A stretch of 64,000 nucleotides of DNA from Gloeobacterales cyanobacterium (GTDB lineage Bacteria > Cyanobacteriota > Cyanobacteriia > Gloeobacterales > PMM-0068), in the NCBI GenBank assembly GCA_038245785.1, contig JBBRSB010000023.1:16512-80511 (forward strand), in the 5' to 3' direction. Each line of letters begins with the position of its first letter. Position 1 is the first letter of the stretch. Made by a program: the position numbers and the translations under genes. Below, one piece after another: positions 1 to 64,000 of this stretch. Below the pieces are notes generated by a model. The model worked only from the letters and a program-made list of their open reading frames with translations. It had not been told where the DNA came from and did not search any database.

Positions 1-833
1 TGCCGGATAAAATGTCCTGTGTCCAAATAGCCTACGGCTTCAGCAATCCTCTGTATCGGGTGATCCGTTTGCACTAGCAGACGACGGGCCTCTCTCAGCC
101 GATATTGGATAATCCAGTTCAGGATGGTATGACCTGTTTCACGACGCACGAGATCAGTAAGGTAAGACGGAGAACGCCCAAGCGATTTAGCCACATCACA
201 AAGGCTAATTTGGCGATGATAGTTTGTTCTGATGAAGTGAAAGATCTTATCGAGTAAAAGCTCAGCCTGAGAGGAATATCTTTTTACCTGTGGAATGGAT
301 ATTGGTGCAGGAAGAACAGATGAAACAGGAGTCATTCTCGCGATATCAATAAGGCACAATAGAAGCAGATTGTGGGCCACTTCTATAAATTCAGAAGAAT
401 GCTCCTTAGATTCATTTTCTAAGTATACAAGTCTATTTTCCCAACGTAGATAGTCAATTGGGCTAATTTGAAAGTGTTGAATTCGTCTATCCAGTAAATC
501 GAAGAAGGTAGCTACTTTTGGAGATAGACTAAACAGATTTTCTCCCCTTAAGGCCGGTGAGTCAAAATCTACAATCCAGCCCTTTGCATTCTTGACATTC
601 TCTAAATCAAACATCGATTGAGGGGGAACTACTAAGAGATCTCCAGGCGCAGCCGTCACTCTGCCATAGTCTAAGTCATACCAGCCTTCCGCCTTTTCAA
701 TGAGAAAAATTTTGGTATGCGTAAATTTACAATCCAAAAATAGGGCCCCATCCATACGTTCTATGCCTACGTTTAGTAACATGGGAGAGAGTTGAGTATC
801 AGCAGTAGTGTTAATAGGATTGAATAAAGACAT
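1..833 (-). CDS. AraC-family transcriptional regulator (3' end runs off the window)
   Basis: Manual translation of the minus strand from ATG 833 (GGAGA RBS upstream): ...FIRTNYHRQISLCDVAKSLGRSPSYLTDLVRRETG...RLREARRLLVQTDHPIQRIAEAVGYLDTGHFIR, a double-HTH AraC signature; not in the ORF track because it is truncated. Confidence 0.9.
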   Translation of the reverse strand, partial: MSLFNPINTTADTQLSPMLLNVGIERMDGALFLDCKFTHTKIFLIEKAEGWYDLDYGRVTAAPGDLLVVPPQSMFDLENVKNAKGWIVDFDSPALRGENLFSLSPKVATFFDLLDRRIQHFQISPIDYLRWENRLVYLENESKEHSSEFIEVAHNLLLLCLIDIARMTPVSSVLPAPISIPQVKRYSSQAELLLDKIFHFIRTNYHRQISLCDVAKSLGRSPSYLTDLVRRETGHTILNWIIQYRLREARRLLVQTDHPIQRIAEAVGYLDTGHFIR

Positions 834-968
834 CTCAGTATCTCCAGCAACGTAGAAATCTAATTAGGTACAGAGCGAATAAGGGTAGACGTTCAGCTTT
901 CCCCATGTTCTGCACTCTGACCTATCTGACCGCAAGGTTATCTCTATTCGCGTGATAATTAAACCTAT

Positions 969-1058
969 AAAACTCATACAAAATCTCATCAAAATTTCAC
1001 ACAGAAAATCATCTAAAAACTCATATTAAATCTCATGCATACCCCATAGGTGTCTCAG
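969..1058. repeat. Array of about 8 phased degenerate direct repeats, consensus AAA(A/T)CTCAT, period 11-12 bp
   Basis: Units end at 977, 989, 1000, 1012, 1024, 1036, 1047, 1058 (aaaactcat, aaatctcat, aaatttcac, gaaaatcat, aaaactcat, aaatctcat, ataccccat, gtgtctcag) in the divergent araC / AAA intergenic region. Confidence 0.75.
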
Positions 1059-1297
1059 CATGAAATGAGAAAATAAAGCTGTGGACATTAAGCTGGGATG
1101 TCCGTCATGCGAGAAAGTGATACCCTGATTGGGTGTAAATCATTTCAAGGGCCGTCTGTTCCAAATACAGGTGCAAAGTGGTCTTTTACCCCTGTAGACT
1201 TCTAATTTTAGGCAAAGTAAGTAAGAATACGTACGTAGAACGACATAGCTAGTAGCTTTGTAGGTACAATCTGCACGTAAGAGGAGCGTTGAGCAAG

Positions 1298-2653
1298 ATG
1301 TCCCCAATAGCCTCTATCAACCTTGATACACTCCTTGAGATTGTTAACCACAAGCTGATTGAAGGTCAAAATCGTCCTCTCAACAGTATAGAAGTTCTTA
1401 TGCTGCGAGGCATCTGGCAATATCAGACCTATGGCCAAATTGCCCAAGCTGCTGGATACAGTCCTGGCTATCTAACGAATGTCGTTGCTCCAGAGATGTG
1501 CCAGAGACTCTCCCATCTCGTAGGAGAACGGGTTACCAAGAAAAACTGTCGGATGCTGCTAGAGTCCTACGCTGCTGTCCGAGCATCCCCTAACCCATCC
1601 CTACCCAAGAACCAAGTTTCACGCAAGACTGACCAAAATAGTTTTCCCTGCTATCCCAGCGGCGCAGTCCCTCTTGGCTCCCCTTTTTACATTGAACGTG
1701 TGCCTTTGGAGGAGCAAATTGCTCAAGAAATTCATAAGCCAGGAGCGCTCGTAAGAATTAAAGGGCCTCAGGAAATGGGCAAAACCTCCTTACTCCTGAG
1801 AGTGCTGGATGATGCCGAACGTCGAGGATATCGCACCGTCAGCCTAAACCTGGAACAAATCGACCAAGATATTTTGAGCGATCTGAATCGACTCTTGCGT
1901 TGGCTTTGCGTTACGGTTTCCCGCCAGCTAAAACTCGACCCCCTTTTGGACGAATACTGGGATGAGGATATAGGCAGTAAAGTCAGCTGCAGCTTCTACT
2001 TCCGCAGCTACCTCTTAGAACTCATAGAAGCTCCTATCGTCTTAGCTTTGGACGAGGTGAACCAAATTTTTGAGTATCCCCATGTAGCGAAGGACTTTTT
2101 ACCACTTCTGCGCTCTTGGTATGAAGAATCCAAACGACTCCCCATTTGGCAAAAGCTTCGGCTGATCGTGGTCCACTCGACGGAAATTTACGTTCCTCTC
2201 CAGTTGAATCAGTCCCCGTTCAACGTTGGACTACCGATTCAGCTATCTGGTATTGCTCTAGGGGAAGTCCAGCAGTTGGCCCAACGCTACGGTCTTGATT
2301 GGACCAGTAATCAGGCCCAGCAACTGATGGCTCTGTTAGAAGGACATCCCGCCTTAGTGCATATTGCCCTCTATCATCTCAGCCACGGGGAAATAACCTT
2401 TGAACAACTCCTAGAAACGGCTCCTACCTCCTCTGGAATTTATAACCATCATCTACAGCGTCATTCTGCAGCTCTGGAGCAACAGCCAGAATTAGCCCAT
2501 GCTCTTCATACCGTCATGAACGCCGCAGAACCCGTAGCCTTAGAACCGATCTTGGCCTATAAGCTGAGCAGTATGGGGCTGATCAAGCCGCTCGGAAATA
2601 AAGTAGTTCCAGGTTGTGAGCTGCATCGCCAGTATTTTAAGAATCATGAATAA
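1298..2653 (+). CDS. N-terminal HTH + AAA_35 (AAA-like) domain protein, probable regulator
   Basis: N-terminal 'LNSIEVLMLRGIWQYQTYGQIAQAAGYSPGYL' HTH-like segment; 'PSGAVPLGSPFYIER', Walker A-like GPQEMGKTS, Walker B LALDEV; ATG 1298 preferred over TTG 1289 for spacing from GAGGAG. Confidence 0.85.
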   Translation: MSPIASINLDTLLEIVNHKLIEGQNRPLNSIEVLMLRGIWQYQTYGQIAQAAGYSPGYLTNVVAPEMCQRLSHLVGERVTKKNCRMLLESYAAVRASPNPSLPKNQVSRKTDQNSFPCYPSGAVPLGSPFYIERVPLEEQIAQEIHKPGALVRIKGPQEMGKTSLLLRVLDDAERRGYRTVSLNLEQIDQDILSDLNRLLRWLCVTVSRQLKLDPLLDEYWDEDIGSKVSCSFYFRSYLLELIEAPIVLALDEVNQIFEYPHVAKDFLPLLRSWYEESKRLPIWQKLRLIVVHSTEIYVPLQLNQSPFNVGLPIQLSGIALGEVQQLAQRYGLDWTSNQAQQLMALLEGHPALVHIALYHLSHGEITFEQLLETAPTSSGIYNHHLQRHSAALEQQPELAHALHTVMNAAEPVALEPILAYKLSSMGLIKPLGNKVVPGCELHRQYFKNHE

Positions 2654-3195
2654 GACTTAGGGGACCGTTGATTGTCTTCATGTCGAAATAGCTACTTAAA
2701 AGAAAGGCTAGAAACCTTGTTCATGGCGTGAGAAGAAAAATACAACTAAAAGTTAATACCTTTACCGAAAGATCGTTCAATTGACTTTCTAGTTGTTCTA
2801 GTGAATATTTAGTTGTGCGTAGTTTCTTCTCACAGACTAGAATTCTATATCGTATCCATTCCGACTAGCGTGCACTGTATTAGAAGGCTAAATGCAGATT
2901 TTGCCTAACTAGAGATAGGGAATCTTCATCAGGAATTGGTACTATAGGGTCGTTTAATAATAGCAAAGTTAAAGTTTTAATTTAATGTTTGCTGTTTGCC
3001 AAAGCCAAAGAGCATGCCCCCGACATCAAGGCAAATCATTGTTTTGCATAGCGTTTTAGTAGAAAATTACCCAGCGGATCTAATGCTTTATAGGATTTTA
3101 GTTTTTATTAAGTCATCCTAGATAGTGAAAATTGAAATCCTTAGAAATTACTCCAAAAGTCAAGCTGTACATCATTATTCTAGGAGAACTGAACT

Positions 3196-3831
3196 ATGGT
3201 AGAAACAAATTCACTAGATCGTATTCTCGATATTTTGGGAACCGAAGACAAGTTTGAGGCTCAGACGAAGCTAAAGGAGAAGTTTGGTGAAGAAAAGATA
3301 GAACATGCAGTAAATCAATGGTCAGTATTGTGTGCGTGGTCTTGGCTTGAGCCTGCTGATTATCCACCAAACGAACAACAAGATGGTGACCAGGAAAAGC
3401 TGCGCCGTGCCTTTATCAAGGCAATTAAAGCGACAGCATTGACCTTGATTAAGGAACATTACAAGCCGGGTGCTTTTATGAAGGAGATTACAGCAAGAAG
3501 TAACGACCTGTCTAATATTTTGAATGGAACAGAACCGAAGGACTGTAAAATCAAATTGCCTGAGCTCTATAAAAAGCTCACAAGCAAGAAGGACTATATT
3601 TTTACCAAGGAGCTTACTGATAGCTTCTTATGGTTAACTAGTGTTGATCGATTTAATGGTATGTGTGCAGGCTATCTTCCTGAAAAAAATAAGATTGTAC
3701 AAATATTGGCTTATCCACCCCGTCCCACTACATCAGCTCTACCTAAGGAAGAATTGTTGAGCTGGTGTGAACAGAGTAAGAAAGACGAATACTATCCTCC
3801 TACTCCTTATATTCCCACCTGCAATTGCTGA
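3196..3831 (+). CDS. Putative RiPP precursor/substrate protein with NHLP-like leader features and C-terminal CxC
   Basis: AGGAGA RBS; directly upstream of the YcaO gene; 'SVLCAWSWLEP' and 'ILAYPPRPTTSALPKEELLSW' resemble the nitrile-hydratase-alpha/NHLP motifs 'VVARAWxDP' and 'LVLPxRP...LSEEEL'; ends YYPPTPYIPTCNC. Confidence 0.65.
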   Translation: MVETNSLDRILDILGTEDKFEAQTKLKEKFGEEKIEHAVNQWSVLCAWSWLEPADYPPNEQQDGDQEKLRRAFIKAIKATALTLIKEHYKPGAFMKEITARSNDLSNILNGTEPKDCKIKLPELYKKLTSKKDYIFTKELTDSFLWLTSVDRFNGMCAGYLPEKNKIVQILAYPPRPTTSALPKEELLSWCEQSKKDEYYPPTPYIPTCNC

Positions 3832-3855
3832 GAATTGTAAATTAGTACATTATGA

Positions 3856-3895
3856 AATGGGTATCTTTACCATTTAAGAGGGCAAGATACTCATT
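3856..3895 (+). terminator. 12-bp stem-loop downstream of the precursor gene (partial terminator or mRNA stabiliser)
   Basis: aatgggtatctt (3856-3867) pairs with aagatactcatt (3884-3895), one G-U pair; no clean U-tract. Confidence 0.55.
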
Positions 3896-4010
3896 CCACT
3901 AGAATTGTAGTTTATTGTGTTTTAATTATTAAGTTCTTATTTGCTCAACAGGTTGGCTAGCAGATCAGCTCACGCTCAATCAGGCGCGATTTACCTTACT
4001 TGATTGCAAC

Positions 4011-6293
4011 ATGCATCAGCATAATAAACCAAAACTTAAGGAATATTTTCGACTGGCAACTGAAGCGCCAGAGAATGTGTTTCTTATGTCTGAGAGGAAA
4101 ACCATATTACTTTGCGATCGTCTTTATGTTCAGTTGATTCCTTTACTCGACGGTTGTCATAGTGTTGATGAAATTATAGAACAGTTGCAAGATCAAATTC
4201 CTCCTGCTTATATCTATTACGGGCTGGCTCATCTAGAGAACCAAGGCTATTTGAGAAACAGTGACGAGCTTATCTCTCCATCATTAGCCATCTTTTGCGA
4301 TCACTTGAATATTAATGCCAAGACTGCTTACCATCAGTTGCAAAATACTAAGGTGACCGTCAGGGCAGTCGGCTCTGTTTCTACTTCAGAATTCGTTAAA
4401 ATTCTCAAACTGCACCAAATCCAGGTCACTGAAGATAAGGATTTGGAGACTGAACATGCTGATTTAAAGGTTGTGGTATGCGATGACTACTTACAAGTAG
4501 AGCTAGCAGCCCTAAATCAGGCAGCACTCGATCATTCGTGTCCTTGGCTTCTGGTTAAGCCCATCGGAACTGTGATTTGGCTTGGTCCACTATTTTATCC
4601 AAGAAAAACAGGCTGTTGGGAGTGTTTAGGGCAACGCTTAAAATGCAACCGCCCCGTTGAAGGATATCTAGCGCGACATACAGACACTGTAATACCTCTA
4701 ACACCCTATCTCAATACCATACCTGCAGTTTTGCACACAGCTTGGGGAATGGCAGCAACTGAGATCTTGAAATGGATTGTCCAAGATCGGCAAAATAAAA
4801 GGCTGGAAGGCACCTTAGTCACCCATGATACGCTAACGCTGGAAACTCAGAGCCATACGCTCATTAGGCGTCCTCAATGCCCTAGTTGTGGACTCATGAA
4901 AGGCAGCCGCGCAAACCCAGTTCCTTTGATTCTTGGCAATCGCAAGAAAACTTTTACTGCTGATGGTGGGCATCGTTGCAGTTCGCCGGAAGCAACTTTG
5001 AAAAAATATCAGCACCACATAAGTCCTATCACAGGAATTGTTCGAGAATTACAGAAGTTACCCTATAGCCTGGATGGTTTGCAGCATACCTATGTGGCAA
5101 AACACCATTTCATCTCAATGTTTGATGATCTTAAAATGCTGACTCAAAACATTGGAGGCAGAAGTGGAGGAAAAGGAAGAACGGACACACAAGCACGGGT
5201 TAGTGCTTTTGGAGAAGCTATAGAAAGATATTCTGGAGTTTTCCAGGGCGATGAAATCAGAATCAAAGGGAGCTACCAGCAACTCGCTGAATCGGCTATT
5301 CATCCCAATTCTTGTATGAATTTTAGTCAAGCTCAATACACAAACCGCAAACAATGGAATGACAGTTGTCAAAGTCCTTTTCAAAGCGTTCCCGAACCTT
5401 TTGATGAATTAAGAGAGATCGAGTGGACGCCCGTTTGGTCTTTGACCCAGCAACAGTTTAAGTATCTGCCAACTGCTTACTGCTACTTTGGCTATCCCAA
5501 ACCGTTAAAACCTGATTGTTGGGCAGATACAAACGGTTGTGCAGCGGGGAATACCTTAGAAGAAGCTATCCTGCAAGGTTTCATGGAATTGGTTGAGCGC
5601 GATAGTGTTGCTCTGTGGTGGTACAACAGGATTAAAAGACCTCACGTCAATTTAGACAGTTTCGATGACCCTTATTTCTCAGCTCTACAACGTTCCTATC
5701 AATCGATTAATCGGGAACTGTGGGTTCTTGATATCATCAGTGATCTGAATATTCCAACCTTTGTTGCTGTTAGCCGCTGTTACGATCGAAAAACAGAAGA
5801 TATCCTTTTAGGTTTCGGTGCACATTTTGATCCTAAGATCGCTCTTGGAAGAGCATTGACCGAAATTAATCAGCTCCTGCCTGCGGTTTTAGAAACGAAT
5901 GCTGATGGTGCGTCTCGGTATGCTTCTTCAGCTGAACATTTAGCACTCAGTTGGTGGAAGACAGCAACAGTGCAAAATCAGCCCTATCTAAATCCTGATA
6001 AAAGTAGTGTGCCCAAAGTATATTCTGACTATGAGCACGTATGGAGTGATGATTTGCTTGATGACATTCGTAGATGCCAGCAATTGGTGGAGCAAAGGGG
6101 AATGAAAATGCTAGTGCTAGATCAAACCCGGAGTGATATTGGATTGAAAGTAGTTAAAGTTATTGTGCCAGGAATGCGCCACTCTTGGAAACGTCTAGGA
6201 CCAGGACGACTTTATGACATTCCGGTGCAATTAGGATGGCTACAAGAACCAATGCCAGAAGAGAGCCTTAACCTCTTGCCAATGTGTCTATAA
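4011..6293 (+). CDS. Fused RRE/E1-like + YcaO cyclodehydratase (PatD/TruD/LynD-like TOMM heterocyclase)
   Basis: PWLLVKPIGTVIWLGPLFYPRKTGCWECL, RRPQCPSCG, DGGHR, SGGKG, GEAIERYS, NGCAAGNTLEEAILQGFMELVERDS, RALTEINQ, VKVIVPGMRH, GRLYDIPVQLGW. Confidence 0.95.
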   Translation: MHQHNKPKLKEYFRLATEAPENVFLMSERKTILLCDRLYVQLIPLLDGCHSVDEIIEQLQDQIPPAYIYYGLAHLENQGYLRNSDELISPSLAIFCDHLNINAKTAYHQLQNTKVTVRAVGSVSTSEFVKILKLHQIQVTEDKDLETEHADLKVVVCDDYLQVELAALNQAALDHSCPWLLVKPIGTVIWLGPLFYPRKTGCWECLGQRLKCNRPVEGYLARHTDTVIPLTPYLNTIPAVLHTAWGMAATEILKWIVQDRQNKRLEGTLVTHDTLTLETQSHTLIRRPQCPSCGLMKGSRANPVPLILGNRKKTFTADGGHRCSSPEATLKKYQHHISPITGIVRELQKLPYSLDGLQHTYVAKHHFISMFDDLKMLTQNIGGRSGGKGRTDTQARVSAFGEAIERYSGVFQGDEIRIKGSYQQLAESAIHPNSCMNFSQAQYTNRKQWNDSCQSPFQSVPEPFDELREIEWTPVWSLTQQQFKYLPTAYCYFGYPKPLKPDCWADTNGCAAGNTLEEAILQGFMELVERDSVALWWYNRIKRPHVNLDSFDDPYFSALQRSYQSINRELWVLDIISDLNIPTFVAVSRCYDRKTEDILLGFGAHFDPKIALGRALTEINQLLPAVLETNADGASRYASSAEHLALSWWKTATVQNQPYLNPDKSSVPKVYSDYEHVWSDDLLDDIRRCQQLVEQRGMKMLVLDQTRSDIGLKVVKVIVPGMRHSWKRLGPGRLYDIPVQLGWLQEPMPEESLNLLPMCL

Positions 6294-6352
6294 TTCTCTG
6301 AATATTTTGGTTATTACTGAGTCTCCTATCCCAGCAAACGGTTTTGTATTTT

Positions 6353-7426
6353 ATGTTAAAGGGTTATCGAATCATTGATGCTGATGCTCACGTCCATGAA
6401 CCTCACACTATGTGGGCGGATTACCTTGAGCCTTCCTTTAGACACTTTGCCCCTTCATCGGATCTAAAGATCGGAGGGGAAGCAGTCATTAATCAGCTCT
6501 CTGAGCAGTATTTGCGTCAATGGACAAATCCAATTTTGCAAGTTGAGCCATTAGCAGGTTCTGACCCCCAAATCCAGGTGCAAGCCATAATGCAGATGGG
6601 TATTGACATTGCATTTATTTATCCAACATCACTTTTGTTTATAAGTGCTGTAGATACTATGGCACCTCAGCTAGCAGGTGCTTTTATTCGTGCTTATAAC
6701 AATTGGTTGCACGATTTTTGCAGTTTTAACCCTCAAATCCTTAAAGGTGTGGGGGGTATAAACCTTCATGCTCCAGAAGAAATGGTCCCTGAATTGTTGC
6801 GGGTTGTTGGATTTGGCTGGAAATCAATCTTTATACGCCCTAATCCTGTTAAGGGTCGCATCTTGAGTGATCCAGCTTATGAACCTTTCTGGCAAACCTG
6901 TGAGGAGCTAGAGGTCGCAATCTGTCTTCATGAAGGAACTCCCAGTCGTCTTCCTACTGTCGGAGCCGATCGCTTTAAAAGCCGCTTCGCTTTGCGCTCC
7001 TGTTCACACCCCATGGAACAAATGATGGCATTACTTACCTTAATAGAAGGAGGTGTCCTTGAACGCCATCCTACACTCAAAATTGGTTTTCTAGAGTCAG
7101 GAGGGGGTTGGTTACCCTATTGGTTATGGCGACTCGATCAAGAGTACGAGAATTCACGCTGGGAGCTCGCAAACAATGTGAAGATTAAGCCTTCAGAATA
7201 TTTTCATCGTCAGTGTTTTATTTCTATTGAACCTTCAGAGCCATATCTTGCCCAAATCCTTGATTATATTGGCTTAGATAATATTCTCTTTGGTTCTGAT
7301 TATCCTCACGGAGAGTATCAACCAGATATTGTTGATCAAGTTGTTGCCCTCGAAGAACAACTGTCACGAAAAACTATACAAAAGATTTTATGGGATAATC
7401 CTGCTCGCTTTTATGGGTTAGTGTAA
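6353..7426 (+). CDS. Amidohydrolase_2 family metallohydrolase
   Basis: IIDADAHVHEP, AYNNWL, LHEG, FLESGGGWLP, LFGSDYPH, ILWDNPARFYGL. Confidence 0.9.
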   Translation: MLKGYRIIDADAHVHEPHTMWADYLEPSFRHFAPSSDLKIGGEAVINQLSEQYLRQWTNPILQVEPLAGSDPQIQVQAIMQMGIDIAFIYPTSLLFISAVDTMAPQLAGAFIRAYNNWLHDFCSFNPQILKGVGGINLHAPEEMVPELLRVVGFGWKSIFIRPNPVKGRILSDPAYEPFWQTCEELEVAICLHEGTPSRLPTVGADRFKSRFALRSCSHPMEQMMALLTLIEGGVLERHPTLKIGFLESGGGWLPYWLWRLDQEYENSRWELANNVKIKPSEYFHRQCFISIEPSEPYLAQILDYIGLDNILFGSDYPHGEYQPDIVDQVVALEEQLSRKTIQKILWDNPARFYGLV

Positions 7427-7470
7427 AATTGTAAGACTGATTTCAAATCAAGACGAGAGGGGGGACTGAT

Positions 7471-8481
7471 ATGGCTAGCGAGCAGTTTCCGGTTGCAGGA
7501 GTTGATGAACAGATACTATTTGACTTGAGCTGCTCCAGAGTTATAGGTCCTGTAATAACATTAGCGCAAGAGATCAACCTATTTGAACTCTTTAATCAAA
7601 CACCTCAAACGATTGATAGCGTCGTCAAGAATCTTAAAGTTACACCTTTAGTCTCTGAAGCTTTCATCGCTGTTCTTGCTGCATTTGGGTTACTTCAAAG
7701 ACAAAACGATAAGCAGTTTAAGCTAACAGAAATTGCAAAAACGTATATGCTGCCAGAAAGCCCCTTTTTTTATACAGGGTTTTGTCCTCCGCAAGAATGG
7801 TATCTGGATCTGCTTCGCATGAAAGTTTTAAGTGGCGGTCAACCACCTATGCCACTAGCTGTTGGGATGAAACACCATAGAGTTGAGGTAATACGAAGTT
7901 TCATCGAGCGGATGCATATGATGACACTTCCAGCAGCAGCAAGTTTGGCTAAACAACCCGTTTTCGGAAGAATATCTCACCTCCTTGATGTTGGAGGTGG
8001 ATCAGGTTCACTTGCGATAGCTATTGCAGCAATCAACCCACAGATTCGATGCACAATTATGGATCTCGAACCTGTTTGTCAAATTGCACACGAAAACATT
8101 GAGAAGTATGGTTTGCAAGAACGGGTTACTACTGTTTCAAAAGACATGTTTGAAGATCCCTGGGGAGAAGAACCTGATGGCATTCTATTCGGCAATATCT
8201 TTCACGACTGGGATTTGGAGCGCTGTTATTTCTTAGCTAAACGAGCATTCGATGTACTCAAATCTGGCGGAAGTATCTTGATGCATGAAATGCCTTTAAA
8301 TGAAACAAAAGATGGCCCACTGACAGTAGCATGTCTATCTGCTATATTGCTGATGTATGAGAATGGTAAGCAATATACATTGAGTGAACTAGAAAAGATA
8401 ATGTCCTCAGTAGGTTTTATTAACTTTAAATCTACACCTACCTTTGTTTATTATCATCTAATCACTGCTTCAAAGCCATAA
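7471..8481 (+). CDS. SAM-dependent methyltransferase (Methyltransf_2 type with dimerisation domain)
   Basis: LLDVGGGSG motif I, 'KDMF', 'GNIFHDW', 'LKSGGSILMHE'. Confidence 0.9.
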   Translation: MASEQFPVAGVDEQILFDLSCSRVIGPVITLAQEINLFELFNQTPQTIDSVVKNLKVTPLVSEAFIAVLAAFGLLQRQNDKQFKLTEIAKTYMLPESPFFYTGFCPPQEWYLDLLRMKVLSGGQPPMPLAVGMKHHRVEVIRSFIERMHMMTLPAAASLAKQPVFGRISHLLDVGGGSGSLAIAIAAINPQIRCTIMDLEPVCQIAHENIEKYGLQERVTTVSKDMFEDPWGEEPDGILFGNIFHDWDLERCYFLAKRAFDVLKSGGSILMHEMPLNETKDGPLTVACLSAILLMYENGKQYTLSELEKIMSSVGFINFKSTPTFVYYHLITASKP

Positions 8482-8517
8482 TGTTTTTTAGCAGCTTTAG
8501 GCAGAGGGAGAATCATA

Positions 8518-11500
8518 ATGAGAAGCCTTAATGATTACCAAATTACTACTCAAATCTATGAAAGCTTCAACTCGTTAGTTTATAGGGCGGTTCTTAAAAC
8601 TAATAATCAATCTGTTATTTTGAAGATTCTCAAAGAGGATTACCCCTCCCCCTCAAAACTAACAAACTATAAACAGGAGTATGAAATCACTCGCTCTTTA
8701 AATGCAACTGGAGTGATCAAGGTTTATGGTTTGCAAAGATATCGTAATACGCTTGCAATAATTGAGGAAGATTTTGGAGGTATATCTTTAGATATTTTAT
8801 TAAACTCTAGAGGTCTTGCATTATCAGAATTCCTTACTATCGCCATTAAAATTACTGAGGGTCTGGGTGAGATTCATACTGCTAACGTTATTCACAAAGA
8901 TATTAATCCCTCCAACATTGTTTGGAATGCAAAAACAAATCAGCTTAAAATTATTGACTTTGGTATTTCCACAGTGTTAACGCGTGAAAATCCATCAATC
9001 AAAAATCCGAGTGTTCTAGAAGGAACCCTGGCCTATATGTCACCCGAGCAAACGGGGAGAATGAATCGGGTACTTGACTACACTACGGATTTTTACTCCC
9101 TTGGTGTGACCTTTTACCAAATGCTAACCGGTTACTTGCCCTTTGAAGCGAATGAAGCCTTAGAACTAGTGCATTGTCATATTGCTAAGCACCCCGTTGC
9201 GCCTTATGAACTTAAGTCAGATATTCCTAAGGTAGTTTCTAGTCTGATTATGAAATTGTTGGCAAAAACATCAGAAGAGCGATACTTAAGTGCTTTTGGA
9301 ATAAAAGCTGATCTCGAAGAATGTTTTAGACAGTTACAAACAACTAGAAAAATTCTAGATTTCCCTCTTGCACAACAAGACACTTCTAATAGATTCAGCA
9401 TCCCACAAAAACTTTATGGCAGAGAACAGGAAATTGAAAAATTATTATCAACGTTTAAACGTGTTACTCAGACCAAGGAAGAGCAAGTACGAAAACATGT
9501 CGAAATGATACTAATTCGTGGCTATTCCGGCATTGGAAAATCTGTACTGGTACGAGAACTCTATAAACCAATTACTGCTGAGCAGGGCTATTTTATTTCT
9601 GGAAAGTTTGAACAGTTTCAGCGTAATATTCCTTATTCTGCAATTACCTCTGCCTTTCGTTCTCTCATACAGCAACTCTTAGCTGAAAATGATATACAGT
9701 TATCACAGTGGCGTGAGAAACTCCTAGCAGCACTTGGTTCTAATGGACAAGTAATTGCTGATGTTATACCTGAGATAGAACAAATTGTTGGACCTCAATC
9801 TCCTGTACAGCAACTGGAACCAATAGAGGCACAGAATCGATTTAGCCTCGTCTTTCAAAAGTTTGTCCAAGTGTTTTGTCAGCAATCACATCCACTGGTT
9901 ATCTTTTTGGATGACTTACAGTGGGCAGACTCAGCCAGTTTAAAGGTCATTGATTTGATGATGACTGATGACCAGATGCAATATTTGCTATTAATTGGAG
10001 CTTACAGAGATAATGAAGTTGATCTAAGTCACCCTTTGTCAATAACTCTTAAGGGTTTAGAAAAAGGTGGAGCTATTTTACAATGGATGACCCTGGTTCC
10101 CCTAGCTCTTCCTCATGTTACCCAGTTGATTGCTGACACTCTCCACAACGAACTGGAATCGGTTGAACTGCTAGCAAAATTGATTCACCAAAAAACATCA
10201 GGCAATCCTTTCTTTGTCAATGAATTTCTTAAAACTCTCTACCAGGAAAACCTTTTACAGTTTTCGTGGCAACAGCGTCGCTGGCAATGGGATATTGCTC
10301 AAATTCAGGCTTTAGGTATTACAGAATATGTAGTTGATCTGCTGATTAGTAATTTAAGAAAAATTCCAGAGAAATCTCAACAAGTTTTGTATCTAGCTGC
10401 TTGTATTGGCAATAGTTTTGATCTCCATACTCTCTCAACTATTTACGAAGAACCTGTTGTAAAAACATTTTCAGATCTATTACCTGCTATCCAATCTGGA
10501 CTCATTCAACCTACTTCAAATCTAGAAATTTCTTCAGACGAAACCATCGATTCCTCACTAATTATTCTTAACTTTAATTTTTTACACGATCGGGTGCAGC
10601 AGGCAGCCTATGCCCTAATCGATGATGAGCTAAAGAAAGCTATTCATCTGCAAATTGGACAACTGATATTATCCAATGCTTCATTAAATGAACTAGATGA
10701 AAAAATATTTAAGCTAGTCGATCACCTTAATAAGGGAAAAAACTTAATTGAGCATGAAGAAAAAAAAGTTGAATTGGCTAAATTGAATCTAAAAGCAGGT
10801 AACAAAGCGAAGGAAGCCACAGCTTATGTAGCGGCTAGAGAGTATCTGCTCTCAGCCACCGAAACTTTTCCTGGAAATATTTGGGAAGACAATTATGAAC
10901 TGGCTGTAGAGCTGTATAAAGAACTAGGACAGGTTGAATATCTTAACGGCAACTTTCAGGAATCGGAATTGTTGATTAAATCTAATCTGGATAAAGTCAA
11001 TTCAGCAATCGAGCGCTCTGAATTCTATTATCTTTTAGTCGAGCAGTACACCATGCTTGGCAAGTATTCCGAGGCAATTCAGTCAGGACGCATTGCACTT
11101 GAAGATCTGGGTATTATCTTACCTGATCAGGATTTTGACCAAGCTCTTGAAGCTGAGCTAATTAGATTTAGTGATAATTTAGGCGTTCGAGAAGTAAGTT
11201 CTCTTATTGATAATTTAAAAATGGCAGATCCAGCGAAGCGTTCTGCTTTAGATTTATTGATAAAATTACAACCTCCAACTTATTTGAGTGGTTCAGAGCT
11301 TGCAGGCATCGTAATGGCTAAATCAGCGAATTTGAGTGTTGAACATGGTCATACATCCAAATCTGCGATTAGTTACGGAATATTTGGTATGCTGCATTCA
11401 ATGCTAGGCAACTATCAACTTAGTTACCAACTTACACTGTTAGGATATCAGCTTAGTATAAAATTTGACGACTATTATTCTATAAGCCAAACAGCCAATT

Positions 11501-14500
11501 ACCTTGCTAATTTCTCTCTTTTATGGGTTAGGCACATCAAAGAAACTGAAAGTTTTAATGCTGAATCAATTAATTCTGGATTGCAGTCAGGAATGCTCCA
11601 GTTTACTGGTTTTAGTATGACTCACATATTGTTAAATAGAATTTATCAAGGCAAAAATATATCTCCTTTTCTTGATGAAGCATTTAATATTTTAGCTTTC
11701 TCCAGAAAAACGAAAAATCAATGGTCTACTGATTGCATCTTAGGGCAGGCAATAATATTAGCAAATCTACTGGCTCAGACACAGGACAAACTATATTTTG
11801 GTTGTAATGAGGTTGATGAATCTCAGTACCTAGATGAAGAGGGAACTAGCCGAACCTCAAATGCCATCTGCTATTATCACATTTTCAAGGCTCAAGTTTT
11901 ATACTTATATAACAAGCTAGATCTAGCATTAGTCTCAATTGCCAAAGCTCAAAAACTGTTAGCTTTCATCCCTGGTACTATTCATGCTTCTACTTATAAC
12001 TTCTACTATTCTCTAATTTTAATTGCTCTTTATCCAACTGTCTCTCTAGAGAAACAGCGAGAGTATTGGAGGCAGATTGAGGCTAACCAAGAGCAGATTA
12101 AAAATTGGGTAAATCAATGCCCTGACAATTTTCTCCATAAGTATCTTCTGGTTGAGGCAGAAATGGCTCGTGTATTAGGTAAATGGTATGAAGCAGAGGG
12201 TCTGTACGACCAATCCATTGAGTCAGCAAGAAAATATGACTTTTCCCAAAACGAAGCTTTATCAAATGAACTCGCAGCCAAGTTTTGGCTAGCTAGAGGT
12301 AAAGAAGAATTTGCCCAAATCTACATGAAAAAAGCTTACCAAGGCTATCAAATGTGGGGAGCTAAGCGCAAGGTAAAGGATTTAGATGTGAGATATCCTG
12401 AGTGGTTTAATTCAAAATCATCTTTAAGTCAAGATACTTCTCTCAATCTTTTAAAAACTTCTAAAACTTTCACTGAAGTATTGGATTTAGCCACAGTAAT
12501 AAAAGCCTCACAGGCAATTTCGGGTGAGATAGTTGAAATCGATCTATTAGAAAAGCTGATGAAAATTATGATTGAGAATGCTGGCGCTCAAGTTGGTTTT
12601 CTCATCTTAGAAAAGAAAGGTCAACTAGTAATTGAGGCCCAAGATTCTGTCGAACAAAATGCGGTGATAGTGTGTCAATCAATCCCGGTTGAAACTAGCC
12701 AGCAGTTGCCCCTATCTCTAGTTAATTATGTAGTAAGAACCAGAGAAGATGTTGTCTTGGCAGATGCAACTCGTGAAGGCAGATTCACCGCAGATCCTTA
12801 TGTTTCTCAAAATCGATCTAAATCTATTCTGTGTATGCCGATCGTCCATCAAGGAAAACTTATCGGTTTACTATATCTAGAAAATAATTTAACGACAGAT
12901 GCTTTCACCCCAGACCGATTAGAAGTACTAAAGCTTTTGTCCTCTCAGGCAGCCATTTCTTTGCAAAATGCCCAACTTTATATCGCATTGCGTGAAAGTG
13001 AAAGAAAGCTCGCTCAAATTTTAGAAGCAGTGCCAGTGGGCGTGTTCGTGATTGATGCTAAAGGCAACCCTTACTATGTTAATCGAACTGCCCAACAGAT
13101 ACTTGGGAAGGGCGTCGTACCCGAAGCCACGACTGCTCAATTGCCTGAAACCTATCAAGCTTATCTGGCGGGGACGGAGCAGTTGTACCCCACCGAGCAG
13201 CAGCCCATCATGCGAGCCTTGAAGGGAGAAAGGACAACCATCGACGATCTTGAGATTCACCAAGTTGATAAGATTATTCCCTTAGAAGTGTCAGCCACAC
13301 CAGTCTTCGATGAGAAGGGTCAAATTGTCTATGCTATAGCCGCTTTTGCTGACATCACTCAACGAAGACAAGCAGAAGCCGAGCGCATTCAATTCACTCA
13401 AGAGCTAGCACTCAAAAATGAAGCTTTGCAGGAAGTAACCGATGAATTAGAAGAGTACAGCCGTACTTTGGAGCGAAAAGTTCAGGAGCGTACCCAAGAG
13501 TTGACACAGACTCTGGAAATTCTTAAAGCCACGCAATCTGAACTTCTCTTTGAAAACGATCTCCTAAGAAGTGCTGAGCAAACCTCCAACTTTGACTATC
13601 AAGTAGGGGGGAGTTTGCCCATGGATGCTCCTACCTATGTGGTACGTGCCGCAGACCGTTATCTCTACAAAGCATTGATGCGTGGAGAGTTTTGCTATGT
13701 CCTCAATGCGCGTCAAATGGGCAAGTCAAGTCTTATGGTCCGTATGATCTATCACCTCCAACATGAAGGTCTTAGCTGTGCTGCCATTGATATGACTCGT
13801 ATTGGCAGTGAAAACGTCACGGTGGACCAATGGTACAAGGGATTGGCGATGGAGTTGTGGCAGAACTTTGATCTAATGAGAAAAGTTAATTTGAGGACGT
13901 GGTGGAATGAGCGACTTGATGTTTCTCCTGTCCAGCGGTTGAGTCAATTTATTGAAGAAGTTCTTCTCGTTCATGTCGGAGTAGAAGATGGTCTTCGCAA
14001 ACAAGTAATCATTTTTATTGATGAAATTGATAGTCTTTTGAGCTTAAATTTTCCGGTTAACGATTTTTTCACTCTGATTCGCTCTTGTTATAACCAGCGC
14101 AGTCTCAATCCAGCCTATCAACGGCTAAACTTTGCTTTCTTTGGCACAGCAACCCCTTCGGATTTAATTACGGACTCCCAGAGAACGCCTTTTAATCTTG
14201 GTCAGGCCATCCGTCTAGAAGGCTTTAAAGAACATGAGGCCCAGCCACTGCTTCAAGGATTGGCGGAGAAAGTCAGTAACCCACAGGTAATTCTCAAAGA
14301 GGTATTAGCTTGGACCAATGGTCAACCTTTCTTAACACAGAAATTATGTAGGCTTATACGTACTGCTGCTTCCCCTATTCCTGGCAACAATGAGGCTGAG
14401 TGGATTGAGCATTTAGTCCAAACGCAAATAATAGACCACTGGGAATCACAGGACGAACCAGAACATTTGAGAACCATTCGGGATCGCTTACTCAGTAATG

Positions 14501-14733
14501 ACCAACAGAAGAGACCCTTGTTGAGACTTTACCAAAGAATTTTGCAACAAGATGAAATCCCTGCTGATGATAGCCCTGAGCAAAGAGAATTAGTACTATC
14601 AGGATTGGTTTCTAAACACAAGGGCAAGGACCAAACAGATATGCCCAAACTTATAGCCAATAACCGCATTTACAAGACTATTTTCAATCTGTCTTGGGTT
14701 GAACAGCAGTTGGCTCATCCTGACTCGCGTTGA
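8518..14733 (+). CDS. Multidomain Ser/Thr kinase - AAA ATPase - helical repeats - GAF - PAS - coiled coil - AAA_35 protein
   Basis: [27 protein letters not shown]; GYSGIGKS and [10 protein letters not shown]; GAF '[22 protein letters not shown]'; PAS '[12 protein letters not shown]'; C-terminal '[17 protein letters not shown]...RQMGKSS...IFIDEID...[13 protein letters not shown]'. Confidence 0.9.
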
Positions 14734-14742
14734 CTCGGATGT

Positions 14743-15360
14743 CTAACCATAATTTCGACGGGCAGCGACAGAATAGAACTGAAACTCCGGCATGACCAGG
14801 GCCGTGAGTCTTCCGCCATAGACACATCCCGTATCTAAACCTATAGCAACCGGCTGCCCTTTCCATTGTTGAATCAGCGGTTGTTTCATCACTCGATGGC
14901 CGAATAGCACCAGTCGTTCTTCCTGATAGTTTTTGTACCAGGGCGTACGCATTTCTGTTAATGCTTCTGGCTGTTGCTCTTCCAGTGCTACCCCAAGCTT
15001 TAAGCCAGCATGGACTATATCGCCGTGTTGGGTACGGCGATAGAAAGGTAGATTGCGGAGATAGGCCAAAGCTTGCGGATTTTTTTTCAAAAGTTTTGCA
15101 GTAAGGGCTGCCACATGAGGGAGCGATTTTTTCCCTTCAAAATGGCGAACCATAGCCCAGTCATGATTTCCCATCACCGCCTCAGCCTGAACTTCTTGGA
15201 TCAGCTCAAGGAGCCCCAAAAAGTCTGGCCCCCGATTGCAGAGATCCCCGGTTAGGTAAACGCGGTCAGTCCGTGTTAGCCCTACCTTATCAAGAAGACG
15301 ACCAAGCTCACTTGCGCAAGCATGGACATCGCCAATAAAGATTTCACGGGATTGGGTCAT
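14743..15360 (-). CDS. Metallophosphoesterase (ApaH/PrpA-like)
   Basis: IGDVH, GDLCNRGP, GNHD, VHAG, FGH, LDTGCVYGG; start moved to ATG 15360. Confidence 0.9.
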   Translation of the reverse strand: MTQSREIFIGDVHACASELGRLLDKVGLTRTDRVYLTGDLCNRGPDFLGLLELIQEVQAEAVMGNHDWAMVRHFEGKKSLPHVAALTAKLLKKNPQALAYLRNLPFYRRTQHGDIVHAGLKLGVALEEQQPEALTEMRTPWYKNYQEERLVLFGHRVMKQPLIQQWKGQPVAIGLDTGCVYGGRLTALVMPEFQFYSVAARRNYG

Positions 15361-15489
15361 GTGAAAATAGCACCAACGAAGGAAATACGATCCGCTCGTT
15401 GGTGTTAGTAAACCGCATAACAGCACCCCAGGTCTAGGGTTTGCATTCAGAAAAGTTCTAAATACGGGGTTAGCAGCGATGACTAAGTC

Positions 15490-15957
15490 CTAATATTTAA
15501 ATTCTTCTCCTCCTCTTCTGCGCTCTTTCCGTTCTGCCTTTAACTGATCCAGCTTAGTACGTTGCTCGGGAGTCAAAATCGCATTCAGTTTTTGTTTGTA
15601 GTCATCACGGGCCTGTTGGAGCTGAGGTTTCAGCGTTTGCATTTGGTTGCGAATACTCTGCAATTTCGCTTGGTCCCCTGATTCTCGGGCGGCTTTAGCT
15701 TGAGAGCGCAGGTCTTTCGCTTGAGTCATGAGGGGGCCATTCTTTTGTTTCTCTTGCTCCTTGAGCGCACGAATTTGGTCTTTTTGTTGGGTGGAAAGAT
15801 TCAATTGATCCAGCTTACGCATGCCTCGCTCACCCCTTTCTCCTCGTTCACCTCTTTCTTGGGGAGGAGCTTCAGGAGCAGGAGATGGTTGTGCATAGGC
15901 AACTACGGGAGATAAAGAAAGAACAGCCATGAGGAGGGCGGGAATCCAACGTTTCAT
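15490..15957 (-). CDS. Spy/CpxP family periplasmic chaperone (LTXXQ)
   Basis: Signal peptide, 'LNLSTQQKDQI' and 'ILTPEQR' motifs. Confidence 0.8.
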   Translation of the reverse strand: MKRWIPALLMAVLSLSPVVAYAQPSPAPEAPPQERGERGERGERGMRKLDQLNLSTQQKDQIRALKEQEKQKNGPLMTQAKDLRSQAKAARESGDQAKLQSIRNQMQTLKPQLQQARDDYKQKLNAILTPEQRTKLDQLKAERKERRRGGEEFKY

Positions 15958-16091
15958 AGGAATAGGTACATGAGAGACAGTACTTTATTGGACGCAGTGT
16001 CCTAATCCAGGGTTCATCGGTTTGAGAATGAACAGTCTAGGTCTTTGTGGAACTTTACAATGGTTGGAGAACGATTTATCCCAAGCTCGCT

Positions 16092-17273
16092 ATGCAGTAC
16101 CGTCGATTTGGACGTACCGAATTATCCATGCCTGTTTTTTCCTGTGGCGGCATGCGCTATCAGCAGCAGTGGCAGGACTGTGCGCTCTCCCAGATTCAAA
16201 AAGAGAATCAGGAGAACCTAGAAGCAGCGATCCATCGTTCGCTAGAACTCGGTATCAACCATATTGAGACAGCCCGAGGCTATGGAACCTCTGAGATGCA
16301 ATTGGGTCAATTATTGCCCAAACTGCGCCGTGAAAAGTTAATCATCCAAACTAAGGTTTCTCCGACCCAAAATGCCAAAGATTTTGTGTCGGCTTTTAAT
16401 CAGTCGATGAAGTATCTCAACCTGGAGTATGTGGATTTATTAGGCTTACATGGCATCAATACTCCAGAGTTGCTGGATTACAGTCTGGGACCGAAGGGCT
16501 GTGTCGCCGCAGCCAGGCAGCTCGTCAAGGAAGGGAGAGTTCGTCACATTGGATTCTCTACCCACGGCCCAACAGAGGTTATCGTCAAAGCCATTGATAC
16601 AGGGCTTTTTGACTATGTAAATCTCCACTGGTACTACATCAATCAGCGGAACTGGCCAGCGATTGAACATGCGACCCAGCAGGATATGGGCGTTTTTATC
16701 ATTAGTCCTTCCGATAAGGGAGGCAAATTATATGACCCGCCTCAACGTTTGGTAGACCTCTGCCATCCCCTTAGCCCGATGGTGTTCAATGATCTTTTTT
16801 GCCTAAGCCATCTGCAAGTTCATACCCTCAGCCTGGGTGCTTCCCGCCCCAGTGATTTTAATGAACATATAAAAGCGCTTGCTCTGCTAGACCAGGCAGA
16901 CAACATTCTGCCCCCGATTATCGATCGCTTGGAACAGGCTATGGTCAAGGTGCTTGGAGAATCTTGGGTCGAGACCTGGGAACAAGGACTGCCTCCCCAC
17001 GAAGAAACTCCTGGCAATATCAATATTCCGGTACTGCTCTGGCTCAGAAATCTGGCTCTGGCCTATGACTTGGTGGAATACGGAAAGATGCGCTACAACC
17101 TCCTTGGCAATGGCGGTCATTGGTTTCCCGGTCGCAATGCCATCAAACTCCAGGAAGTAGACCTAAGAGACTGCTTGAAGCGAAGTCCGCACCGTGAAGT
17201 GATTTCCCAACTTTTAGCTGAAACCCATGAATTGCTGGGAGCTTCCGAAGTGAAGAGGTTATCTCAGGAATGA
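16092..17273 (+). CDS. Aldo/keto reductase (cyanobacterial type)
   Basis: MQYRRFGRTEL start, HIETARGYG, LLGLHGIN, IGFSTHG. Confidence 0.9.
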   Translation: MQYRRFGRTELSMPVFSCGGMRYQQQWQDCALSQIQKENQENLEAAIHRSLELGINHIETARGYGTSEMQLGQLLPKLRREKLIIQTKVSPTQNAKDFVSAFNQSMKYLNLEYVDLLGLHGINTPELLDYSLGPKGCVAAARQLVKEGRVRHIGFSTHGPTEVIVKAIDTGLFDYVNLHWYYINQRNWPAIEHATQQDMGVFIISPSDKGGKLYDPPQRLVDLCHPLSPMVFNDLFCLSHLQVHTLSLGASRPSDFNEHIKALALLDQADNILPPIIDRLEQAMVKVLGESWVETWEQGLPPHEETPGNINIPVLLWLRNLALAYDLVEYGKMRYNLLGNGGHWFPGRNAIKLQEVDLRDCLKRSPHREVISQLLAETHELLGASEVKRLSQE

Positions 17274-17320
17274 GGGAGATTGCTATGGGCCTACCCAGAC
17301 CCTCTATTCTCCAACAAGAG

Positions 17321-17590
17321 CTAAAGCATCTTTCTATCCACTTCACTGGCTAGTTCTTCCTGAGTCACTGTGTCATCAAAAGGAGAGATCCCGTAGGTAG
17401 ACATCAGGTCAGATAGTTGCCACCGATTCACACCCAACAATTCTGCCGCACGTCCAGCACTGATATCGCCTTACTGAAGAAGAGTAAGAACAAAAGCTTC
17501 TCGTGCCTTGCGTTCAGCCTTTGCCCTATGTTCGACTGGCACCTCAGCAATAGGAATAAAAAAATTAACTTCTATCTGAGAATGGGGCAT
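17321..17590 (-). pseudogene. UPF0175-family (putative antitoxin) gene with an in-frame stop
   Basis: MPHSQIEVNF...EAFVLTLLQ*GDISAGRAAELLGVNRWQLSDLMSTYGISPF...; TAA at 17471-17473 (codon 40 of 90). Confidence 0.75.
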
Positions 17591-17760
17591 GTCTTTCACC
17601 TGGGTGACTAAATTCTAGCCACTATTACAGTTAGGTCACAATGATCTGATATAGGAATCATGTTCTGCTGTCTTCTAAGAGCTTCATGCCACAGTTATGG
17701 CTTACATTCTGAGTTAGAAATTCTGCTACACTCGTAAAGCCGTAAAATTTGTCTCCCGCC

Positions 17761-17946
17761 ATGGCTCAGCCTAAAAAGAAAACGTCCAAGATGAAAGGCC
17801 GCTCCCGTTGTGCTCATTGGAGCCGCAAAACCACTATCCAGGCTGAAAAAGCACTGGCTTTGGGTAACTCCATTTTGAGTGGCCGCAATACCGGATTCAT
17901 TTATCCTGCTCAAGAAGAAGCGGCTGAAGAAGATTCTGAGGGCTAG
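17761..17946 (+). CDS. rpmF: 50S ribosomal protein L32
   Basis: MAQPKKKTSKMKGRSR...W.RK....AEKALALGNSILSGR, cyanobacterial/plastid L32 pattern. Confidence 0.9.
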   Translation: MAQPKKKTSKMKGRSRCAHWSRKTTIQAEKALALGNSILSGRNTGFIYPAQEEAAEEDSEG

Positions 17947-18452
17947 TGTTCTCCCTTCAATTGCCGGACTAGATGGACAATCTCTGGAACGATTAGTTTG
18001 TCCATAGCCAGAGCCACGGCTTTGTGGGAACCCGGCAAGGAAAACACCAATTTTCCCTTAAAAATCCCGCAGGTAGCTCGTGAAGCCATAGCCCGTGAGC
18101 CCACTTGGTCCCAGGAAAGCATTCTAAAAAGCTCCCCAAATCCAGGGAGTTCCTTTTCGAGTAAAGTTTGCAAAGCATCGAAGGTAGTATCTCTGGGGGC
18201 AATGCCCGTACCGCCATTGCAAATCAAGACTTCTAAATCTTCCTTTTGGGCTAATTCCAAAAGCAAAGCTCTGAGGTGGTCCGGCTCATCGGGAAGAATT
18301 TTGTAGAATCCTACGGGGTGGTCTGCTTCTTGAAGGCGCTGCTGGATGATTTGACCACTTTTGTCATCTGCTTCGGTGCGGGTATCACTCAAGGTAATCA
18401 CCGCACAGCGGACTGTGCGCTGTGGGGGATCGGGACAGGGATTTTCAGCCAT
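17943..18452 (-). CDS. moaB: Molybdopterin adenylyltransferase MogA/MoaB family
   Basis: AVITLSDTR, DDKSG, NGGTGIAPRDTT, LPGFGELFR, FSLPGS. Confidence 0.88.
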   Translation of the reverse strand: MAENPCPDPPQRTVRCAVITLSDTRTEADDKSGQIIQQRLQEADHPVGFYKILPDEPDHLRALLLELAQKEDLEVLICNGGTGIAPRDTTFDALQTLLEKELPGFGELFRMLSWDQVGSRAMASRATCGIFKGKLVFSLPGSHKAVALAMDKLIVPEIVHLVRQLKGEH

Positions 18453-18684
18453 GGAAGTAAGAGGTTCGGAATTTTACCTCTCTAGCTTAGATGCTTATTT
18501 CGCGTACGGTCTGAACTAGGCAGCCACTAACGAGGAAGCGAATGATTTTGGGCACCCTATCATTTAGAAAAACACTTAATTTTGATCCCGCGTCAAATAC
18601 AACTCCCTAGGCTGAGTGTTAAACTAGCCTAGCATCAGTCGAGCTGTTCCATAAGATGGAAGATGTTATCTCCAAGCGTTTTGT

Positions 18685-20088
18685 GTGAATTCTAACTCTT
18701 TCAAGAAAAATCTTTTCTGGCTGGGAGTGCAGAGGGAACTGCTCTCTATTTTGGGGTCTTTACCGCTTGCGATCTCGCTTTTTCTTGTGATTGCTCTATT
18801 TAGCACCATAGGCACGGTCCTTCCACAACAGGAAGGAACACAGTTTTACCAAGAAAAATATCCAGACCAAGGCAAAGTTCTTTTTGGCTTCTTGAGCTGG
18901 AAAGTGATCTTGGCTTTGGGCCTGAATGATGTTTACCGCGCGTGGTGGTTCTTAGCAATTTTGATTCTTTTTGGCACAAGTCTGGCGACCTGTTCATTTT
19001 TGCGCCAGATTCCGATGCTGAAATCTGCCCGTAAGTGGCGCTTTTATGACAATCCCAAGCGGCTTAAGAAATTTGCGCTATTTACTGAAGTCCCTGCGAC
19101 CTTAGAACAGCTGATGGGCGAGCTGAAGCAGAAAGGATTCCAAGTCCAAACAGAAGGCCAGAAGGTTTATGCCCATAAGGGATTGCTTGGTCGAGTCGGG
19201 CCAATTATTGTCCATGTATCGATTATTTTGATTCTGCTTGGAGGCATGTTGGGTGCTCTTACCGGTTTCAAGACCCAAAGTATGACCCCTGAAGGAGAGC
19301 AGTTTGATTTCCATCAATTAACGAGCCCCGGTCCGTGGACGGAGGCTCCAAAATGGCAGGTCAAGGTCAACCGTTTTTGGATTGACTATCGGCCGGATGG
19401 GTCGATTAAGCAGTTTTATTCTAATCTTTCGATCATTGATACCGATGGCAAGGAGAAAGCCCGGAAAACTATCTCTGTCAATGACCCGATGACCTATGAC
19501 GGCGTGAGCATGTATCAGGCTAGTTGGGCCGTGGATTCTGTTTTATTTCGGGTAAACAATACGCCTTGGGTAAAAATTCCGATGCGTCCGCTAGAACAGG
19601 TGATCAATGGCAAAGAGACTTGGGGCGCGATCATTCCTTTAGACCAAGAGAATAAGGCGAGGATGGTCCTGGCTACCAATGGCCTCCAGGGAACGGTCCA
19701 GGCTATTTTGTTTGGGGGAGAAAAACCGATTCCCATTTCTTTAAAGCCTGGAGTCCCAGCAGAACTGGCGCCTTCTCTCCGCTTAGAAGTCAAAGGAGTT
19801 ACCGGATCTACAGGTGTTCAATCTAAGAAAGATCCAGGGACGGTCCTGGTTTATACCGGCTTTGGACTACTGATGATTGGGGTAATGATGAGCTACCTAA
19901 GCCATAGTCAGATGTGGGCCTTTGCCAAAGATGGGGTAGTCTATGTGGCAGGTAGAACCAACCGTGCTCAGATTACTTTTGAACGAGAGTTCATGAGTAT
20001 AGTGTCTAATTTACAGAACAGATTGCCAGGCCCTTCGGATGCTGAAATGGCCGAGCCGTCCACCGTCTCTAAGGAAACCCTCAGATGA
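18685..20088 (+). CDS. ccs1: Cytochrome c biogenesis protein Ccs1/ResB
   Basis: [59 protein letters not shown]. Confidence 0.92.
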
Positions 20089-21101
20089 ATCTTGTCGGCA
20101 TTCAAAACGTTTTAGACAACGCTTCTTTCGCCATCCTTGGGGTAACCACCTTAAGCTACTGGGTCCACGCCGCCTTCAAGAAACCAAAATGGCTCTCTGA
20201 TATAGCTTCTGCCGGGATGAGTCTCGCGGCATTGACCACTACAGGACTTTTGGTCGCCCGCTGGATCGAGTCAGGGCATCCTTTCCCCGTTAGCAACTTA
20301 TACGAATCTCTATTTTTCTTGTGTTGGTGTGTCTGTGCGGTGCATGTGGGCGCAGAATGGTTTAGCCGAGAGCGTTTAATTGGAGTCTTTACTGCTCCGG
20401 TGGCCACGCTCTTAGCTGCTTTTGCCTCCCTCGTTTTACCCGCGAACATGCAAACCAGTGCGCCCCTGGTTCCTGCCCTCCAGTCCAACTGGCTCATGCT
20501 TCATGTAAGTGTAATGATTTTGAGCTATGGCACCCTTTTAGTCGGTTCCCTCGTGTCCATTGCTTATCTCTGGGTGACGCGTAAGGCAAAGGATTTAGAG
20601 CTTCGGGGCTCTTCTATTGGGACAGGGGGCTACCGCACTGTGGATAAGACAACCATGGGAACGGCAACCTCAGAAGCTAAAACAAGTTATGCATTTCAAT
20701 CCAATGCTGAGGGAGACGCGCTGACGGGAAACACCTTAACAATAGAGCAAGAGGCTCCTGTCGCCACGGCACTCCAAACGTTGAACCTGGCTGACCTTCT
20801 GGATAACACGAGCTATCGACTAATTGGTTTGGGCTTTCCCCTGTTGACCATTGGCATCATTGCTGGTGCCGTTTGGGCCAACGAAGCCTGGGGCTCTTAC
20901 TGGAGCTGGGACCCGAAAGAGACCTGGAGTTTGATTACCTGGCTCGTTTTTGCCGCCTATCTACATTCCCGTCTTACCATCGGCTGGCAGGGTAGAAGAC
21001 CTGCATTCCTAGCCTCGTTGGGTTTTGTGGTAGTGTGGATAACCTATCTTGGAGTTAACCTGCTTGGCACAGGACTCCACAGTTATGGTTGGTTTTTCTA
21101 G
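20085..21101 (+). CDS. ccsA: Cytochrome c synthase CcsA/ResC
   Basis: [41 protein letters not shown] (WWD domain), GLHSYG. Confidence 0.95.
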
Positions 21102-22019
21102 ATGAACAAACTTTGGGCATGGGTTAAAAACCAGCGCGAAAATATCCAAACCATTTTAATAGCGATCTTCCTCGCTTTTTTTATCCGAACCTTTGTTGCG
21201 GAAGCACGCTATATTCCTTCAGAGTCTATGTTGCCAACTTTGATTGGTTCTCAGGACCCGTGGCAATCCGACCGCATCATTGTCGAGAAACTTACCTACG
21301 ACTTTTCTAAGCCTCAACGTACCAATGTCATTGTTTTTGTGCCTCCAGCATGCTTTCAAGACAATGCAGGCTCTGTCTCTGTAACAGATACTTCGGTGGC
21401 CTATATAAAGAGGATTATTGGTCTTCCGGGAGACCGCATTGAAGTACAGGGAGGCAAAGTTCAACTAGGCTCTGTGGTCTTAGACCATGAGCGCTTCCGC
21501 GTCCAGTTATTTGAGCGCACCGTTGGACTCTCTGGCGAATTCAATGGTTTTAGCGAACGGCCTTTAGCCTATCAGAAACGCCTAAAGCTAGAAAAAGATG
21601 GTGTCCAGTTTGGAGATGAAAGACTTTCCATTGCTGAAATTGCTCAGAAATTTGGTCTTGCTCCAGACCAAGTCAGCATTAAACCGGGTGTAGTGCTTAT
21701 CAACAATAAAGCCTTGGACGAGTCCTATACCTATGAAGATCCCAGCTATGACATGAAAGACTTGAGTGACATTCCTTGCTATCAGGGACAAAAGGCAGGA
21801 CCTGTTATTGTTCCAGAAGGTCACTATTTTGCGATGGGCGATAACCGCAATAACTCACAAGATTCGCATATTTGGGGATTCTTGCCGGCTCATGCCTGTC
21901 GCAAAGAACAATCAGTAGTGGATACCGTACTTTCCAGTACGGGTATCACCCCTTGCACAGGACTGATTGGTAAAGCAGCTTTCCGTTTCTTTCCCTTGAA
22001 TCGTTTGGGAACTATCTAA
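21102..22019 (+). CDS. lepB: Signal peptidase I (copy 1)
   Basis: YIPSESMLPTL (Ser), YIKRIIGLPGD (Lys), GDNRNNSQDSHIWG. Confidence 0.93.
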   Translation: MNKLWAWVKNQRENIQTILIAIFLAFFIRTFVAEARYIPSESMLPTLIGSQDPWQSDRIIVEKLTYDFSKPQRTNVIVFVPPACFQDNAGSVSVTDTSVAYIKRIIGLPGDRIEVQGGKVQLGSVVLDHERFRVQLFERTVGLSGEFNGFSERPLAYQKRLKLEKDGVQFGDERLSIAEIAQKFGLAPDQVSIKPGVVLINNKALDESYTYEDPSYDMKDLSDIPCYQGQKAGPVIVPEGHYFAMGDNRNNSQDSHIWGFLPAHACRKEQSVVDTVLSSTGITPCTGLIGKAAFRFFPLNRLGTI

Positions 22020-22197
22020 TCAGTCTGGAAATTCTCAACTTCGGATTATTTTCATTACCCTTAGACTTACTTGAGGCACTTTCCCTGAGTTTCTGGAGTC
22101 TTCTTCCTTGAGGATAGTAGTCAAAAGAATTAGCTATCCAGTGAACCTTGGATTGGTGCTTTACGTCTAATTTGAGTTAGTATTACCGGTTTTCTGG

Positions 22198-23100
22198 ATG
22201 AATAATCTCTGGATCTGGATTAAGAGTCAGAGGGAAAATATACAAACCCTCGTTCTATCGATTCTTATTGCTTTTTCTGCCCGTGCTGTGGTAGCTGAAC
22301 CGCGTTATATCCCTTCAGAGTCTATGTTGCCGACCTTAATCGGCTCTGAGAACCCTTTAAAATCTGACCGGATCATTGTCGATAAATTGACCTACGACTT
22401 TTCCAAACCCCAGCGTTCTAACATTATTGTTTTTGCACCTCCAGTCTGTGCCCAGGCTCCCACGGGTTCTCCTTTCTCTACCAATACGTCTGAGGCCTAC
22501 ATTAAACGGATGATTGGTCTTCCAGGAGATCGGATCGAAGTGCAGGGCGGTAGCGTCAAACTAGGCTCTATGGTGTTAGACCATGAGCAATTCCGCGCCC
22601 AGTTATTGGAGCGTACTCTTGGAGATGCTAACGAATTCAGTGGCTTTCATAATCAAACGCGCTTGAAGCTGGAAAAAGATGGTGTCCAGCTTGGAGACAA
22701 AAAACTTTCTACTGCTGAAATTGCTCAGAAGTTTGGACTCAATCCAGACCAAGTCAGTATTAAACCGGGTGTAGTGCTTATCAATAACAAAGCCTTGGAC
22801 GAGTCCTATACCTATGAAGATCCCAGCTATTACATGAAAGACTTGAGTGACATTCCTTGCTATCAGGGACAAAAGGCAGGACCTGTTATTGTTCCAGAAG
22901 GTCACTATTTTGCAATGGGCGATAACCGCAATAACTCACAAGATTCGCATATTTGGGGATTCTTGCCAGCTCATGCCTGCCCTAAAGATCAGTCTGTAAT
23001 CGACCGCGTACTTTCTAGTACAGGAATTGCCCCTTGCACAGGACTGATTGGCAAAGCAGCCTTTCGTTACTTCCCCTTAGATCGTTTGGGAACCATCTGA
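22198..23100 (+). CDS. lepB: Signal peptidase I (copy 2, tandem paralog)
   Basis: YIPSESMLPTL, YIKRMIGLPGD, GDNRNNSQDSHIWG. Confidence 0.93.
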   Translation: MNNLWIWIKSQRENIQTLVLSILIAFSARAVVAEPRYIPSESMLPTLIGSENPLKSDRIIVDKLTYDFSKPQRSNIIVFAPPVCAQAPTGSPFSTNTSEAYIKRMIGLPGDRIEVQGGSVKLGSMVLDHEQFRAQLLERTLGDANEFSGFHNQTRLKLEKDGVQLGDKKLSTAEIAQKFGLNPDQVSIKPGVVLINNKALDESYTYEDPSYYMKDLSDIPCYQGQKAGPVIVPEGHYFAMGDNRNNSQDSHIWGFLPAHACPKDQSVIDRVLSSTGIAPCTGLIGKAAFRYFPLDRLGTI

Positions 23101-23105
23101 AAAAT

Positions 23106-23945
23106 TTACAGACCAAACTTTCCAAGGAATTCTGTCTTCTCTCGTTCGCTCAGACCTACGTGAGCTTCGCTTACAGCTTCTGCCTTCTGCAAGAGAGAAC
23201 GAACCACTTCAGCTTCTTTGCGCGATAGCCTAACTGCATGCAGAATATATTCTTCAAAGGCAGCATAGGCCATAGGAGCCACGGCTTGTGCCATGGTCGC
23301 CATTACTTTAGCGTAGGCCCTTATCTCTTCTTGGGCATGCCAGTCCATCCGCAAGCGTAGAAAGTGAAACAGATTGTGGAGATCCTGTTTCCAGTAGAAC
23401 TGTGTGTAGAGATTCTGAGGCAATACCATCCGGGCCTGTTCTCGGCACACACTATCTTCTAACAAGGTTTCATAGGTACTGTAGGCATGTGCAGAATCTG
23501 CTGTTATCTGCTCAAAAGCTTTTTGCGCCATTTCTAACTCTAAGATTCCTTCTCCTACTTGCTTATTCTTATTGCTTTGACTTCTAATTTGTTCTGGAGT
23601 TGGCAAGTAGAACTCATCTTCCATGACTGAATAACGAGCGGACATAGAATTGATTGAAGCCATCCTGTGCCTAACCCATTGCGCTACGACAAACAGAGGA
23701 GCTTTGATATGAAAAGTAAGCTCTACTTGTTCTAGCGGAGAAGTGTGTAAGTTCTTAATCAAATAGTTGATAAGTCCCTGGTCTTCCCGGACTGTTTTTG
23801 TTCCTGAGCCATAGCTAACGCGGGCAGACTGTACGATTCGGGCATCACTGCCCATATAGTCCACTAAGCGGACAAAGCCTTTATCCAAGACAGGAAATTC
23901 TTTGTCTAAGAGTTCTTCTGCTTCAGGAACAGTGATACGGGCCAT
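23106..23945 (-). CDS. thyX: FAD-dependent thymidylate synthase
   Basis: ARVSY, HTSPLE, RHRMASINSMSARY, EQARMVLP, HAQEEIR. Confidence 0.95.
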   Translation of the reverse strand: MARITVPEAEELLDKEFPVLDKGFVRLVDYMGSDARIVQSARVSYGSGTKTVREDQGLINYLIKNLHTSPLEQVELTFHIKAPLFVVAQWVRHRMASINSMSARYSVMEDEFYLPTPEQIRSQSNKNKQVGEGILELEMAQKAFEQITADSAHAYSTYETLLEDSVCREQARMVLPQNLYTQFYWKQDLHNLFHFLRLRMDWHAQEEIRAYAKVMATMAQAVAPMAYAAFEEYILHAVRLSRKEAEVVRSLLQKAEAVSEAHVGLSEREKTEFLGKFGL

Positions 23946-23990
23946 AGGTGCTTCTTTGGATTCGTCGGTCCCTATGATAGTTGACTTTGC

Positions 23991-25022
23991 TTAGACAAAG
24001 ACAAGCTCTTTCCCTGTAATTACCTGGCCCACCTGCCAAGCATCGATGCCTTGAGCCTGGAAATAGGCTTGAGCTTCTTCCAACTGAGTTTCAGGAAGGG
24101 CCAGCACCATCCCTAAACCCTGATTAAACGTGTTATCCAAAGTTTCTTGAGAAAGATTGCCCATCTGCGTAAGCCACGGAAATATTTCTGGAACCTTCCA
24201 GGAACCCCGCTGAATTTGAGCGGTTAATATTCTTTCAGCAGCAAACATGCGCGGGACATTTTCGACCAAACCACCTCCGGTGATATGGGCTACGCCCCCC
24301 AGATCGAAGCGCTCTAAGGCTTCTAGAACGACTTTGGCATAAATGCGGGTCGGCGTTAAAAAGGCTTCTCCCAGAGATTTTTCCCAGCCTTCAGGCGTAT
24401 GGTCCCAGGCAAGATTAGAAACTTCGATCACTTTGCGGACCAAACTAAAACCGTTGCTGTGAATACCAGAACTGGCTAGACCCAGAAGAGCATCGCCTTC
24501 AGCGATTCGCTGGCCATTGATAATCTTGCTGCGCTCTACGATACCAACGCAAAATCCAGCAATATCGTATTCCCCTGCTTGGTAGAAACCAGGCATCTCT
24601 GCTGTTTCACCGCCTACCAACGCACAGCCGCTCTGTCGGCAACCTTCTGCTAAACCAGCTACAACTTCTTCCAGCTGTTCGACAGAGAGCTTACCCGTGG
24701 CTAAGTAATCCAGAAAAAATAGAGGTTCAGCGCCCTGACAGAGCACATCGTTCACGCACATGGCCACGCAGTCGATGCCGATGGTATCGTGCTTGTTCAA
24801 AGCAATCGCCAGCTTAAGCTTGGTCCCTACGCCATCAGTACCACTGACCATGACTGGTTCTTGATATTTCGTGGGCATCGTACAAAGCGCAGCAAAACTG
24901 CCAATATTCGACAAGACCTCAGCGCGCATAGTGCTCTGGGTATGGCGACGAATACGCTGGACAAACCGTTGCCCTGCCTCTACGTCCACTCCACTGGTTT
25001 TGTAGTCTATGGAGTCCACCAC
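23991..25022 (-). CDS. purM: Phosphoribosylformylglycinamidine cyclo-ligase
   Basis: YKTSGVD, SGTDGVGTKL, GAEPLFFLDY, GGETAEMPG, SSGIHSNGFSL, HITGGG; start approximate. Confidence 0.95.
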   Translation of the reverse strand: MVDSIDYKTSGVDVEAGQRFVQRIRRHTQSTMRAEVLSNIGSFAALCTMPTKYQEPVMVSGTDGVGTKLKLAIALNKHDTIGIDCVAMCVNDVLCQGAEPLFFLDYLATGKLSVEQLEEVVAGLAEGCRQSGCALVGGETAEMPGFYQAGEYDIAGFCVGIVERSKIINGQRIAEGDALLGLASSGIHSNGFSLVRKVIEVSNLAWDHTPEGWEKSLGEAFLTPTRIYAKVVLEALERFDLGGVAHITGGGLVENVPRMFAAERILTAQIQRGSWKVPEIFPWLTQMGNLSQETLDNTFNQGLGMVLALPETQLEEAQAYFQAQGIDAWQVGQVITGKELVFV

Positions 25023-25110
25023 AACATCCTTCCTTTGGCAGATGACAAGATCGTTTCGAAGAGTTGTCAAGAGGTAATAACACTTAACGTATCAGGGTTT
25101 GGGCAATTGA

Positions 25111-26172
25111 GTGGGGATCACTGTGCTATCCTTCCCAAAAAACAAGGCGTTAAGGAGAAGGAAGTTGCACAAAGTCCTTTCAAAAACTCTTATGGTAAGT
25201 ATTTCAGGCATTTTATATGTTTCGTTAAACTTTTACCTTCCGGCGCAGGCTCAAGAAGCAGAAAATATTAAGAGCTCATTCCCCATAGCCCAAGCTACTT
25301 CTCAAGAAATCTACGATCTGCAAGCACCGGTAGTTTCCACTTCCACCAATGCTCCACTCAAAATAGGCATCCAAATCCCCGAACGTTCTACGCCCCAAGC
25401 TTCTATGTTTGTGGATGAGAAGAAAAATCAAGTTATTGTCTACTTTGACCAACTCCCCCTGCTGACCATCAATCCAAGCAAGAAAGAGACGACGGCCCAA
25501 GGCCTGGAAGCAGCCGAATATAAAGCTTTAGAAATTACCAAGCAACTCAACCTCTTAGCCTGGAAGCCAGTAGAAGTGAGCTCTCTAAGAGTCGTCCAAG
25601 ATGATGAAGGGACCCGTCTAGTCGCCCGCAACACAGCTTTAGCGGCCTCCACAGAAAGTCGTGAACGCACTTTGTGGACCCTAGACAAAACCATGACCGT
25701 GGCATCCGCTGCCAGATCCGGCCAGGACCAAGACTTAGAGGCAACGGCTATCGCGATTACCAACCGCGTTCGCAGTCGCTTCGGATTAGCTCCCATCGCA
25801 AGCGTTGAGAAGCTCAATCCTATAGCCTCTGCGGGTAAAGCAGCTAAGAAAGTAGCCATTTCTGTGCTGAATAGCTTTCAGGGAGGGGCTTCCTGGTATG
25901 GAGGCAATGGCGACGGCTTCCATGGACGGCGGACCGCTAGCGGCGTAACCTTCAATACCTATTCGATGATGGCCGCTCACAAATCGCTCCCCTTTGGCAC
26001 TCGTGTACGCGTAACCAACGTATCGAATGGCAAGCAGGTCATCGTCAAAATTCTGGACCGTGGCCCCTATATTGGGGGACGGGTCATTGACCTCTCGAAA
26101 GCCGCAGCTCAATTGCTAGGAATGATGGGTACAGGAGTAGCTCGTGTACGGGTAGATGTCCTAAGACGTTGA
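25111..26172 (+). CDS. rlpA: RlpA-family septal ring lytic transglycosylase
   Basis: C-terminal DPBB domain GASWYG...FHGRRTASG...AAHKSLPFGTRVRVTN...DRGPYIGGRVIDLS; start uncertain. Confidence 0.88.
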   Translation: MGITVLSFPKNKALRRRKLHKVLSKTLMVSISGILYVSLNFYLPAQAQEAENIKSSFPIAQATSQEIYDLQAPVVSTSTNAPLKIGIQIPERSTPQASMFVDEKKNQVIVYFDQLPLLTINPSKKETTAQGLEAAEYKALEITKQLNLLAWKPVEVSSLRVVQDDEGTRLVARNTALAASTESRERTLWTLDKTMTVASAARSGQDQDLEATAIAITNRVRSRFGLAPIASVEKLNPIASAGKAAKKVAISVLNSFQGGASWYGGNGDGFHGRRTASGVTFNTYSMMAAHKSLPFGTRVRVTNVSNGKQVIVKILDRGPYIGGRVIDLSKAAAQLLGMMGTGVARVRVDVLRR

Positions 26173-26186
26173 GTCCCAAGCACTAT

Positions 26187-26783
26187 CTAGAATTTCTCTC
26201 CACTGAGTAGAAAAACGGGGTCTAGGGCCGCAAAAACTTGCTGCATTCCCCGTTTTTCCAGTCTATGGATACCGGGTTGTACCACTTCAATCTGGCGTGC
26301 CTGTAACCGCGCCAAAGACTCTGAGATTTGGTAGAGCCCTTCCAGGGAAGAAGTCACACACACTACTCTTCCGGCACTGGGGAGAACCTCCCATACTGCT
26401 TCCAGAATCTCCTGGTAGGACTTTCCCCCCTCGACGCACACTCGGTCGGGCCTTGGGGAAAGCTGAAACAAACATTCTGGAGCACTGCCTAAAAGCACTT
26501 TGACGTTACTCACCTGAAAGCGGTCACAGTTGCGCTGAATGAGTTCAGCCACTTCTTCATCTCGCTCAATAGCAATTACCTGGGACCGGGGAGAGCATAG
26601 GGCTGCCTCAATGGTCAAGGTCCCCGTCCCTGCACCGATATCCCAAAAGACAGAATCGGGTTTCAGTCTCAACTGTGCTAAAAGTTGCACCCGGACTTCA
26701 AGCGGACTCATCGGGATACCGGGTATGCCATCAAAAAGAGTATCGGTAATACCGGGGGTAGCGTAAGGCCAAAGTGTAGACAT
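26187..26783 (-). CDS. cbiT: Precorrin-6Y C15-methyltransferase (decarboxylating) CbiT
   Basis: LWPYATPGI, PMSPLEVR, WDIGAGTG, IAIERD, GSAPE. Confidence 0.88.
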   Translation of the reverse strand: MSTLWPYATPGITDTLFDGIPGIPMSPLEVRVQLLAQLRLKPDSVFWDIGAGTGTLTIEAALCSPRSQVIAIERDEEVAELIQRNCDRFQVSNVKVLLGSAPECLFQLSPRPDRVCVEGGKSYQEILEAVWEVLPSAGRVVCVTSSLEGLYQISESLARLQARQIEVVQPGIHRLEKRGMQQVFAALDPVFLLSGEKF

Positions 26784-26834
26784 GGCCCTATCATCGCAAG
26801 CCCTATTTCCCAATCAAGCTTATTTTTGTGTACA

Positions 26835-26852
26835 ATTGTAAAATATTGTAAA
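26835..26852 (-). promoter_or_regulatory. HLR1-type (RpaB) direct repeat
   Basis: Minus strand reads TTTACAAT-AT-TTTACAAT, matching (G/T)TTACA(T/A)(T/A)-N2-(G/T)TTACA(T/A)(T/A). Confidence 0.65.
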
Positions 26853-26896
26853 TAAGTCCAAAAAAGTTCTTCGCATATCTCGTCTAGGAGTTAGAC

Positions 26897-27061
26897 ATGA
26901 GCAGATCTACCGTACGTCAAGAGCGGTTAGCCCATCCCCAAAGTCACAACAGAGACCAAACTTTAACGAGTAAGGTAGACTGGCTCTTCACCCTTGGTCT
27001 CGTAAGCTTTGGTATTGCTAGCTTAGTGATCACCCCGATGCTCTTTCTTTCAGGATTGTAG
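26897..27061 (+). CDS. 54-aa single-pass membrane microprotein
   Basis: AGGAG RBS; MSRSTVRQERLAHPQSHNRDQTLTSKVDWLFTLGLVSFGIASLVITPMLFLSGL*; below the ORF-track cutoff. Confidence 0.6.
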   Translation: MSRSTVRQERLAHPQSHNRDQTLTSKVDWLFTLGLVSFGIASLVITPMLFLSGL

Positions 27062-27134
27062 TGCTCCACTTTAAGAACCTGTGTTAGGTTGTTATCCAGT
27101 CGTTTATACCGAACAGGTCACGGAGGTGATGCCC

Positions 27135-27188
27135 ATGAGTAGTAGTCAACCGATTCAGGGCCACCGGAACGTTCTCCGGCAACTGTAG
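27135..27188 (+). CDS. Candidate 17-aa small ORF MSSSQPIQGHRNVLRQL
   Basis: Perfect extended SD GGAGGTGA at 27122-27129, 5 nt before the ATG. Confidence 0.4.
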   Translation: MSSSQPIQGHRNVLRQL

Positions 27189-27293
27189 GCCAAGATTGTT
27201 TCTTGTGAAATTTCCTTAAACGCAGCAAGTCTGTGATTTTAGAAATGAATATAGATTCTTTTGGCAGTTAGACCGGCCTTTCCAAAAGGCTCG

Positions 27294-27334
27294 ACCAGAC
27301 CGCTCCTAGACCTTCTAGGAGCGGATGGTTTTTT
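27294..27334 (+). terminator. Rho-independent terminator
   Basis: ccgctcctaga-cct-tctaggagcgg 11-bp stem followed by atggtttttt. Confidence 0.8.
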
Positions 27335-27345
27335 GGGGGTATACC

Positions 27346-27372
27346 AAAAAAATAGGTCGCGCACACGACCTA
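27346..27372 (-). terminator. Rho-independent terminator on the minus strand with no convincing CDS upstream
   Basis: Minus strand taggtcg-tgtgcg-cgaccta followed by T7. Confidence 0.7.
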
Positions 27373-27579
27373 CCTTAGGGAGAACCACAAATAACTAAAG
27401 AACTGTCGCTCTAACTTGCCATTAAGCGTGAGAACATCAGATATCTGTAGATTAGCAATAAGTTGCATAAGAAATGTTCATTTTAAACATTTCTTTCTTC
27501 ACCAGATAACTTTTACCTCCAGAAACCTTTCCTGGGCATCCCTGAAGAACTAGGCTAAAGCAAAACGGAGATAAAAACG

Positions 27580-28635
27580 GTGCATCGCCATATCCTCGTG
27601 GGTTCCACCACTGCCTATAGTGGAAAATCTTCACTCCTTCTAAGCTTGGGTTTGCAGCTCCAGCGCCAAGAGTTTAAATTGGGCTATCTCAAACCTTTGA
27701 GCCAGGGAGAACCTCCTGTCGATGAAGATACTCAGTTTCTAGCGCAGCAATGGAATATTGTGGTTCCGGATCCGCTGGTGTTCATATCTCCTCAAGCTTT
27801 GCTCAAACGGCTTAGTGGAGATGACCACAGCAATTATCAGCAGCAGCTGCAAGAACAGCTAGACCACGTAGGAGCAGGTGCTGACTTTGTATTTATTGAG
27901 GGTGGAGGCACTCCTACCGAAGGTAAGTTATTTGGCCTCAGCTTAAAGCAGATGGCTACCTTGCTCAACGCCCCTGTCATTTTGGTCGTCCGCTATCAGG
28001 CAGGCAAAACGATTGAAGGGGTACTCGATGTACAAGAACAACTTCGTGGCCATCCGATCAGCGTCATCTTTAATGAGGTGCCCGTGGCCCAGCATAGCTA
28101 TGTTCAGGATCAATTGGCACCTCTTTTTGAAGCCCGAGGAATGCCTGTGTTGGGTGTTCTTCCCCTTGACCCCATTCTTCATAGTGTCAGTGTCGCTGAA
28201 CTGGTAGACCGACTGGGTGCTGAGGTCCTCTGCTGTGAAGGCAGCTTGGACCTTCTGGTAGAACAGGTCAATATCGGAGCGATGAATGTTAGCAGTGCAC
28301 TGAAATACTTCCGCAAACACAACCAGAAGGTTGTAGTTACGGGAGGAGACCGTACGGATATTCAACTGGCGGCGCTACAAACCGCTACCAATTGTCTAGT
28401 CCTAACAGGTCAACTGCGTCCGGCTCCCCTGATCTTAGCGAGAGCACAACAGATGCAGGTTCCGATCCTATGTGTAGCTCATGACACCCTAACTACCGTG
28501 CAGATCATCAACCAAGCCTTTGAGTATGCTCGTTTTCAGCAGGAAGCTAAGACCGAGTGCATGGTGACCATGATGGAAAAGTATTTCAACTTTGCGGCGT
28601 TTTACGCATTTTGTGGCCTAAAGCAACCTGTTTAG
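27580..28635 (+). CDS. Phosphotransacetylase-family protein (BioD-like N-terminus + DRTGG domain)
   Basis: STTAYSGKS, GYLKPL, FIEGG, IGAM, VTGGDRTDIQLAAL, CLVLTG. Confidence 0.88.
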   Translation: MHRHILVGSTTAYSGKSSLLLSLGLQLQRQEFKLGYLKPLSQGEPPVDEDTQFLAQQWNIVVPDPLVFISPQALLKRLSGDDHSNYQQQLQEQLDHVGAGADFVFIEGGGTPTEGKLFGLSLKQMATLLNAPVILVVRYQAGKTIEGVLDVQEQLRGHPISVIFNEVPVAQHSYVQDQLAPLFEARGMPVLGVLPLDPILHSVSVAELVDRLGAEVLCCEGSLDLLVEQVNIGAMNVSSALKYFRKHNQKVVVTGGDRTDIQLAALQTATNCLVLTGQLRPAPLILARAQQMQVPILCVAHDTLTTVQIINQAFEYARFQQEAKTECMVTMMEKYFNFAAFYAFCGLKQPV

Positions 28636-29717
28636 TCCTTAAATCGAGCGTCCCTTGCCTGCTGGATAATTTTAAGGGCCTGAGAGACTACGGCTTCCCT
28701 CCAGCCCTGATCAGCTGGCGCAAAAGCCTCTACTAGTTGTGCCTTTGCCCATTCATAGGAAGTGTCAGGATGTCCCCAAAAATGGGCACGATTCTCAGCT
28801 CGCAAGGCTTTGAGGATTTGAATAGGTGAGCAGGTGCCAAACTCGGCGGTGAGAAAATGGTAGTTAAGCTGGGGGAATTTTGCTTTGCACCATTGAGCCC
28901 AGCTCCCTCTTGGTTTGTAGGCTGTGTTGCCCGTATCCACTGTTTCCACCACCTCAGCTTCAAATTGAGCTGCTAACCAGCGGGCCTCTGCTGAATCATT
29001 GGGTTCTTCGGTCAGGAGTTTGTACGTCGCTCTAGGGCCGAGCCCTGTATGAAGGTCAATATGCACCACTTCCGTGGCCGACCCTAACCAGCGGGGAAGG
29101 TGAAGTTCGAGAATTTGATGCGTCTCCGCTGGACCCTGGCCCCCGAAGAATAACCCCTTTGGGAAATCATACTGTCCAACAGCGATCGTGTTCTTTAGTG
29201 TTTTCATCCCAGAGCGCAAAATCTGAAAGGCGGCCTCTAAGATAAATGGTTCAAAAGGAGAAGGGGGCGAAGCAGGATTTAGAAAAGCATCTAAGTCCTT
29301 ATACTTAGGTGGACTGCCTGCATATAGCGCACCAGGCAGTAGGAAGTTACGGTTTAAATCGATATTGTATTCGTTCCCTCTCCGTCGCCAAGCCATTCCG
29401 TAGGGATTTAGAGCATGTACAAGCACCAGGGCATTCCCTGGGAGCGGCTTCCAGCTCTGAAGATGGGATTCTAATAAGCAGCACTGAACCGCAGAGCCAA
29501 AAAACCCTTCCACCCCATGCAACCCGCTGGAAACTACAACCACGTGCTGAGCAGAAAAGTCTCCAAACCTCGCCACATCAATAAACAAAAGCTCCCCGTC
29601 AGGCCCCTTTTGATCCAATGCATAAGCTTTAAGTCGGCACTCCAAAGCCCGTGCAGCGGTCAAGAAGCGAGTACGTGACAGCGCGTAGGTTGGTTCAAAG
29701 GTTATACCGTAGGACAT
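28632..29717 (-). CDS. DUF2817 / M14-like metallopeptidase
   Basis: SSGLHGVEGFFGS, HALNPYG, DLNRNF, HIDLHTGLG, EFGT. Confidence 0.85.
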   Translation of the reverse strand: MSYGITFEPTYALSRTRFLTAARALECRLKAYALDQKGPDGELLFIDVARFGDFSAQHVVVVSSGLHGVEGFFGSAVQCCLLESHLQSWKPLPGNALVLVHALNPYGMAWRRRGNEYNIDLNRNFLLPGALYAGSPPKYKDLDAFLNPASPPSPFEPFILEAAFQILRSGMKTLKNTIAVGQYDFPKGLFFGGQGPAETHQILELHLPRWLGSATEVVHIDLHTGLGPRATYKLLTEEPNDSAEARWLAAQFEAEVVETVDTGNTAYKPRGSWAQWCKAKFPQLNYHFLTAEFGTCSPIQILKALRAENRAHFWGHPDTSYEWAKAQLVEAFAPADQGWREAVVSQALKIIQQARDARFKD

Positions 29718-29888
29718 GGCATATCTATAAAGTTCAGAATATTAGGCAGCGTGGCGATAAACGCATGTTTCCCAATTTACGTATATCACCCGATTTTGAT
29801 GAATTATTTAGGGGTATGGACGCCACAAATGGCGTTGGGTCTGTTATCATGCACTGGATATGGATTGGTGTTCTCCATTCTGGGGAAT

Positions 29889-29959
29889 TTCATTGACTTC
29901 ACTGAAAACACTTGACAGGCCAGAATGTTGTGGTTTATAGTTTCATTGAAATGAATGAA
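29889..29959 (+). promoter_or_regulatory. Sigma-70 promoter TTGACA-N18-TATAGT flanked by two palindromic operators TTCATT-N6-A(A/C)TGAA
   Basis: Operator 29889-29906 (one mismatch), -35 at 29912-29917, -10 at 29936-29941, operator 29942-29959. Confidence 0.75.
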
Positions 29960-30490
29960 GAGTTGGTTATGCAAGTTGGCCAAGCGGGAGAGTTTCTCTG
30001 GGGTCGTGACCGAGGTTGTGAAATCCGGGTCACGATGGAAGAACTGCTAAGAAAGCTCCCTACCAACCGGACTTTTGTGGCGGACCTCAGCGCTGTGGCT
30101 GCTATGAACTATTCCGTGGCGTTAGAGCTTTTTGTAAAGCTTCTCTCCGCTTGGGAAAATCTCTATCCCGAACGAGGTTTTCTGATCCGCAAACCAACAA
30201 TCGAAGTCTCAGAAGAGATTGGCGTTGCCTTAGAACATCATGGTCTCTTGGCGCTGTGTGAATCTCCCAATGGGGGGCTCAGACTTGTAGGCAAGGTATC
30301 GCAATCCGATGTGGAAACAGTTCAGTGGGCAGAGAATCAGGGTGATTTTTCCGCTCCTGACCTCGCTGCCGCCCTCGGACTTAACCTGACTACAGCCAAT
30401 CAGCGTCTTAAAAAGCTAGAAGCCAATGGCATTTGCATTCGCTATGCCGTAGGTTCTCGCCAGTATCGCTATCGCCTTGCAGGTCGCTAA
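29951..30490 (+). CDS. STAS-like (DUF4325-like) + winged-HTH protein, probable autoregulatory repressor
   Basis: 'GRDRGCEIR...ADLSAV..MNYSVALELF' N-terminus; 'FSAPDLAAALGLNLTTANQRLKKLEANGI' wHTH; the TTG start in the ORF track coincides with the -35 box. Confidence 0.7.
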   Translation: MNEELVMQVGQAGEFLWGRDRGCEIRVTMEELLRKLPTNRTFVADLSAVAAMNYSVALELFVKLLSAWENLYPERGFLIRKPTIEVSEEIGVALEHHGLLALCESPNGGLRLVGKVSQSDVETVQWAENQGDFSAPDLAAALGLNLTTANQRLKKLEANGICIRYAVGSRQYRYRLAGR

Positions 30491-30510
30491 CCTCTTTTTT
30501 TACCTCAAGT

Positions 30511-30528
30511 TTCATTTAGTCCAATGAA
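30511..30528. promoter_or_regulatory. Third palindromic operator TTCATT-N6-AATGAA upstream of ssb
   Basis: ttcatt-tagtcc-aatgaa; a degenerate fourth copy gtcatt-agcttc-aattca follows at 30529-30546. Confidence 0.7.
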
Positions 30529-30578
30529 GTCATTAGCTTCAATTCAAAATTACCTGTTGATCTCTCAAGGAGTTTCCC

Positions 30579-31214
30579 ATGGACCGTCGCTATCCCCTAC
30601 TCAACAAAGTTATGTTCATCGGCCGTTTGGTCCGTGACTGTGAAGTCAAGTATCTCGAATCTGGCACCCAGATTACTCATTTTTCTATCGCAATCGATGG
30701 ATCAGGCAATCGGGGTACCGAAGCTGCATTCATCGACTTTAGCAAAATTGGCGAATTCAATGTGGCCGAGTATCTCAAAAAAGGGACTCAAGTCTTTGTT
30801 GAAGGCCATATTGACCAAACCCGCAAAGAAGTGGACGGACAAAAACGAACTTTTACGAATTTCCTTTGTGACCGTCTCCAGCTATTGAGTGCAGCCCGCA
30901 GTTCCGATGACCCCACCATGAGTGGAGTCTTAGAAGACGATGACTTTGACCCTTTCGAGACTGAGCCCGTCAAGACCAATCAAACCCAACACGCCGACAA
31001 ACTTTTCAACCTTTTAGTAGACCACTATGGAGATCCAAAGACGTGGAACCGTAAGCAGTTTACTTCTCTTACCCGATGGGTAGAAGAACGGACCGGAACT
31101 CCTGCTGTTTCCGTTTCTTTAGAAGGTCTAAAAGCGCAGCTAGCTGCTATTCCCAAGGCGGAAGCTCAGACCCTGGCAGAAAAAATGCAGCAAGCTTTTG
31201 CCCGTTCTGCTTAA
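30579..31214 (+). CDS. ssb: Single-stranded DNA-binding protein with C-terminal extension
   Basis: LNKVMFIGRLVRD, FSIAI, AEYLKKGTQVFVEG OB-fold; internal acidic EDDDFDPF; AAGGAG RBS. Confidence 0.85.
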   Translation: MDRRYPLLNKVMFIGRLVRDCEVKYLESGTQITHFSIAIDGSGNRGTEAAFIDFSKIGEFNVAEYLKKGTQVFVEGHIDQTRKEVDGQKRTFTNFLCDRLQLLSAARSSDDPTMSGVLEDDDFDPFETEPVKTNQTQHADKLFNLLVDHYGDPKTWNRKQFTSLTRWVEERTGTPAVSVSLEGLKAQLAAIPKAEAQTLAEKMQQAFARSA

Positions 31215-31324
31215 TCGGCGGCAACTGATCCACTCCAGCCTCTTGAAGGACGCAATCTTTGCGTCCTCAATTGCTCTTCAAACAAATAATTGTCCTCCAT
31301 GGAATCGATAAGGATTGCACTCCC

Positions 31325-32239
31325 ATGTATGCCAAGACTTTTGATACTCCTCTTGCTCCAAGCTCCGTCCAGCTAAATACGAAAGCCGATTGTGTCGGTC
31401 TCTATTTCAAGCATGTCCGCCGTCAACCGCTCTTAGATCACCCAACAGAACTCCGGTTAGCACGACTTGTCCAACAGGGTCTCCAAGCCGCTATGGAATC
31501 TGGATGGGCTCGAGACCGTAAACTCGCTCAAGCGAGAGAAGCTAGAACCCGATTGATGAAGGGTAATCTGCGTCTTGTGATTTCTATTGCTAAAAAGTAC
31601 CAAGGTCGTGGATTGCCTCTAGAAGATCTTATTCAAGAGGGCAACCTTGGTCTAGTTAAGGCCATAGATAAATTCGATCCCAGCCGTGGTTTCCGTTTCA
31701 GCACCTATGCCACCTGGTGGATTCGCCAGGGTGTCGTTCAAGCGGTAGACCAACAAAGCCGCTGTGTTCGGCTCCCAAAGCACCTTCACGAAAAGAAGCG
31801 ACAGCTTCGGCGTACGGCAGTAGAACTATCCCAAAATCTCGGTCGTTGGCCCAAGCGTTCTGAACTTTGTGCAAAAGGGAACTTGAAGTTAGCAGCGGTA
31901 GAACAACTACAGCAAGACTTCTTACCCGTACGTTCCTTGGATGCGCCCACTGCTCAAGACCAAACTACCCCGTTAGGATGCCTTCTCCCCAGCCCAGAGA
32001 CACCGTTGGACGAAACGCTGACTCAAAAAGAGTTGCAGAGACAGCTTCAAGACGCCGTAGCATCCTTAGAACCGCTCACGCGACAGGTAGTGGCTCTGCG
32101 TTTTGGTTTTAAGGGTCCAGAGCAAACCGTAGCTGCCACCGCGCGCATCTTGAGCTTGCCTCGGAAGAAAGTGCGTTCTTTGGAAGAATCTGCTATTCAA
32201 CAGCTCAAGCAAGTACTTAAGGAAAATCAGCCATGCTGA
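31325..32239 (+). CDS. Sigma-70 family RNA polymerase sigma factor (group 2-like, accessory)
   Basis: Region 1.2 'LYFKHVRRQPLL...E', region 2 'NLRLVISIAKKYQGRGL.LEDLIQEGNLGL.KAIDKFDPSRGFRFSTYATWWIRQ', SLDAP, divergent region 4; start probably ATG 31325. Confidence 0.9.
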   Translation: MYAKTFDTPLAPSSVQLNTKADCVGLYFKHVRRQPLLDHPTELRLARLVQQGLQAAMESGWARDRKLAQAREARTRLMKGNLRLVISIAKKYQGRGLPLEDLIQEGNLGLVKAIDKFDPSRGFRFSTYATWWIRQGVVQAVDQQSRCVRLPKHLHEKKRQLRRTAVELSQNLGRWPKRSELCAKGNLKLAAVEQLQQDFLPVRSLDAPTAQDQTTPLGCLLPSPETPLDETLTQKELQRQLQDAVASLEPLTRQVVALRFGFKGPEQTVAATARILSLPRKKVRSLEESAIQQLKQVLKENQPC

Positions 32240-32589
32240 AAGAGCGATGGGATACCTTTGTCTCAGCGTTAAATCATCCGATTGCCCAAGGATTGGCTCG
32301 GACTGTCACCGAAATTCAGGAACGTCCCCCGAAAGGAGGAAGCAACGGCGCCGTTTATCTCCTGTTTCCCAATCGACGGCTTCAGGCTAAAGCTGCCCAA
32401 TACCGTCCTTGTTTTGTGGAATGCGCTACGAGATTGCTGAGCCATCCGATCAGTATTGAGTTTGTTGTAGTACCTTTTTCGATACCTGTTCAGGAAGAAT
32501 CGAAAGGCATTGATGACATCGACGCTATTGCTCAATCCCTAGCTCAAGCTATGGATGGGGAAGTGTTGGAGGGCGATTTATGGAATTAA
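32233..32589 (+). CDS. Hypothetical protein resembling the C-terminal part of cyanobacterial DnaX (gamma/tau)
   Basis: 'WDTFVSAL..PIAQGL', 'AVYLLFPNRRL..KA', terminal 'IAQSLAQAMDGEVL' recalls the DnaX tail 'A..LA.FF.GEI'; overlaps the sigma gene stop. Confidence 0.5.
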   Translation: MLKERWDTFVSALNHPIAQGLARTVTEIQERPPKGGSNGAVYLLFPNRRLQAKAAQYRPCFVECATRLLSHPISIEFVVVPFSIPVQEESKGIDDIDAIAQSLAQAMDGEVLEGDLWN

Positions 32590-32650
32590 AAATCCTAGTT
32601 AATTAGAGGAAGGATCTGACCCAAACGTACTCAACCCTGTGAGCGAATTT

Positions 32651-32691
32651 GCCTATCTTTGCCGAGACTTGGGTCTTCGGCGACGATAGGC
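32651..32691. terminator. GC-rich hairpin between convergent genes
   Basis: gcctatc...gccgagac-ttgg-gtcttcggc...gataggc imperfect long stem. Confidence 0.5.
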
Positions 32692-32695
32692 GGAT

Positions 32696-33667
32696 TCAGA
32701 GCGTCCTTTCAAGCAACTTAGAGTCTGCAACATCCATTTGATTACCATAATCATTTAGAGTAAATTGAAGTAACAAAACTAGGCGGTCTTTGATAGTAGG
32801 GATCGTCGCTTTATGAAAACAAAATGTATCCTCGGCAAATCCAAAACCAGGTTTTCCACAAATAGTTATTATGTTTTGAGAATTATAGAATTCTTCAATA
32901 GCTTCATCAGGGCATCGCCTAAATAGAGAGTAAAGATGAGAAATTTTCTTTCTCTTATGACTCTCCTTCACAAACATGTGAGGACCGGCGGATGAATCTA
33001 CTTCTGTAAGATAAAAGAAAAACTTTAAACAGCGATAATCATCTAAATCATAATGAAAGAAGTAGCTACCATTTCTTGCTTCTTTGCGAAGAGAAAGAAA
33101 TGTTATATCGCTCAAGAGTAATTTTTTTTCTTCCTCTCTTTTCGCAAATAGCCACCATAGACGACTCCCTGTGTAGAGTGGTTTTCCTCCTAGATACTGA
33201 GCAGCGATATACAGTAGTTTTGGATCGTGAACAAGCTTTCGAATAGCTGGACAAAGCAGTGTTGTATTGAAGTAATCAGCTCCAACAAATACTTTTCCGT
33301 ATTTCTTTTCTGCTTCTTGTTTTTGAGCATAGTTAAATCCAAGCTCATGAGAACTATCAGCATAGCAATCATGGGTAGCAGTATAGTCTAAGAGTTCATG
33401 TAAGGTTTCGCTGGGTAAATTAATGCCCAAATAAGCTCTATCTCTTCTCAAGGAGTCAACAGCACTATCAATATCAAGCTCTTTAAAGATAGATTGCTTA
33501 ACATTGTAATGACTAGAACTCCTATGGAAAGAAGTCATTATAGAGCGAAATAGCTTAAATCGACCCAAGATAAACATTAATATCCATTTTGGATTCCCTC
33601 TTCCTCGTCGACTACTTATCTTAAAATTTTGATAGCATCTTGATAAAAAAAATGGATATGTTCTCAT
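32696..33667 (-). CDS. Fe(II)/2-oxoglutarate dioxygenase-like protein (PhyH-like)
   Basis: FHYDLDD (HxD), LKFFFYLTEV, GPHMFVKESH, FAEDTFCFHKA (distal His), R.VL.LQF; visibly AT-rich. Confidence 0.75.
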   Translation of the reverse strand: MRTYPFFLSRCYQNFKISSRRGRGNPKWILMFILGRFKLFRSIMTSFHRSSSHYNVKQSIFKELDIDSAVDSLRRDRAYLGINLPSETLHELLDYTATHDCYADSSHELGFNYAQKQEAEKKYGKVFVGADYFNTTLLCPAIRKLVHDPKLLYIAAQYLGGKPLYTGSRLWWLFAKREEEKKLLLSDITFLSLRKEARNGSYFFHYDLDDYRCLKFFFYLTEVDSSAGPHMFVKESHKRKKISHLYSLFRRCPDEAIEEFYNSQNIITICGKPGFGFAEDTFCFHKATIPTIKDRLVLLLQFTLNDYGNQMDVADSKLLERTL

Positions 33668-34536
33668 AGGTAATAAATCCTTAGGGTAATAGGTCAAATC
33701 ATAGAGTTTTTAACTTTTAAAAACTCTATATATGGGGTCGTTTGAAGTGAAGAACAATGAAAGAAGATAGCCAAATACGGGTGGCGGTACAGCCAAAAAT
33801 TATATAAAAACTGGGCTCTTTCGTTTTGTACTTTCTGTGGCATTGTTGTCTAGTGAAAGTTTTTGAAAAAGATTCATATCAAACAATTCTATCAAGCGGA
33901 AGTATTTTTCCGTCAGGAGTTCTACCAATCGTTTGGGGATAGGGGTTTTACTTGCGGATTGGGTGATCGAGCAAAGACAAAAGGGTTCCAAAACCTCTGG
34001 CATCCTCCTGACACGAGTATATATAGCAGGAGTGCCTCAAGCAAGCGATTCAGGTAGTATTAGTTCAAGTTTTCTAAACCTGGGCTATGAACTACAGTTA
34101 AGTCAATAGCTTGGTAGGCAATCGGCAACCCTTCGTCCGTCGAGTAAAAAGCCTACGAAGTTAACATCGTTCTTTTAATATCAAACTCCCTTACCTTTCG
34201 CTCAAAATTTTTTCGGAGAGGCTTTTCCCAACGATTGCCACAGACCAAAACCTAAGCTTTGACCAGTTCTAGCTCAATCGGGATTTCATCTAGTCCTATG
34301 CGCTGGACGAGACGCCAAGGTATAAACAAGCTCGTTCAGTCTAAAGGCCAGCTAAGTAGGTTACGAACTTCTCGCCTTAACTGTAGATGCGTTTTGCCAG
34401 GAACAGGGTTCTGCCTAGAGCGTCTTTTAGTAAAAGTATTGGTTTTTACCACTGCACGTTCCTGGTTTAATGTAAGTATTTCAGGTCACATCGTGCTGGT
34501 ATGCCAGTACACCTATGGTTATGACTAAGGTCGGCT

Positions 34537-36747
34537 ATGGTCAAGGAAGTGAGTCAACAAACCATGAGCAATCAGCTAAGCAACAAAATAATTGGTAAAA
34601 ATCTTAATGGGCGATACCGTGTAATCTCTGCTCTGGGGACGGGTAGATTCGGCACAACCTATTTAGCCGAAGATCAGCACCGCCCGGGCCGTCCTCGCTG
34701 CGTAATCAAGCAATTACAGCTCAATAGCAACAACACTCAATTGGTGGAAGTTACCCGTCGGCTCTTCAATACAGAGGCCGAAACTTTGCAAAAAATTAGC
34801 CATCATGAACAAATTCCCGAACTATTGGCCTCTTTTGAGGAGAAAGGACAGTTTTTTCTAGTACAGGAATTTATCCCTGGTCCCTCTCTGATATCGGAAA
34901 TCCTTACAGATCAGGCGTTACCTGAGCCACGGGTAAATAAACTCCTTAAAGAAATTCTCCAAGTATTGGAGTTTGTCCATGCGCAGGGCGTGGTTCACCG
35001 TAATCTCAAAGCAGACAATATCATTCATCATGAGCAGCTCGATAAGTGGGTATTGATCAACTTTGGCTCGGAAAAAGCGCTAAAGGAGATTAGCGACCAA
35101 CTGATGGGCCAAAAGAAAGATGCGGCAGAGACGTTCTCCCCGCCTGGGTATGCTCAGGAAAAATCAACTATCAGCAATGGTCCTTCAGCCAGCTCAGATA
35201 TCTACGCCTTGGGGATGATTTGCCTACAAGCACTCACAGGGATAGCACCCAGTGACATTGAGCGAGATTTGAAAACGGGAGAAATTCGCTGGCCTGCCGA
35301 GATAACATCCCGAGTGAGTCCAAAACTCAGAAATATTATCTCCAAAATGGTATTTCATGACTCCAGCCAACGATACTCATCAGCAACGGAAGTATTACAA
35401 GCTCTCAATACCTCTCCAGGATTCCCTCTCCCTAAACATTTGAAGCCTGTACAGGCTGAACAAACTCCTGAGGCAGTGCCACAGGTGCTCAGACCGGAAG
35501 TGTCCAGACCTGTAACTTCTGCTTTTAATGCTTCTTCCCAGGGCAATCCATTTCCTCTTCCTCCCGATACCCCACAGATGCCAAACAGACCAAGCATACC
35601 GAGGCCTAGAACCGTCCCTGAACGTTCGGATGCGGACTCGGTTTTCGCTCAGCCTGTAGTTGTGGAAACTCCTGCATCTCCATTACCCTTGTGGATGAGC
35701 GGTGTTGGAGTCTTTACCGCTTTTATTGCCGCTGGATTTTTTCTTTGGATCAGCGTTAAATCAGACAGCAATAATGCACTCATAACGAGTAAGCCTCCGG
35801 CTCAAGAATCAACCAAGGAATCAACCACAGCACAGGACCAATTAAATGCTGAGCAGCGAGCCCTTCTGCAAGAGGCGGATACACCAATCAAATCGCAGTC
35901 AGAGCGCAAAGCTTTCAGCCAGCAACAGCTAGCAGCCAAAACTCCTGTGCCTGCATTTAAAGAAGAGGTCCCTGTACCCGTTCCTCCACCTCCTCAACTA
36001 AAAATCCCTGCTGTCTCAGCTCCTCCAACCCAATCAACAGCCAAAGCTTCTGCAAACCAGTCAGCAACGCTCAACAGTTCTACCCAAAACCAGGCATCGA
36101 CCAAATCAAATCTGGCGGTTCCCTCTGTAAAGAGTACGGTAGCTCCTAGTGCAAAGACTGAAGCGAGCACCACAGGCAGTACAACAAAGGCATCAGAACC
36201 TGCTCCTACGCCCTCAAACGTGGAAGATAAGGCCATCCAAGAAGCTAAACCAACAGAACCAGATAAATCTCCTGTAGCTATCCCAGGTCCAATCGTCAAG
36301 AACACTCCAGAGCTAAGCCCAATCCCTAGCAAACAAGAGGCTCCTGCAACTCCTACGCCTCTCCTTTCTGTTAATAAAACTTCAGAACCAAGTTCTTCTC
36401 CTCAGCCTGTAAATAAAAGCGGAGACCGCGATGTTGTTGCGACAGCAAGTCCGGTCAGTAGTCGCGTTGATATTTCTTTAGTCAACGCAACGGGTACGCT
36501 TGTGTCCTATCAAGTCCTTGGAAATACAGACGAGCGTTATCTCTATGCTGATATGAGGTCCAACCTGCGTGGGTTACCCGCACCCGCTAATGTGAGTTTT
36601 TACCGTCCTGACCGTGGGCCGATTGAAATTATTACCAAGACTATCGCACCAGGAAAAGTACAAGTAACGCTCAGACGTGGTAGCGGTCCTGACAACGACC
36701 ATAGCTTTTTGACGGTTCAAGATTCTGGCAAAGTTACGTTGGACTAA
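34537..36747 (+). CDS. Membrane-anchored Hanks-type Ser/Thr kinase-like protein (probable pseudokinase)
   Basis: LNGRYRVISALGTGRFGTTYLAED, CVIKQL, HRNLKADN, INFG, SDIYALG; TM 'LWMSGVGVFTAFIAAGFFLWI'; Pro/Ser/Thr-rich linker. Confidence 0.85.
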   Translation: MVKEVSQQTMSNQLSNKIIGKNLNGRYRVISALGTGRFGTTYLAEDQHRPGRPRCVIKQLQLNSNNTQLVEVTRRLFNTEAETLQKISHHEQIPELLASFEEKGQFFLVQEFIPGPSLISEILTDQALPEPRVNKLLKEILQVLEFVHAQGVVHRNLKADNIIHHEQLDKWVLINFGSEKALKEISDQLMGQKKDAAETFSPPGYAQEKSTISNGPSASSDIYALGMICLQALTGIAPSDIERDLKTGEIRWPAEITSRVSPKLRNIISKMVFHDSSQRYSSATEVLQALNTSPGFPLPKHLKPVQAEQTPEAVPQVLRPEVSRPVTSAFNASSQGNPFPLPPDTPQMPNRPSIPRPRTVPERSDADSVFAQPVVVETPASPLPLWMSGVGVFTAFIAAGFFLWISVKSDSNNALITSKPPAQESTKESTTAQDQLNAEQRALLQEADTPIKSQSERKAFSQQQLAAKTPVPAFKEEVPVPVPPPPQLKIPAVSAPPTQSTAKASANQSATLNSSTQNQASTKSNLAVPSVKSTVAPSAKTEASTTGSTTKASEPAPTPSNVEDKAIQEAKPTEPDKSPVAIPGPIVKNTPELSPIPSKQEAPATPTPLLSVNKTSEPSSSPQPVNKSGDRDVVATASPVSSRVDISLVNATGTLVSYQVLGNTDERYLYADMRSNLRGLPAPANVSFYRPDRGPIEIITKTIAPGKVQVTLRRGSGPDNDHSFLTVQDSGKVTLD

Positions 36748-36953
36748 CTTGCCCTCATTGAGCTTAAGAGTCTTTGCCCGTGGGGCTTAGTCGCGGTTTC
36801 AACCGTTAGAGTTTAGTCTTCTACTAATCGCTCCTGCAATAGTTTGCTCGAGCTAGTTCTGCCTGCGGATATAGGTTTAGTCGCCATAGTTTGGCTATAT
36901 TCGGAACGAAAGCAATTAGTAAAAAAAATATTATTGGCCAATAGGGGTTAAAG

Positions 36954-37418
36954 ATGGCAACACTAAAGCGGACAGCAGAAGCAGTTTGGACGGGAAATTT
37001 AGCCAAAGGTGCAGGCGAAATCACAACGGCAAGCAATACGCTGAGTCACACCCCTTACAGCTTTAAAACTCGGTTTGAGCAGACTCCAGGCACAAATCCC
37101 GAAGAGCTGATAGCAGCGGCCCATGCAGCCTGCTATAGCATGGCATTTGCCCATACATTGAGCGAAAAAGGCTACTCGCCAGAACAAATTGAGACTCAAG
37201 CCATTTGCTCGTTGGAATCACAACCAGAAGGCGGTTTTAAGATTACTACCATGCAGCTAAGGACTGAGGGAACCGTTCCTGATCTAGATGAAGCAACATT
37301 CAAGAGCATTGCAGAACAAGCGGAAGCGGCCTGTCCCGTGTCGAATGCATTGCGTGGCAGCGTCAAGATTGAGTTAGAAGCAAAGTTGCTTGTTCAGCAG
37401 AATGCAGGAGCCTCCTAA
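36954..37418 (+). CDS. osmC: OsmC family peroxiredoxin
   Basis: AEAVWTGNL..GAG, YSFKTRFE, GTNPEELIAAAHAACYSMA, CPVSNAL. Confidence 0.93.
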   Translation: MATLKRTAEAVWTGNLAKGAGEITTASNTLSHTPYSFKTRFEQTPGTNPEELIAAAHAACYSMAFAHTLSEKGYSPEQIETQAICSLESQPEGGFKITTMQLRTEGTVPDLDEATFKSIAEQAEAACPVSNALRGSVKIELEAKLLVQQNAGAS

Positions 37419-37918
37419 TGAAACATTGGATCATTATTCCGAGTGTGACCTTTCTGGTATCCCTCAGTAGTTTTCTGATTGATCCTCAGGAAGATCTACG
37501 CTGGGCTAAAAGGCTTAAGCTTCCTCGATGGCTGGCAATCATTGAACCTCTGATTCCTGTAATTTGGACAATAATTTTTATCTGTGGTGCAGCATCTGCT
37601 GTTTTGGTGTGGAAGCAGGATCCAGGTAGTCTCAAAACATGGTTGATCATGGGATTCTATTTACTGGTTGAAGGGGTGACTGTTTCCTATATTCCTCTTA
37701 CCTTGAGGCTCCGTAGTCTTACGCTTGGCACCTTAATCGGTGGGCTTGGTGGGATTCTTGGTCTACTGTTGGCAGCTATAGTATTCCCTATTTCTACACT
37801 TGCAACCCTGCTGCTCCTGCCTTATTTGCTGTGGAGTCCAATCGGAACCTATGCCACTCATGAACTGATTGATTTCAATTCAGGAGCCGCATCGGCTAAA
37901 CCAAGCAGTTTGTCTTAG
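37418..37918 (+). CDS. TspO/MBR family protein
   Basis: W..RLKLPRWL, IPVIWT.IF, LLLPYLLWSPIGTY; about 5 TM segments. Confidence 0.8.
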   Translation: MKHWIIIPSVTFLVSLSSFLIDPQEDLRWAKRLKLPRWLAIIEPLIPVIWTIIFICGAASAVLVWKQDPGSLKTWLIMGFYLLVEGVTVSYIPLTLRLRSLTLGTLIGGLGGILGLLLAAIVFPISTLATLLLLPYLLWSPIGTYATHELIDFNSGAASAKPSSLS

Positions 37919-37973
37919 CAAATATGCTGTTTAAAGCATTACCGAGGACTATTCAAAAGAGAGGTATTGGAGG

Positions 37974-38435
37974 ATGGATAAGTTTCTTGGTAACTACTCT
38001 CCCCACATCTACGCGATTTTACGAATCGTAGCGGGATTAACGTTTGCACTGCATGGTAGCCAGAAAGTATTTGGCCTTCCGGGCGACGAACCGCCGGTAT
38101 CTATCGTTTCGTTAATGGGGTTCGGCGGACTGATTGAGCTCGTTTGCGGATTGATGATTGCGTTGGGACTGTTGGCTAGCTATGCCGCTTTTATCGCTAG
38201 CGGTCAAATGGCAGTTGCTTATTTCATGCTGCATTTTCCAAAGGGTTTTCTACCGATTGTTAATCAAGGGGATTTAGCAGTGCTCTACTGTTTCCTCTTC
38301 CTTTATGTAGCAGCACGAGGTTCAGGTCCCTGGAGTGTAGACGCACTTATCGGGAGGGTGACAGGGAGCTCATTGTCTTCTTTAGATATGAGCGCTGATA
38401 GAAATTCTGTAACATCACAAAGCAATAAGGTTTGA
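37974..38435 (+). CDS. DoxX family membrane protein
   Basis: LRIVAGL.F..HGSQK.FG, IEL.CG, SGQMAVAYF, NQGDLA, G.GPWSVD. Confidence 0.88.
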   Translation: MDKFLGNYSPHIYAILRIVAGLTFALHGSQKVFGLPGDEPPVSIVSLMGFGGLIELVCGLMIALGLLASYAAFIASGQMAVAYFMLHFPKGFLPIVNQGDLAVLYCFLFLYVAARGSGPWSVDALIGRVTGSSLSSLDMSADRNSVTSQSNKV

Positions 38436-38489
38436 TTCTTAAAAGTGATGCGCAATCACATCCTTAGACATTCAATGGAGACATACATC

Positions 38490-39449
38490 ATGAAATATCG
38501 ACAGCTTGGCAATAGTGATCTGAATGTTTCAGAAATCGGTTTAGGCTCCTGGTTGACCTACGGAGGTGGAGTTGAGCAACAACAAGCTGAAGCATGTGTT
38601 CACCAAGCCTTTGATATCGGCATTAACTTTATCGATACCGCCAATGTCTATGGACGGGGTGCAGCAGAATCTTTGTTAGGGGAAGTATTGCAGGGATTCG
38701 ATCGCTCTTCCTACATTCTGGCAACCAAAGTTTACTTTCCCATGTCGTCGACCGATCAGGGATTATCGACGGTTCAAATTCGTAAACAAATTGATGCCTC
38801 ACTCCAACGTCTCCGCACTGATTATGTTGATCTCTACCAGTGCCACCGCTATGACAGCAATACTCCCCTAGAAGAGACGATGGCAGCCTTGACAGAGGTG
38901 GTGCAGCAAGGAAAAGCTCGATACATCGGCTTTAGTGAGTGGAGCCCAGCACAGATTCAAGCTGCCTTGAATCTTCCTAACGTAGAGCAGTTTGTATCCA
39001 GCCAACCACAATACTCGATGCTATGGCGCAAACCGGAAGTGGAAGTGTTTCCCTTGTGTACAGATAACGGTATTGGTCAAATTGTTTGGTCTCCTCTAGC
39101 ACAAGGAGTTCTTACCGGAAAATACAAACCAGGCGAAGCTCCTCCTCAAGATTCTCGTGCAGCCAATGAAAAAATGAATGCGTTTATGCAAGATGTGCGG
39201 AGCGACCGTGTTCTAAGCGCAGTTCAAAACCTTAAGCCGATTGCCCAACGCTTAAACCTTTCGATGACGCAACTTGCTTTATCGTGGATATTACGAGATG
39301 AACGAGTATCGTCTGCCATTACTGGCGCAAGTCGTCCTGCTCAGGTGGTAGAGAATGCAGCTGCATCCGGTGTGCGTTTAAGCGAAGAGGTCTTGCTAGA
39401 GATCGATCAGGCACTGGCGCCTGCCTTGTCTTACGCAACAGCTAAGTGA
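38490..39449 (+). CDS. Aldo/keto reductase (Kv-beta-like)
   Basis: MKYRQLGNSDLNVSEIGLGSW, DTANVYG, LATKV, DLYQCHR, WSPLAQGVLTGKY. Confidence 0.92.
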   Translation: MKYRQLGNSDLNVSEIGLGSWLTYGGGVEQQQAEACVHQAFDIGINFIDTANVYGRGAAESLLGEVLQGFDRSSYILATKVYFPMSSTDQGLSTVQIRKQIDASLQRLRTDYVDLYQCHRYDSNTPLEETMAALTEVVQQGKARYIGFSEWSPAQIQAALNLPNVEQFVSSQPQYSMLWRKPEVEVFPLCTDNGIGQIVWSPLAQGVLTGKYKPGEAPPQDSRAANEKMNAFMQDVRSDRVLSAVQNLKPIAQRLNLSMTQLALSWILRDERVSSAITGASRPAQVVENAAASGVRLSEEVLLEIDQALAPALSYATAK

Positions 39450-39533
39450 CGCATATTTATTAATCCGTCTTAGTTAATCACAGAATTAGCGTTAAAGCTC
39501 CCGCTACAGGCAAAGCCTTAGCGATTGAGCTAC

Positions 39534-40556
39534 TTACTTCTTTGTGGGAGCCTTTCCAACTTGAACGACTAACTTGCCAAAGTTTTCCCCTTGCAGTAGC
39601 CCGATGAAGGCGCGAGGTGCATTTTCCAGACCCTCTACTACGTCTTCTCTATACTTGAGTTTGCCTGCCTGTAGCCATTGACCTACATCATCAAGAAACT
39701 CTGCCTGACGCTCCTGGTAATCGCCCACTAGAAAACCCTTGATCAGCGCGCGTTTAGCTAATAGGGGCATCAAATTAGGGCCGGGAGGCAAATCTTCGGC
39801 ATTGTACTGGGAGATCAAACCTACTAAGGGAATTCTTGCTCCCAGATTGATGAGTTGCAACACTGCTTCCAGAATGGGACCTGCTGTATGGTCGACATAA
39901 ATATCGATTCCATTTGGGCAAGCAGCTTTCAAAGCTGAACTCAGCTCTTGGGTTTTGCGGTTAATACAGGCATCAAACCCTAATTCCTTCATGACGTAAT
40001 CGCATTTAGCCTCACTTCCAGCTATTCCTACTGCCCGGCAACCCTTGATTTTGGCGATTTGACCGACAACCGCACCCACCGCACCGGAGGCAGCAGAAAC
40101 CACAACCGTCTCGCCTGCTTTGGGTTTCCCAATATCCAGTAATGCGAAATAGGCTGTCATGCCAGGCATGCCTGTAATGCCCAACGCATAGGAGATAGGT
40201 GATTGGTAGGGGTCAAGTTTTCTCAATGTTTCGCCTTTAGCAATCCCATAGGTCTGCCAACCGTCGTACCCCAGTACGAACTCTCCCTCTGAGAATTGGG
40301 AATGGTTTGATTTGATCACCTGACTTACCGTGCTACCCACCATGACTTTGCCTAACTCTGCTGGAGCCGCATAGGACTCACGATCGCTCATTCGACCTCG
40401 CATATATGGGTCAAGGGACAGATAAACGGTTCGGTTGAGCACCTCTCCCTGGCTCGGTTCTGGAATAGCCGTTTCGACAAAGGCAAAATCGCTCTCTTTG
40501 GGTTCTCCTGTCGGTCGACTTTTGAGCAGGATTTGTCGGTTCGTTGACTCAGACAT
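39534..40556 (-). CDS. NADP-dependent oxidoreductase (PTGR/CurA-like MDR)
   Basis: LSLDPYMRGRM, GMPGMTAY, VSAASGAVG, GLENAP.AF.GLL.G.NFGK. Confidence 0.92.
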   Translation of the reverse strand: MSESTNRQILLKSRPTGEPKESDFAFVETAIPEPSQGEVLNRTVYLSLDPYMRGRMSDRESYAAPAELGKVMVGSTVSQVIKSNHSQFSEGEFVLGYDGWQTYGIAKGETLRKLDPYQSPISYALGITGMPGMTAYFALLDIGKPKAGETVVVSAASGAVGAVVGQIAKIKGCRAVGIAGSEAKCDYVMKELGFDACINRKTQELSSALKAACPNGIDIYVDHTAGPILEAVLQLINLGARIPLVGLISQYNAEDLPPGPNLMPLLAKRALIKGFLVGDYQERQAEFLDDVGQWLQAGKLKYREDVVEGLENAPRAFIGLLQGENFGKLVVQVGKAPTKK

Positions 40557-40664
40557 AGAGACTCCTAACTATAAGATTGGCGGAGATAGATTTGTGAATA
40601 TCGTAGCCCTCCGATTGAAAAAGAGAAATCGCGTGTGAACCTGAGCGAAACGATCTACTTCCCA

Positions 40665-41627
40665 TTACACTGACATCAATTGTTGAAGGCGTTGTGGTTC
40701 CTCTCCAAGCCAATTTGGATGTTGGGCAGTGCCGTCAAAAATGGATGAGGTTTTGAAAGGTTCAAACTCACCGCGTGCTCCCGCTTTTGCCGTTTTGGCC
40801 AACAACACTTGCACTTGCTCGTCCGTCATTGGTCGGAATGTCTGTACAGCTTCAATCGCCTGATTGAGAATCTCCATACGGTCTATGCCTGTAATCACAA
40901 CGGAGGTAGGCAGATTCAACGCATAGTGGAGACATTCAATCGGCGTTACCGTATTGGATCGAAGAAGAATTCCATTGGCCAGGCTTTTCATGCCCAAAAC
41001 GCCGATCTTTCGTTTGACCAGCTCTGGCACCACTAGCTTTGCGAAGCTCCGGTAGTGCGCGTCCATCACATTCAGCGGCATCTGAGCTGTATCGAACTTG
41101 AAGCCGTGATTGTCTGCTACTTCCAGCATGTGCAGATGAATATATGGGTCTTTGTGACCCGTGAAGCCAATGTAGCGTAGTTTCCCCGCTTTTTGCGCAT
41201 CCAACAAGGCAGCATGGGCTCCTTCCTGATCAAAGATGCGATGCGGGTCTTCAAACCGCAGAACTTCGTGATGTTGCACCAAGTCAATATGATCGACTTG
41301 CAAGCGTTGCAAGGATTCATCTAACTGTTTGGCAGCCTCCTTTCTGGAGCGACCGTCAATTTTTGTCATTAGGAACACTTTGTCTCGATAGCCATCGCAG
41401 AGCGCTTTGCCCATACGAATCTCGCTAACTCCACTGTTATAGTCCCAACAGTTATCCATGAAGGTGATGCCCCGATCGATCGCCGTGCGGACAATCCGAA
41501 TTGCCAGTGGCTCATCCACGTGCTTCAAGCTGAGATGCCATCCCCCTAGTCCAATCGCAGAAACCCTCTCTCCCGTGCTACCGAGTTCTCGATACAGCAT
41601 CTCTGAATGTGACATGTTTCCTGTCAT
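40665..41627 (-). CDS. Aldo/keto reductase
   Basis: VSAIGLGG, DNCWDY, FLMTKIDGR, IGFTGHKDP, QMPLNVMD. Confidence 0.9.
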   Translation of the reverse strand: MTGNMSHSEMLYRELGSTGERVSAIGLGGWHLSLKHVDEPLAIRIVRTAIDRGITFMDNCWDYNSGVSEIRMGKALCDGYRDKVFLMTKIDGRSRKEAAKQLDESLQRLQVDHIDLVQHHEVLRFEDPHRIFDQEGAHAALLDAQKAGKLRYIGFTGHKDPYIHLHMLEVADNHGFKFDTAQMPLNVMDAHYRSFAKLVVPELVKRKIGVLGMKSLANGILLRSNTVTPIECLHYALNLPTSVVITGIDRMEILNQAIEAVQTFRPMTDEQVQVLLAKTAKAGARGEFEPFKTSSIFDGTAQHPNWLGEEPQRLQQLMSV

Positions 41628-41654
41628 CTTTTCTCCTTATAAAACAGCTCTCTT

Positions 41655-42788
41655 TTATGGTTTGAGAATGACCTTTGTCCAGCCATTCTCACGAGCATCG
41701 AAGTGTTTATAAGCATCTGGTGCTTCATGCAGCGACAGCCTATGGGATACCACAAATGATGGCTTAGCTTTCCCAACTGCAATCAAGTCCCGCAGGTAGC
41801 GATTGTAGGCTTTCACGTTTGCCTGACCTGAACCCATGCGTAACCCTTTTTGAAAGAATAGCCCAAAGTCAAAGGCAATCTGTCCCTGCTTGCTCATCTC
41901 ATCAGGACCTTGCGGATCTTGGGGGACGAAGACTCCAATAACCCCGATCCCGCCCGTTGGTCGGACCGACTGCACAAGATTATTCATCGTTATGTTGGGC
42001 TGTTCGTGTCCTTGGGGATCGTGCGCTTGCCAGCCTACGCATTCACAACCTCTGTCAACTCCTTCGCCATTAGTTAGTTTCATGACTTGCTCAACGGGGT
42101 CACCTTTTGAATCATCAATTGGAATAGCACCAATTTTTTCAGCAAGCTTCAATCGGTCGGGATGGCGATCGACCACCATCACCTCTTTCGCGCCTTTCAA
42201 AATCGCAGAGTAGGCTGCCATCAGTCCAACCGGACCTGCTCCATAGACAACAACAGATTCACCTGGCAGTACACCCGCCAATTCGGTTGCGTGCCAACCC
42301 GTAGGCCATATGTCTGCCAGCATTACATAGTCATCCTCTTTCTCCTCAGCGTCAGGAGGTAACTGCAAGCAGTTAAAGTCAGCATAAGGAACACGCAGAT
42401 ATTCGGCTTGCCCACCGTTATAAGGCCCCATCTCCGCGTAGCCGTAGGCAGCGCCCGCAGATCCCGGATTGGTGGTCAGGCAAAAACCTGTCAAACCGCG
42501 CTCGCAGTTTTTGCAGAAGCCGCAGCCGATGTTGAAAGGTAAGCAGACACGATCGCCGCGTTTAATCCGATCAACGGCATTCCCGACTTCAATTACCTCG
42601 CCTAGGTTCTCATGGCCAAGGACCTTGCCGCATTCGACGCTCGTGCGTCCTTCATACATGTGTAGGTCAGAGCCACAGATATTTGTACTCGTAATTCTCA
42701 CCAAGACATCAGTTGGTCTCTCAATTTTTGGATCTGGCACTTCCTGGATTCTGACATCATGAGCTCCGTTATAGACAAGTGCTTTCAT
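41655..42788 (-). CDS. Glutathione-independent formaldehyde dehydrogenase-like Zn-dependent MDR
   Basis: NICGSDLHMYEG, LGHEN, CGFCKNC...C, GGQAEYLRVPYADFN, GAGPVG. Confidence 0.9.
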   Translation of the reverse strand: MKALVYNGAHDVRIQEVPDPKIERPTDVLVRITSTNICGSDLHMYEGRTSVECGKVLGHENLGEVIEVGNAVDRIKRGDRVCLPFNIGCGFCKNCERGLTGFCLTTNPGSAGAAYGYAEMGPYNGGQAEYLRVPYADFNCLQLPPDAEEKEDDYVMLADIWPTGWHATELAGVLPGESVVVYGAGPVGLMAAYSAILKGAKEVMVVDRHPDRLKLAEKIGAIPIDDSKGDPVEQVMKLTNGEGVDRGCECVGWQAHDPQGHEQPNITMNNLVQSVRPTGGIGVIGVFVPQDPQGPDEMSKQGQIAFDFGLFFQKGLRMGSGQANVKAYNRYLRDLIAVGKAKPSFVVSHRLSLHEAPDAYKHFDARENGWTKVILKP

Positions 42789-42933
42789 TAGAATTCCCCT
42801 GTATATAGTTGTCACAAATGCGTCTGCAATAGTTCAAAATCCAAAATCATGGCTCAACACTCAACATCCTGCCCATACTGGACGAGCAGGATGCTGGTTG
42901 GATTTGCGTGCTTACGATCCGAGTCCGGATTAA

Positions 42934-45057
42934 TTAGGCGGGCACTTTCTCTGTATGTACACGACTCCAGTGACGATGTTGAGCGATTGCGTCAATAAAC
43001 GATTTTGCGATCTCATTTGCATCAGCACTACGGGTAGTGACAATGCCGTGATCGTCCTGCAGAGATGAATCTAGCAGCACTACTCTTTGAATATCAGAAG
43101 CTTTTTGGATATCAGAGGCTTTGAGTAACTCAACACCTTCTCCGGTTGCCGCGATCGGCTTGCAGTGCATATAGGCTTCATTAATGAAGTGCACCGCTTC
43201 GCCATTCGCCTTTAAGGCTTCGACACTTTGTGCGCCACCCGGCACATAAACCGCATCAAACATTACAGAAGCACCCGTCAAAAAGGTTTTATCAACCTTA
43301 ATTTCTTCACCGTCCGCACTTTTAATCATTCCCATGAACTTTGATATGACTTCGGCCACGGCACCAACAGACTTCAAGGCTTGCTTAATCGTCAAAATCT
43401 GGGCTGCATCCACTCCATCTACTGCCAAAATTGCCACTTTCCGACCTTTAGCCGTTTTCGTCGTATTGCTTTGGCTTAGCGCCTCTGAGCGTTGCCCATG
43501 ATTTTCCATCACAGGCTCTTTTGGTAGAGCAACTCCTATGCCCTCTGCAATCCGTCTGGCTAATTCGTGATCAACATGGTTGAAGCGATCGACCATTCTT
43601 TCTCGTACTCCTTGATCACTGACTTTGCCGAGCTCAAAATGAGCAGCAGAAACCAGATGCTCCTTCTCGACAGTCGAAAGACTATTCCAGAACAAGGTCG
43701 CTTGACTGAAATGTTCCTGGAAGCTAGGGCTACGTTCACGGATTTTGTGCCCTTCTACACGCTCTGGATAATGTATATAGGCACCCTCTGCCTCAGAACT
43801 CACTGCTGGTAAATTCTCACCCAAAGAATTTGGCGAGTAGTTCACGCGGCTAGTCTTGATTTCCATCTGCATCCGTCCGTCTTGTAGGTTGTTGTGGAAC
43901 GGACAGACTGGACGGTTGATCGGCAGGTTAGCAAAGTTGGGACTGCCTAATCTATGCTCTTGGGTGTCGTGATAAGACATAAGACGACCTTGCAATAGTG
44001 GATCATCGCTAAAGTCAATGCCTGACACGACGTTTGAAGGTTGAAATGCCACCTGCTCAGTTTCTGCAAAGAAATTGTCTGGGTTCCGATTGAGCACCAT
44101 CTTTCCGATTGGACGGACAGGAACCAATTCTTCAGGAATCAGCTTAGTAGAGTCCAAAATATCAAAATCGAATCTGTGTTCGTCTTCTTCCTCGATGATT
44201 TGCACACCGAGTTCATACTCTGGGTAATTGCCCATCTCGATGGAGTCCCACAAATCCCGTCGTTGAAAATCAGGGTCCTTGCCAGCAAGCTTCTGCGCTT
44301 CATCAAATACGTTCGAGTGAACGCCTGCGATCGGCTTCCAATGGTATTTCACAAAGCGAGATTTGCCTTCTGCATTTACCCAGCGGAATGTATGAACTCC
44401 AAATCCTTGCATTGTGCGGAAGTTTCTAGGAACTGTGCGGTCGCTCAGAAGCCACATGATCATGTGGGTTGATTCAGGTACCAGCGAGATGAAATCCCAA
44501 AAGCTCGGATGTGCGGTTGAGGCCTGCGGCATCTCGTGATCGGGTTCAGGCTTGATCGCATGCACAATGTCAGGAAATTTGATCGCATCCTGGATAAAGA
44601 AAACGGGAATATTATTGCCCACTAGATCGTAGTTACCTTCTTCGGTATAGAACTTCACGGAGAAGCCACGCACGTCTCTCACCGCATCGCCTGACCCCCG
44701 CGATCCACCAACCGTCGAGAAGCGAACAAAGACAGGCGTTTTCCCGGATGGATCTTGTAAGAATTTTGCTTTGGTGAACTCTACCATCGATTCATAAGGC
44801 TGGAAATAGCCATGAGCGCCTGAACCCCGTGCGTGAACGACCCGTTCTGGAATGCGCTCTCGATCAAAGTGCGTTAGCTTCTCTTGAAATTGGAAATCTT
44901 CGTGTAGTGAAGGTCCGCGTGTTCCTGCCTTCAGTGAATTGTCGGTATCGTTGATCTTGACGCCTTGGTTAGTCGTAAGTTGATCACCTGCGCCTTCACG
45001 ATAAGATTCTAACTTTTCATTTTTAGTGTTTTCGCCAACGCGATCTTGCTCAGTCAT
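42934..45057 (-). CDS. katE: Large-subunit monofunctional catalase (HPII type) with C-terminal DJ-1-like domain
   Basis: FDRERIPERVVHARG, VRFSTV, DLVGNN, FFAETEQ, LQGRLMSY.DTQ, FDAVYVPGG, H.KPI. Confidence 0.96.
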   Translation of the reverse strand: MTEQDRVGENTKNEKLESYREGAGDQLTTNQGVKINDTDNSLKAGTRGPSLHEDFQFQEKLTHFDRERIPERVVHARGSGAHGYFQPYESMVEFTKAKFLQDPSGKTPVFVRFSTVGGSRGSGDAVRDVRGFSVKFYTEEGNYDLVGNNIPVFFIQDAIKFPDIVHAIKPEPDHEMPQASTAHPSFWDFISLVPESTHMIMWLLSDRTVPRNFRTMQGFGVHTFRWVNAEGKSRFVKYHWKPIAGVHSNVFDEAQKLAGKDPDFQRRDLWDSIEMGNYPEYELGVQIIEEEDEHRFDFDILDSTKLIPEELVPVRPIGKMVLNRNPDNFFAETEQVAFQPSNVVSGIDFSDDPLLQGRLMSYHDTQEHRLGSPNFANLPINRPVCPFHNNLQDGRMQMEIKTSRVNYSPNSLGENLPAVSSEAEGAYIHYPERVEGHKIRERSPSFQEHFSQATLFWNSLSTVEKEHLVSAAHFELGKVSDQGVRERMVDRFNHVDHELARRIAEGIGVALPKEPVMENHGQRSEALSQSNTTKTAKGRKVAILAVDGVDAAQILTIKQALKSVGAVAEVISKFMGMIKSADGEEIKVDKTFLTGASVMFDAVYVPGGAQSVEALKANGEAVHFINEAYMHCKPIAATGEGVELLKASDIQKASDIQRVVLLDSSLQDDHGIVTTRSADANEIAKSFIDAIAQHRHWSRVHTEKVPA

Positions 45058-45477
45058 GAGATGTTACCGCCTATTTAATCGAAATACTTTGCCTTAGGAC
45101 GAACGAGTCGTCTTACCCGCTTGCTTATTGCCCATTCAACTGAATGACACTCCTTAGTCTAGGGGAGGGATTTTCAGGTGTCCTATGTCTTCTGACAGAT
45201 TTGTTTTTGTATGACGCAGGCCATTTAATCCAATGGTTGATTTATAGCTCGAAGCATATTCAAAGGGACGAGCGACCTTCGTAGATACAGCAATTTAGTT
45301 AACTTCTATGTCAATTTGGTGTATGGATTAATCGTTTATGATTCTGAACTTAAGAGGCCTTATCCGGCTCTTTATGACGCTTTGCCTTCTGCGATTATGG
45401 ATAATAAGTCACAGTAATATTCCTGACTCAAGGAATAGTAGGGGGTTAGGCTCCAGATTCTGCTTTTGGAAAGATTT

Positions 45478-45495
45478 AGAGGCTTCAAAGCCTCT
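45478..45495 (-). terminator. Hairpin immediately downstream of tRNA-Tyr
   Basis: agaggctt-ca-aagcctct inverted repeat. Confidence 0.45.
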
Positions 45496-45496
45496 C

Positions 45497-45580
45497 TGGT
45501 GGGCCGGGTTGGATTTGAACCAACGTAGCTTGCGCAGCGGATTTACAGTCCGCCCCCATTAACCACTCGGGCACCGACCC
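45497..45580 (-). tRNA. trnY: tRNA-Tyr (GTA), CCA encoded
   Basis: GGGTCGGTGCCCGAGTGGTTAATGGGGGCGGACTGTAAATCCGCTGCGCAAGCTACGTTGGTTCAAATCCAACCCGGCCCACCA; cloverleaf with a long variable arm. Confidence 0.97.
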
Positions 45581-45659
45581 CCGAAACACGCGTTATCGCG
45601 TTATTTAGAATACCTATGCGGAGGGTGCTTTAGCAAGAAAATTTTCGTAAAGTGAGATG

Positions 45660-46409
45660 TCACAGTTTACCCTGTGCCCAATAGCCAAGTAGGCCAAAAT
45701 ACTCATTGAGGGTGCCTTGGAGGAGTTGAGCACGCTCCCAAGCAGGAGCCAAATTCCAATCCATCTGAAATGGTTGCTGCTCTGCTGGTATGGGGATCAC
45801 CTTCATGCCTTGTTTCCGGAAGATCAAGGTGGAACGCAGCAGATGAATGCGTGAAGTGACAAGAAGAATCTGCTGGACATTGCGTTTCGATAGAAGTTTC
45901 TGACTTTCCACGGCATTGTCGAAGGTGTTAAGCGAACTGCTTTCAAGAATGAGCGCTTTTGAAGGAACGCCTAGCCCTCGCAGAATAATGGCCATGCTTT
46001 CAGCTTCCGAGCGTGGCCCGATAACGGTATATCCCCCGCTTATCAATACCAAAGGGGCATAGCCTGCTTTCCAAAGCTCCGCCGCCCTCTGGGCTCTCTC
46101 CGCTGAAGGCCTCACGGGGATACCTTCAGGACTTACACCACCTCCAAGGACTACAATCGCTCCAGCCTTGGCGGGCTGGGACTGGGGAGTGGCCTGCACC
46201 AAAGCCCAGGTCAGGACTTCTCTCAAGGGAGGCATAGTGCAGACTAAGGGATAGACCAAGGCTGCGGTCCAAAACCGTTTCTGCCAAGATTTATAGCCAT
46301 AGCGAGCTGCCCCGAAGCCCAAAACCAGAAAAATCAGAGCCCACCCTGGACCAATTAATAAAGTTTTCCAAAATCGGGTAACTTCTAAAAGAAATAAGTT
46401 GAGGTTCAC
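45660..46409 (-). CDS. YdcF/ElyC/SanA (DUF218) family protein
   Basis: AIVVLGGG, LISGG, SEAE.M, E.SSLNTFDNA, LLVTS.IH..RS. Confidence 0.88.
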   Translation of the reverse strand: MNLNLFLLEVTRFWKTLLIGPGWALIFLVLGFGAARYGYKSWQKRFWTAALVYPLVCTMPPLREVLTWALVQATPQSQPAKAGAIVVLGGGVSPEGIPVRPSAERAQRAAELWKAGYAPLVLISGGYTVIGPRSEAESMAIILRGLGVPSKALILESSSLNTFDNAVESQKLLSKRNVQQILLVTSRIHLLRSTLIFRKQGMKVIPIPAEQQPFQMDWNLAPAWERAQLLQGTLNEYFGLLGYWAQGKL

Positions 46410-46413
46410 CAGA

Positions 46414-47889
46414 CTATCTCCACCAAGATTCCAACTGGGCCATATCGAGATGGGTTTCTACCAGGACAGCTAGTTGATCAAACAGAGCATCTCGCTCTAC
46501 ACGGTAATGTCCAGACAGCGGAGGAAGAGGAGCAAGTTTTTTCTGGCTGCGTAGGTCATTGAGCCAGGTTCTGCGCCAAGTGTGATTGTCTAGAAGACCA
46601 TGCAGATAGGTTCCTGTAATGTTGCCCATCTTGGAGCCAAGCACAGGGTCTATGAATAAAGGTTTTGCCGAGCTGTATAAGGAAGAAAGTCCTTGATGTA
46701 TCTCATACCCTTCGATGGGATCACCCTCTAGGGTCTCCGTCTGGACTTGACGAGTAATCTTTTGGTCTTCAAATACCGTATCCATAGAGATTAAATTGAG
46801 TCCTTCAAAAATGCCGGGCATCCCTTCTAAACCTTCACTATCTTGAATCCGCCGACCCAACATTTGCCAGCCGCCACAAATACCCAACACCGGACCTCCA
46901 GCCTGCACAAAATCCTGTAGCTGTTGGGCTAAACCATTACTCTTCATTGCCTCCAGGTCACTGATGGTGGCTTTTGACCCTGGCAGTATTACGGCATCAG
47001 GAGTACCCAAAACGCCCTGGACTGGCACGTACCGCACCCGTACAGAAGGCTCTGCTTCTAAAGCGTCAAAATCTGTGAAATTGCTAATCCTGGGGTAACG
47101 GATGATAGCGATCTCCAGTTCAGCCTGACGTTTAGACGCTCTGGTGTCTAATAAGCTGACCGAATCCTCCGCAGGGAGGGCCGATTCAAACCAGGGGATC
47201 ACACCTACTACTGGAACTCCTGTGTACTCCTCCAGCCAATCGAGACCGGGCTGCAACAGGTCCAAGCTGCCCCTGAATTTATTGATCACCAAACCCTTTA
47301 CCAAAGCCCGCTCTTCAGGCTCTAGGAGTTGGAGCGTTCCCACTACATGGGCCAAGGCTCCTCCCCGATCAATATCAGCAATCAAAATCGCCGGACAGTT
47401 TAGATGTGTGGCCAGACGCATATTCGTCAGGTCCCGATGCTTAAGATTGACCTCTGCTGGAGAGCCAGCCCCTTCGAGTACGATGACCTCATATTGACTC
47501 TGAAGATAGTCCAGCGCCTCTGTAACCGCCTGCCAGCCGACATCAAAGTACTTGCTGTAGTAATCCTGAGCGCTCACCGTGGCGACCGCCTGACCTTTGA
47601 TTACTACCTGAGAGGTCATATTGCCCTGGGGCTTGAGAAGGATGGGGTTAATCCATGCGGAAGGTTCTACCCCCGCAGCCCAAGCTTGGACTGCCTGTGC
47701 ATAGCCAATTTCTCCACCGTCTAGCCCTACATAGGCATTGAGGGCCATGTTTTGCCCTTTAAAGGGCGTCACTCGATAGCCTTTGCGCTTAAAAATGCGA
47801 CAGAGCGCTGTACACAAAAGAGATTTCCCTGCATGGGATGAAGTCGCAACTACCAAGAGACTTTTTGATGCACGCACGAATAAACCCAT
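46414..47889 (-). CDS. cobQ: Cobyric acid synthase
   Basis: TSSHAGKS, PFKGQNMALN, NPILLKP, EGAGSPAEVNL, DIDRGG, ISNFTDFD, GICGG, GYEIH, GTYLHG. Confidence 0.95.
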   Translation of the reverse strand: MGLFVRASKSLLVVATSSHAGKSLLCTALCRIFKRKGYRVTPFKGQNMALNAYVGLDGGEIGYAQAVQAWAAGVEPSAWINPILLKPQGNMTSQVVIKGQAVATVSAQDYYSKYFDVGWQAVTEALDYLQSQYEVIVLEGAGSPAEVNLKHRDLTNMRLATHLNCPAILIADIDRGGALAHVVGTLQLLEPEERALVKGLVINKFRGSLDLLQPGLDWLEEYTGVPVVGVIPWFESALPAEDSVSLLDTRASKRQAELEIAIIRYPRISNFTDFDALEAEPSVRVRYVPVQGVLGTPDAVILPGSKATISDLEAMKSNGLAQQLQDFVQAGGPVLGICGGWQMLGRRIQDSEGLEGMPGIFEGLNLISMDTVFEDQKITRQVQTETLEGDPIEGYEIHQGLSSLYSSAKPLFIDPVLGSKMGNITGTYLHGLLDNHTWRRTWLNDLRSQKKLAPLPPLSGHYRVERDALFDQLAVLVETHLDMAQLESWWR

Positions 47890-48185
47890 AGGTATCCTGG
47901 ATCTACGCTACTAAACGGCTGGTACAGAAAACCAGTTCAGACCTTTGAAAAACGTATAATTTCGTCACAAAATTAGTTAATACGCAGATTAACCTCTGGC
48001 CGAAGATCTCAGGATTCACTTTTAGTTCAGCCCTTACTGAAAGTACAGCGCGGTTCTCGTAATTTGTGTAGTTATGCAACTAAATCTAAAAAAATTTATG
48101 CATTCTCGGAAATTTTTAAGGGATGCTTCTTAAGATCACGAGCAGGACTGTAAAAGTCTTTTGGTTTACGTAAAGGAATATCGGT

Positions 48186-50354
48186 ATGGAACTCGCATAC
48201 CAAGCTGCATGGCTAATTCCAGTGCTTCCCCTGATGGCAGCACTGATTATTGGCTTGGGAATTCTTTGTTTTAAAGATTGGACTGCACAACATCGCCTTT
48301 GGGCGGCTGGGTTGAGTATTGGCACCATTGCTCTTGCCTTTGCCCAGTCAACCCTCATATTTGTCACTTCCTTCTGGGGTGAGCGTGAACCCTTCACCCA
48401 GATGTTTACCTGGGCGCAGGCTGGGAATTTCACCATAGATGTGGGATATACCGTAGATAACCTGGGCGCGCTGATGCTCTTTGTGGTAACAGCGGTGGCC
48501 CTACTCGTCATGGTTTATTCCCACGGATATATGGAGCATGACCCCGGCTATGTCCGGTTTTTTGCTTATTTGAGCCTATTCAGCTCTTCGATGCTGGGCT
48601 TAGTCCTCTCTCCCAATTTGGTCCAGGTTTATATCTTTTGGGAATTGGTAGGCATGTGCTCCTACCTCCTAATTGGTTTCTGGTTCTCTAAAAAAGCAGC
48701 GGCTGATGCTGCCCAGAAAGCATTCGTGACCAACCGAGTCGGCGACTTTGGTCTGCTTCTAGGTATTCTGGGCCTCTTCCTTGTTACGAAAAGTTTTGAT
48801 TTCTCCGTCATTTCAGAGCGCCTAGGGAAGATCTATGCAGTCGCTGGCGGAGCTTCTCCTGAGGGAACTGGCTTGGCGGTAGATGTGGTGAAATTTGTTC
48901 AGACTAACCCACAGCTTTCCCTTGGCTTAGCCACTGTTGTCTGTCTCTTGGCCTTTATGGGACCAATGGCTAAGTCTGCTCAATTCCCCCTGCATGTCTG
49001 GCTGCCTGATGCGATGGAAGGCCCCACGCCCATTTCAGCCTTGATCCATGCTGCAACCATGGTAGCTGCGGGGGTATTCCTCGTCGCGCGTATGTTCTCG
49101 ATTTTTGAAGCCCTGCCTACCGTGATGACCAGCATTGCCTGGATCGGTGGACTTACAGGCGTAGTCGGAGCGACTATAGCCCTGACGCAGATGGACATCA
49201 AGAAAGGTTTGGCCTACTCCACTATTTCCCAACTGGGCTACATGATTATGGCCATGGGATTGGGCGCCTATACCGCAGCTCTATTTCACCTGATGACCCA
49301 TGCCTTCTTTAAGGCCATGCTCTTCTTGGGCTCTGGATCCGTGATCCACTCCATGGAAGGTGTCTTGGGCCATGAGAATGCCAAAGAATCTCAAGATATG
49401 CGCTTGATGGGCGGTCTCAAACAATATATGCCTGTCACCAGCAAAACCTTCCTTATTGGCTGTCTAGCTATTTCTGGGATCTTCCCCTTGAGTGGATTTT
49501 GGTCAAAAGATGCCATCCTAGGCGCTGCTTTTAGCAAAGGCATTCTAGAAGGGTTTGAACCAAGTGCTGCAGCCCTTTGGCTGATTGCTTTAGCCACAGC
49601 CGGGATGACCGCTTTTTATATGTTCCGCATGTACTTCCTGACTTTTGAAGGGGAGTTCAGAGGTCAGAACGCTGAAGTGTTTGCCATGGTCAAAGCCGAA
49701 CTCTCTAGCGCTCAGTCTGATGAGGAAGAAGAGACTGCTCATGCAGAACCAGCTTATGGCCCTGGGGCAATGGAAGTCAGTGAACTTGAGCATGGGCAGC
49801 AGCATCATGACCATCACCATGCACCTCATGAATCCCCGTGGTCAATGACCATGCCCTTAGCGATCTTGGCAGTTCCTTCTATTCTGGCTGGCTTGATCGG
49901 TACCCCTTGGATGGATTGGTTTGGCAAAGCTATTCATGCTCCTGGCCTAGAAAAAGCCCATGAGTTTATTCCCTTTGAATTTGCTGTAGTGGCTGGTTCG
50001 TCTACCGTGGTTTCTCTGGCAGGAATTGCCCTAGCCTACTACTTCTATATCCTCAAACCAGCGCTCCCTGGTCGGATTGCTAAGTCCATCCCAGACCTTT
50101 ATCAATTTTCTAAGAAGAAGTGGTACATGGATGACCTCTATGAGTGGCTCTTTGTACGAGGTTCGCGGGCACTGGCTCAAACCGCGCTTACCACCGATAA
50201 GAAAGTCATCGATGGAGCGGTCAATCTATCAGGATTTGGGGCTATCCTTGCGGGTGAAGGGCTGAAATATTTTGAATCGGGCCGTGCCCAGTTCTACGTA
50301 TTGGTCCTCTTCGGAGCGATTATTCCTTTGGTTCTGCTTTTTGGTCTTCTGTGA
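48186..50354 (+). CDS. ndhF: NDH-1 subunit 5 (NdhF1 type)
   Basis: YSHGYMEHDPGYVRFF, WELVGMCSYLLIGFW, AKSAQFPLHVWLPDAMEGPTPISALIHAATMVAAG, HAPHESP. Confidence 0.96.
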   Translation: MELAYQAAWLIPVLPLMAALIIGLGILCFKDWTAQHRLWAAGLSIGTIALAFAQSTLIFVTSFWGEREPFTQMFTWAQAGNFTIDVGYTVDNLGALMLFVVTAVALLVMVYSHGYMEHDPGYVRFFAYLSLFSSSMLGLVLSPNLVQVYIFWELVGMCSYLLIGFWFSKKAAADAAQKAFVTNRVGDFGLLLGILGLFLVTKSFDFSVISERLGKIYAVAGGASPEGTGLAVDVVKFVQTNPQLSLGLATVVCLLAFMGPMAKSAQFPLHVWLPDAMEGPTPISALIHAATMVAAGVFLVARMFSIFEALPTVMTSIAWIGGLTGVVGATIALTQMDIKKGLAYSTISQLGYMIMAMGLGAYTAALFHLMTHAFFKAMLFLGSGSVIHSMEGVLGHENAKESQDMRLMGGLKQYMPVTSKTFLIGCLAISGIFPLSGFWSKDAILGAAFSKGILEGFEPSAAALWLIALATAGMTAFYMFRMYFLTFEGEFRGQNAEVFAMVKAELSSAQSDEEEETAHAEPAYGPGAMEVSELEHGQQHHDHHHAPHESPWSMTMPLAILAVPSILAGLIGTPWMDWFGKAIHAPGLEKAHEFIPFEFAVVAGSSTVVSLAGIALAYYFYILKPALPGRIAKSIPDLYQFSKKKWYMDDLYEWLFVRGSRALAQTALTTDKKVIDGAVNLSGFGAILAGEGLKYFESGRAQFYVLVLFGAIIPLVLLFGLL

Positions 50355-50383
50355 GTATCTATGCCTAAAAAGAGGCGTGCACT

Positions 50384-51979
50384 ATGTTTCCTTGGTTAAC
50401 TGTCATTATTCTCGTGCCAATTCTAGGTGCCTTGGTTGTTCCTTTTTTACCTGAGAAGGACGGAGGTAAAACGATCAAGTGGTTCTCCCTAATTGTTGGG
50501 ATTATCGATTTCATCCTGATTGTGGCAGCCTTCGTCACCAGCTATGACTACACCTCTAGCTCCATGCAGCTGGTGGAGCGTTACCCCTGGTTCACTCCTA
50601 TTGGCCTTGAATGGTCTGTTGGTGTTGATGGCTTGTCGATGCCTTTGGTGCTCTTGACAGGCTTTATTACCACGCTGGCCATTGCTGCTTCCTGGCCCGT
50701 AACCCTGCGCCCTCGCTTCTTTTTCTTCCTGCTCTTGGTTATGTACGGCGGGATGATTGGCGTTTTCGCCGTCCAGGATATGCTGTTGTTCTTCCTTTTC
50801 TGGGAACTGGAGCTGATTCCGGTCTATTTGCTCTTGGCTATTTGGGGTGGCTACGGACGGATGTATGCCGCAACTAAGTTCATTCTCTATACGGCGATTG
50901 GCTCAGTCTTCATCCTGGTCGTGGGCGTAGCGCTTTACCTGGAAGCAGGCTCTCTGAACATGGTGGAAATTGCCCAAGCTAGCAGCAAGTTTAGTTTTAA
51001 TTTCCAACTGCTGTGTTTTGGCGGTCTTTTGATTGCCTATGCCGTGAAGCTGCCAATTTTTCCGATGCACACTTGGCTTCCTGATGCGCATGGAGAGGCT
51101 ACGGCACCTGTACACATGCTCCTGGCTGGGATTCTGCTGAAGATGGGCGGCTATGCTCTGATGCGGATGAACGTGGGCTTCTTCCCAGAAGCAACGGAAT
51201 GGTTTGCACCCATTCTGATCGGGCTTGGCGTCGTTAACATTATCTATGCAGCCTTAACCAGTTTTGCCCAGCGCAATTTAAAACGGAAAATTGCCTATTC
51301 TTCTATCTCCCATATGGGCTTTGTCCTGATTGGAATTGGTTCGCTTACGGAAGTTGGTATGAATGGAGCCATGCTCCAGATGATCTCCCACGGTCTGATT
51401 GGTGCCTCTCTGTTCTTCTTAGTAGGAGCAACCTATGACCGTACCCACACCCTCCAACTACCCGAGATGGGCGGTATTGCCACTCGCATGCCCAAAATCT
51501 TTGCGATGTTCACCACCTGTTCTATGGCTTCCTTAGCTCTGCCGGGAATGAGTGGGTTTGTGGCAGAACTAATGGTCTTTGTCGGTATGTCTACCAGCAC
51601 GGCGTACACCTTTGAGTTCAAAGCGCTGGTAGTGGTTTTAGCAGCAATTGGAGTGATTCTCACCCCGATTTATCTGTTAAGCATGCTCCGGGAGATCTTC
51701 TACGGCAAACTCAATCACGAAGTTATTCATGAAGATGAGTTGATTGATGCAGAACCCCGCGAGGTCTTCATCATTGCCTGTCTGTTAATCCCGATCATCG
51801 GGATTGGGGTCTATCCTAAGCTCACCACCGATATCTTCGATAAGACCACAACCGCTTTAACTCAAGCGACGGTGCAGCGAATTCAAACTGCCCAAAATCC
51901 ACTCGGTGTCTTATCTAAGGTCTACGATCCTTCTTACAAAACTAAGGCAGTGGCAGAGCGCGTTCCAGTAGAAAAGTAA
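50384..51979 (+). CDS. ndhD: NDH-1 subunit 4 (NdhD1 type)
   Basis: [57 protein letters not shown]. Confidence 0.96.
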
Positions 51980-52015
51980 ATAAGTAATGGTTAGCTAAGA
52001 CTTGTTTGATATACG

Positions 52016-52053
52016 AAAAGCAGCATGGTAAACAATCCATCATGCTGCTTTTT
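52016..52053. terminator. Bidirectional rho-independent terminator after ndhD
   Basis: aaaagcagcatg...catgctgcttttt inverted repeat with A and T tails. Confidence 0.8.
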
Positions 52054-52080
52054 GATAGCTTATGAATTGAATTGGCAAAA

Positions 52081-52236
52081 GGCCCAAAAGATGACATGAT
52101 TCTTAAACTAGCAGTTGCGGACATTTGTAATTTCATTGTGACGTTCAATCAACGGGATTTTCAGGGTGTAGAAAAGTTTGGCCTGCAGGTCGTGACACCA
52201 AAGGAATTTTTGGAGATCATTGGAGAACTACAATGA
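52081..52236 (+). pseudogene. 5'-truncated PIN-domain toxin remnant
   Basis: Frame reads GPKDDMILKLAVADICNFIVTFNQRDFQGVEKFGLQVVTPKEFLEIIGELQ*, the C-terminal half of putative TA-system PIN proteins; in-frame TGA at 52063 upstream; stop overlaps the next ATG. Confidence 0.7.
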
Positions 52237-52469
52237 GCACTATCAGCCTAAGATTACCTGACTATTTGCCTGAAACCGTGCGTAAACTAGCAGAAAAAGA
52301 GAATATTTCTATCAATCAATTGATCACCTTGGCTTTAGCTGAAAAGATCTCAGCCCTTATGACTGAAGAATATCTGGAGGGCCGAGCAAAACGTGGAGAT
52401 CGGAATAAATTTGAACAAGCTATGTCTAAAGTTGCTGATGTAGAGCCAGAACAACAAGACAAACTTTAA
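52233..52469 (+). CDS. RHH-type (CopG/HicB-like) antitoxin
   Basis: MSTISLRLPDYL...LAEKENISINQLITLALAEK. Confidence 0.8.
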   Translation: MSTISLRLPDYLPETVRKLAEKENISINQLITLALAEKISALMTEEYLEGRAKRGDRNKFEQAMSKVADVEPEQQDKL

Positions 52470-52471
52470 AG

Positions 52472-53209
52472 ATGCTTGATCCGGCCTTATGTGACCGCCC
52501 TACTGGCGCTTGGACTTTGTTCAATTGGGGATTTTTCGATTGGTTGATTACTCCTCCACTCGTTGTGCTTGCTATTCTTGCTATTCTTGCCCTGACTTGG
52601 CTGATACCCGCTCTTCCTTGGAAACGCTCTATCCGCTGGATAGGGTCTATCTTCTTATTGCTCTATCTCATCCTGCTGGCACCGCCGACCGTTGCCCTAG
52701 CCAACCGCTTTCTAATAAGCCAATTGCCCACAGACTCGGGTGAATCGGCAGAGGCGATTGTGGTACTAGGTCGCGGAAAAGACCTCCGCCAATCTCGTGC
52801 CGAAGTTACAGCCCAACTTTGGAAAACAGGCCGGTCCCCTAAAGTTTTTGTGAGTGGGAGAGATGATTCTCCGATAATTATTCGACTGCTCAAGATGAAC
52901 GGGATTCCCCAGCAAGCCTTAGACAACGAAAACTGCTCGCAAACAACGGAAGAAAACGCTCGTTTCACCGCAACTTTATTAAAACCCAAAGGAGTGCGTC
53001 GGATTCTATTAGTCACAGACCCAGCACATATGCTCAGAGCGCTCTTAACCTTTGAGCATATGGGCTTTTCTATCATTCCCTACCCCAGTCCCCTACCCCC
53101 TGAATATACAGCTCCAGCAGAAGCGGTTCTTCTGATTAGAGAGTACGTGAGTTTGCTCAGCTACCGTTTGTCAGGGCGACTTTCGGAGCAGAAAAATGAA
53201 AAAAAGTAG
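52472..53209 (+). CDS. YdcF/ElyC (DUF218) family protein
   Basis: AIVVLGRG, FVSG, E.CSQTTEENA, LLVTDPAHM.RA. Confidence 0.85.
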   Translation: MLDPALCDRPTGAWTLFNWGFFDWLITPPLVVLAILAILALTWLIPALPWKRSIRWIGSIFLLLYLILLAPPTVALANRFLISQLPTDSGESAEAIVVLGRGKDLRQSRAEVTAQLWKTGRSPKVFVSGRDDSPIIIRLLKMNGIPQQALDNENCSQTTEENARFTATLLKPKGVRRILLVTDPAHMLRALLTFEHMGFSIIPYPSPLPPEYTAPAEAVLLIREYVSLLSYRLSGRLSEQKNEKK

Positions 53210-53273
53210 TACGCCAATCGATACAGATTATCGGTTCACAAAAATAGATCAATATTTCTATTCTGTTTTAGCC

Positions 53274-54104
53274 CTAAGGATCGACGATACTAAGAACAGC
53301 CTTGACTCTCCGTGTAAATTCAGCTTTGCTAAACTCGTCATCCAGTGCCGCAGCGAGGCGATCAATAACCTGTAAAACTCTTTGTTCTGGATCAATCACG
53401 TTGGCAGTTTCTTCCACTGCTTGACGGACAACTACTCTAGCGAATGGTTCGTTGTAGCGCAAATAGTACCAGAATCTAATTCGAGATGGTAGCTGGCGAA
53501 TAATTGTGATAGCATTTGGCCCTATATATTGAGCAAGAAGTAAGGTAATAAGTTCAAAAATCTGTTCATCAAATTTGAGCACTAAAGACACAGGTAGTGC
53601 AAACACAAACAGCTTCACTAATCTTGTTTCCAGCAAGCTTTTATAGATGTTTTCCCGAGCCATACTATCAATGACAACGCCAGGGCGCTGAGGAACATAG
53701 TTCCAAAGATCTGGGGCAGCGATGTCCTCCAGTTGAGGAGGAGCAGCCTGCCTGCTTGGGGCATTTCCTGGCCCTTTACCCAAAAATGCGATGATTAAAT
53801 CCACTATCATTTGATCGAAGGGCAAACCTAGGTAATACCCAAAAAAATAAGGCACGTCATCACGATCATAATCATCATGGCCATCGTTGTAAGCCCAACC
53901 AAAAATTGTCTGGCATGGCTCAAGTTGCAATATATAGACAGCGCGCCAATCCCTTGGCGGAGGTGCATGGTCTTCCCAATGCATTTCTACAATCTGCTTA
54001 CGAAATATTTGCGCAACATTCACTGGGACAGACGGACTAGGTATGCATTGGAATCCGGAGCCGATAAAGTTGGTGAAGAAAATCTGACCCAAAAGAACTG
54101 TCAT
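53274..54104 (-). CDS. Hypothetical protein, paralog of 55563-56327
   Basis: MTVLLGQIFFTNFIGSGFQ...FGWAYNDGHDDYDRDDVPYFFGYYLG; start set by alignment with the paralog. Confidence 0.75.
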   Translation of the reverse strand: MTVLLGQIFFTNFIGSGFQCIPSPSVPVNVAQIFRKQIVEMHWEDHAPPPRDWRAVYILQLEPCQTIFGWAYNDGHDDYDRDDVPYFFGYYLGLPFDQMIVDLIIAFLGKGPGNAPSRQAAPPQLEDIAAPDLWNYVPQRPGVVIDSMARENIYKSLLETRLVKLFVFALPVSLVLKFDEQIFELITLLLAQYIGPNAITIIRQLPSRIRFWYYLRYNEPFARVVVRQAVEETANVIDPEQRVLQVIDRLAAALDDEFSKAEFTRRVKAVLSIVDP

Positions 54105-54254
54105 TTCAGACTCTAAAATACTCAATCTAATTAAAATTTGAGCAGCACTTAATATCACTTTCAGTTAGCTTATAAATCTAAAAGCATGTAGGCATGACAG
54201 ATAACTCCTACTAATAGTTAACTGTTTAGCCAATACTATAGAAGCCGCTTCATG

Positions 54255-55208
54255 TCATATTGAAGATTCTTGCTTTTTTAGGAGATTCTTGCCATTTTCT
54301 CTAAGGACTGTTCTAGGTGTTACGCCTAGGAGACGTTTGAAATGATAGGTAAGATGACTCTGGTCAGCAAAGCCAACCATAAGAGCAATATCCACAATGC
54401 TGCTCTTCCCTTCCAACAAAAATTTCTTAGCTCGTGCTACCCGACGTTGAATAACATACTGATGAGGAGTTAAGCCTATTGACTGTTTGAATAAACGAGC
54501 AAAGTAGTATTGACTCATGCCTACTTCCCCCGCTAGTTCCGCCAAGGACAAGTTTTCTGTCATGTGATTATCAATATAGTCAATCAGTCGCTGTAGTTTA
54601 TATTGAGATAGACCATTAATATATTCTTTTAAGATAGGTTTGCTGGCTGAATATTGATGCAATAGGTGGACAGACAGTGTAGTCGTTAGAGCATCAATAT
54701 AGAGACGACCCCCTAGTCCATTTGATTCAATTTCTCTCTTAAACGCTAACCCAATACCATAAATTAGAGGATCAAAGTTTTCCTGAATGCGAGGAATGAT
54801 TTCAACGTAGTCTGGATCAAGTGACTCATAGGCTATTGGGTTAACCAGCGAAGGTTCAAGACTGAGAACAATGAATTCAGTTTCGGTGAAGGTGTGTGCT
54901 GTATGCTCAACACTTTCAGGAACAATAAAACTACTCCCTGTATTGATTTTCCCCTCCCAAGAGCATCCATCGAGAGAGCGCTCCAGGTTGGCTGGATGCG
55001 GTGCAGACTGAATGGTGATAACATGCTGCACAAAACAATGAGGGGAGGTCTGAAAAGGCGGTTGGTGATGATACTCAAAATGAATATCGTTCCATTTCAT
55101 ATCAGAACTAGACAAGGTTGGAAGCCTTGGAGTAATTAGTGAAATATCATTTTCTCTCGGGGCAAGGATTAAGAATTTCTCTCCCGACTGCTTTTTCTGA
55201 TTACTCAT
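54255..55208 (-). CDS. AraC-family transcriptional regulator
   Basis: LSLAELAGEVGMSQYYFARLFKQSIGLTPHQY...SIVDIALMVGFADQSHLTYHFKR. Confidence 0.93.
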   Translation of the reverse strand: MSNQKKQSGEKFLILAPRENDISLITPRLPTLSSSDMKWNDIHFEYHHQPPFQTSPHCFVQHVITIQSAPHPANLERSLDGCSWEGKINTGSSFIVPESVEHTAHTFTETEFIVLSLEPSLVNPIAYESLDPDYVEIIPRIQENFDPLIYGIGLAFKREIESNGLGGRLYIDALTTTLSVHLLHQYSASKPILKEYINGLSQYKLQRLIDYIDNHMTENLSLAELAGEVGMSQYYFARLFKQSIGLTPHQYVIQRRVARAKKFLLEGKSSIVDIALMVGFADQSHLTYHFKRLLGVTPRTVLRENGKNLLKKQESSI

Positions 55209-55562
55209 CTTCTTAATGTACTGCAATAAAGATTACAGGGCCTTTCATTAACTTGCCTTTAGCTCATGTAGATTTCATAAAATGCTTCTTTTATAAGAGA
55301 AGTATTAAACATGACTACAATGCAAGAATAATGTTTCTTAGGGTCCCTAAGAGCAGTTATTAAAACGTTTTATCCAATTGAAGTCCTGTGTAAAATGTGT
55401 TCCTAGTCTTTATAAACTATCTGCAAAAACTCAACAACTACATAGTCTCTTAACCATGAGCATTTAGCCACAATGTCCAGTGTTTAAATACTGAGTTTTA
55501 CGGAAATATAAACTAGCTTTTTGCTGCTTTCAGATCAGGCGAATATTCTTGTGTATTGCTGT

Positions 55563-56327
55563 TTATCCTTGAGGACCAACGATACCAAGAACAGCCTTGA
55601 CCCTCCGTGTAAACTCAGCTTTACTGATCTCGTCATCCAGAGCCGCAGCGAGGCGATCGACAACCTGTAAAACTCTCTGCTTGGGCTCTAATAAACTGGC
55701 AGTCCCACTCACGACCTGTTGGACCGTAGTTTTAGCTTGGCGACCAAGGTACGGAGCAAGCAGGAGAGCAAGCAGGTCACATATTTGCTCATCGAAATCG
55801 AGCACTATAGGTTCAGGTGTAGGGACCATAAACAGTTCTACGGAGCTTCTTTGGTCTAGACTCCGATAGATATTTTCCCGAATCGTATTATCGATGAGTA
55901 CTCCAGGACGCAGAGGGACATAGCTCCAAAGCTCTGGAGCAACGATGTCCTCAAGCTTTGGAGGAAAGGACTGCCTACTTGGCGTAGGACCTGGTCCCTT
56001 GCCCAAAAATACGAGTATCAAATCCATAGTCACCTGATTGAGAGGCACACCCAGGTAGTATCCAAAAAAATAGGGTACGTGATCACGACCGTATTCATCA
56101 CGACCATCGTGATAAGCCCAGCCAAAAGTTGTCTGGGAAGGATTAAACTGCATCAAATAGGCAGCTCGCCAGCCCTTAGGAGGGGGTGAACTGTAGTCCC
56201 AGTGCGCTTCTACAACCCGTTGCCGAAATAGTTCCTCAACATTCGTTGGGACAGACGGACTAGCCACGGATTGGAACCCCGAGCTTACAAAACTAGTGAA
56301 GAGAATCTGCCCTAAAATAACTGTCAT
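55563..56327 (-). CDS. Hypothetical protein, paralog of 53274-54104
   Basis: MTVILGQILFTSFVSSGFQSVASP...FGWAYHDGRDEYGRDHVPYFFGYYLG...DRLAAALDDE.SKAEFTRRVKAVL. Confidence 0.75.
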   Translation of the reverse strand: MTVILGQILFTSFVSSGFQSVASPSVPTNVEELFRQRVVEAHWDYSSPPPKGWRAAYLMQFNPSQTTFGWAYHDGRDEYGRDHVPYFFGYYLGVPLNQVTMDLILVFLGKGPGPTPSRQSFPPKLEDIVAPELWSYVPLRPGVLIDNTIRENIYRSLDQRSSVELFMVPTPEPIVLDFDEQICDLLALLLAPYLGRQAKTTVQQVVSGTASLLEPKQRVLQVVDRLAAALDDEISKAEFTRRVKAVLGIVGPQG

Positions 56328-56497
56328 TTCAGTCTCTAACCTACTCAGTCAGTAACAGCTAATATTTCCATTTAACCCTGAGTGGCATATCACAGTTGCT
56401 CTCAGTAAACTTATCAACCCAAGTAATCTAGATCCATCAAACTGGCTTTGTATTATAACTTCAAATATTCTTTACCTAGCCCTATATTCTTGCGGGA

Positions 56498-56908
56498 TCA
56501 GCGCGGACTCCAGAAGTCAAGTCCTTTGAACTGTTCAAAGTCCTGATGATTGAGCGTCCATAGAGGGCACTGATAGCGCTGGGCTATCAAAACGGCTGTG
56601 GCATCTTCCAGACTTCCATGCCAGCCAGGCAAGACCCGAATCATCTCATGTAACTCTTGAAAATCTAATTGACTGAGTGCAACAGATTGCATACTCTCCC
56701 GGATCACATCTAGGGTCTTTTGAGCAGGCGCTGCTCCCACTCTTTTTAGTAGCCACTTATACACTTCAAAAAGGATAGGAATAGGAATAAGCAAAGTCGT
56801 ATTTGATTGATTTAGCTGCTTAAATCCTGAAAGACACACAGCGTGATGGGTATCACTGTTGTAGAAAAGAGCAATCAAAGGGCCTGTATCTAGAACTAAT
56901 TGGCTCAA
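56498..56908 (-). CDS. PIN-domain (VapC-like) toxin
   Basis: LVLDTGPLIAL, ILFEVY, SLEDA, LWTLN..DF. Confidence 0.85.
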   Translation of the reverse strand: MSQLVLDTGPLIALFYNSDTHHAVCLSGFKQLNQSNTTLLIPIPILFEVYKWLLKRVGAAPAQKTLDVIRESMQSVALSQLDFQELHEMIRVLPGWHGSLEDATAVLIAQRYQCPLWTLNHQDFEQFKGLDFWSPR

Positions 56909-57117
56909 TCCTGATAATCCTCAGCCTGCTCGGATGCATTGTGGGGGGCTTCCTGAACAATACCTGCCAAAGCCAAGAGCTTAGAGACATCCTTGGTCGC
57001 AAACCTAACTTCTAGTGCTTGCTGGACAATATTGGATAGGGTCTCATTGGGGTGCTCGTTCAAGTATTGGTTAACTTGCACCTCTAGCTCATCTGATAGA
57101 TATACGGTTCGTTTCAT
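56905..57117 (-). CDS. Putative antitoxin (RHH-like) coupled to the PIN toxin
   Basis: MKRTVYLSDELE...LSNIVQQAL; 4-nt overlap with the toxin gene. Confidence 0.75.
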   Translation of the reverse strand: MKRTVYLSDELEVQVNQYLNEHPNETLSNIVQQALEVRFATKDVSKLLALAGIVQEAPHNASEQAEDYQD

Positions 57118-57372
57118 AGGCTGTAGGTAATTGAATGGCAGAGATTTTTCCTATTTTACACCCGCTTGTTTTTCGGGCGGCGCACCTTTGTGCATAGGAA
57201 AACTATCCCCTCTTACTTTACAGGTCATTGCTTTAATCTAGGTTATGTTAAGAAAAATTTCGTAATATGTAACCAAGATTTGATCCCCAACATGAGTCAA
57301 ATCTCCTGCAGGGGAAAGGTTCAGGCAGAACAGCTCTAGCTAGGGATCGCATACATTGCAGTTAGTTTTCAA

Positions 57373-59907
57373 TCATTGCTTTCCTTTTGGGCGACGCAAT
57401 CCAACTGCAATCTGTGAATGTTGCTCTACCTGATGCATGACTTCTTTTGCTCGTTGGATAACAACGGGGGGTAACCCAGCCAGACGCCCCACTTCAATGC
57501 CATAGGAACGGTCTGCCCCACCCGCTTCTACCCGATGGAGAAAAACGACTTCTTCTTCTAATTCTTTGACGACAACATGATAGTTCGCAACATTTTCCAG
57601 CGTATGCGCTAGTTCATTCAGCTCATGATAGTGGGTAGCAAAAATAGTTCTAGAGCCAATCTGAGCCGCCAGATATTCTGCTACAGCCCAAGCGATAGAA
57701 AGGCCATCAAATGTAGCCGTGCCTCGCCCAATTTCATCAAGGAGGACGAGAGACTTAGGAGTCGCATGATTGAGAATATTAGCCGTTTCTGTCATTTCCA
57801 CCATGAACGTAGACTGACCCATCGCTAGGTCATCTACAGCTCCAACCCGCGTGAAAATGCGGTCCGTAATACCTAAGTAAGCTTCATTGGCAGGCACAAA
57901 ACTCCCTATTTGCGCTATTAGCTGAATCAATCCCACCTGACGTAAATACGAAGACTTCCCAGACATGTTTGGTCCGGTGAGGACAATCAAATCTGGGTCA
58001 AAATCTGTGCTGCTCAATTGCGTATCGTTGGGAACGAAAAAGCCTTCAGGTAGACGCTGCTCGATTACAGGATGGCGTCCCTGTTCAATTTCTATCCGGC
58101 GGTCCAGCGCTATCTTTGGGCGCGTATACTTTCGGTATACTGCAACTTCGGCCAAACTAGCTAAAGCATCTAATCGAGCTAAGTACAGGGCAACCTGACG
58201 AATAGCAGTTACATGATTGGCAACCAGTTTGCGCAACTCTAGAAAAAGTTCATACTCCAGGCGCTCCCGTTGTTCTCGGGCATTCAGAATACGCGATTCC
58301 TTTTCTTTTAGTTCCGGAGTGATGTAGCGTTCTTCATTGACCAGGGTTTGTTTGCGGATGTAGTCCTGTGGGACTTGATTGGATTTGCTGCGACTGACCG
58401 AAAGATAGTAGCCAAAGGTTTTATTGAAGCTCACCTTTAGAGTGGAAACACCAGTCCGTTGGCGTTCTGTAGTCTCCAGCGTGGCGATCCATTGACGGTC
58501 CGCTTCCACTTGCTTATTCAGTTGGTCTAACGGTTCGTGGACGCCAGGACGGATTAATCCTCCTTCTGTGAGGGTAAGCGGAGGAGCCTCTACTAGGGTC
58601 CGTAAAATTTTTTGAGCCAACGTTTGTAGTTCAGGAGAAACTTCTTGCAGCAGAGTTAAGTAGGGAGACTTTGCCTTAGCAACTACAGCAGCGATATCTG
58701 GCAGCTTCGCTAAGGACTCGCCCAAGGCTACAAGGTCCCTGGCATTAGCCGTACCCGACCCTGCACGACTAGACAGTCTTTCCATATCGTAGACTCCTTC
58801 CAAAGTCCGCTGAATTTCTTGGCGAAGAAAACCCTCGTGAACCAATTCTTCAACTGAGTCCAAACGTTCCTCAATCGCTGAAACAGACAGTAAAGGCTGC
58901 ATCAGCCAACTACGCAATGCCCGTCCGCCCATACTGGTTTTTGTCCGGTCGAGTGCCCATAAGAGCGATCCGTTATAGCTCCCATCGCGCACGGTTTGGG
59001 TCAGTTCCAAGTTGCGCCGAGTTTGGGCATCCAAGAGCAAATATTGACTAAGCGTATAGGTCTGTATGCCTTGTAGTGGAACGGCCATACCCACATCTTC
59101 TAGATACTCCAACAAGCCTCCGGCCGCCCGGATCGCTAAGGGAAGCTGGGTACAGCCAAATCCTTCTAAAGACCGAACTTTAAATGTTCGCAGAATACGT
59201 TCTTTCGCTTCATCCAGAAGAAAACCCCGTTGAGAACGAAGGGTATAGCAGAACTGTCCAGGTAAATATTCTGGGAGATGTTCAGAACGTTCACCGGGCC
59301 GCAGCAGCTTAAGCGGATCTGGAGTATCCGTAGGCAACAAAATTTCCGAGGGATTGAGACGGTAGACTTCCTGAACGAGCGCCTCCAACCCTTCCACCTG
59401 CATCACTCTAAATTCACCCGTCGAGATGTCGGCGTAGGCCAATCCCCAATGTTCTCCAGCCTGTCCTGCCTGAACGAGCGCAATCAAATAGTTGTTTTGA
59501 CGAGCCGCGAGCAAACCTTCTTCCAGGAGAGTCCCAGGAGTAATCACCCGTGTTACTTCCCGACGCACCAATCCCTTGGCTTGGTCTGCCGCTTCCATTT
59601 GGTCACAAATAGCCAATGCATAGCCTTTTTCCACCAGTTGGGCAGCGTAGCGCTCTAGGGCATGGTAAGGGATTCCAGCCATAGGAACCCGGCCCAATTT
59701 TTCACCAGCATGACGCCCTGTGAGCACAAGCTCTAGTTCGCGAGATAGGGTTACAGCGTCTTCAAGGAAGGCTTCGTAAAAATCGCCCATCCGATAGAGC
59801 AGGAGGCAGTGGGCGTATTTGGATTTGATCTCGAGATACTGCCGCATCATCGGCGTCGTATCTTCTAGCTGGATGTCACCAAAGTCGAGAGAGGTCTGTT
59901 CACTCAT
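57373..59907 (-). CDS. mutS: DNA mismatch repair protein MutS
   Basis: [58 protein letters not shown]. Confidence 0.97.
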
Positions 59908-59992
59908 GGAAGCCTAAAGAAAATAGCAGGACAATTATGGTTTTCCTATTATGTCCTCAGCCTAGAACGAAACCTGTAAAATCAGAGCGCGC

Positions 59993-60205
59993 TCAGCGCT
60001 CTTCAAAACGACGATAGGCAATCACCAATTCACAGGCAGGGCAATGGATATCTGCTCCACTACACTCCTCGGGGGAGGGGAAACGCCCAAGCTTTTTGCC
60101 TGGCAAGGGATAGCAGACCAAGGCATTGCGGAACTGAATCTTGGTATTGCACCGAGGACATCCCCCTAAATCTCGGTCTCTCAGCGTTGATACCTGAACA
60201 ATCAT
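59993..60205 (-). CDS. Small putative zinc-ribbon protein
   Basis: CPRC...HCPAC; GGAG RBS upstream of ATG 60205. Confidence 0.55.
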   Translation of the reverse strand: MIVQVSTLRDRDLGGCPRCNTKIQFRNALVCYPLPGKKLGRFPSPEECSGADIHCPACELVIAYRRFEER

Positions 60206-60237
60206 CCGCAACTCTCCAAGAAACCTCTAGGGATAGT

Positions 60238-60894
60238 CTACACATAGGTCCTAATCGTTTCCGAGAGGCGTTTTTTCATTAACCATTTGCCTCCGAATCT
60301 TGGCCAAAAAAGGTTGGACCAGTCGAGTTCTTCTCGTTCTAAGTGGTAGCCACGAGTCTGATAAAGCTTAAGGGCACCACGATTGTGACGCAAGACATGA
60401 AGACGGATAGAAGGTTGACGCCACTCTATGGCCGCTTGCTCAACTCGGTGCAGCAAGCGCTGAGCGACGCCTAGACGACGATAGCGTGGGTGGACCGCCA
60501 AATTGGAAACGTATAGGTAGTGGCCTGTGTCTGTTCTGCGGCCTTGCTGGTAATACCCAGGAATGGGCTTTAGAGCCATCTCCACAGTTGCTATAAGCTT
60601 TCCATCTAGATGAGCTATCAGGCAAAGGTAATCCTTCGAGGACCTATTTAAGCGAGTACCCAATTCTCGGGCTAAGTTGCTCCTCAACCAATGAGCCAAG
60701 AGATCATTGAAGCTAGTGCCCCCATGGAAGCAGGAAAGCAAAAGACCCGCTAAGGGTTCAGACTCCCATGAGGTAGCCGAGCGAATGACCAGGTTGCGCA
60801 GAGGGTCTAGTCCGTTCTCTCCACTTTCGAAGTATTCAGAGTAAGAAGTTGCAGGCAAAGAGGTCATAGCTAAGGCAGACTTCGGAACACTCAA
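60238..60894 (-). CDS. GNAT family N-acetyltransferase
   Basis: YVSNLAVHPRYRRLGVAQRLL, LHV..HNRGALKLYQ..GY. Confidence 0.9.
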   Translation of the reverse strand: MSVPKSALAMTSLPATSYSEYFESGENGLDPLRNLVIRSATSWESEPLAGLLLSCFHGGTSFNDLLAHWLRSNLARELGTRLNRSSKDYLCLIAHLDGKLIATVEMALKPIPGYYQQGRRTDTGHYLYVSNLAVHPRYRRLGVAQRLLHRVEQAAIEWRQPSIRLHVLRHNRGALKLYQTRGYHLEREELDWSNLFWPRFGGKWLMKKRLSETIRTYV

Positions 60895-60966
60895 AAAGAT
60901 ATACAGGTTATCAATACTATGCCCAATGGTAGTTCTAGAAAACCTATTTCCCTATTCTAAGATCAT

Positions 60967-62076
60967 TTATGGACTTGCTAGTTTTTGTTTAGCCTGTTGC
61001 CAAAAGCTTTCTAATTCCTCTAAAGAATAGTCGGATAAAGGATGACCTGCGAGTATTTCTACCTGCTCTATCCGAGCTAAAAAGCGTTGGTTGGTTTCAT
61101 GTAGAGCAAACTCTGGATTCACCTCTAGCCAACGGGCTAGGTTGACCAGCGTAAATAGTACATCGCCTAGTTCTTCTCCTTGGCGTTGAGCAGATTCATG
61201 CTCGATGGCCTGTTTTAGTTCTTCTAATTCCTCATCGAATTTGGCCCAAACGGACTGGAGGTCTGGCCATTCAAAACCTATTGCCGCTACTTTTTGAGAA
61301 ATCTTGAGACAGGCCCCCAGGCTATTCATCGAGCGAGGGATTTTGGCAAGCTTAGTGCTGAAGTTCTGAGGAACTCCTTTAGCCTGAGCTTCTTGCGTCT
61401 TAACTTGCTCCCAGGTAATCGCCACTTCTTCTGGCGTATGCGCTTGCGCAGACCCAAATACATGAGGATGGCGGCGAATTAGTTTGTCGGTGATCCCCGC
61501 AGCGATCTCTGCCCAACCAAATAAACCCCGTTCCTGGAAGATTTGAGCTTGAAGCGCGATCTGAAGCAATAAATCCCCTAATTCTTCTTGAATATGTTGC
61601 ACATCCCCCGACTGAAGAGCATCTACAGTTTCATAGGCTTCTTCCAAGACGTAGGGACATAGGCTCTCTGGGGTCTGAGCTGCATCCCAAGGGCATTCGC
61701 TCCGCACTCTAGCCACAATAGCCATGAGGCGATCCAAACGTCCCAGATCCTCGGGAAGCGGCCGTAGAGAGACTCCAGCAATAGAGACTCCAGGAATCAA
61801 GTCTCGACAATAGGGCTGCAGTTTTTGAGCTATTTCATCTTCCGTAGGATGGCCTGGGACAGCGTAGGCAAAAGGTTGGTTCTGTTGGAGGAGATCTTCT
61901 AATTCTTTTTCAGTGATCTCCTGAACAGGATAGCCCCGTTGCACGAGGTCAAGCACCACGGGATGTTCCCCATCTTTGACATAGAGAGGATTGGCCTGTT
62001 CACAGGTGGTTTTCGCGCGAAAGGTCAGGTGGTCTGGCGACCCAGGTCCAAGACCAATCAGGGTGCACTGCTTCAT
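60967..62076 (-). CDS. mazG: Nucleoside triphosphate pyrophosphohydrolase MazG with N-terminal tetrapyrrole-methylase-like domain
   Basis: CPWDAAQT, EEAYETVDA, EELGDLLLQ, KLIRRHPHVF, GFEWPD, EELGDVLF; N-terminal IGLGPGSPDHLT...YAVPGHP...IPGVS. Confidence 0.92.
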   Translation of the reverse strand: MKQCTLIGLGPGSPDHLTFRAKTTCEQANPLYVKDGEHPVVLDLVQRGYPVQEITEKELEDLLQQNQPFAYAVPGHPTEDEIAQKLQPYCRDLIPGVSIAGVSLRPLPEDLGRLDRLMAIVARVRSECPWDAAQTPESLCPYVLEEAYETVDALQSGDVQHIQEELGDLLLQIALQAQIFQERGLFGWAEIAAGITDKLIRRHPHVFGSAQAHTPEEVAITWEQVKTQEAQAKGVPQNFSTKLAKIPRSMNSLGACLKISQKVAAIGFEWPDLQSVWAKFDEELEELKQAIEHESAQRQGEELGDVLFTLVNLARWLEVNPEFALHETNQRFLARIEQVEILAGHPLSDYSLEELESFWQQAKQKLASP

Positions 62077-62396
62077 ATGATTTCCTAATTATTTGGGGAT
62101 TTACTTAGATTTACGCAGATTGTTTGAATAAAGAAAATGTTGTCAAAAACTTTTTCAACAGAAAAGAGCAGATGAATAAGAAATTTGATGAATAATTCAT
62201 TACTTTATGGTCTCTATCAGCTACATTTGGAACTAATAACCTCATCTTGAGGTCCTGAAAACAATATAGATCCCGAAGAATTCTGTCTCCAGACTCTTGG
62301 GATTCGCTTAAGACGGAGATTAGTATCTTAAGAGACCACTTGTTTGTGATCTAGAGCCTTCATGTTCTAGTCGCAAAGTTACTAAGCTTATGAGGA

Positions 62397-63281
62397 GTGA
62401 AGGATTTAGCTGTGGGACTTAATCTTGAGCAGTTTTTGCAGAATGTCCGCCCTATCGATTTTGTCGATTGGGCCTCTGTTGCTTTGCTCCTTTATTTTGT
62501 ATATCAGCTTATCCGCAAGACCCGTGCTGTATGGCTGACCAGGGGAGCGCTCATTTTAGGAGCCATCTATGTTCTCAGTTATTTGGCCGACCTTAAGCTG
62601 CTTACATTTATTTTAGACAAGGTATCTATCGGACTTTTCGTGGCTATCATAATCGTTTTTCAACCAGAATTGCGGAAATTCTTGGAAAAGCTGGGCCGAG
62701 GAGATTTCATTGCCGCTCTTATTCCAGAACGGCCTTCTACTATAAATAATCCTTCTGTAGAAGAACTTCTTACAGCAGTTAAAGAACTTTCTCAACAAAG
62801 AACTGGTGCCCTGATAGTCTTGGAAGGCACACCTATCCAAGAAACTTTACTTACAGACGGGGGCGTGAGACTGGATGCCCAACTCAAGCATGAGCTCCTC
62901 CTATCTTTATTTCATCCTAAAACGCCCCTTCACGATGGTGCAGTAGTTTTAAGAGATTGGCGTATTGAAGCAGCAGGAGTTATTCTTCCTATGACTGACC
63001 AAGTCACTTCTCGCAAGTTGGGGACCCGACACCGAGCTGGCATTGGAGTAACAGAACAAACGGATTCCCGCTGTATTATTGTTTCTGAGGAAACGGGTTC
63101 TATTTCCTTTGCTGAAGGTGGCCAAATTTATAGGCCCTTGACCGTCGAGCAGTTAAAGGACCTCCTCAACCAGCGCTATTCTGCTGAGCAAGAAAGCCTA
63201 ACATCTCCTATAATGCCGAGCATTGCTCTATTGACCAAGCGATTCCTATCTCCTTCTAGTAATTCGAGAACTGGTGAATGA
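62397..63281 (+). CDS. cdaA: Diadenylate cyclase CdaA/DacA
   Basis: 3 TM segments, [34 protein letters not shown]. Confidence 0.95.
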
Positions 63282-64000
63282 CCGCCCTTCCGGTTTCTCT
63301 GCGCACACTTCCATCGGACTTACTGCAAACGCATTTGCCCCAGCATATTGCTGTGATTATGGATGGCAATGGCCGATGGGCAAAAAGTAGGGGCCTTCCC
63401 CGAATTATGGGGCATCGCCAGGGGGTCTCTACCCTCAAAGAGATCCTGCGTTGCTGTAAGGATTGGGGCATAGGAGCCCTTACTGTTTATGCTTTTTCTA
63501 CCGAGAACTGGGGCAGACCCTTAGAAGAAGTACAGTTTTTGATGACTTTATTTCAGAGTGTATTGCGTCGTGAAATAAGCGAGATGGTGGCAGAGGGCGT
63601 TTGTATCCGCTTCGTCGGTGACTTGCAGGCCCTGCCAGAAAGTCTCCGCGTAGAGATTCAGCGGGCAACGGATGCTACTAGTGGAAATGACGCCATCCTC
63701 TTTAATGTTGCAACAAACTATGGAGGCAGACAAGAAATCGTTCAAGCTTGCCAAAAACTTGCTCGCCAAGTTCAGTCGGGTCACCTTGACCCTAACGATA
63801 TTACAGAGGAACTTTTCGCCCTTCAGCTCTACACTCATCATCTAAGAGATCCAGATCTACTTATTCGTACCAGTGGTGAACTACGTTTAAGTAACTACCT
63901 GCTCTGGCAATGTGCGTATACAGAAATCTACGTAACGGATGTTCTTTGGCCAGATTTTAACCGAGAAGTTTTCCACCAAGCCCTATTAGATTATCAATCT
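63278..64000 (+). CDS. uppS: Isoprenyl transferase (undecaprenyl diphosphate synthase), 3' partial
   Basis: Manual translation: MTALP...[13 protein letters not shown]...[11 protein letters not shown]...NYGGRQEI...[24 protein letters not shown]; ATGA overlap with cdaA. Confidence 0.95.

Follow-up and report, generated by a model that had tools for sequence, protein, structure and literature searches.

The window, a stretch of 64,000 nucleotides of contig JBBRSB010000023.1 from a Gloeobacterales cyanobacterium, contains four co-oriented genes that encode a 211 aa protein, a fused YcaO cyclodehydratase, an Amidohydro_2 protein, and a methyltransferase, and their ORF positions place all of them on the plus strand (Table 1), as the preliminary description of this region had stated. 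The end of the block, previously set at position 8481, has to be corrected: the gene of a 2071 aa protein with a kinase domain begins 36 bases further on. This gene and an AAA_35 gene on the upstream side, both left out of the four-gene block, are conserved in the neighbourhood. Besides these two, the scanned neighbours comprise AraC-type HTH, metallophosphoesterase, LTXXQ, and aldo-keto reductase proteins. The earlier observation that genes of FMN oxidase, PatA/PatG, C39 peptidase, and ABC proteins are missing nearby agrees with our Pfam scans, which detected no ABC or C39 gene among the neighbours and no FMN-dependent azoline dehydrogenase domain among the genes of positions 1-22019. A search for Peptidase_S8 (PF00082) gave no match across the source genome (98.2% complete), while the control search gave matches in 8 of 14 known genomes.

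Table 1. Genes and sequence features of the putative azole-forming cassette and its conserved neighbours.
Feature	Position	Strand	Basis or remark
AAA_35 (STAND-like NTPase) protein with N-terminal extension of ~120 aa	1289-2653	+	PF14516, 9e-149
211 aa candidate substrate	3196-3831	+	ORF call
YPPRP...LPKEELLSW segment, residues 173-190	3712-3765	+	proposed leader-binding recognition sequence (inferred)
Tail PYIPTCNC, residues 204-211	3805-3828	+	proposed site of cyclodehydration and terminal oxidative decarboxylation
Fused wHTH/E1-like/YcaO cyclodehydratase, 760 aa	4011-6293	+	PatD/TruD/LynD/MusD type
Amidohydro_2 (ARO) protein, 360 aa	6344-7426	+	probable start ATG 6353
Family-2 SAM methyltransferase, 336 aa	7471-8481	+	Methyltransf_2 and dimerisation domain
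Pkinase-AAA_16-TPR-GAF-PAS-AAA_35 protein, 2071 aa	8518-14733	+	Pfam scan

The 211 aa protein has no match to any Pfam or NCBIfam family. Its ATG is preceded, at a distance of about 10 nt, by AGGAG, and its PYIPTCNC end was read directly in the DNA, where the stop codon follows at 3829-3831. All 14 close homologues (43-83% identity) carry the PYIPTCxC tail, with P204-C209 and C211 invariant. The wider search, with a profile built from 25 very divergent members of the substrate family, yielded 96 proteins, each named 'hypothetical protein' or unnamed and devoid of a Pfam domain; every one of them has at its C-terminus Y-[ILVM]-P followed by three to five residues, the last being S (35 proteins), C (34), or T (27). 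Leucine is the last residue in 3 of the 27 proteins with a Y-[IL]-P tail that were taken from the loci (PYIPLSCL in L020, L031, and L034), and in these a free terminal azoline carboxylate would be impossible without trimming. The 25 divergent members all have P174, P177, and W190, and at least 90% of them have Y173; the segment 173-190 represents a conserved P-x-x-P with an 'LSxxELxxW'-type motif. The substrates at the loci have 104-397 aa and a single fixed tail; the 211 aa precursor is single-copy, and its core is not hypervariable. Precursors of a sister clade are smaller (91-133 aa), and one of them extends 28 residues beyond its ...MRFT. The AF2 model of the 211 aa protein (pLDDT 77, with the tail 199-211 below 50) has no fold match in the PDB, and a 372 aa class of substrates is predicted to fold (pLDDT 88.7, pTM 0.91). 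The uniform tails of the close homologues (14/14) and the S, C, or T ends of the profile matches (96/96), together with the presence of genes for a PatD-like YcaO and an Amidohydro_2 protein nearby in every substrate-bearing genome examined, support the earlier proposal that this protein is the substrate of the YcaO enzyme; we consider it likely, with the conserved tail as the business end.

The previous identification of the second gene product as a fused E1-YcaO heterocyclase is confirmed by Pfam and NCBIfam. Its wHTH, E1-like, and YcaO domains (PF02624, 4.7e-105; TIGR03882, 1.1e-48; TIGR03604, 4.9e-81) give scores well above the model cut-offs, namely 272.5 bits for TIGR03604 (cut-off 219.25) and 165.6 bits for TIGR03882 (cut-off 36.9), and classify it as a TOMM cyclodehydratase with a leader-binding partner. 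Among proteins of known structure it matches MusD (1.6e-224), LynD (1.8e-207), and TruD (1.9e-206); the match to LynD is full-length (query residues 9-758) and the fusion of domains is the same as in PatD, TruD, LynD, and MusD. It is the sole YcaO protein of the source genome.

The third gene product matches Amidohydro_2 (PF04909) over residues 12-359 (7.9e-33), and translation more likely starts at its Met4, as in UniRef100_B1WQZ4, to which it is 65% identical. It contains the ligand residues of AROs, D14-x-H16, H196, E251, and D319-Y-P-H322-G-E324. In the aligned orthologues D14 and H16 (D14-A-H16 in the window) are invariant (24/24) and match the D and H of PtmU3 in the alignment, H196 and E251 are also invariant, and the D-x-P-H-x-D/E motif is kept in all but one of the 24, the exception being the orphan protein of L032. 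H196 and E251 correspond, by position rather than by alignment with LynB7, to H197 and E252, which are among the metal ligands of that enzyme (PMC10127204). According to the accessible part of PMC13154177, the D-x-H and D-x-P-H-x-E motifs mark AROs and occur in no characterised hydrolase or decarboxylase of PF04909, B1WQZ4 is listed as a diiron-dependent ARO, and cyanobacteria or myxococcota are the source of every BarH-like protein that was studied or identified. Judged by its motifs, the predicted 'amidohydrolase' probably belongs with the BarH-like oxidative decarboxylases, and by this assignment it would in effect be the 'missing' enzyme that turns the terminal azoline into an azole. The last position of the second motif is Glu in the clade of the window, as in the hydroxylase PtmU3, and Asp in the other 19 intact aligned orthologues, so the reaction in the window's clade could differ.

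In our set of 29 loci, which span 18 sampled genera and additional named records and correspond to a cassette present in about 6% of the sampled cyanobacterial genomes, at least one candidate substrate gene occurs at 27. The two loci without it show decay: the YcaO gene of L026 is truncated, and at L032 the ARO ligands are mutated (SNYPQMG) and no YcaO was found in the genome with the query used. The order of genes varies from clade to clade, as do the accessory enzymes, while the terminal-residue rule is constant. The methyltransferase (Methyltransf_2, 2.4e-27) is one such enzyme. It is encoded at only six loci, those of the window and L001-L004, with L021 duplicating L002, and is missing from L006 and all more distant loci; methylation, formerly taken as a core step, is thus confined to the clade of the window, and the enzyme is a predicted clade-specific tailoring accessory. 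Homologues of the kinase (first 1500 residues of the 2071 aa protein) are present at 27 loci, with a C-terminal module that is AAA_35 at 19 and PP2C/SpoIIE at 7. A separate AAA_35 homologue (at least 35% identity across at least half of its length) occurs at 16 loci and as fragments at 3 more, and one relative has GGDEF in place of the N-terminal extension. The 2071 aa protein, which may be a regulator or receptor, aligns in part with the 'TOMM system kinase/cyclase' model TIGR03903, but at 125 bits stays below its cut-off of 705.75.

The substrate had been described as NHLP-like, and this holds at most at the level of motifs. The motifs of NHLP precursors are an 'AKAW'-type helix, P-x-x-P, and 'LSxEQL' (PMC2887384), and their possible counterparts QWSVLCAWSW, YPPRP, and LPKEELLSW follow in the same order and are conserved, the segment 173-190 resembling motif 2 of the NHLP/NHase precursors (Table 3 of PMC2887384). 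Membership of the family did not stand: neither the 211 aa protein nor its 14 close homologues match the leader model TIGR03793, or any other family, even at E<=10, one of the 25 divergent members gives sub-threshold matches (TIGR04351, 8e-9; TIGR03793, 2.8e-6), the small precursors of the sister clade match NHLP models weakly (1e-3 to 0.1), hhalign with small NHLP-like precursors pairs only the segment 173-190 with a probability of 2.2%, and there is no NHase-like fold match. A further likeness concerns the NHLP-Burk clusters of Burkholderiales, whose precursors (TIGR03795) have about 100 aa or more and end in Cys or Cys-Cys, and which also combine a fused cyclodehydratase-docking protein (TIGR03882) with an adjoining large Ser/Thr kinase (PMC2887384). 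However, the 211 aa protein has no TIGR03795 match, and an ARO is not expected in those clusters, since the BarH-like proteins covered by the accessible part of PMC13154177 are all cyanobacterial or myxococcotal.

Precursors of the PatE type carry protease recognition sequences that flank their core or cores. The window differs from a cyanobactin pathway in having no PatE-like multi-core precursor, its single core being followed by nothing after the tail, and the PatA/PatG subtilisin-like proteases were not found (no PF00082 match in the genome). With bottromycin the end result would be alike, a C-terminal decarboxylated thiazole derived from a ribosomal Cys. In that pathway the P450 BtmJ forms the thiazole and PurAH is a thiazoline-specific amidohydrolase (PMC10127204), whereas here the decarboxylation would be due to a diiron TIM-barrel oxygenase, the 'amidohydrolase' is probably not PurAH-like, and the Cys concerned stands at the very end of the protein, which makes removal of a follower unnecessary. 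The closest enzymatic parallels are BarH, LynB7, and DolJ and the clade of E0U9F9, which share with the ARO of the window the PF04909 fold, the D-x-H and D-x-P-H-x-D/E motifs, and a cyanobacterial origin (PMC10127204; PMC13154177, in its accessible part). BarH, LynB7, and DolJ finish NRPS/PKS products, while here the thiazoline would be ribosomal, made by a YcaO enzyme on the last residue of a protein; the clade of the window also has Glu where the LynB7/BarH family is stated to have Asp. E0U9F9, a member of the 'dominant clade' of a 2026 study, converts 2-phenyl-thiazoline-4-carboxylate to 2-phenylthiazole, and in about 69% of cases a 'thiazoline synthase' gene neighbours the members of its clade, for which, as far as the accessible part of PMC13154177 states, a natural product is not known; no natural substrate or product of this clade is named there or in PMC10127204. 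As this pairing is already in print, the architecture is less unprecedented than first thought.

Results of our analysis point, with a probability of about 0.58, to a ribosomal C-terminal azole-forming cassette in which the YcaO enzyme and the ARO act on the 211 aa protein and the product stays a protein. The PatD-type YcaO would bind the substrate by its N-terminal leader-binding domain, probably, as its family membership suggests, at YPPRP...LPKEELLSW, and catalyse ATP-dependent cyclodehydration of Cys209 and Cys211, perhaps also of Thr208. Since the chain ends with Cys211, cyclisation of this residue would yield a C-terminal 2-substituted thiazoline-4-carboxylate, which the diiron, O2-dependent BarH-like ARO would turn into a terminal thiazole by oxidative decarboxylation; this step we infer from the 65% identity to a diiron ARO and the published activity of a reported clade-mate on a model compound. 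The expected mass shifts are -18 Da and then -46 Da. In the clade of the window the family-2 methyltransferase would add one methyl group. Oxidative decarboxylation of azoline-4-carboxylates that depends on Fe2/O2 is known from the literature for LynB7 and E0U9F9, with small model substrates, and we found no report of turnover of oxazoline-4-carboxylates by such oxygenases, Ser/Thr tails making up 62 of the 96. LynB7 requires a free 4-carboxylate and does not turn over the carboxamide (PMC10127204), which fits a substrate whose heterocyclisable residue comes very last. The modified product would remain in the cytoplasm as a folded protein, its C-terminus capped by an azole, and would not be exported as a small peptide, and the kinase/STAND and AAA_35 proteins would regulate or sense it. 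This fate is less certain; it is favoured by the folded 372 aa class, the lack of a conserved protease at the loci and of a Peptidase_S8 match, and the lack of Gly-Gly.

The preliminary description had taken the Amidohydro_2 protein for a BotAH/PurAH-like peptidase that releases a small, subsequently methylated bis-thiazoline. The Pfam name, the lack of any other protease within the block, and the use of a thiazoline-specific amidohydrolase in bottromycin biosynthesis (cited in PMC10127204) speak for it, but the oxygenase motifs, absent from characterised PF04909 hydrolases and decarboxylases in the accessible part of PMC13154177, make it highly improbable. Moreover, 22 of 24 sequences have Y, I, F, T, or L at the position of H18, which would complete an H-x-H as its second His, the best solved relatives are oxygenases (PtmU3 at 1.7e-32, 8sm6-9, and AibH 6m1w), the 43 PDB matches include no protein with the name PurAH or BotAH, and LynB7 itself is only 14% identical to PurAH (PMC10127204). 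Hydroxylases and O-methyltransferases often act in succession. An ARO acting like PtmU3, its best PDB match, could hydroxylate a C-H of the tail, be it in Tyr, Ile, or Pro or at a beta-carbon, with the hydroxyl capped by the O-methyltransferase and the terminal carboxylate kept, and the restriction of both the PtmU3-type Glu and the O-methyltransferase to the clade of the window would suit such a pair. We consider this unlikely: L006 has the Glu form without the methyltransferase, the closest characterised relative is of the BarH-like or H-ARO group (65% identity to B1WQZ4, as against a match of only 1.7e-32 to PtmU3), and terminal azoline chemistry accounts for the rule of C, S, or T as the last residue in 96 of 96 proteins, which hydroxylation elsewhere does not. 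That the enzymes serve another substrate and the 211 aa protein is a chance neighbour, a view to which the failure of hhalign (probability 2.2%) to unite the substrate subfamilies lends itself, is least credible of all, given a candidate substrate at 27 of 29 loci in 18 sampled genera and named records, a terminal-residue rule that holds despite changing gene order, and loss of the substrate exactly where the enzymes have decayed.

A more serious, though still doubtful, alternative retains the same chemistry and treats the protein as a very long leader from which an unlinked protease, for which the invariant PYIP could be the cleavage site, frees a small azole peptide (e.g., ...YIPT-Thz-Asn-thiazole) as a secreted metabolite, signal, or chelator. 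NHLP-type leaders are long (PMC2887384), the NHLP-like motifs ('AxxW' helix, P-x-x-P, LSxxEL) occur in order, an ABC exporter lies near two loci with small precursors, and the accessory enzymes are clade-variable, as in biosynthetic gene clusters. On the other hand, the 29 loci contain no conserved protease and no exporter apart from these two, both of the small-precursor clade, the Gly-Gly motif is absent from the 211 aa protein, the precursor is single-copy with a core that does not vary as a hypervariable one would, and the 372 aa class is modelled as a confidently folded globular protein. Equally tentative is a reading outside natural product biosynthesis, in which folded cyanobacterial proteins of 100-400 aa, for which the PDB offers no detectable structural relative, receive a decarboxylated azole C-terminus from a YcaO enzyme and a diiron oxygenase as a new protein modification, and the capped tail is a ligand or substrate of the kinase/STAND/GAF/PAS and AAA_35 proteins, the whole being an encoded 'azole-tag' signalling module.

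The window provides a concrete candidate substrate for an ARO clade without a reported natural product, and this substrate represents an unannotated protein family with a near-invariant C-terminal Y-I-P-x-[S/T/C]-x-[C/S/T]. If the proposed reading is true, it would mean that a terminal decarboxylated azole can be reached ribosomally, by a diiron TIM-barrel oxygenase acting on protein-sized precursors, whereas such chemistry has so far been ascribed to NRPS (barbamide, lyngbyapeptin, dolastatin 10) or to P450 (bottromycin). For annotation, a PF04909 protein with D-x-H and D-x-P-H-x-D/E encoded next to a YcaO gene should not be named a hydrolase. The linkage to kinase/STAND genes echoes the Burkholderia TOMM-plus-kinase clusters noted in 2010 and uncharacterised according to the accessible part of PMC2887384, and its presence at 27 of the 29 loci hints at a signalling role of the cassette rather than at an antibiotic.

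The four co-oriented genes of the preliminary description, encoding the 211-aa substrate protein P0001, the YcaO fusion protein P0002, the putative amidohydrolase P0003 (assigned by us as an amidohydrolase-related dinuclear oxygenase, ARO), and a methyltransferase, are present as described at positions 3196-8481. These limits are too narrow for the cassette, however, as the genes of a large kinase (P0005) and of an AAA_35 protein also belong to it. The other window genes scanned are ordinary chromosomal ones (cytochrome c assembly, SSB, catalase, NDH subunits, MutS, and CobQ). The source assembly of 5.0 Mb is 98% complete, and the window DNA is present in a sediment-metagenome run; for positions 2700-8600 three DNA runs, all of one study and one of them possibly the source, and no RNA runs are listed. 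A promoter and terminator scan of positions 2500-15500 gave counts equal to those of shuffled controls (27 vs. 27.5; 9 vs. 9.3). A reading of the locus as a defence system was rejected, as PADLOC gave only generic kinase-domain and methyltransferase-domain matches and nothing specific.

Coordinates of the cassette genes in the window and of features of related loci in other genomes (L and G numbers).
Feature	Position	Strand	Basis or remark
211-aa protein ending PYIPTCNC (P0001)	3196-3831	+	no Pfam/NCBIfam match
wHTH/E1-like/YcaO fusion, 760 aa (P0002)	4011-6293	+	Pfam/NCBIfam
Amidohydro_2 protein, 360 aa (P0003, ARO)	6344-7426; probable start ATG 6353 (Met4)	+	Pfam; alignment to B1WQZ4
Family-2 methyltransferase, 336 aa	7471-8481	+	Pfam/NCBIfam
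Pkinase-AAA_16-TPR-GAF-PAS-AAA_35 gene, 2071 aa (P0005)	8518-14733		begins 36 bases past methyltransferase
AAA_35 gene, 454 aa	1289-2653		upstream of substrate gene
Another Ser/Thr kinase gene, smaller (736 aa)	34537-36747		20 kb downstream
Tandem pairs of different Y-I-P-tail genes	L019:9040-10704; L022:7887-9131; L027:6871-9406		116 aa + 198 aa in L022
Radical-SAM/SPASM gene	L018:10219-11598; L019:10875-12251		between substrate and kinase
540-594-aa conserved protein	L021:8130-9824 (= L002); L016:7790-9574; L017:8562-10181		no Pfam match
Small precursor genes (one to three, in tandem)	L023:4825-6035; L024:2509-2784; L029:13036-13826		some Microcoleus-genus and other genomes
Kinase matches, several in tandem	G212, C6:2240098-2284281		
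Orphan ARO gene	L032:9441-10526 (G160)		

The C-terminal peptide of P0001 reads ...DEYYPPTPYIPTCNC, and the search for its homologues revealed 14 relatives of 43-83% identity, all of which (14/14) keep the PYIPTC-x-C end to which the preliminary description had drawn attention. A pattern scan of one genome per species (185,579 species) led to six loci, four of Microcoleus, one of Argonema, and one of a MAG labelled Rhizobium, in all of which (6/6) the gene order is AAA_35 - substrate - YcaO - ARO - (methyltransferase) - kinase; their enzymes are 71-81% identical to those of the window, while their substrates are merely 37-49% identical. Among 401 cyanobacterial genomes, an HMM search found matches in 7, and a search with the ARO in 24, representing 18 of 156 genera. 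Most of the distant loci fetched have their genes arranged as YcaO - ARO - substrate - kinase - AAA_35, and the substrates there (104-397 aa) are barely related to P0001 by BLAST, yet they end alike, with tails that include PYIPLSCC, PYIPPTCC, PYIPLSTT, PYIPLSSS, NYIPFTCS, PYLPLSTC, PYIPTTCS, AYIPVSFS, AYIPISMS, and PYIPLSTCS. A profile built from 25 divergent Y-I-P-tail proteins and searched against a 5.8-billion-sequence collection retrieved 96 proteins of Nostoc, Anabaena, Nodularia, Scytonema, Calothrix, Symploca, Okeania, and other hosts, all of them hypothetical or unnamed and none (0/96) with a Pfam domain. Every one of the 96 ends in Y-[ILVM]-P followed by 3-5 residues, the last of which is Ser in 35, Cys in 34, and Thr in 27 cases; in 27 Y-[IL]-P-tail proteins taken from the loci it is Cys (11), Ser (10), Thr (3), or Leu (3).

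Different Y-I-P-tail genes form tandem pairs in L019, L022, and L027, L022 also carries two ARO genes, and the 397-aa protein of L027 contains an internal duplication of the segment GYPPKP...LTQENIQIW. The presence of a radical-SAM/SPASM gene in L018 and L019 suggests that members of the same tail family may undergo a further, different modification.

The preliminary description suggested that P0003 may act as a peptidase-like amidohydrolase, which its sequence does not support. The best solved relative of P0003 is PtmU3 (1.7e-32), followed by entries 8sm6-8sm9 and AibH (6m1w). AROs are defined by the N-terminal D-x-H and the C-terminal D-x-P-H-x-D/E motifs, which, according to the main text of the relevant study, are absent from all characterised PF04909 hydrolases and decarboxylases (PMC13154177). 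P0003 contains D14-A-H16 and D319-Y-P-H322-G-E324, with H196 and E251 invariant, and is 65% identical across 359 residues to UniRef100_B1WQZ4, which is diiron-dependent according to Table 1 of that study (PMC13154177); the alignment of both proteins suggests Met4 as the true start of P0003. E0U9F9 shares ~60% identity with BarH, LynB7, and DolJ and, using a diiron cofactor, turns 2-phenyl-thiazoline-4-carboxylate into 2-phenylthiazole; according to the same study, a thiazoline synthase lies next to ~69% of the members of its "dominant clade", for which there is "no currently known natural product" (PMC13154177). LynB7 catalyses the same reaction of thiazoline-4-carboxylate and refuses the 4-carboxamide (PMC10127204). 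Because of its ARO motifs, its identity to B1WQZ4, and the chemistry of E0U9F9 and LynB7, P0003 is most likely the enzyme of the azoline-to-azole step predicted for the C-terminal residue.

P0002, the only YcaO found in the genome of the window, is matched from end to end by cyanobactin heterocyclases of known structure (LynD, 1.8e-207, query 9-758). As a member of this family, it would bind P0001 by the segment YPPRP...LPKEELLSW, in which P174, P177, and W190 are invariant and Y173 is conserved in at least 90% of the 25 divergent members, and would cyclodehydrate Cys209 and Cys211. Since Cys211 is the last residue, its cyclisation would yield a thiazoline-4-carboxylate at the C-terminus, i.e., the chemotype accepted by E0U9F9 and LynB7, with the free carboxylate that LynB7 needs (PMC10127204; PMC13154177). 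The ARO, if it acts like its relatives, would decarboxylate this group to a terminal thiazole. The methyltransferase cannot target the terminal carboxylate if this decarboxylation occurs.

The restriction of the last residue to Cys, Ser, or Thr is predicted by the terminal-azoline model, and is predicted neither by the action of P0003 as a peptidase nor by a hydroxylation at a remote site. Three Leu-ended tails, all PYIPLSCL, are at odds with the model in its simple form. Two further points count against it: the texts consulted report no activity on oxazolines, which tails ending in Ser or Thr would give, and in the clade of the window the last ARO motif position is occupied by Glu instead of Asp, as in the hydroxylase PtmU3.

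As regards the fate of the modified substrate, Foldseek found nothing at E<=0.001 for the AF2 model of P0001 (pLDDT 77), whose highest VIA-align Z was 4.8 among 48,161 chains; a nitrile-hydratase-like fold is not present among its structure matches, which does not exclude one. For the model of the 372-aa substrate class (pLDDT 88.7, pTM 0.91), Foldseek likewise gave nothing at E<=0.001, and the highest Z among 48,161 chains was 3.7, while the ESM Atlas contained no usable match for homologue P0017. No protease is conserved across the 29 loci tabulated, an ABC exporter is encoded in two of them (L023 and L026, both of the small-precursor clade), and no subtilisin match was found in the genome of the window. 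P0001 itself is single-copy, is devoid of Gly-Gly, and has an N-terminus that by eye is hydrophilic rather than signal-like. Because of these features and the fold confidence of the 372-aa class, we lean towards a product that remains a protein. The release of a tail peptide by an unlinked protease is a possible alternative. The small-precursor clade bears a closer likeness to classical RiPPs that are exported.

In the 29 loci, where some of six named records may repeat genomes among the others, the ARO is present in all, a candidate substrate in 27, and the kinase (first 1500 aa) in 27, the exceptions being a contig end and the orphan locus L032. A YcaO that spans 50% or more of P0002 is encoded in 25 loci; in two more it is on another contig, in one there is only a fragment, and in one there is none. 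Both loci without a substrate are decayed: in L026 the YcaO is truncated, while the ARO of L032 has no YcaO, kinase, or substrate gene nearby, and the search of its genome with our YcaO query found none. The L032 ARO looks like a decaying remnant, since its metal-ligand motif is mutated (SNYPQMG vs. the usual SDYPHMD). Accessory genes vary with the clade. The methyltransferase is found in six loci of 29 (the window, L001-L004, and L021, a duplicate of L002 outside the tabulation) and is an accessory of the window's clade. Directly upstream of the substrate gene, L001-L006, L016/L039, and L017 encode a conserved protein of 540-594 aa, which is present in every locus with a 210-257-aa substrate except the window; tblastn detected no trace of it in the 64 kb of the window, nor did a search of the whole genome.

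A third cassette type (L023, L024, and L029) encodes a YcaO of 46-49% identity, a 490-aa DyP-like protein, a kinase that ends with PP2C/SpoIIE and not AAA_35, and, instead of the large substrate, one to three precursors of 91-133 aa. The latter have an NHLP-like start and end with ...LYG[IV][LM]R-x-[C/T/S], the last residue being C, T, or S in 5/6 and the sixth having a 28-residue extension. The label "NHLP-like" given earlier to P0001 is justified at the level of motif order, as the order of three NHLP/NHase motifs is preserved in the substrate family, but NHLP-clan models did not match P0001 or its 14 close homologues. One 116-aa Y-I-P-tail member had sub-threshold matches to TIGR04351 (8e-9) and the NHLP leader (2.8e-6), and those of the small precursors were weaker. 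Homology of the two substrate types is not claimed by us because the hhalign probability is 2.2%. The likeness to NHLP appears to be a motif-level resemblance only, with homology unconfirmed by profile comparison and fold searches.

The C-terminal module of the kinase varies, with 19 loci having AAA_35 and 7 having PP2C, and one neighbouring AAA_35 protein bears a GGDEF domain. A FastTree phylogeny (midpoint root, support values not inspected) in which 24 cassette kinases were combined with 11 paralogues did not show the single clade that had been expected: the cassette kinases split into at least three groups, which follow the type of substrate and have paralogues interspersed among them. Searched with the first 1500 residues of the kinase, G029 gave 17 matches and G212 gave 24, and in both genomes a non-cassette paralogue is closer to the window's kinase than the cassette copy is; G164 and G150 gave only two apiece, in each case including one at the cassette. 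Because of this interleaving and the closer paralogues of G029 and G212, the sequences indicate a core, co-inherited kinase within each cassette type only. The smaller kinase gene of the window has no visible link to the cassette. The kinase and AAA_35 proteins may be regulators or receptors. A parallel was described by Haft et al. (2010) in Burkholderia, where NHLP-like precursors ending with Cys or Cys-Cys are encoded next to a fused cyclodehydratase and to a Ser/Thr kinase of large size (PMC2887384); the kinase domain within cyanobactin macrocyclases (PMC12639078) belongs to a different protein.

The preliminary description recognised no cyanobactin, LAP, or proteusin architecture in this gene set. 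The pairing of an ARO with a thiazoline synthase was published together with the model reaction in 2026 (PMC13154177). In the main texts and literature searches consulted, we found no account of the substrate family, its terminal-residue rule, its protein size and apparently unmatched fold, the tailoring specific to individual clades, or the linkage to a kinase, although the supplement of PMC13154177 may show more, and no report joining a YcaO with diiron thiazole-forming decarboxylation or describing the cassette. We rate the cassette as a predicted ribosomal azole-forming pathway that would differ in the enzyme used for oxidative tailoring and in having precursors of protein size.

Follow-up and report, generated by a model that had tools for sequence, protein, structure and literature searches.

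The 211-residue protein encoded by an ATG-initiated open reading frame at 3196-3831 (+ strand, stop codon included) of the 64,000-nucleotide stretch analysed here (the window) is, with reasonable likelihood, a long-form member of the NHLP clan that serves as substrate of a LynD/MusD-type cyclodehydratase, in which C-terminal azolines would be followed by oxidative decarboxylation to a terminal thiazole. The gene is a single copy in its own genome and belongs to a conserved cyanobacterial family, sampled here by 35 representatives and 19 genomic loci. NHLPs provide the best-known protein-like leaders of RiPPs, and in this family the scaffold is stretched to ~190 residues and the "core" has shrunk to a fixed four-residue end. 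No paper returned by literature searches deals with the long form in cyanobacteria or with what it yields; the cassette may already be depicted in PMC13154177 (Fig. S15 and Table S4).

Architecture of the 211-residue protein and its relation to NHLP and nitrile hydratase alpha

The reading frame agrees with the DNA, and the translation is exactly the one quoted in the first-pass annotation, whose account of the open reading frame, of two leader-like motifs, of a 21-residue tail and of a missing Gly-Gly site is borne out by the frame and the ORF listing. The first motif, QWSVLCAWSWLEP (aa 41-53; 3316-3354, + strand), corresponds to motif 1 of NHLP and NHase (the helix with A-W-x-D) and is invariant among close homologues. 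It is followed by a helical expansion relative to NHLP (aa 54-143, boundaries approximate; 3355-3624, + strand) that is missing from the 113-116-aa members of the family and contains AF2 helices at 64-89, 95-109, 121-129 and 138-141, for which a fold search of the PDB gave no match. Three predicted beta-strands (144-149, 156-161 and 166-172 in the AF2 model) then occupy aa 144-177 (3625-3726, + strand) and end at P-P-R-P; a P-x-x-P is kept across NHase, NHLP and NHLP-Burk in the comparison given in PMC2887384. The second motif, ILAYPPRPTTSALPKEELLSW (aa 170-190; nt 3703-3765), includes the L(X)4L-x2-W helix L-P-K-E-E-L-L-S-W (aa 182-190; 3739-3765, + strand), a homologue of NHLP motif 2 by conservation and by alignment to the NHLP ELSDE.LE..AGG segment, and a candidate enzyme-recognition element; the role of L(X)4L in NHLP leaders is treated in section 9 of PMC12537861. 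By these positions the two motif segments lie ~125 aa apart, close to the 120 or so first claimed. The 21-residue C-terminal tail, CEQSKKDEYYPPTPYIPTCNC, spans aa 191-211 (3766-3828, + strand). The AF2 model as a whole has a pLDDT of 77 and a pTM of 0.76, with values below 50 at aa 199-211. Gly-Gly occurs nowhere in the sequence, the segment aligned to NHLP motif 2 reading L-P-K-E-E-L-L-S-W-C-E-Q as against ELSDE.L..VAGG in NHLP, and the C-x-x-C-S-C metal-binding claw of NHase alpha is likewise not in the 211 residues. Between 2600 and 4100, scans for promoters and terminators gave no more than shuffled sequence would.

Direct comparisons of the long form reached neither family. The 211-aa protein gave no match at E <= 1 against Pfam and NCBIfam models and no HMM match to the NHase alpha models PF02979 and TIGR01323; neither it nor its genome matched TIGR03793 (cut-off 50.9 bits), TIGR04351 (TOMM_nitrile_2, cut-off 65 bits) or TIGR03795 (cut-off 41 bits; E <= 0.1), the last of which had no match in 14 control genomes either. 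Its phmmer search of the PDB returned one chance match (E 0.079), the profile built from its close homologues returned four pilin rows (E 0.68-3.2) and no NHase, an ESM Atlas search gave nothing usable, and the long-form fold search against the PDB arrived at neither NHLP nor NHase alpha. Direct hhalign of the long-form family against NHLP was not significant (E 0.011, probability 3.7%).

The link is provided by bridge forms, shorter family members of 113-160 aa found in the same cassette type. By hhalign the bridge matches the long-form family with 98.8% probability (E 7e-17, covering family columns 30-210), canonical NHLPs with 97.2% (E 3.3e-11) and NHase alpha with 91.6% (E 8.4e-7); aa 149-210 of the 211-aa protein align to it at E 1.4e-14, and phmmer maps bridge residues 9-29 onto motif 1 (aa 41-53) in many members. 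The 116-aa bridge form scores 34.9 bits against TIGR04351 (E 8e-9) and 27.1 bits against TIGR03793 (E 2.8e-6), below the cut-offs of 65 and 50.9 bits, a 113-aa cyanobacterial relative matches TIGR03795 at E 4e-4, and the best PDB matches of the fold predicted for the 116-aa form are NHase alpha and NHLP structures. Lengths in the family form a continuum of 116, 160 and 193-260 aa, with the same three motifs and the same gene context. Because the bridge forms make the connection by both profile and fold, the 211-aa protein can be read as an NHLP-clan leader carrying ~80-90 aa of inserted helices, and homology of the long form to NHLP and NHase alpha appears to hold transitively only, through the shorter members. 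The expanded, folded leader derived from NHase alpha or NHLP that had been proposed at the outset is thus recovered as a domain of ~170-190 residues, but only via the bridge forms: the structural and profile check suggested for it fails on the long form and succeeds on the 116-aa model.

The conserved tail and the enzymes of the cassette

An alignment of 14 close homologues (A1) leaves Q41, W42, S43, L45, A47, W48, S49, W50, L51, E52 and P53 invariant in the N-terminal part, and L171, A172, P174, P175, R176, P177, L182, L187, W190, P204-C209 and C211 in the C-terminal part. Across a 40-sequence alignment (A2), S43, W48, G155 and P177 are invariant, and Q41, W42, W50, Y173, P174, P175, L187, W190, P201, Y205, I206 and P207 are conserved in at least 90%. 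The motifs, which the 35 representative homologues have as well, are conserved beyond chance. It does not extend to the Glu pair of the EEL tripeptide that the first-pass annotation had taken for the RRE-binding element: the dipeptide preceding the conserved Leu is EE in just 3 of 73 sequences, and what is conserved instead is a hydrophobic-x4-Leu-x2-Trp pattern (L182, L187, W190), which falls on motif 2 of NHLP, with its L(X)4L, in the alignment. In that form the proposal is not supported.

Tails were counted over 75 unique family sequences, 73 of which the motif pattern matched, ending in [YF][ILV][PA] plus a tail. The end after Y-I-P is 4 aa long in 67 of the 73, and the last residue is Cys in 42, Ser in 21, Thr in 8 and Leu in 2, so that 71 tails finish with one of the first three; in most family members this very last residue is the only Cys/Ser/Thr. 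In the window's protein T-C-N-C (nt 3817-3828) comes after the conserved Y-x-P-P-x-P-Y-I-P and is where modification is predicted. The tail is a family-wide motif with a four-residue end and is not hypervariable, which is unusual for RiPP cores. The very short C-terminal core first envisaged therefore survives as a short modifiable end, but the 21 residues are not a free Pro/Tyr-rich core. In keeping with a substrate, the precursor diverges much faster than its enzymes, with identities of 22-49% as against 55-79%. Some loci hold several precursor copies (three in L008, two each in L046 and L048), and fused double forms of 408-446 aa (P0015, P0032, P0034) carry the Y-I-P tail on the last repeat only.

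The gene that starts 180 nt downstream of the precursor gene (4011-6293, + strand) encodes a 760-aa cyclodehydratase in which winged-helix (RRE-like), E1-like and YcaO regions are fused (PF02624, 4.7e-105; PF21084 at aa 9-82). It lies above the cut-offs of both TIGR03604 (272.5 bits; 219.25) and TIGR03882 (165.6 bits; 36.9), and its PDB matches are MusD (1.6e-224), LynD (1.8e-207, residues 9-758) and TruD (1.9e-206).

The next protein, of 360 aa (6344-7426, + strand), falls in Pfam as an Amidohydrolase_2 member (PF04909, 7.9e-33), and its best PDB match is PtmU3 (1.7e-32). The ligands D14, H16, H196, E251, D319 and H322 are kept in 21 of 21 orthologues and align with the ligand positions of PtmU3; all six correspond to the LynB7 list in PMC10127204. 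At position 324, the seventh residue of the ligand shell, Glu is found in 6 of 21 (the window, L001-L004 and L007) and Asp in 15. On this sequence evidence the "amidohydrolase" is best regarded as a PtmU3/BarH/LynB7-like dinuclear oxygenase. In the account of PMC10127204, LynB7 converts 2-substituted thiazoline-4-carboxylic acids to thiazoles and requires the free carboxylate; the BarH-like E0U9F9 performs the same reaction on thiazoline-4-carboxylate according to PMC13154177, which also places a "thiazoline synthase" in ~69% of the neighbourhoods of the E0U9F9 clade.

Downstream follow a class-2 O-methyltransferase of 336 aa (7471-8481, + strand; PF00891, 2.4e-27) and a Ser/Thr kinase of 2,071 aa with AAA_16 (STAND-type), GAF, PAS and AAA_35 domains by Pfam (8518-14733, + strand), which is syntenic with the cassette. 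By tblastn the O-methyltransferase is restricted to the subclade with TCxC tails, being present in L001-L004 and L007 and in 0 of 12 non-TCxC loci. Kinase homologues accompany 15 of 19 loci, and are found also in L046-L050; YcaO is present in 15 and the oxygenase in 16 of the 19. The YcaO and oxygenase genes of G029 are ~12 kb away, past the kinases. Upstream, a recurrent AAA_35 (AAA-like) protein of 454 aa (1289-2653, + strand; PF14516, 9e-149) has homologues in many related loci. The cassette holds no FMN dehydrogenase, and neither a leader protease nor a peptidase-ABC exporter was found among the window proteins scanned. The cassette is co-inherited with the giant STAND-type Ser/Thr kinase, as in Burkholderia NHLP-Burk.

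A model for C-terminal azole formation and its alternatives

In the model that we favour, the leader domain would dock on the cyclodehydratase, most likely through the L-x4-L-x2-W / P-P-R-P region, and the YcaO domain would then turn Cys209 and Cys211, perhaps Thr208 as well, into azolines by cyclodehydration. At the very C-terminus this would leave a thiazoline-4-carboxylate, which the BarH/LynB7/E0U9F9-like diiron oxygenase could oxidatively decarboxylate to a terminal thiazole, and in the TCxC subclade the O-methyltransferase may add a methyl group. As there is no Gly-Gly, and no exporter or protease among the scanned window proteins, the modified tail may stay on the protein or need an unlinked protease. 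Points against the model are the conservation of the tail, the failure of direct comparisons between the long form and NHLP or NHase, the missing leader protease and exporter among the scanned window proteins, and Glu in place of Asp at position 324 of the window's oxygenase. A more speculative extension, to which we give a minor but real chance, holds that the whole folded 211-aa protein is the end product, with no diffusible peptide, and that its C-terminus bears a (methylated) thiazole cap that makes the capped protein a ligand or substrate of the 2,071-aa STAND-type kinase. This cassette and NHLP-Burk, a system uncharacterised since 2010, have in common a constant linkage to a giant kinase, which suggests a role in regulation or signalling rather than as an antibiotic; if the whole protein is indeed the product, it would represent a protein-level azole modification by which filamentous cyanobacteria signal, and NHLP-Burk would be its proteobacterial counterpart.

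It is rather unlikely, but conceivable, that the same substrate meets a different chemistry in the TCxC subclade, in which PtmU3-type hydroxylation of the tail or azoline is followed by O-methylation of the new hydroxyl, or a methyl ester is formed on the C-terminal azoline carboxylate, and nothing is decarboxylated. In linear cyanobactins, the C-terminal azoline carboxylate is methyl-esterified by a methyltransferase. The loci with Glu324 are exactly those with the O-methyltransferase and a TCxC tail, and the comparison of the two groups in PMC10127204 has E313 of PtmU3 replaced by Asp in the LynB7/BarH family, both of which speak for such a different chemistry; however, the correlation concerns one residue in a single lineage whose loci are kin and not independent events, the remaining ligands are all identical, and the terminal Cys is retained in the TCxC subclade too. 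Quite improbable is a reading in which the 211-aa protein is no substrate but a folded accessory (scaffold, chaperone, immunity protein or regulator) of the kinase/YcaO cassette, with an unannotated small ORF as the true precursor. A large, well-folded, conserved domain with a conserved tail would suit such a role, as would the loci that place the protein beside the kinase and AAA_35 genes with YcaO ~12 kb off, but 71 of the 73 tails end in Cys, Ser or Thr four residues past Y-I-P, the short members look like ordinary NHLP-type precursors and their genes, too, are placed between those for the kinase and YcaO, some loci carry paralogous copies, and the short ORFs flanking the gene in the window (2996-3121 and 3132-3257) are without any Cys.

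Two further alternatives touch on the identity of the oxygenase and of the leader. That the "amidohydrolase" really hydrolyses, as PurAH does in the bottromycin pathway, cutting beside the azoline to free a tiny modified peptide or to trim the end, is highly improbable: membership of Pfam Amidohydro_2, a cassette without other protease and the thiazoline-specific amidohydrolase activity that PMC10885120 ascribes to PurAH lend it some plausibility, but the closest relatives of known structure are PtmU3, an oxygenase, and decarboxylases, PurAH is not one of the 43 PDB sequences that reach E <= 0.01, and LynB7, of the same oxygenase family, is given as 14% identical to PurAH in PMC10127204. There would also be nothing beyond the azoline to trim, since the sole Cys/Ser/Thr is the last residue in most members. 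A PurAH-like hydrolase was rejected as the main model on those PDB matches and on the LynB7/PurAH identity. We consider it likewise highly improbable that convergence or chance accounts for the likeness to NHLP and that the protein is an unrelated new fold with P-x-R-P and an acidic helix, as the lack of significance when the long form is compared directly, by profile and by structure, might suggest, given the graded length series with its three shared motifs and gene context, hhalign probabilities of 92-99% at each transitive step, and the bridge model's best structural matches to NHase alpha and NHLP.

Should the favoured chemistry, azoline formation followed by oxidative decarboxylation, prove true, the protein would be the first ribosomal substrate for BarH/LynB7-type diiron oxidative decarboxylases, terminal azoles would be reached without an FMN dehydrogenase or a P450, and a natural substrate would be at hand for the large orphan E0U9F9 clade, for which a 2026 paper gives no known product. 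The model is directly testable, because three or four genes in E. coli and intact-mass spectrometry suffice.

Comparison with known systems

The neighbouring cyclodehydratase is closely homologous to LynD, TruD and MusD over its full length, N-terminal leader-binding region included, but the substrates differ: theirs are multi-cassette PatE-like peptides, whereas the one considered here is a folded protein with a single four-residue end, and, unlike in cyanobactin systems, the window proteins scanned with Pfam include no protease of the PatA/PatG type. With BarH, LynB7, DolJ and E0U9F9 the putative oxygenase shares, through the PtmU3 alignment and published descriptions, its superfamily, its metal ligands, a cyanobacterial setting and a gene adjoining that of an azoline-forming enzyme. 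A C-terminal Cys whose carboxylate is free suits the substrate logic described for that group in PMC10127204 and PMC13154177; the known members of the group, however, act on NRPS/PKS products or model acids, none having been shown to act on a ribosomal protein or peptide, and the window enzyme has Glu at 324, as the hydroxylase PtmU3 has at E313, unlike the decarboxylating LynB7 and BarH. Bottromycin resembles the cassette on paper, with a YcaO, an amidohydrolase, an O-methyltransferase and a terminal thiazole from a C-terminal thiazoline carboxylate, but it uses a follower peptide, stand-alone YcaOs, the hydrolytic PurAH and P450 decarboxylation where a leader domain, a fused E1-YcaO and an oxygenase-type enzyme occur here. 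The orphan TOMM classes in Cox et al. (2015), "anabaenasin" among them, were also considered and represent another system, since their C and D proteins are discrete and their peptides rich in Gly and Cys.

As in the canonical NHLP/proteusin leaders whose structures are discussed in PMC12537861 (8tb1, MprE; 9cjx, DprE2 by NMR), the order of elements appears to be helices, then a small beta-sheet ending at Pro, then an L(X)4L segment before the core, and MprE cores are also azoline-modified by a YcaO enzyme. Unlike canonical NHLP (TIGR03793), the present system has no Gly-Gly cleavage site, hypervariable core or peptidase-domain transporter, and it has a large helical insertion. Among known systems NHLP-Burk (Haft, Basu & Mitchell 2010, PMC2887384) comes nearest; its precursors (TIGR03795), as that paper presents them, are NHase-alpha-related, lack Gly-Gly and end in Cys or Cys-Cys ~11 residues past the leader, with the product given as unknown. 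Going by its description in PMC2887384, NHLP-Burk and the window's cassette have in common a fused cyclodehydratase, a large Ser/Thr kinase, a C-terminal Cys and the lack of Gly-Gly. The tandem and fused double forms of NHLP-Burk match the 408-446-aa fusions of our protein's relatives, although the window's own genome has the single copy. NHLP-Burk is proteobacterial, with a leader of ~108 aa and an insert of ~15 aa, whereas the system described here is cyanobacterial, with ~190 aa and a helical insert of ~80-90 aa.

A conserved cyanobacterial gene and its neighbourhood

The 211-aa precursor-like ORF at 3196-3831 (+) begins with ATG, and its translation, checked against the DNA, is identical to that quoted in the first-pass annotation; the double-glycine said there to be lacking is indeed absent, with no Gly-Gly along the entire protein. 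At E <= 1 the protein has zero matches to Pfam and NCBIfam, and therefore leaves both TIGR03793 and TIGR03795 unmatched. A word-indexed search recovered 14 homologues of 210-226 aa at 43-100% identity, and exhaustive phmmer over 1.84 billion representatives recovered 35 at E <= 0.001 and 15 at E <= 1e-10. The ORF is a real conserved gene outside any described family. Alignments of the close homologues (A1) and of 40 family sequences (A2) share five conserved blocks, Q-W-S-x-L-x-A-W-S-W, L-T-L-P..Y..L-T-G, D-x-F-x-G, L-A-Y-P-P-R-P, and L-x-x-W, after which come Y-x-P-P-x-P-Y-I-P and a short terminus. With each species represented by a single genome, a scan yielded 19 loci, every one cyanobacterial; in a sample of the phylum, 13/401 genomes carried a family match at E <= 0.001, and the window's own genome holds one copy. 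Fused double-length members also occur (P0015, 408 aa; P0032, 435 aa; P0034, 446 aa), with two leader domains per chain. Locus L008 carries three family ORFs (5165-5947, 7857-8585 and 13953-14681), and in some genomes precursor paralogues of different length accompany duplicated oxygenase genes inside one cassette, as in L046 (oxygenases at 6622-7710 and 9315-10391; precursors of 116 and about 193 aa).

Four same-strand genes follow the ORF after a gap of 180 nt. The first (4011-6293, +) encodes a 760-aa cyclodehydratase in which winged-helix, E1-like and YcaO parts are fused, the second (6344-7426, +) an Amidohydro_2 protein and the third (7471-8481, +) a class-2 O-methyltransferase; the product of the fourth (8518-14733, +) has 2,071 aa and combines Ser/Thr kinase, AAA_16, GAF, PAS and AAA_35 domains. 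Upstream lies an AAA_35 protein (1289-2653, +) with an approximately 120-aa N-terminal region beyond the Pfam match; in many loci its homologues recur next to the cassette, and an AAA_35 domain also forms the end of the giant kinase. Unrelated neighbours are a calcineurin-like phosphoesterase (14743-15426, -), an LTXXQ/metal-resistance periplasmic protein (15490-15957, -), a second, 736-aa Ser/Thr kinase (34537-36747, +) and a long catalase whose C-terminal domain is DJ-1/PfpI-like (42934-45057, -). No peptidase-domain transporter or protease was found among the Pfam-scanned proteins of the window, so that the product may be either a released peptide or a modified protein.

Across the 19 loci, homologues were found for YcaO in 15, the Amidohydro_2 protein in 16 and the giant kinase in 15, the loci without a match being short contigs or having the enzymes farther off. 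In three loci (L010, L018 and L050) the precursor adjoins the genes for AAA_35 and the giant kinase, and neither a YcaO nor an Amidohydro_2 gene lies within 7-8 kb; in the genome of L050 the enzymes lie about 12 kb from the precursor, past two kinase genes. The precursor is thus linked to the kinase no less tightly than to the modifying enzymes. Identity across loci is 55-79% for the enzymes and 22-49% for the precursor.

Relationship to nitrile-hydratase-like leaders

[quoted passage not shown] Direct comparisons did not support it: the A1 profile found no NHase in the PDB, and hhalign of the long family gave E 0.011 (3.7% probability) against cyanobacterial NHLPs and E 0.039 against two genuine NHase alpha subunits, both alignments spanning the strand/P-x-R-P/acidic-helix segment only. 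The relationship was recovered through shorter members of the same family, found by whole-genome searches in the same gene context. One such bridge protein of 116 aa (L046:7887-8234) adjoins a pair of oxygenase homologues and one kinase homologue; further relatives have 116 and 160 aa, and in two other cyanobacterial genomes (L036, L038) a 113-aa NHLP-like protein lies between giant-kinase and YcaO homologues. L036 holds a second ORF, far shorter and in an open frame of 73 codons, that retains only the A-x-A-W-L helix, the P-x-K-P motif, L-x-x-W and the C-terminal Cys; with the 113-aa forms, it therefore gives the family a range of roughly 70 to 260 aa.

The bridge forms combine NHLP-like N-terminal helices with the family's P-P-R-P, L-x-x-W and Y-I-P-x-x-x-C end, and match NCBIfam models below threshold (TIGR04351, 8e-9; TIGR03793, 2.8e-6 to 5.5e-9; TIGR01323, 4e-5; TIGR03795, 4e-4). 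By hhalign they align with the long family (98.8%, E 7e-17; bridge residues 6-116 onto family columns 30-210), canonical NHLPs (97.2%, E 3.3e-11) and NHase alpha (91.6%, E 8.4e-7), and AF2 predicts for the 116-aa form (pLDDT 80.3) three helices and three strands, plus P-P-R-P and a helix. Together, this context, the profile matches and the model identify the long form as an NHLP-clan leader whose link runs transitively through the bridge forms. In the long form, helices totalling roughly 80-90 aa replace or extend the segment between the A-W-S-W helix and the beta-sheet (about aa 54-143), which accounts for the correctly noted spacing of the two echoes. No link of this insert to NHase was found; it may be new or may derive from the middle part of NHase.

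Candidate recognition segment and C-terminal tail

The 'EEL' proposed to bind the RRE falls in the right candidate element, but its residues are the wrong ones. L182-P-K-E-E-L187-L-S-W190 aligns by hhalign with NHLP motif 2 and includes the L(X)4L motif, described as the primary recognition site for halogenase SrpI by Vidya et al. (PMC12537861). The leucines and the Trp are conserved across the family, and the dipeptide before the second Leu is EE in only 3/73 pattern-matched sequences, less often than SE, EQ, SD or QQ.

The 21-residue tail CEQSKKDEYYPPTPYIPTCNC (aa 191-211) had been taken as a short core. The hhalign register sets the family W-x-x-[G/Q] opposite the NHLP ..V-A-G-G cleavage site, which would then start the "core" near aa 194, close to that boundary; contrary to typical RiPP cores, however, the family's "core" is conserved, not hypervariable. 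Among 75 unique C-termini, from every protein and locus collected, 73 end in [YF][ILV][PA] plus a short tail, exactly 4 residues long in 67/73. The final residue is Cys in 42, Ser in 21, Thr in 8 and Leu in 2, and all 73 tails contain at least one Cys, Ser or Thr. Fused doubles (408-446 aa) carry the Y-I-P tail on the last repeat only, and a modifiable residue therefore appears to be needed at the polypeptide's true C-terminus.

Proposed chemistry and comparison with NHLP-Burk

Over its full length the YcaO protein is closely homologous to MusD, LynD and TruD in the PDB (E 1e-206 to 1e-224), and it exceeds the cut-offs for TIGR03604 and TIGR03882; no FMN dehydrogenase was found in the cassette. 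The PDB protein closest to the "amidohydrolase" is PtmU3, a nonheme diiron monooxygenase (1.7e-32), followed by SfbO group proteins and ACMSD-type decarboxylases, with PurAH absent among these relatives. LynB7, a PtmU3/BarH relative, is shown in Kudo-type work on lyngbyapeptin (PMC10127204) as converting 2-substituted thiazoline-4-carboxylic acids to thiazoles by oxidative decarboxylation, with a free carboxylate required and D11, H13, H197, E252, D320 and H323 as ligands. The corresponding D14, H16, H196, E251, D319 and H322 are kept in 21/21 sequences (the window oxygenase and 20 orthologues). BarH-like E0U9F9 performs the same reaction according to a 2026 paper (PMC13154177), which describes its clade as large, without known product, and with "thiazoline synthase" in about 69% of neighbourhoods. 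The simplest reading of the cassette would be that the YcaO enzyme forms an azoline-4-carboxylate at the C-terminus, which the oxygenase would convert to a terminal azole. This reading accounts for the family hallmark, an extreme C-terminal Cys, Ser or Thr, and yields a concrete, testable chemical prediction.

The main rival for the chemical step is that a subclade may hydroxylate and then O-methylate. The O-methyltransferase is confined to loci with TCxC tails (the window, L001-L004 and L007) and occurs in 0/12 non-TCxC loci, L005 and L006 being too short to show its presence or absence. Among the window enzyme and its orthologues from L001-L019 and L046-L049, oxygenase residue 324 is Glu, as in PtmU3, in exactly these six loci, and Asp, the LynB7/BarH state according to PMC10127204, in the other 15. 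This split may be a functional mark, hydroxylase-like versus decarboxylase-like, or the co-occurrence may be a lineage signal only.

Literature searches found neither a paper on the long-form family nor one on what this system or NHLP-Burk produces. The cassette is of an NHLP-Burk-like, kinase-linked TOMM type, known but uncharacterised. Unlike NHLP-Burk, described by Haft et al. 2010 (PMC2887384), the present family leaves the TIGR03795 HMM unmatched; its fused doubles (P0015, P0032, P0034) parallel the fused pairs of Delftia and Acidovorax described in that paper. Of the known systems NHLP-Burk comes closest, with the present family as its strongly expanded counterpart in cyanobacteria.
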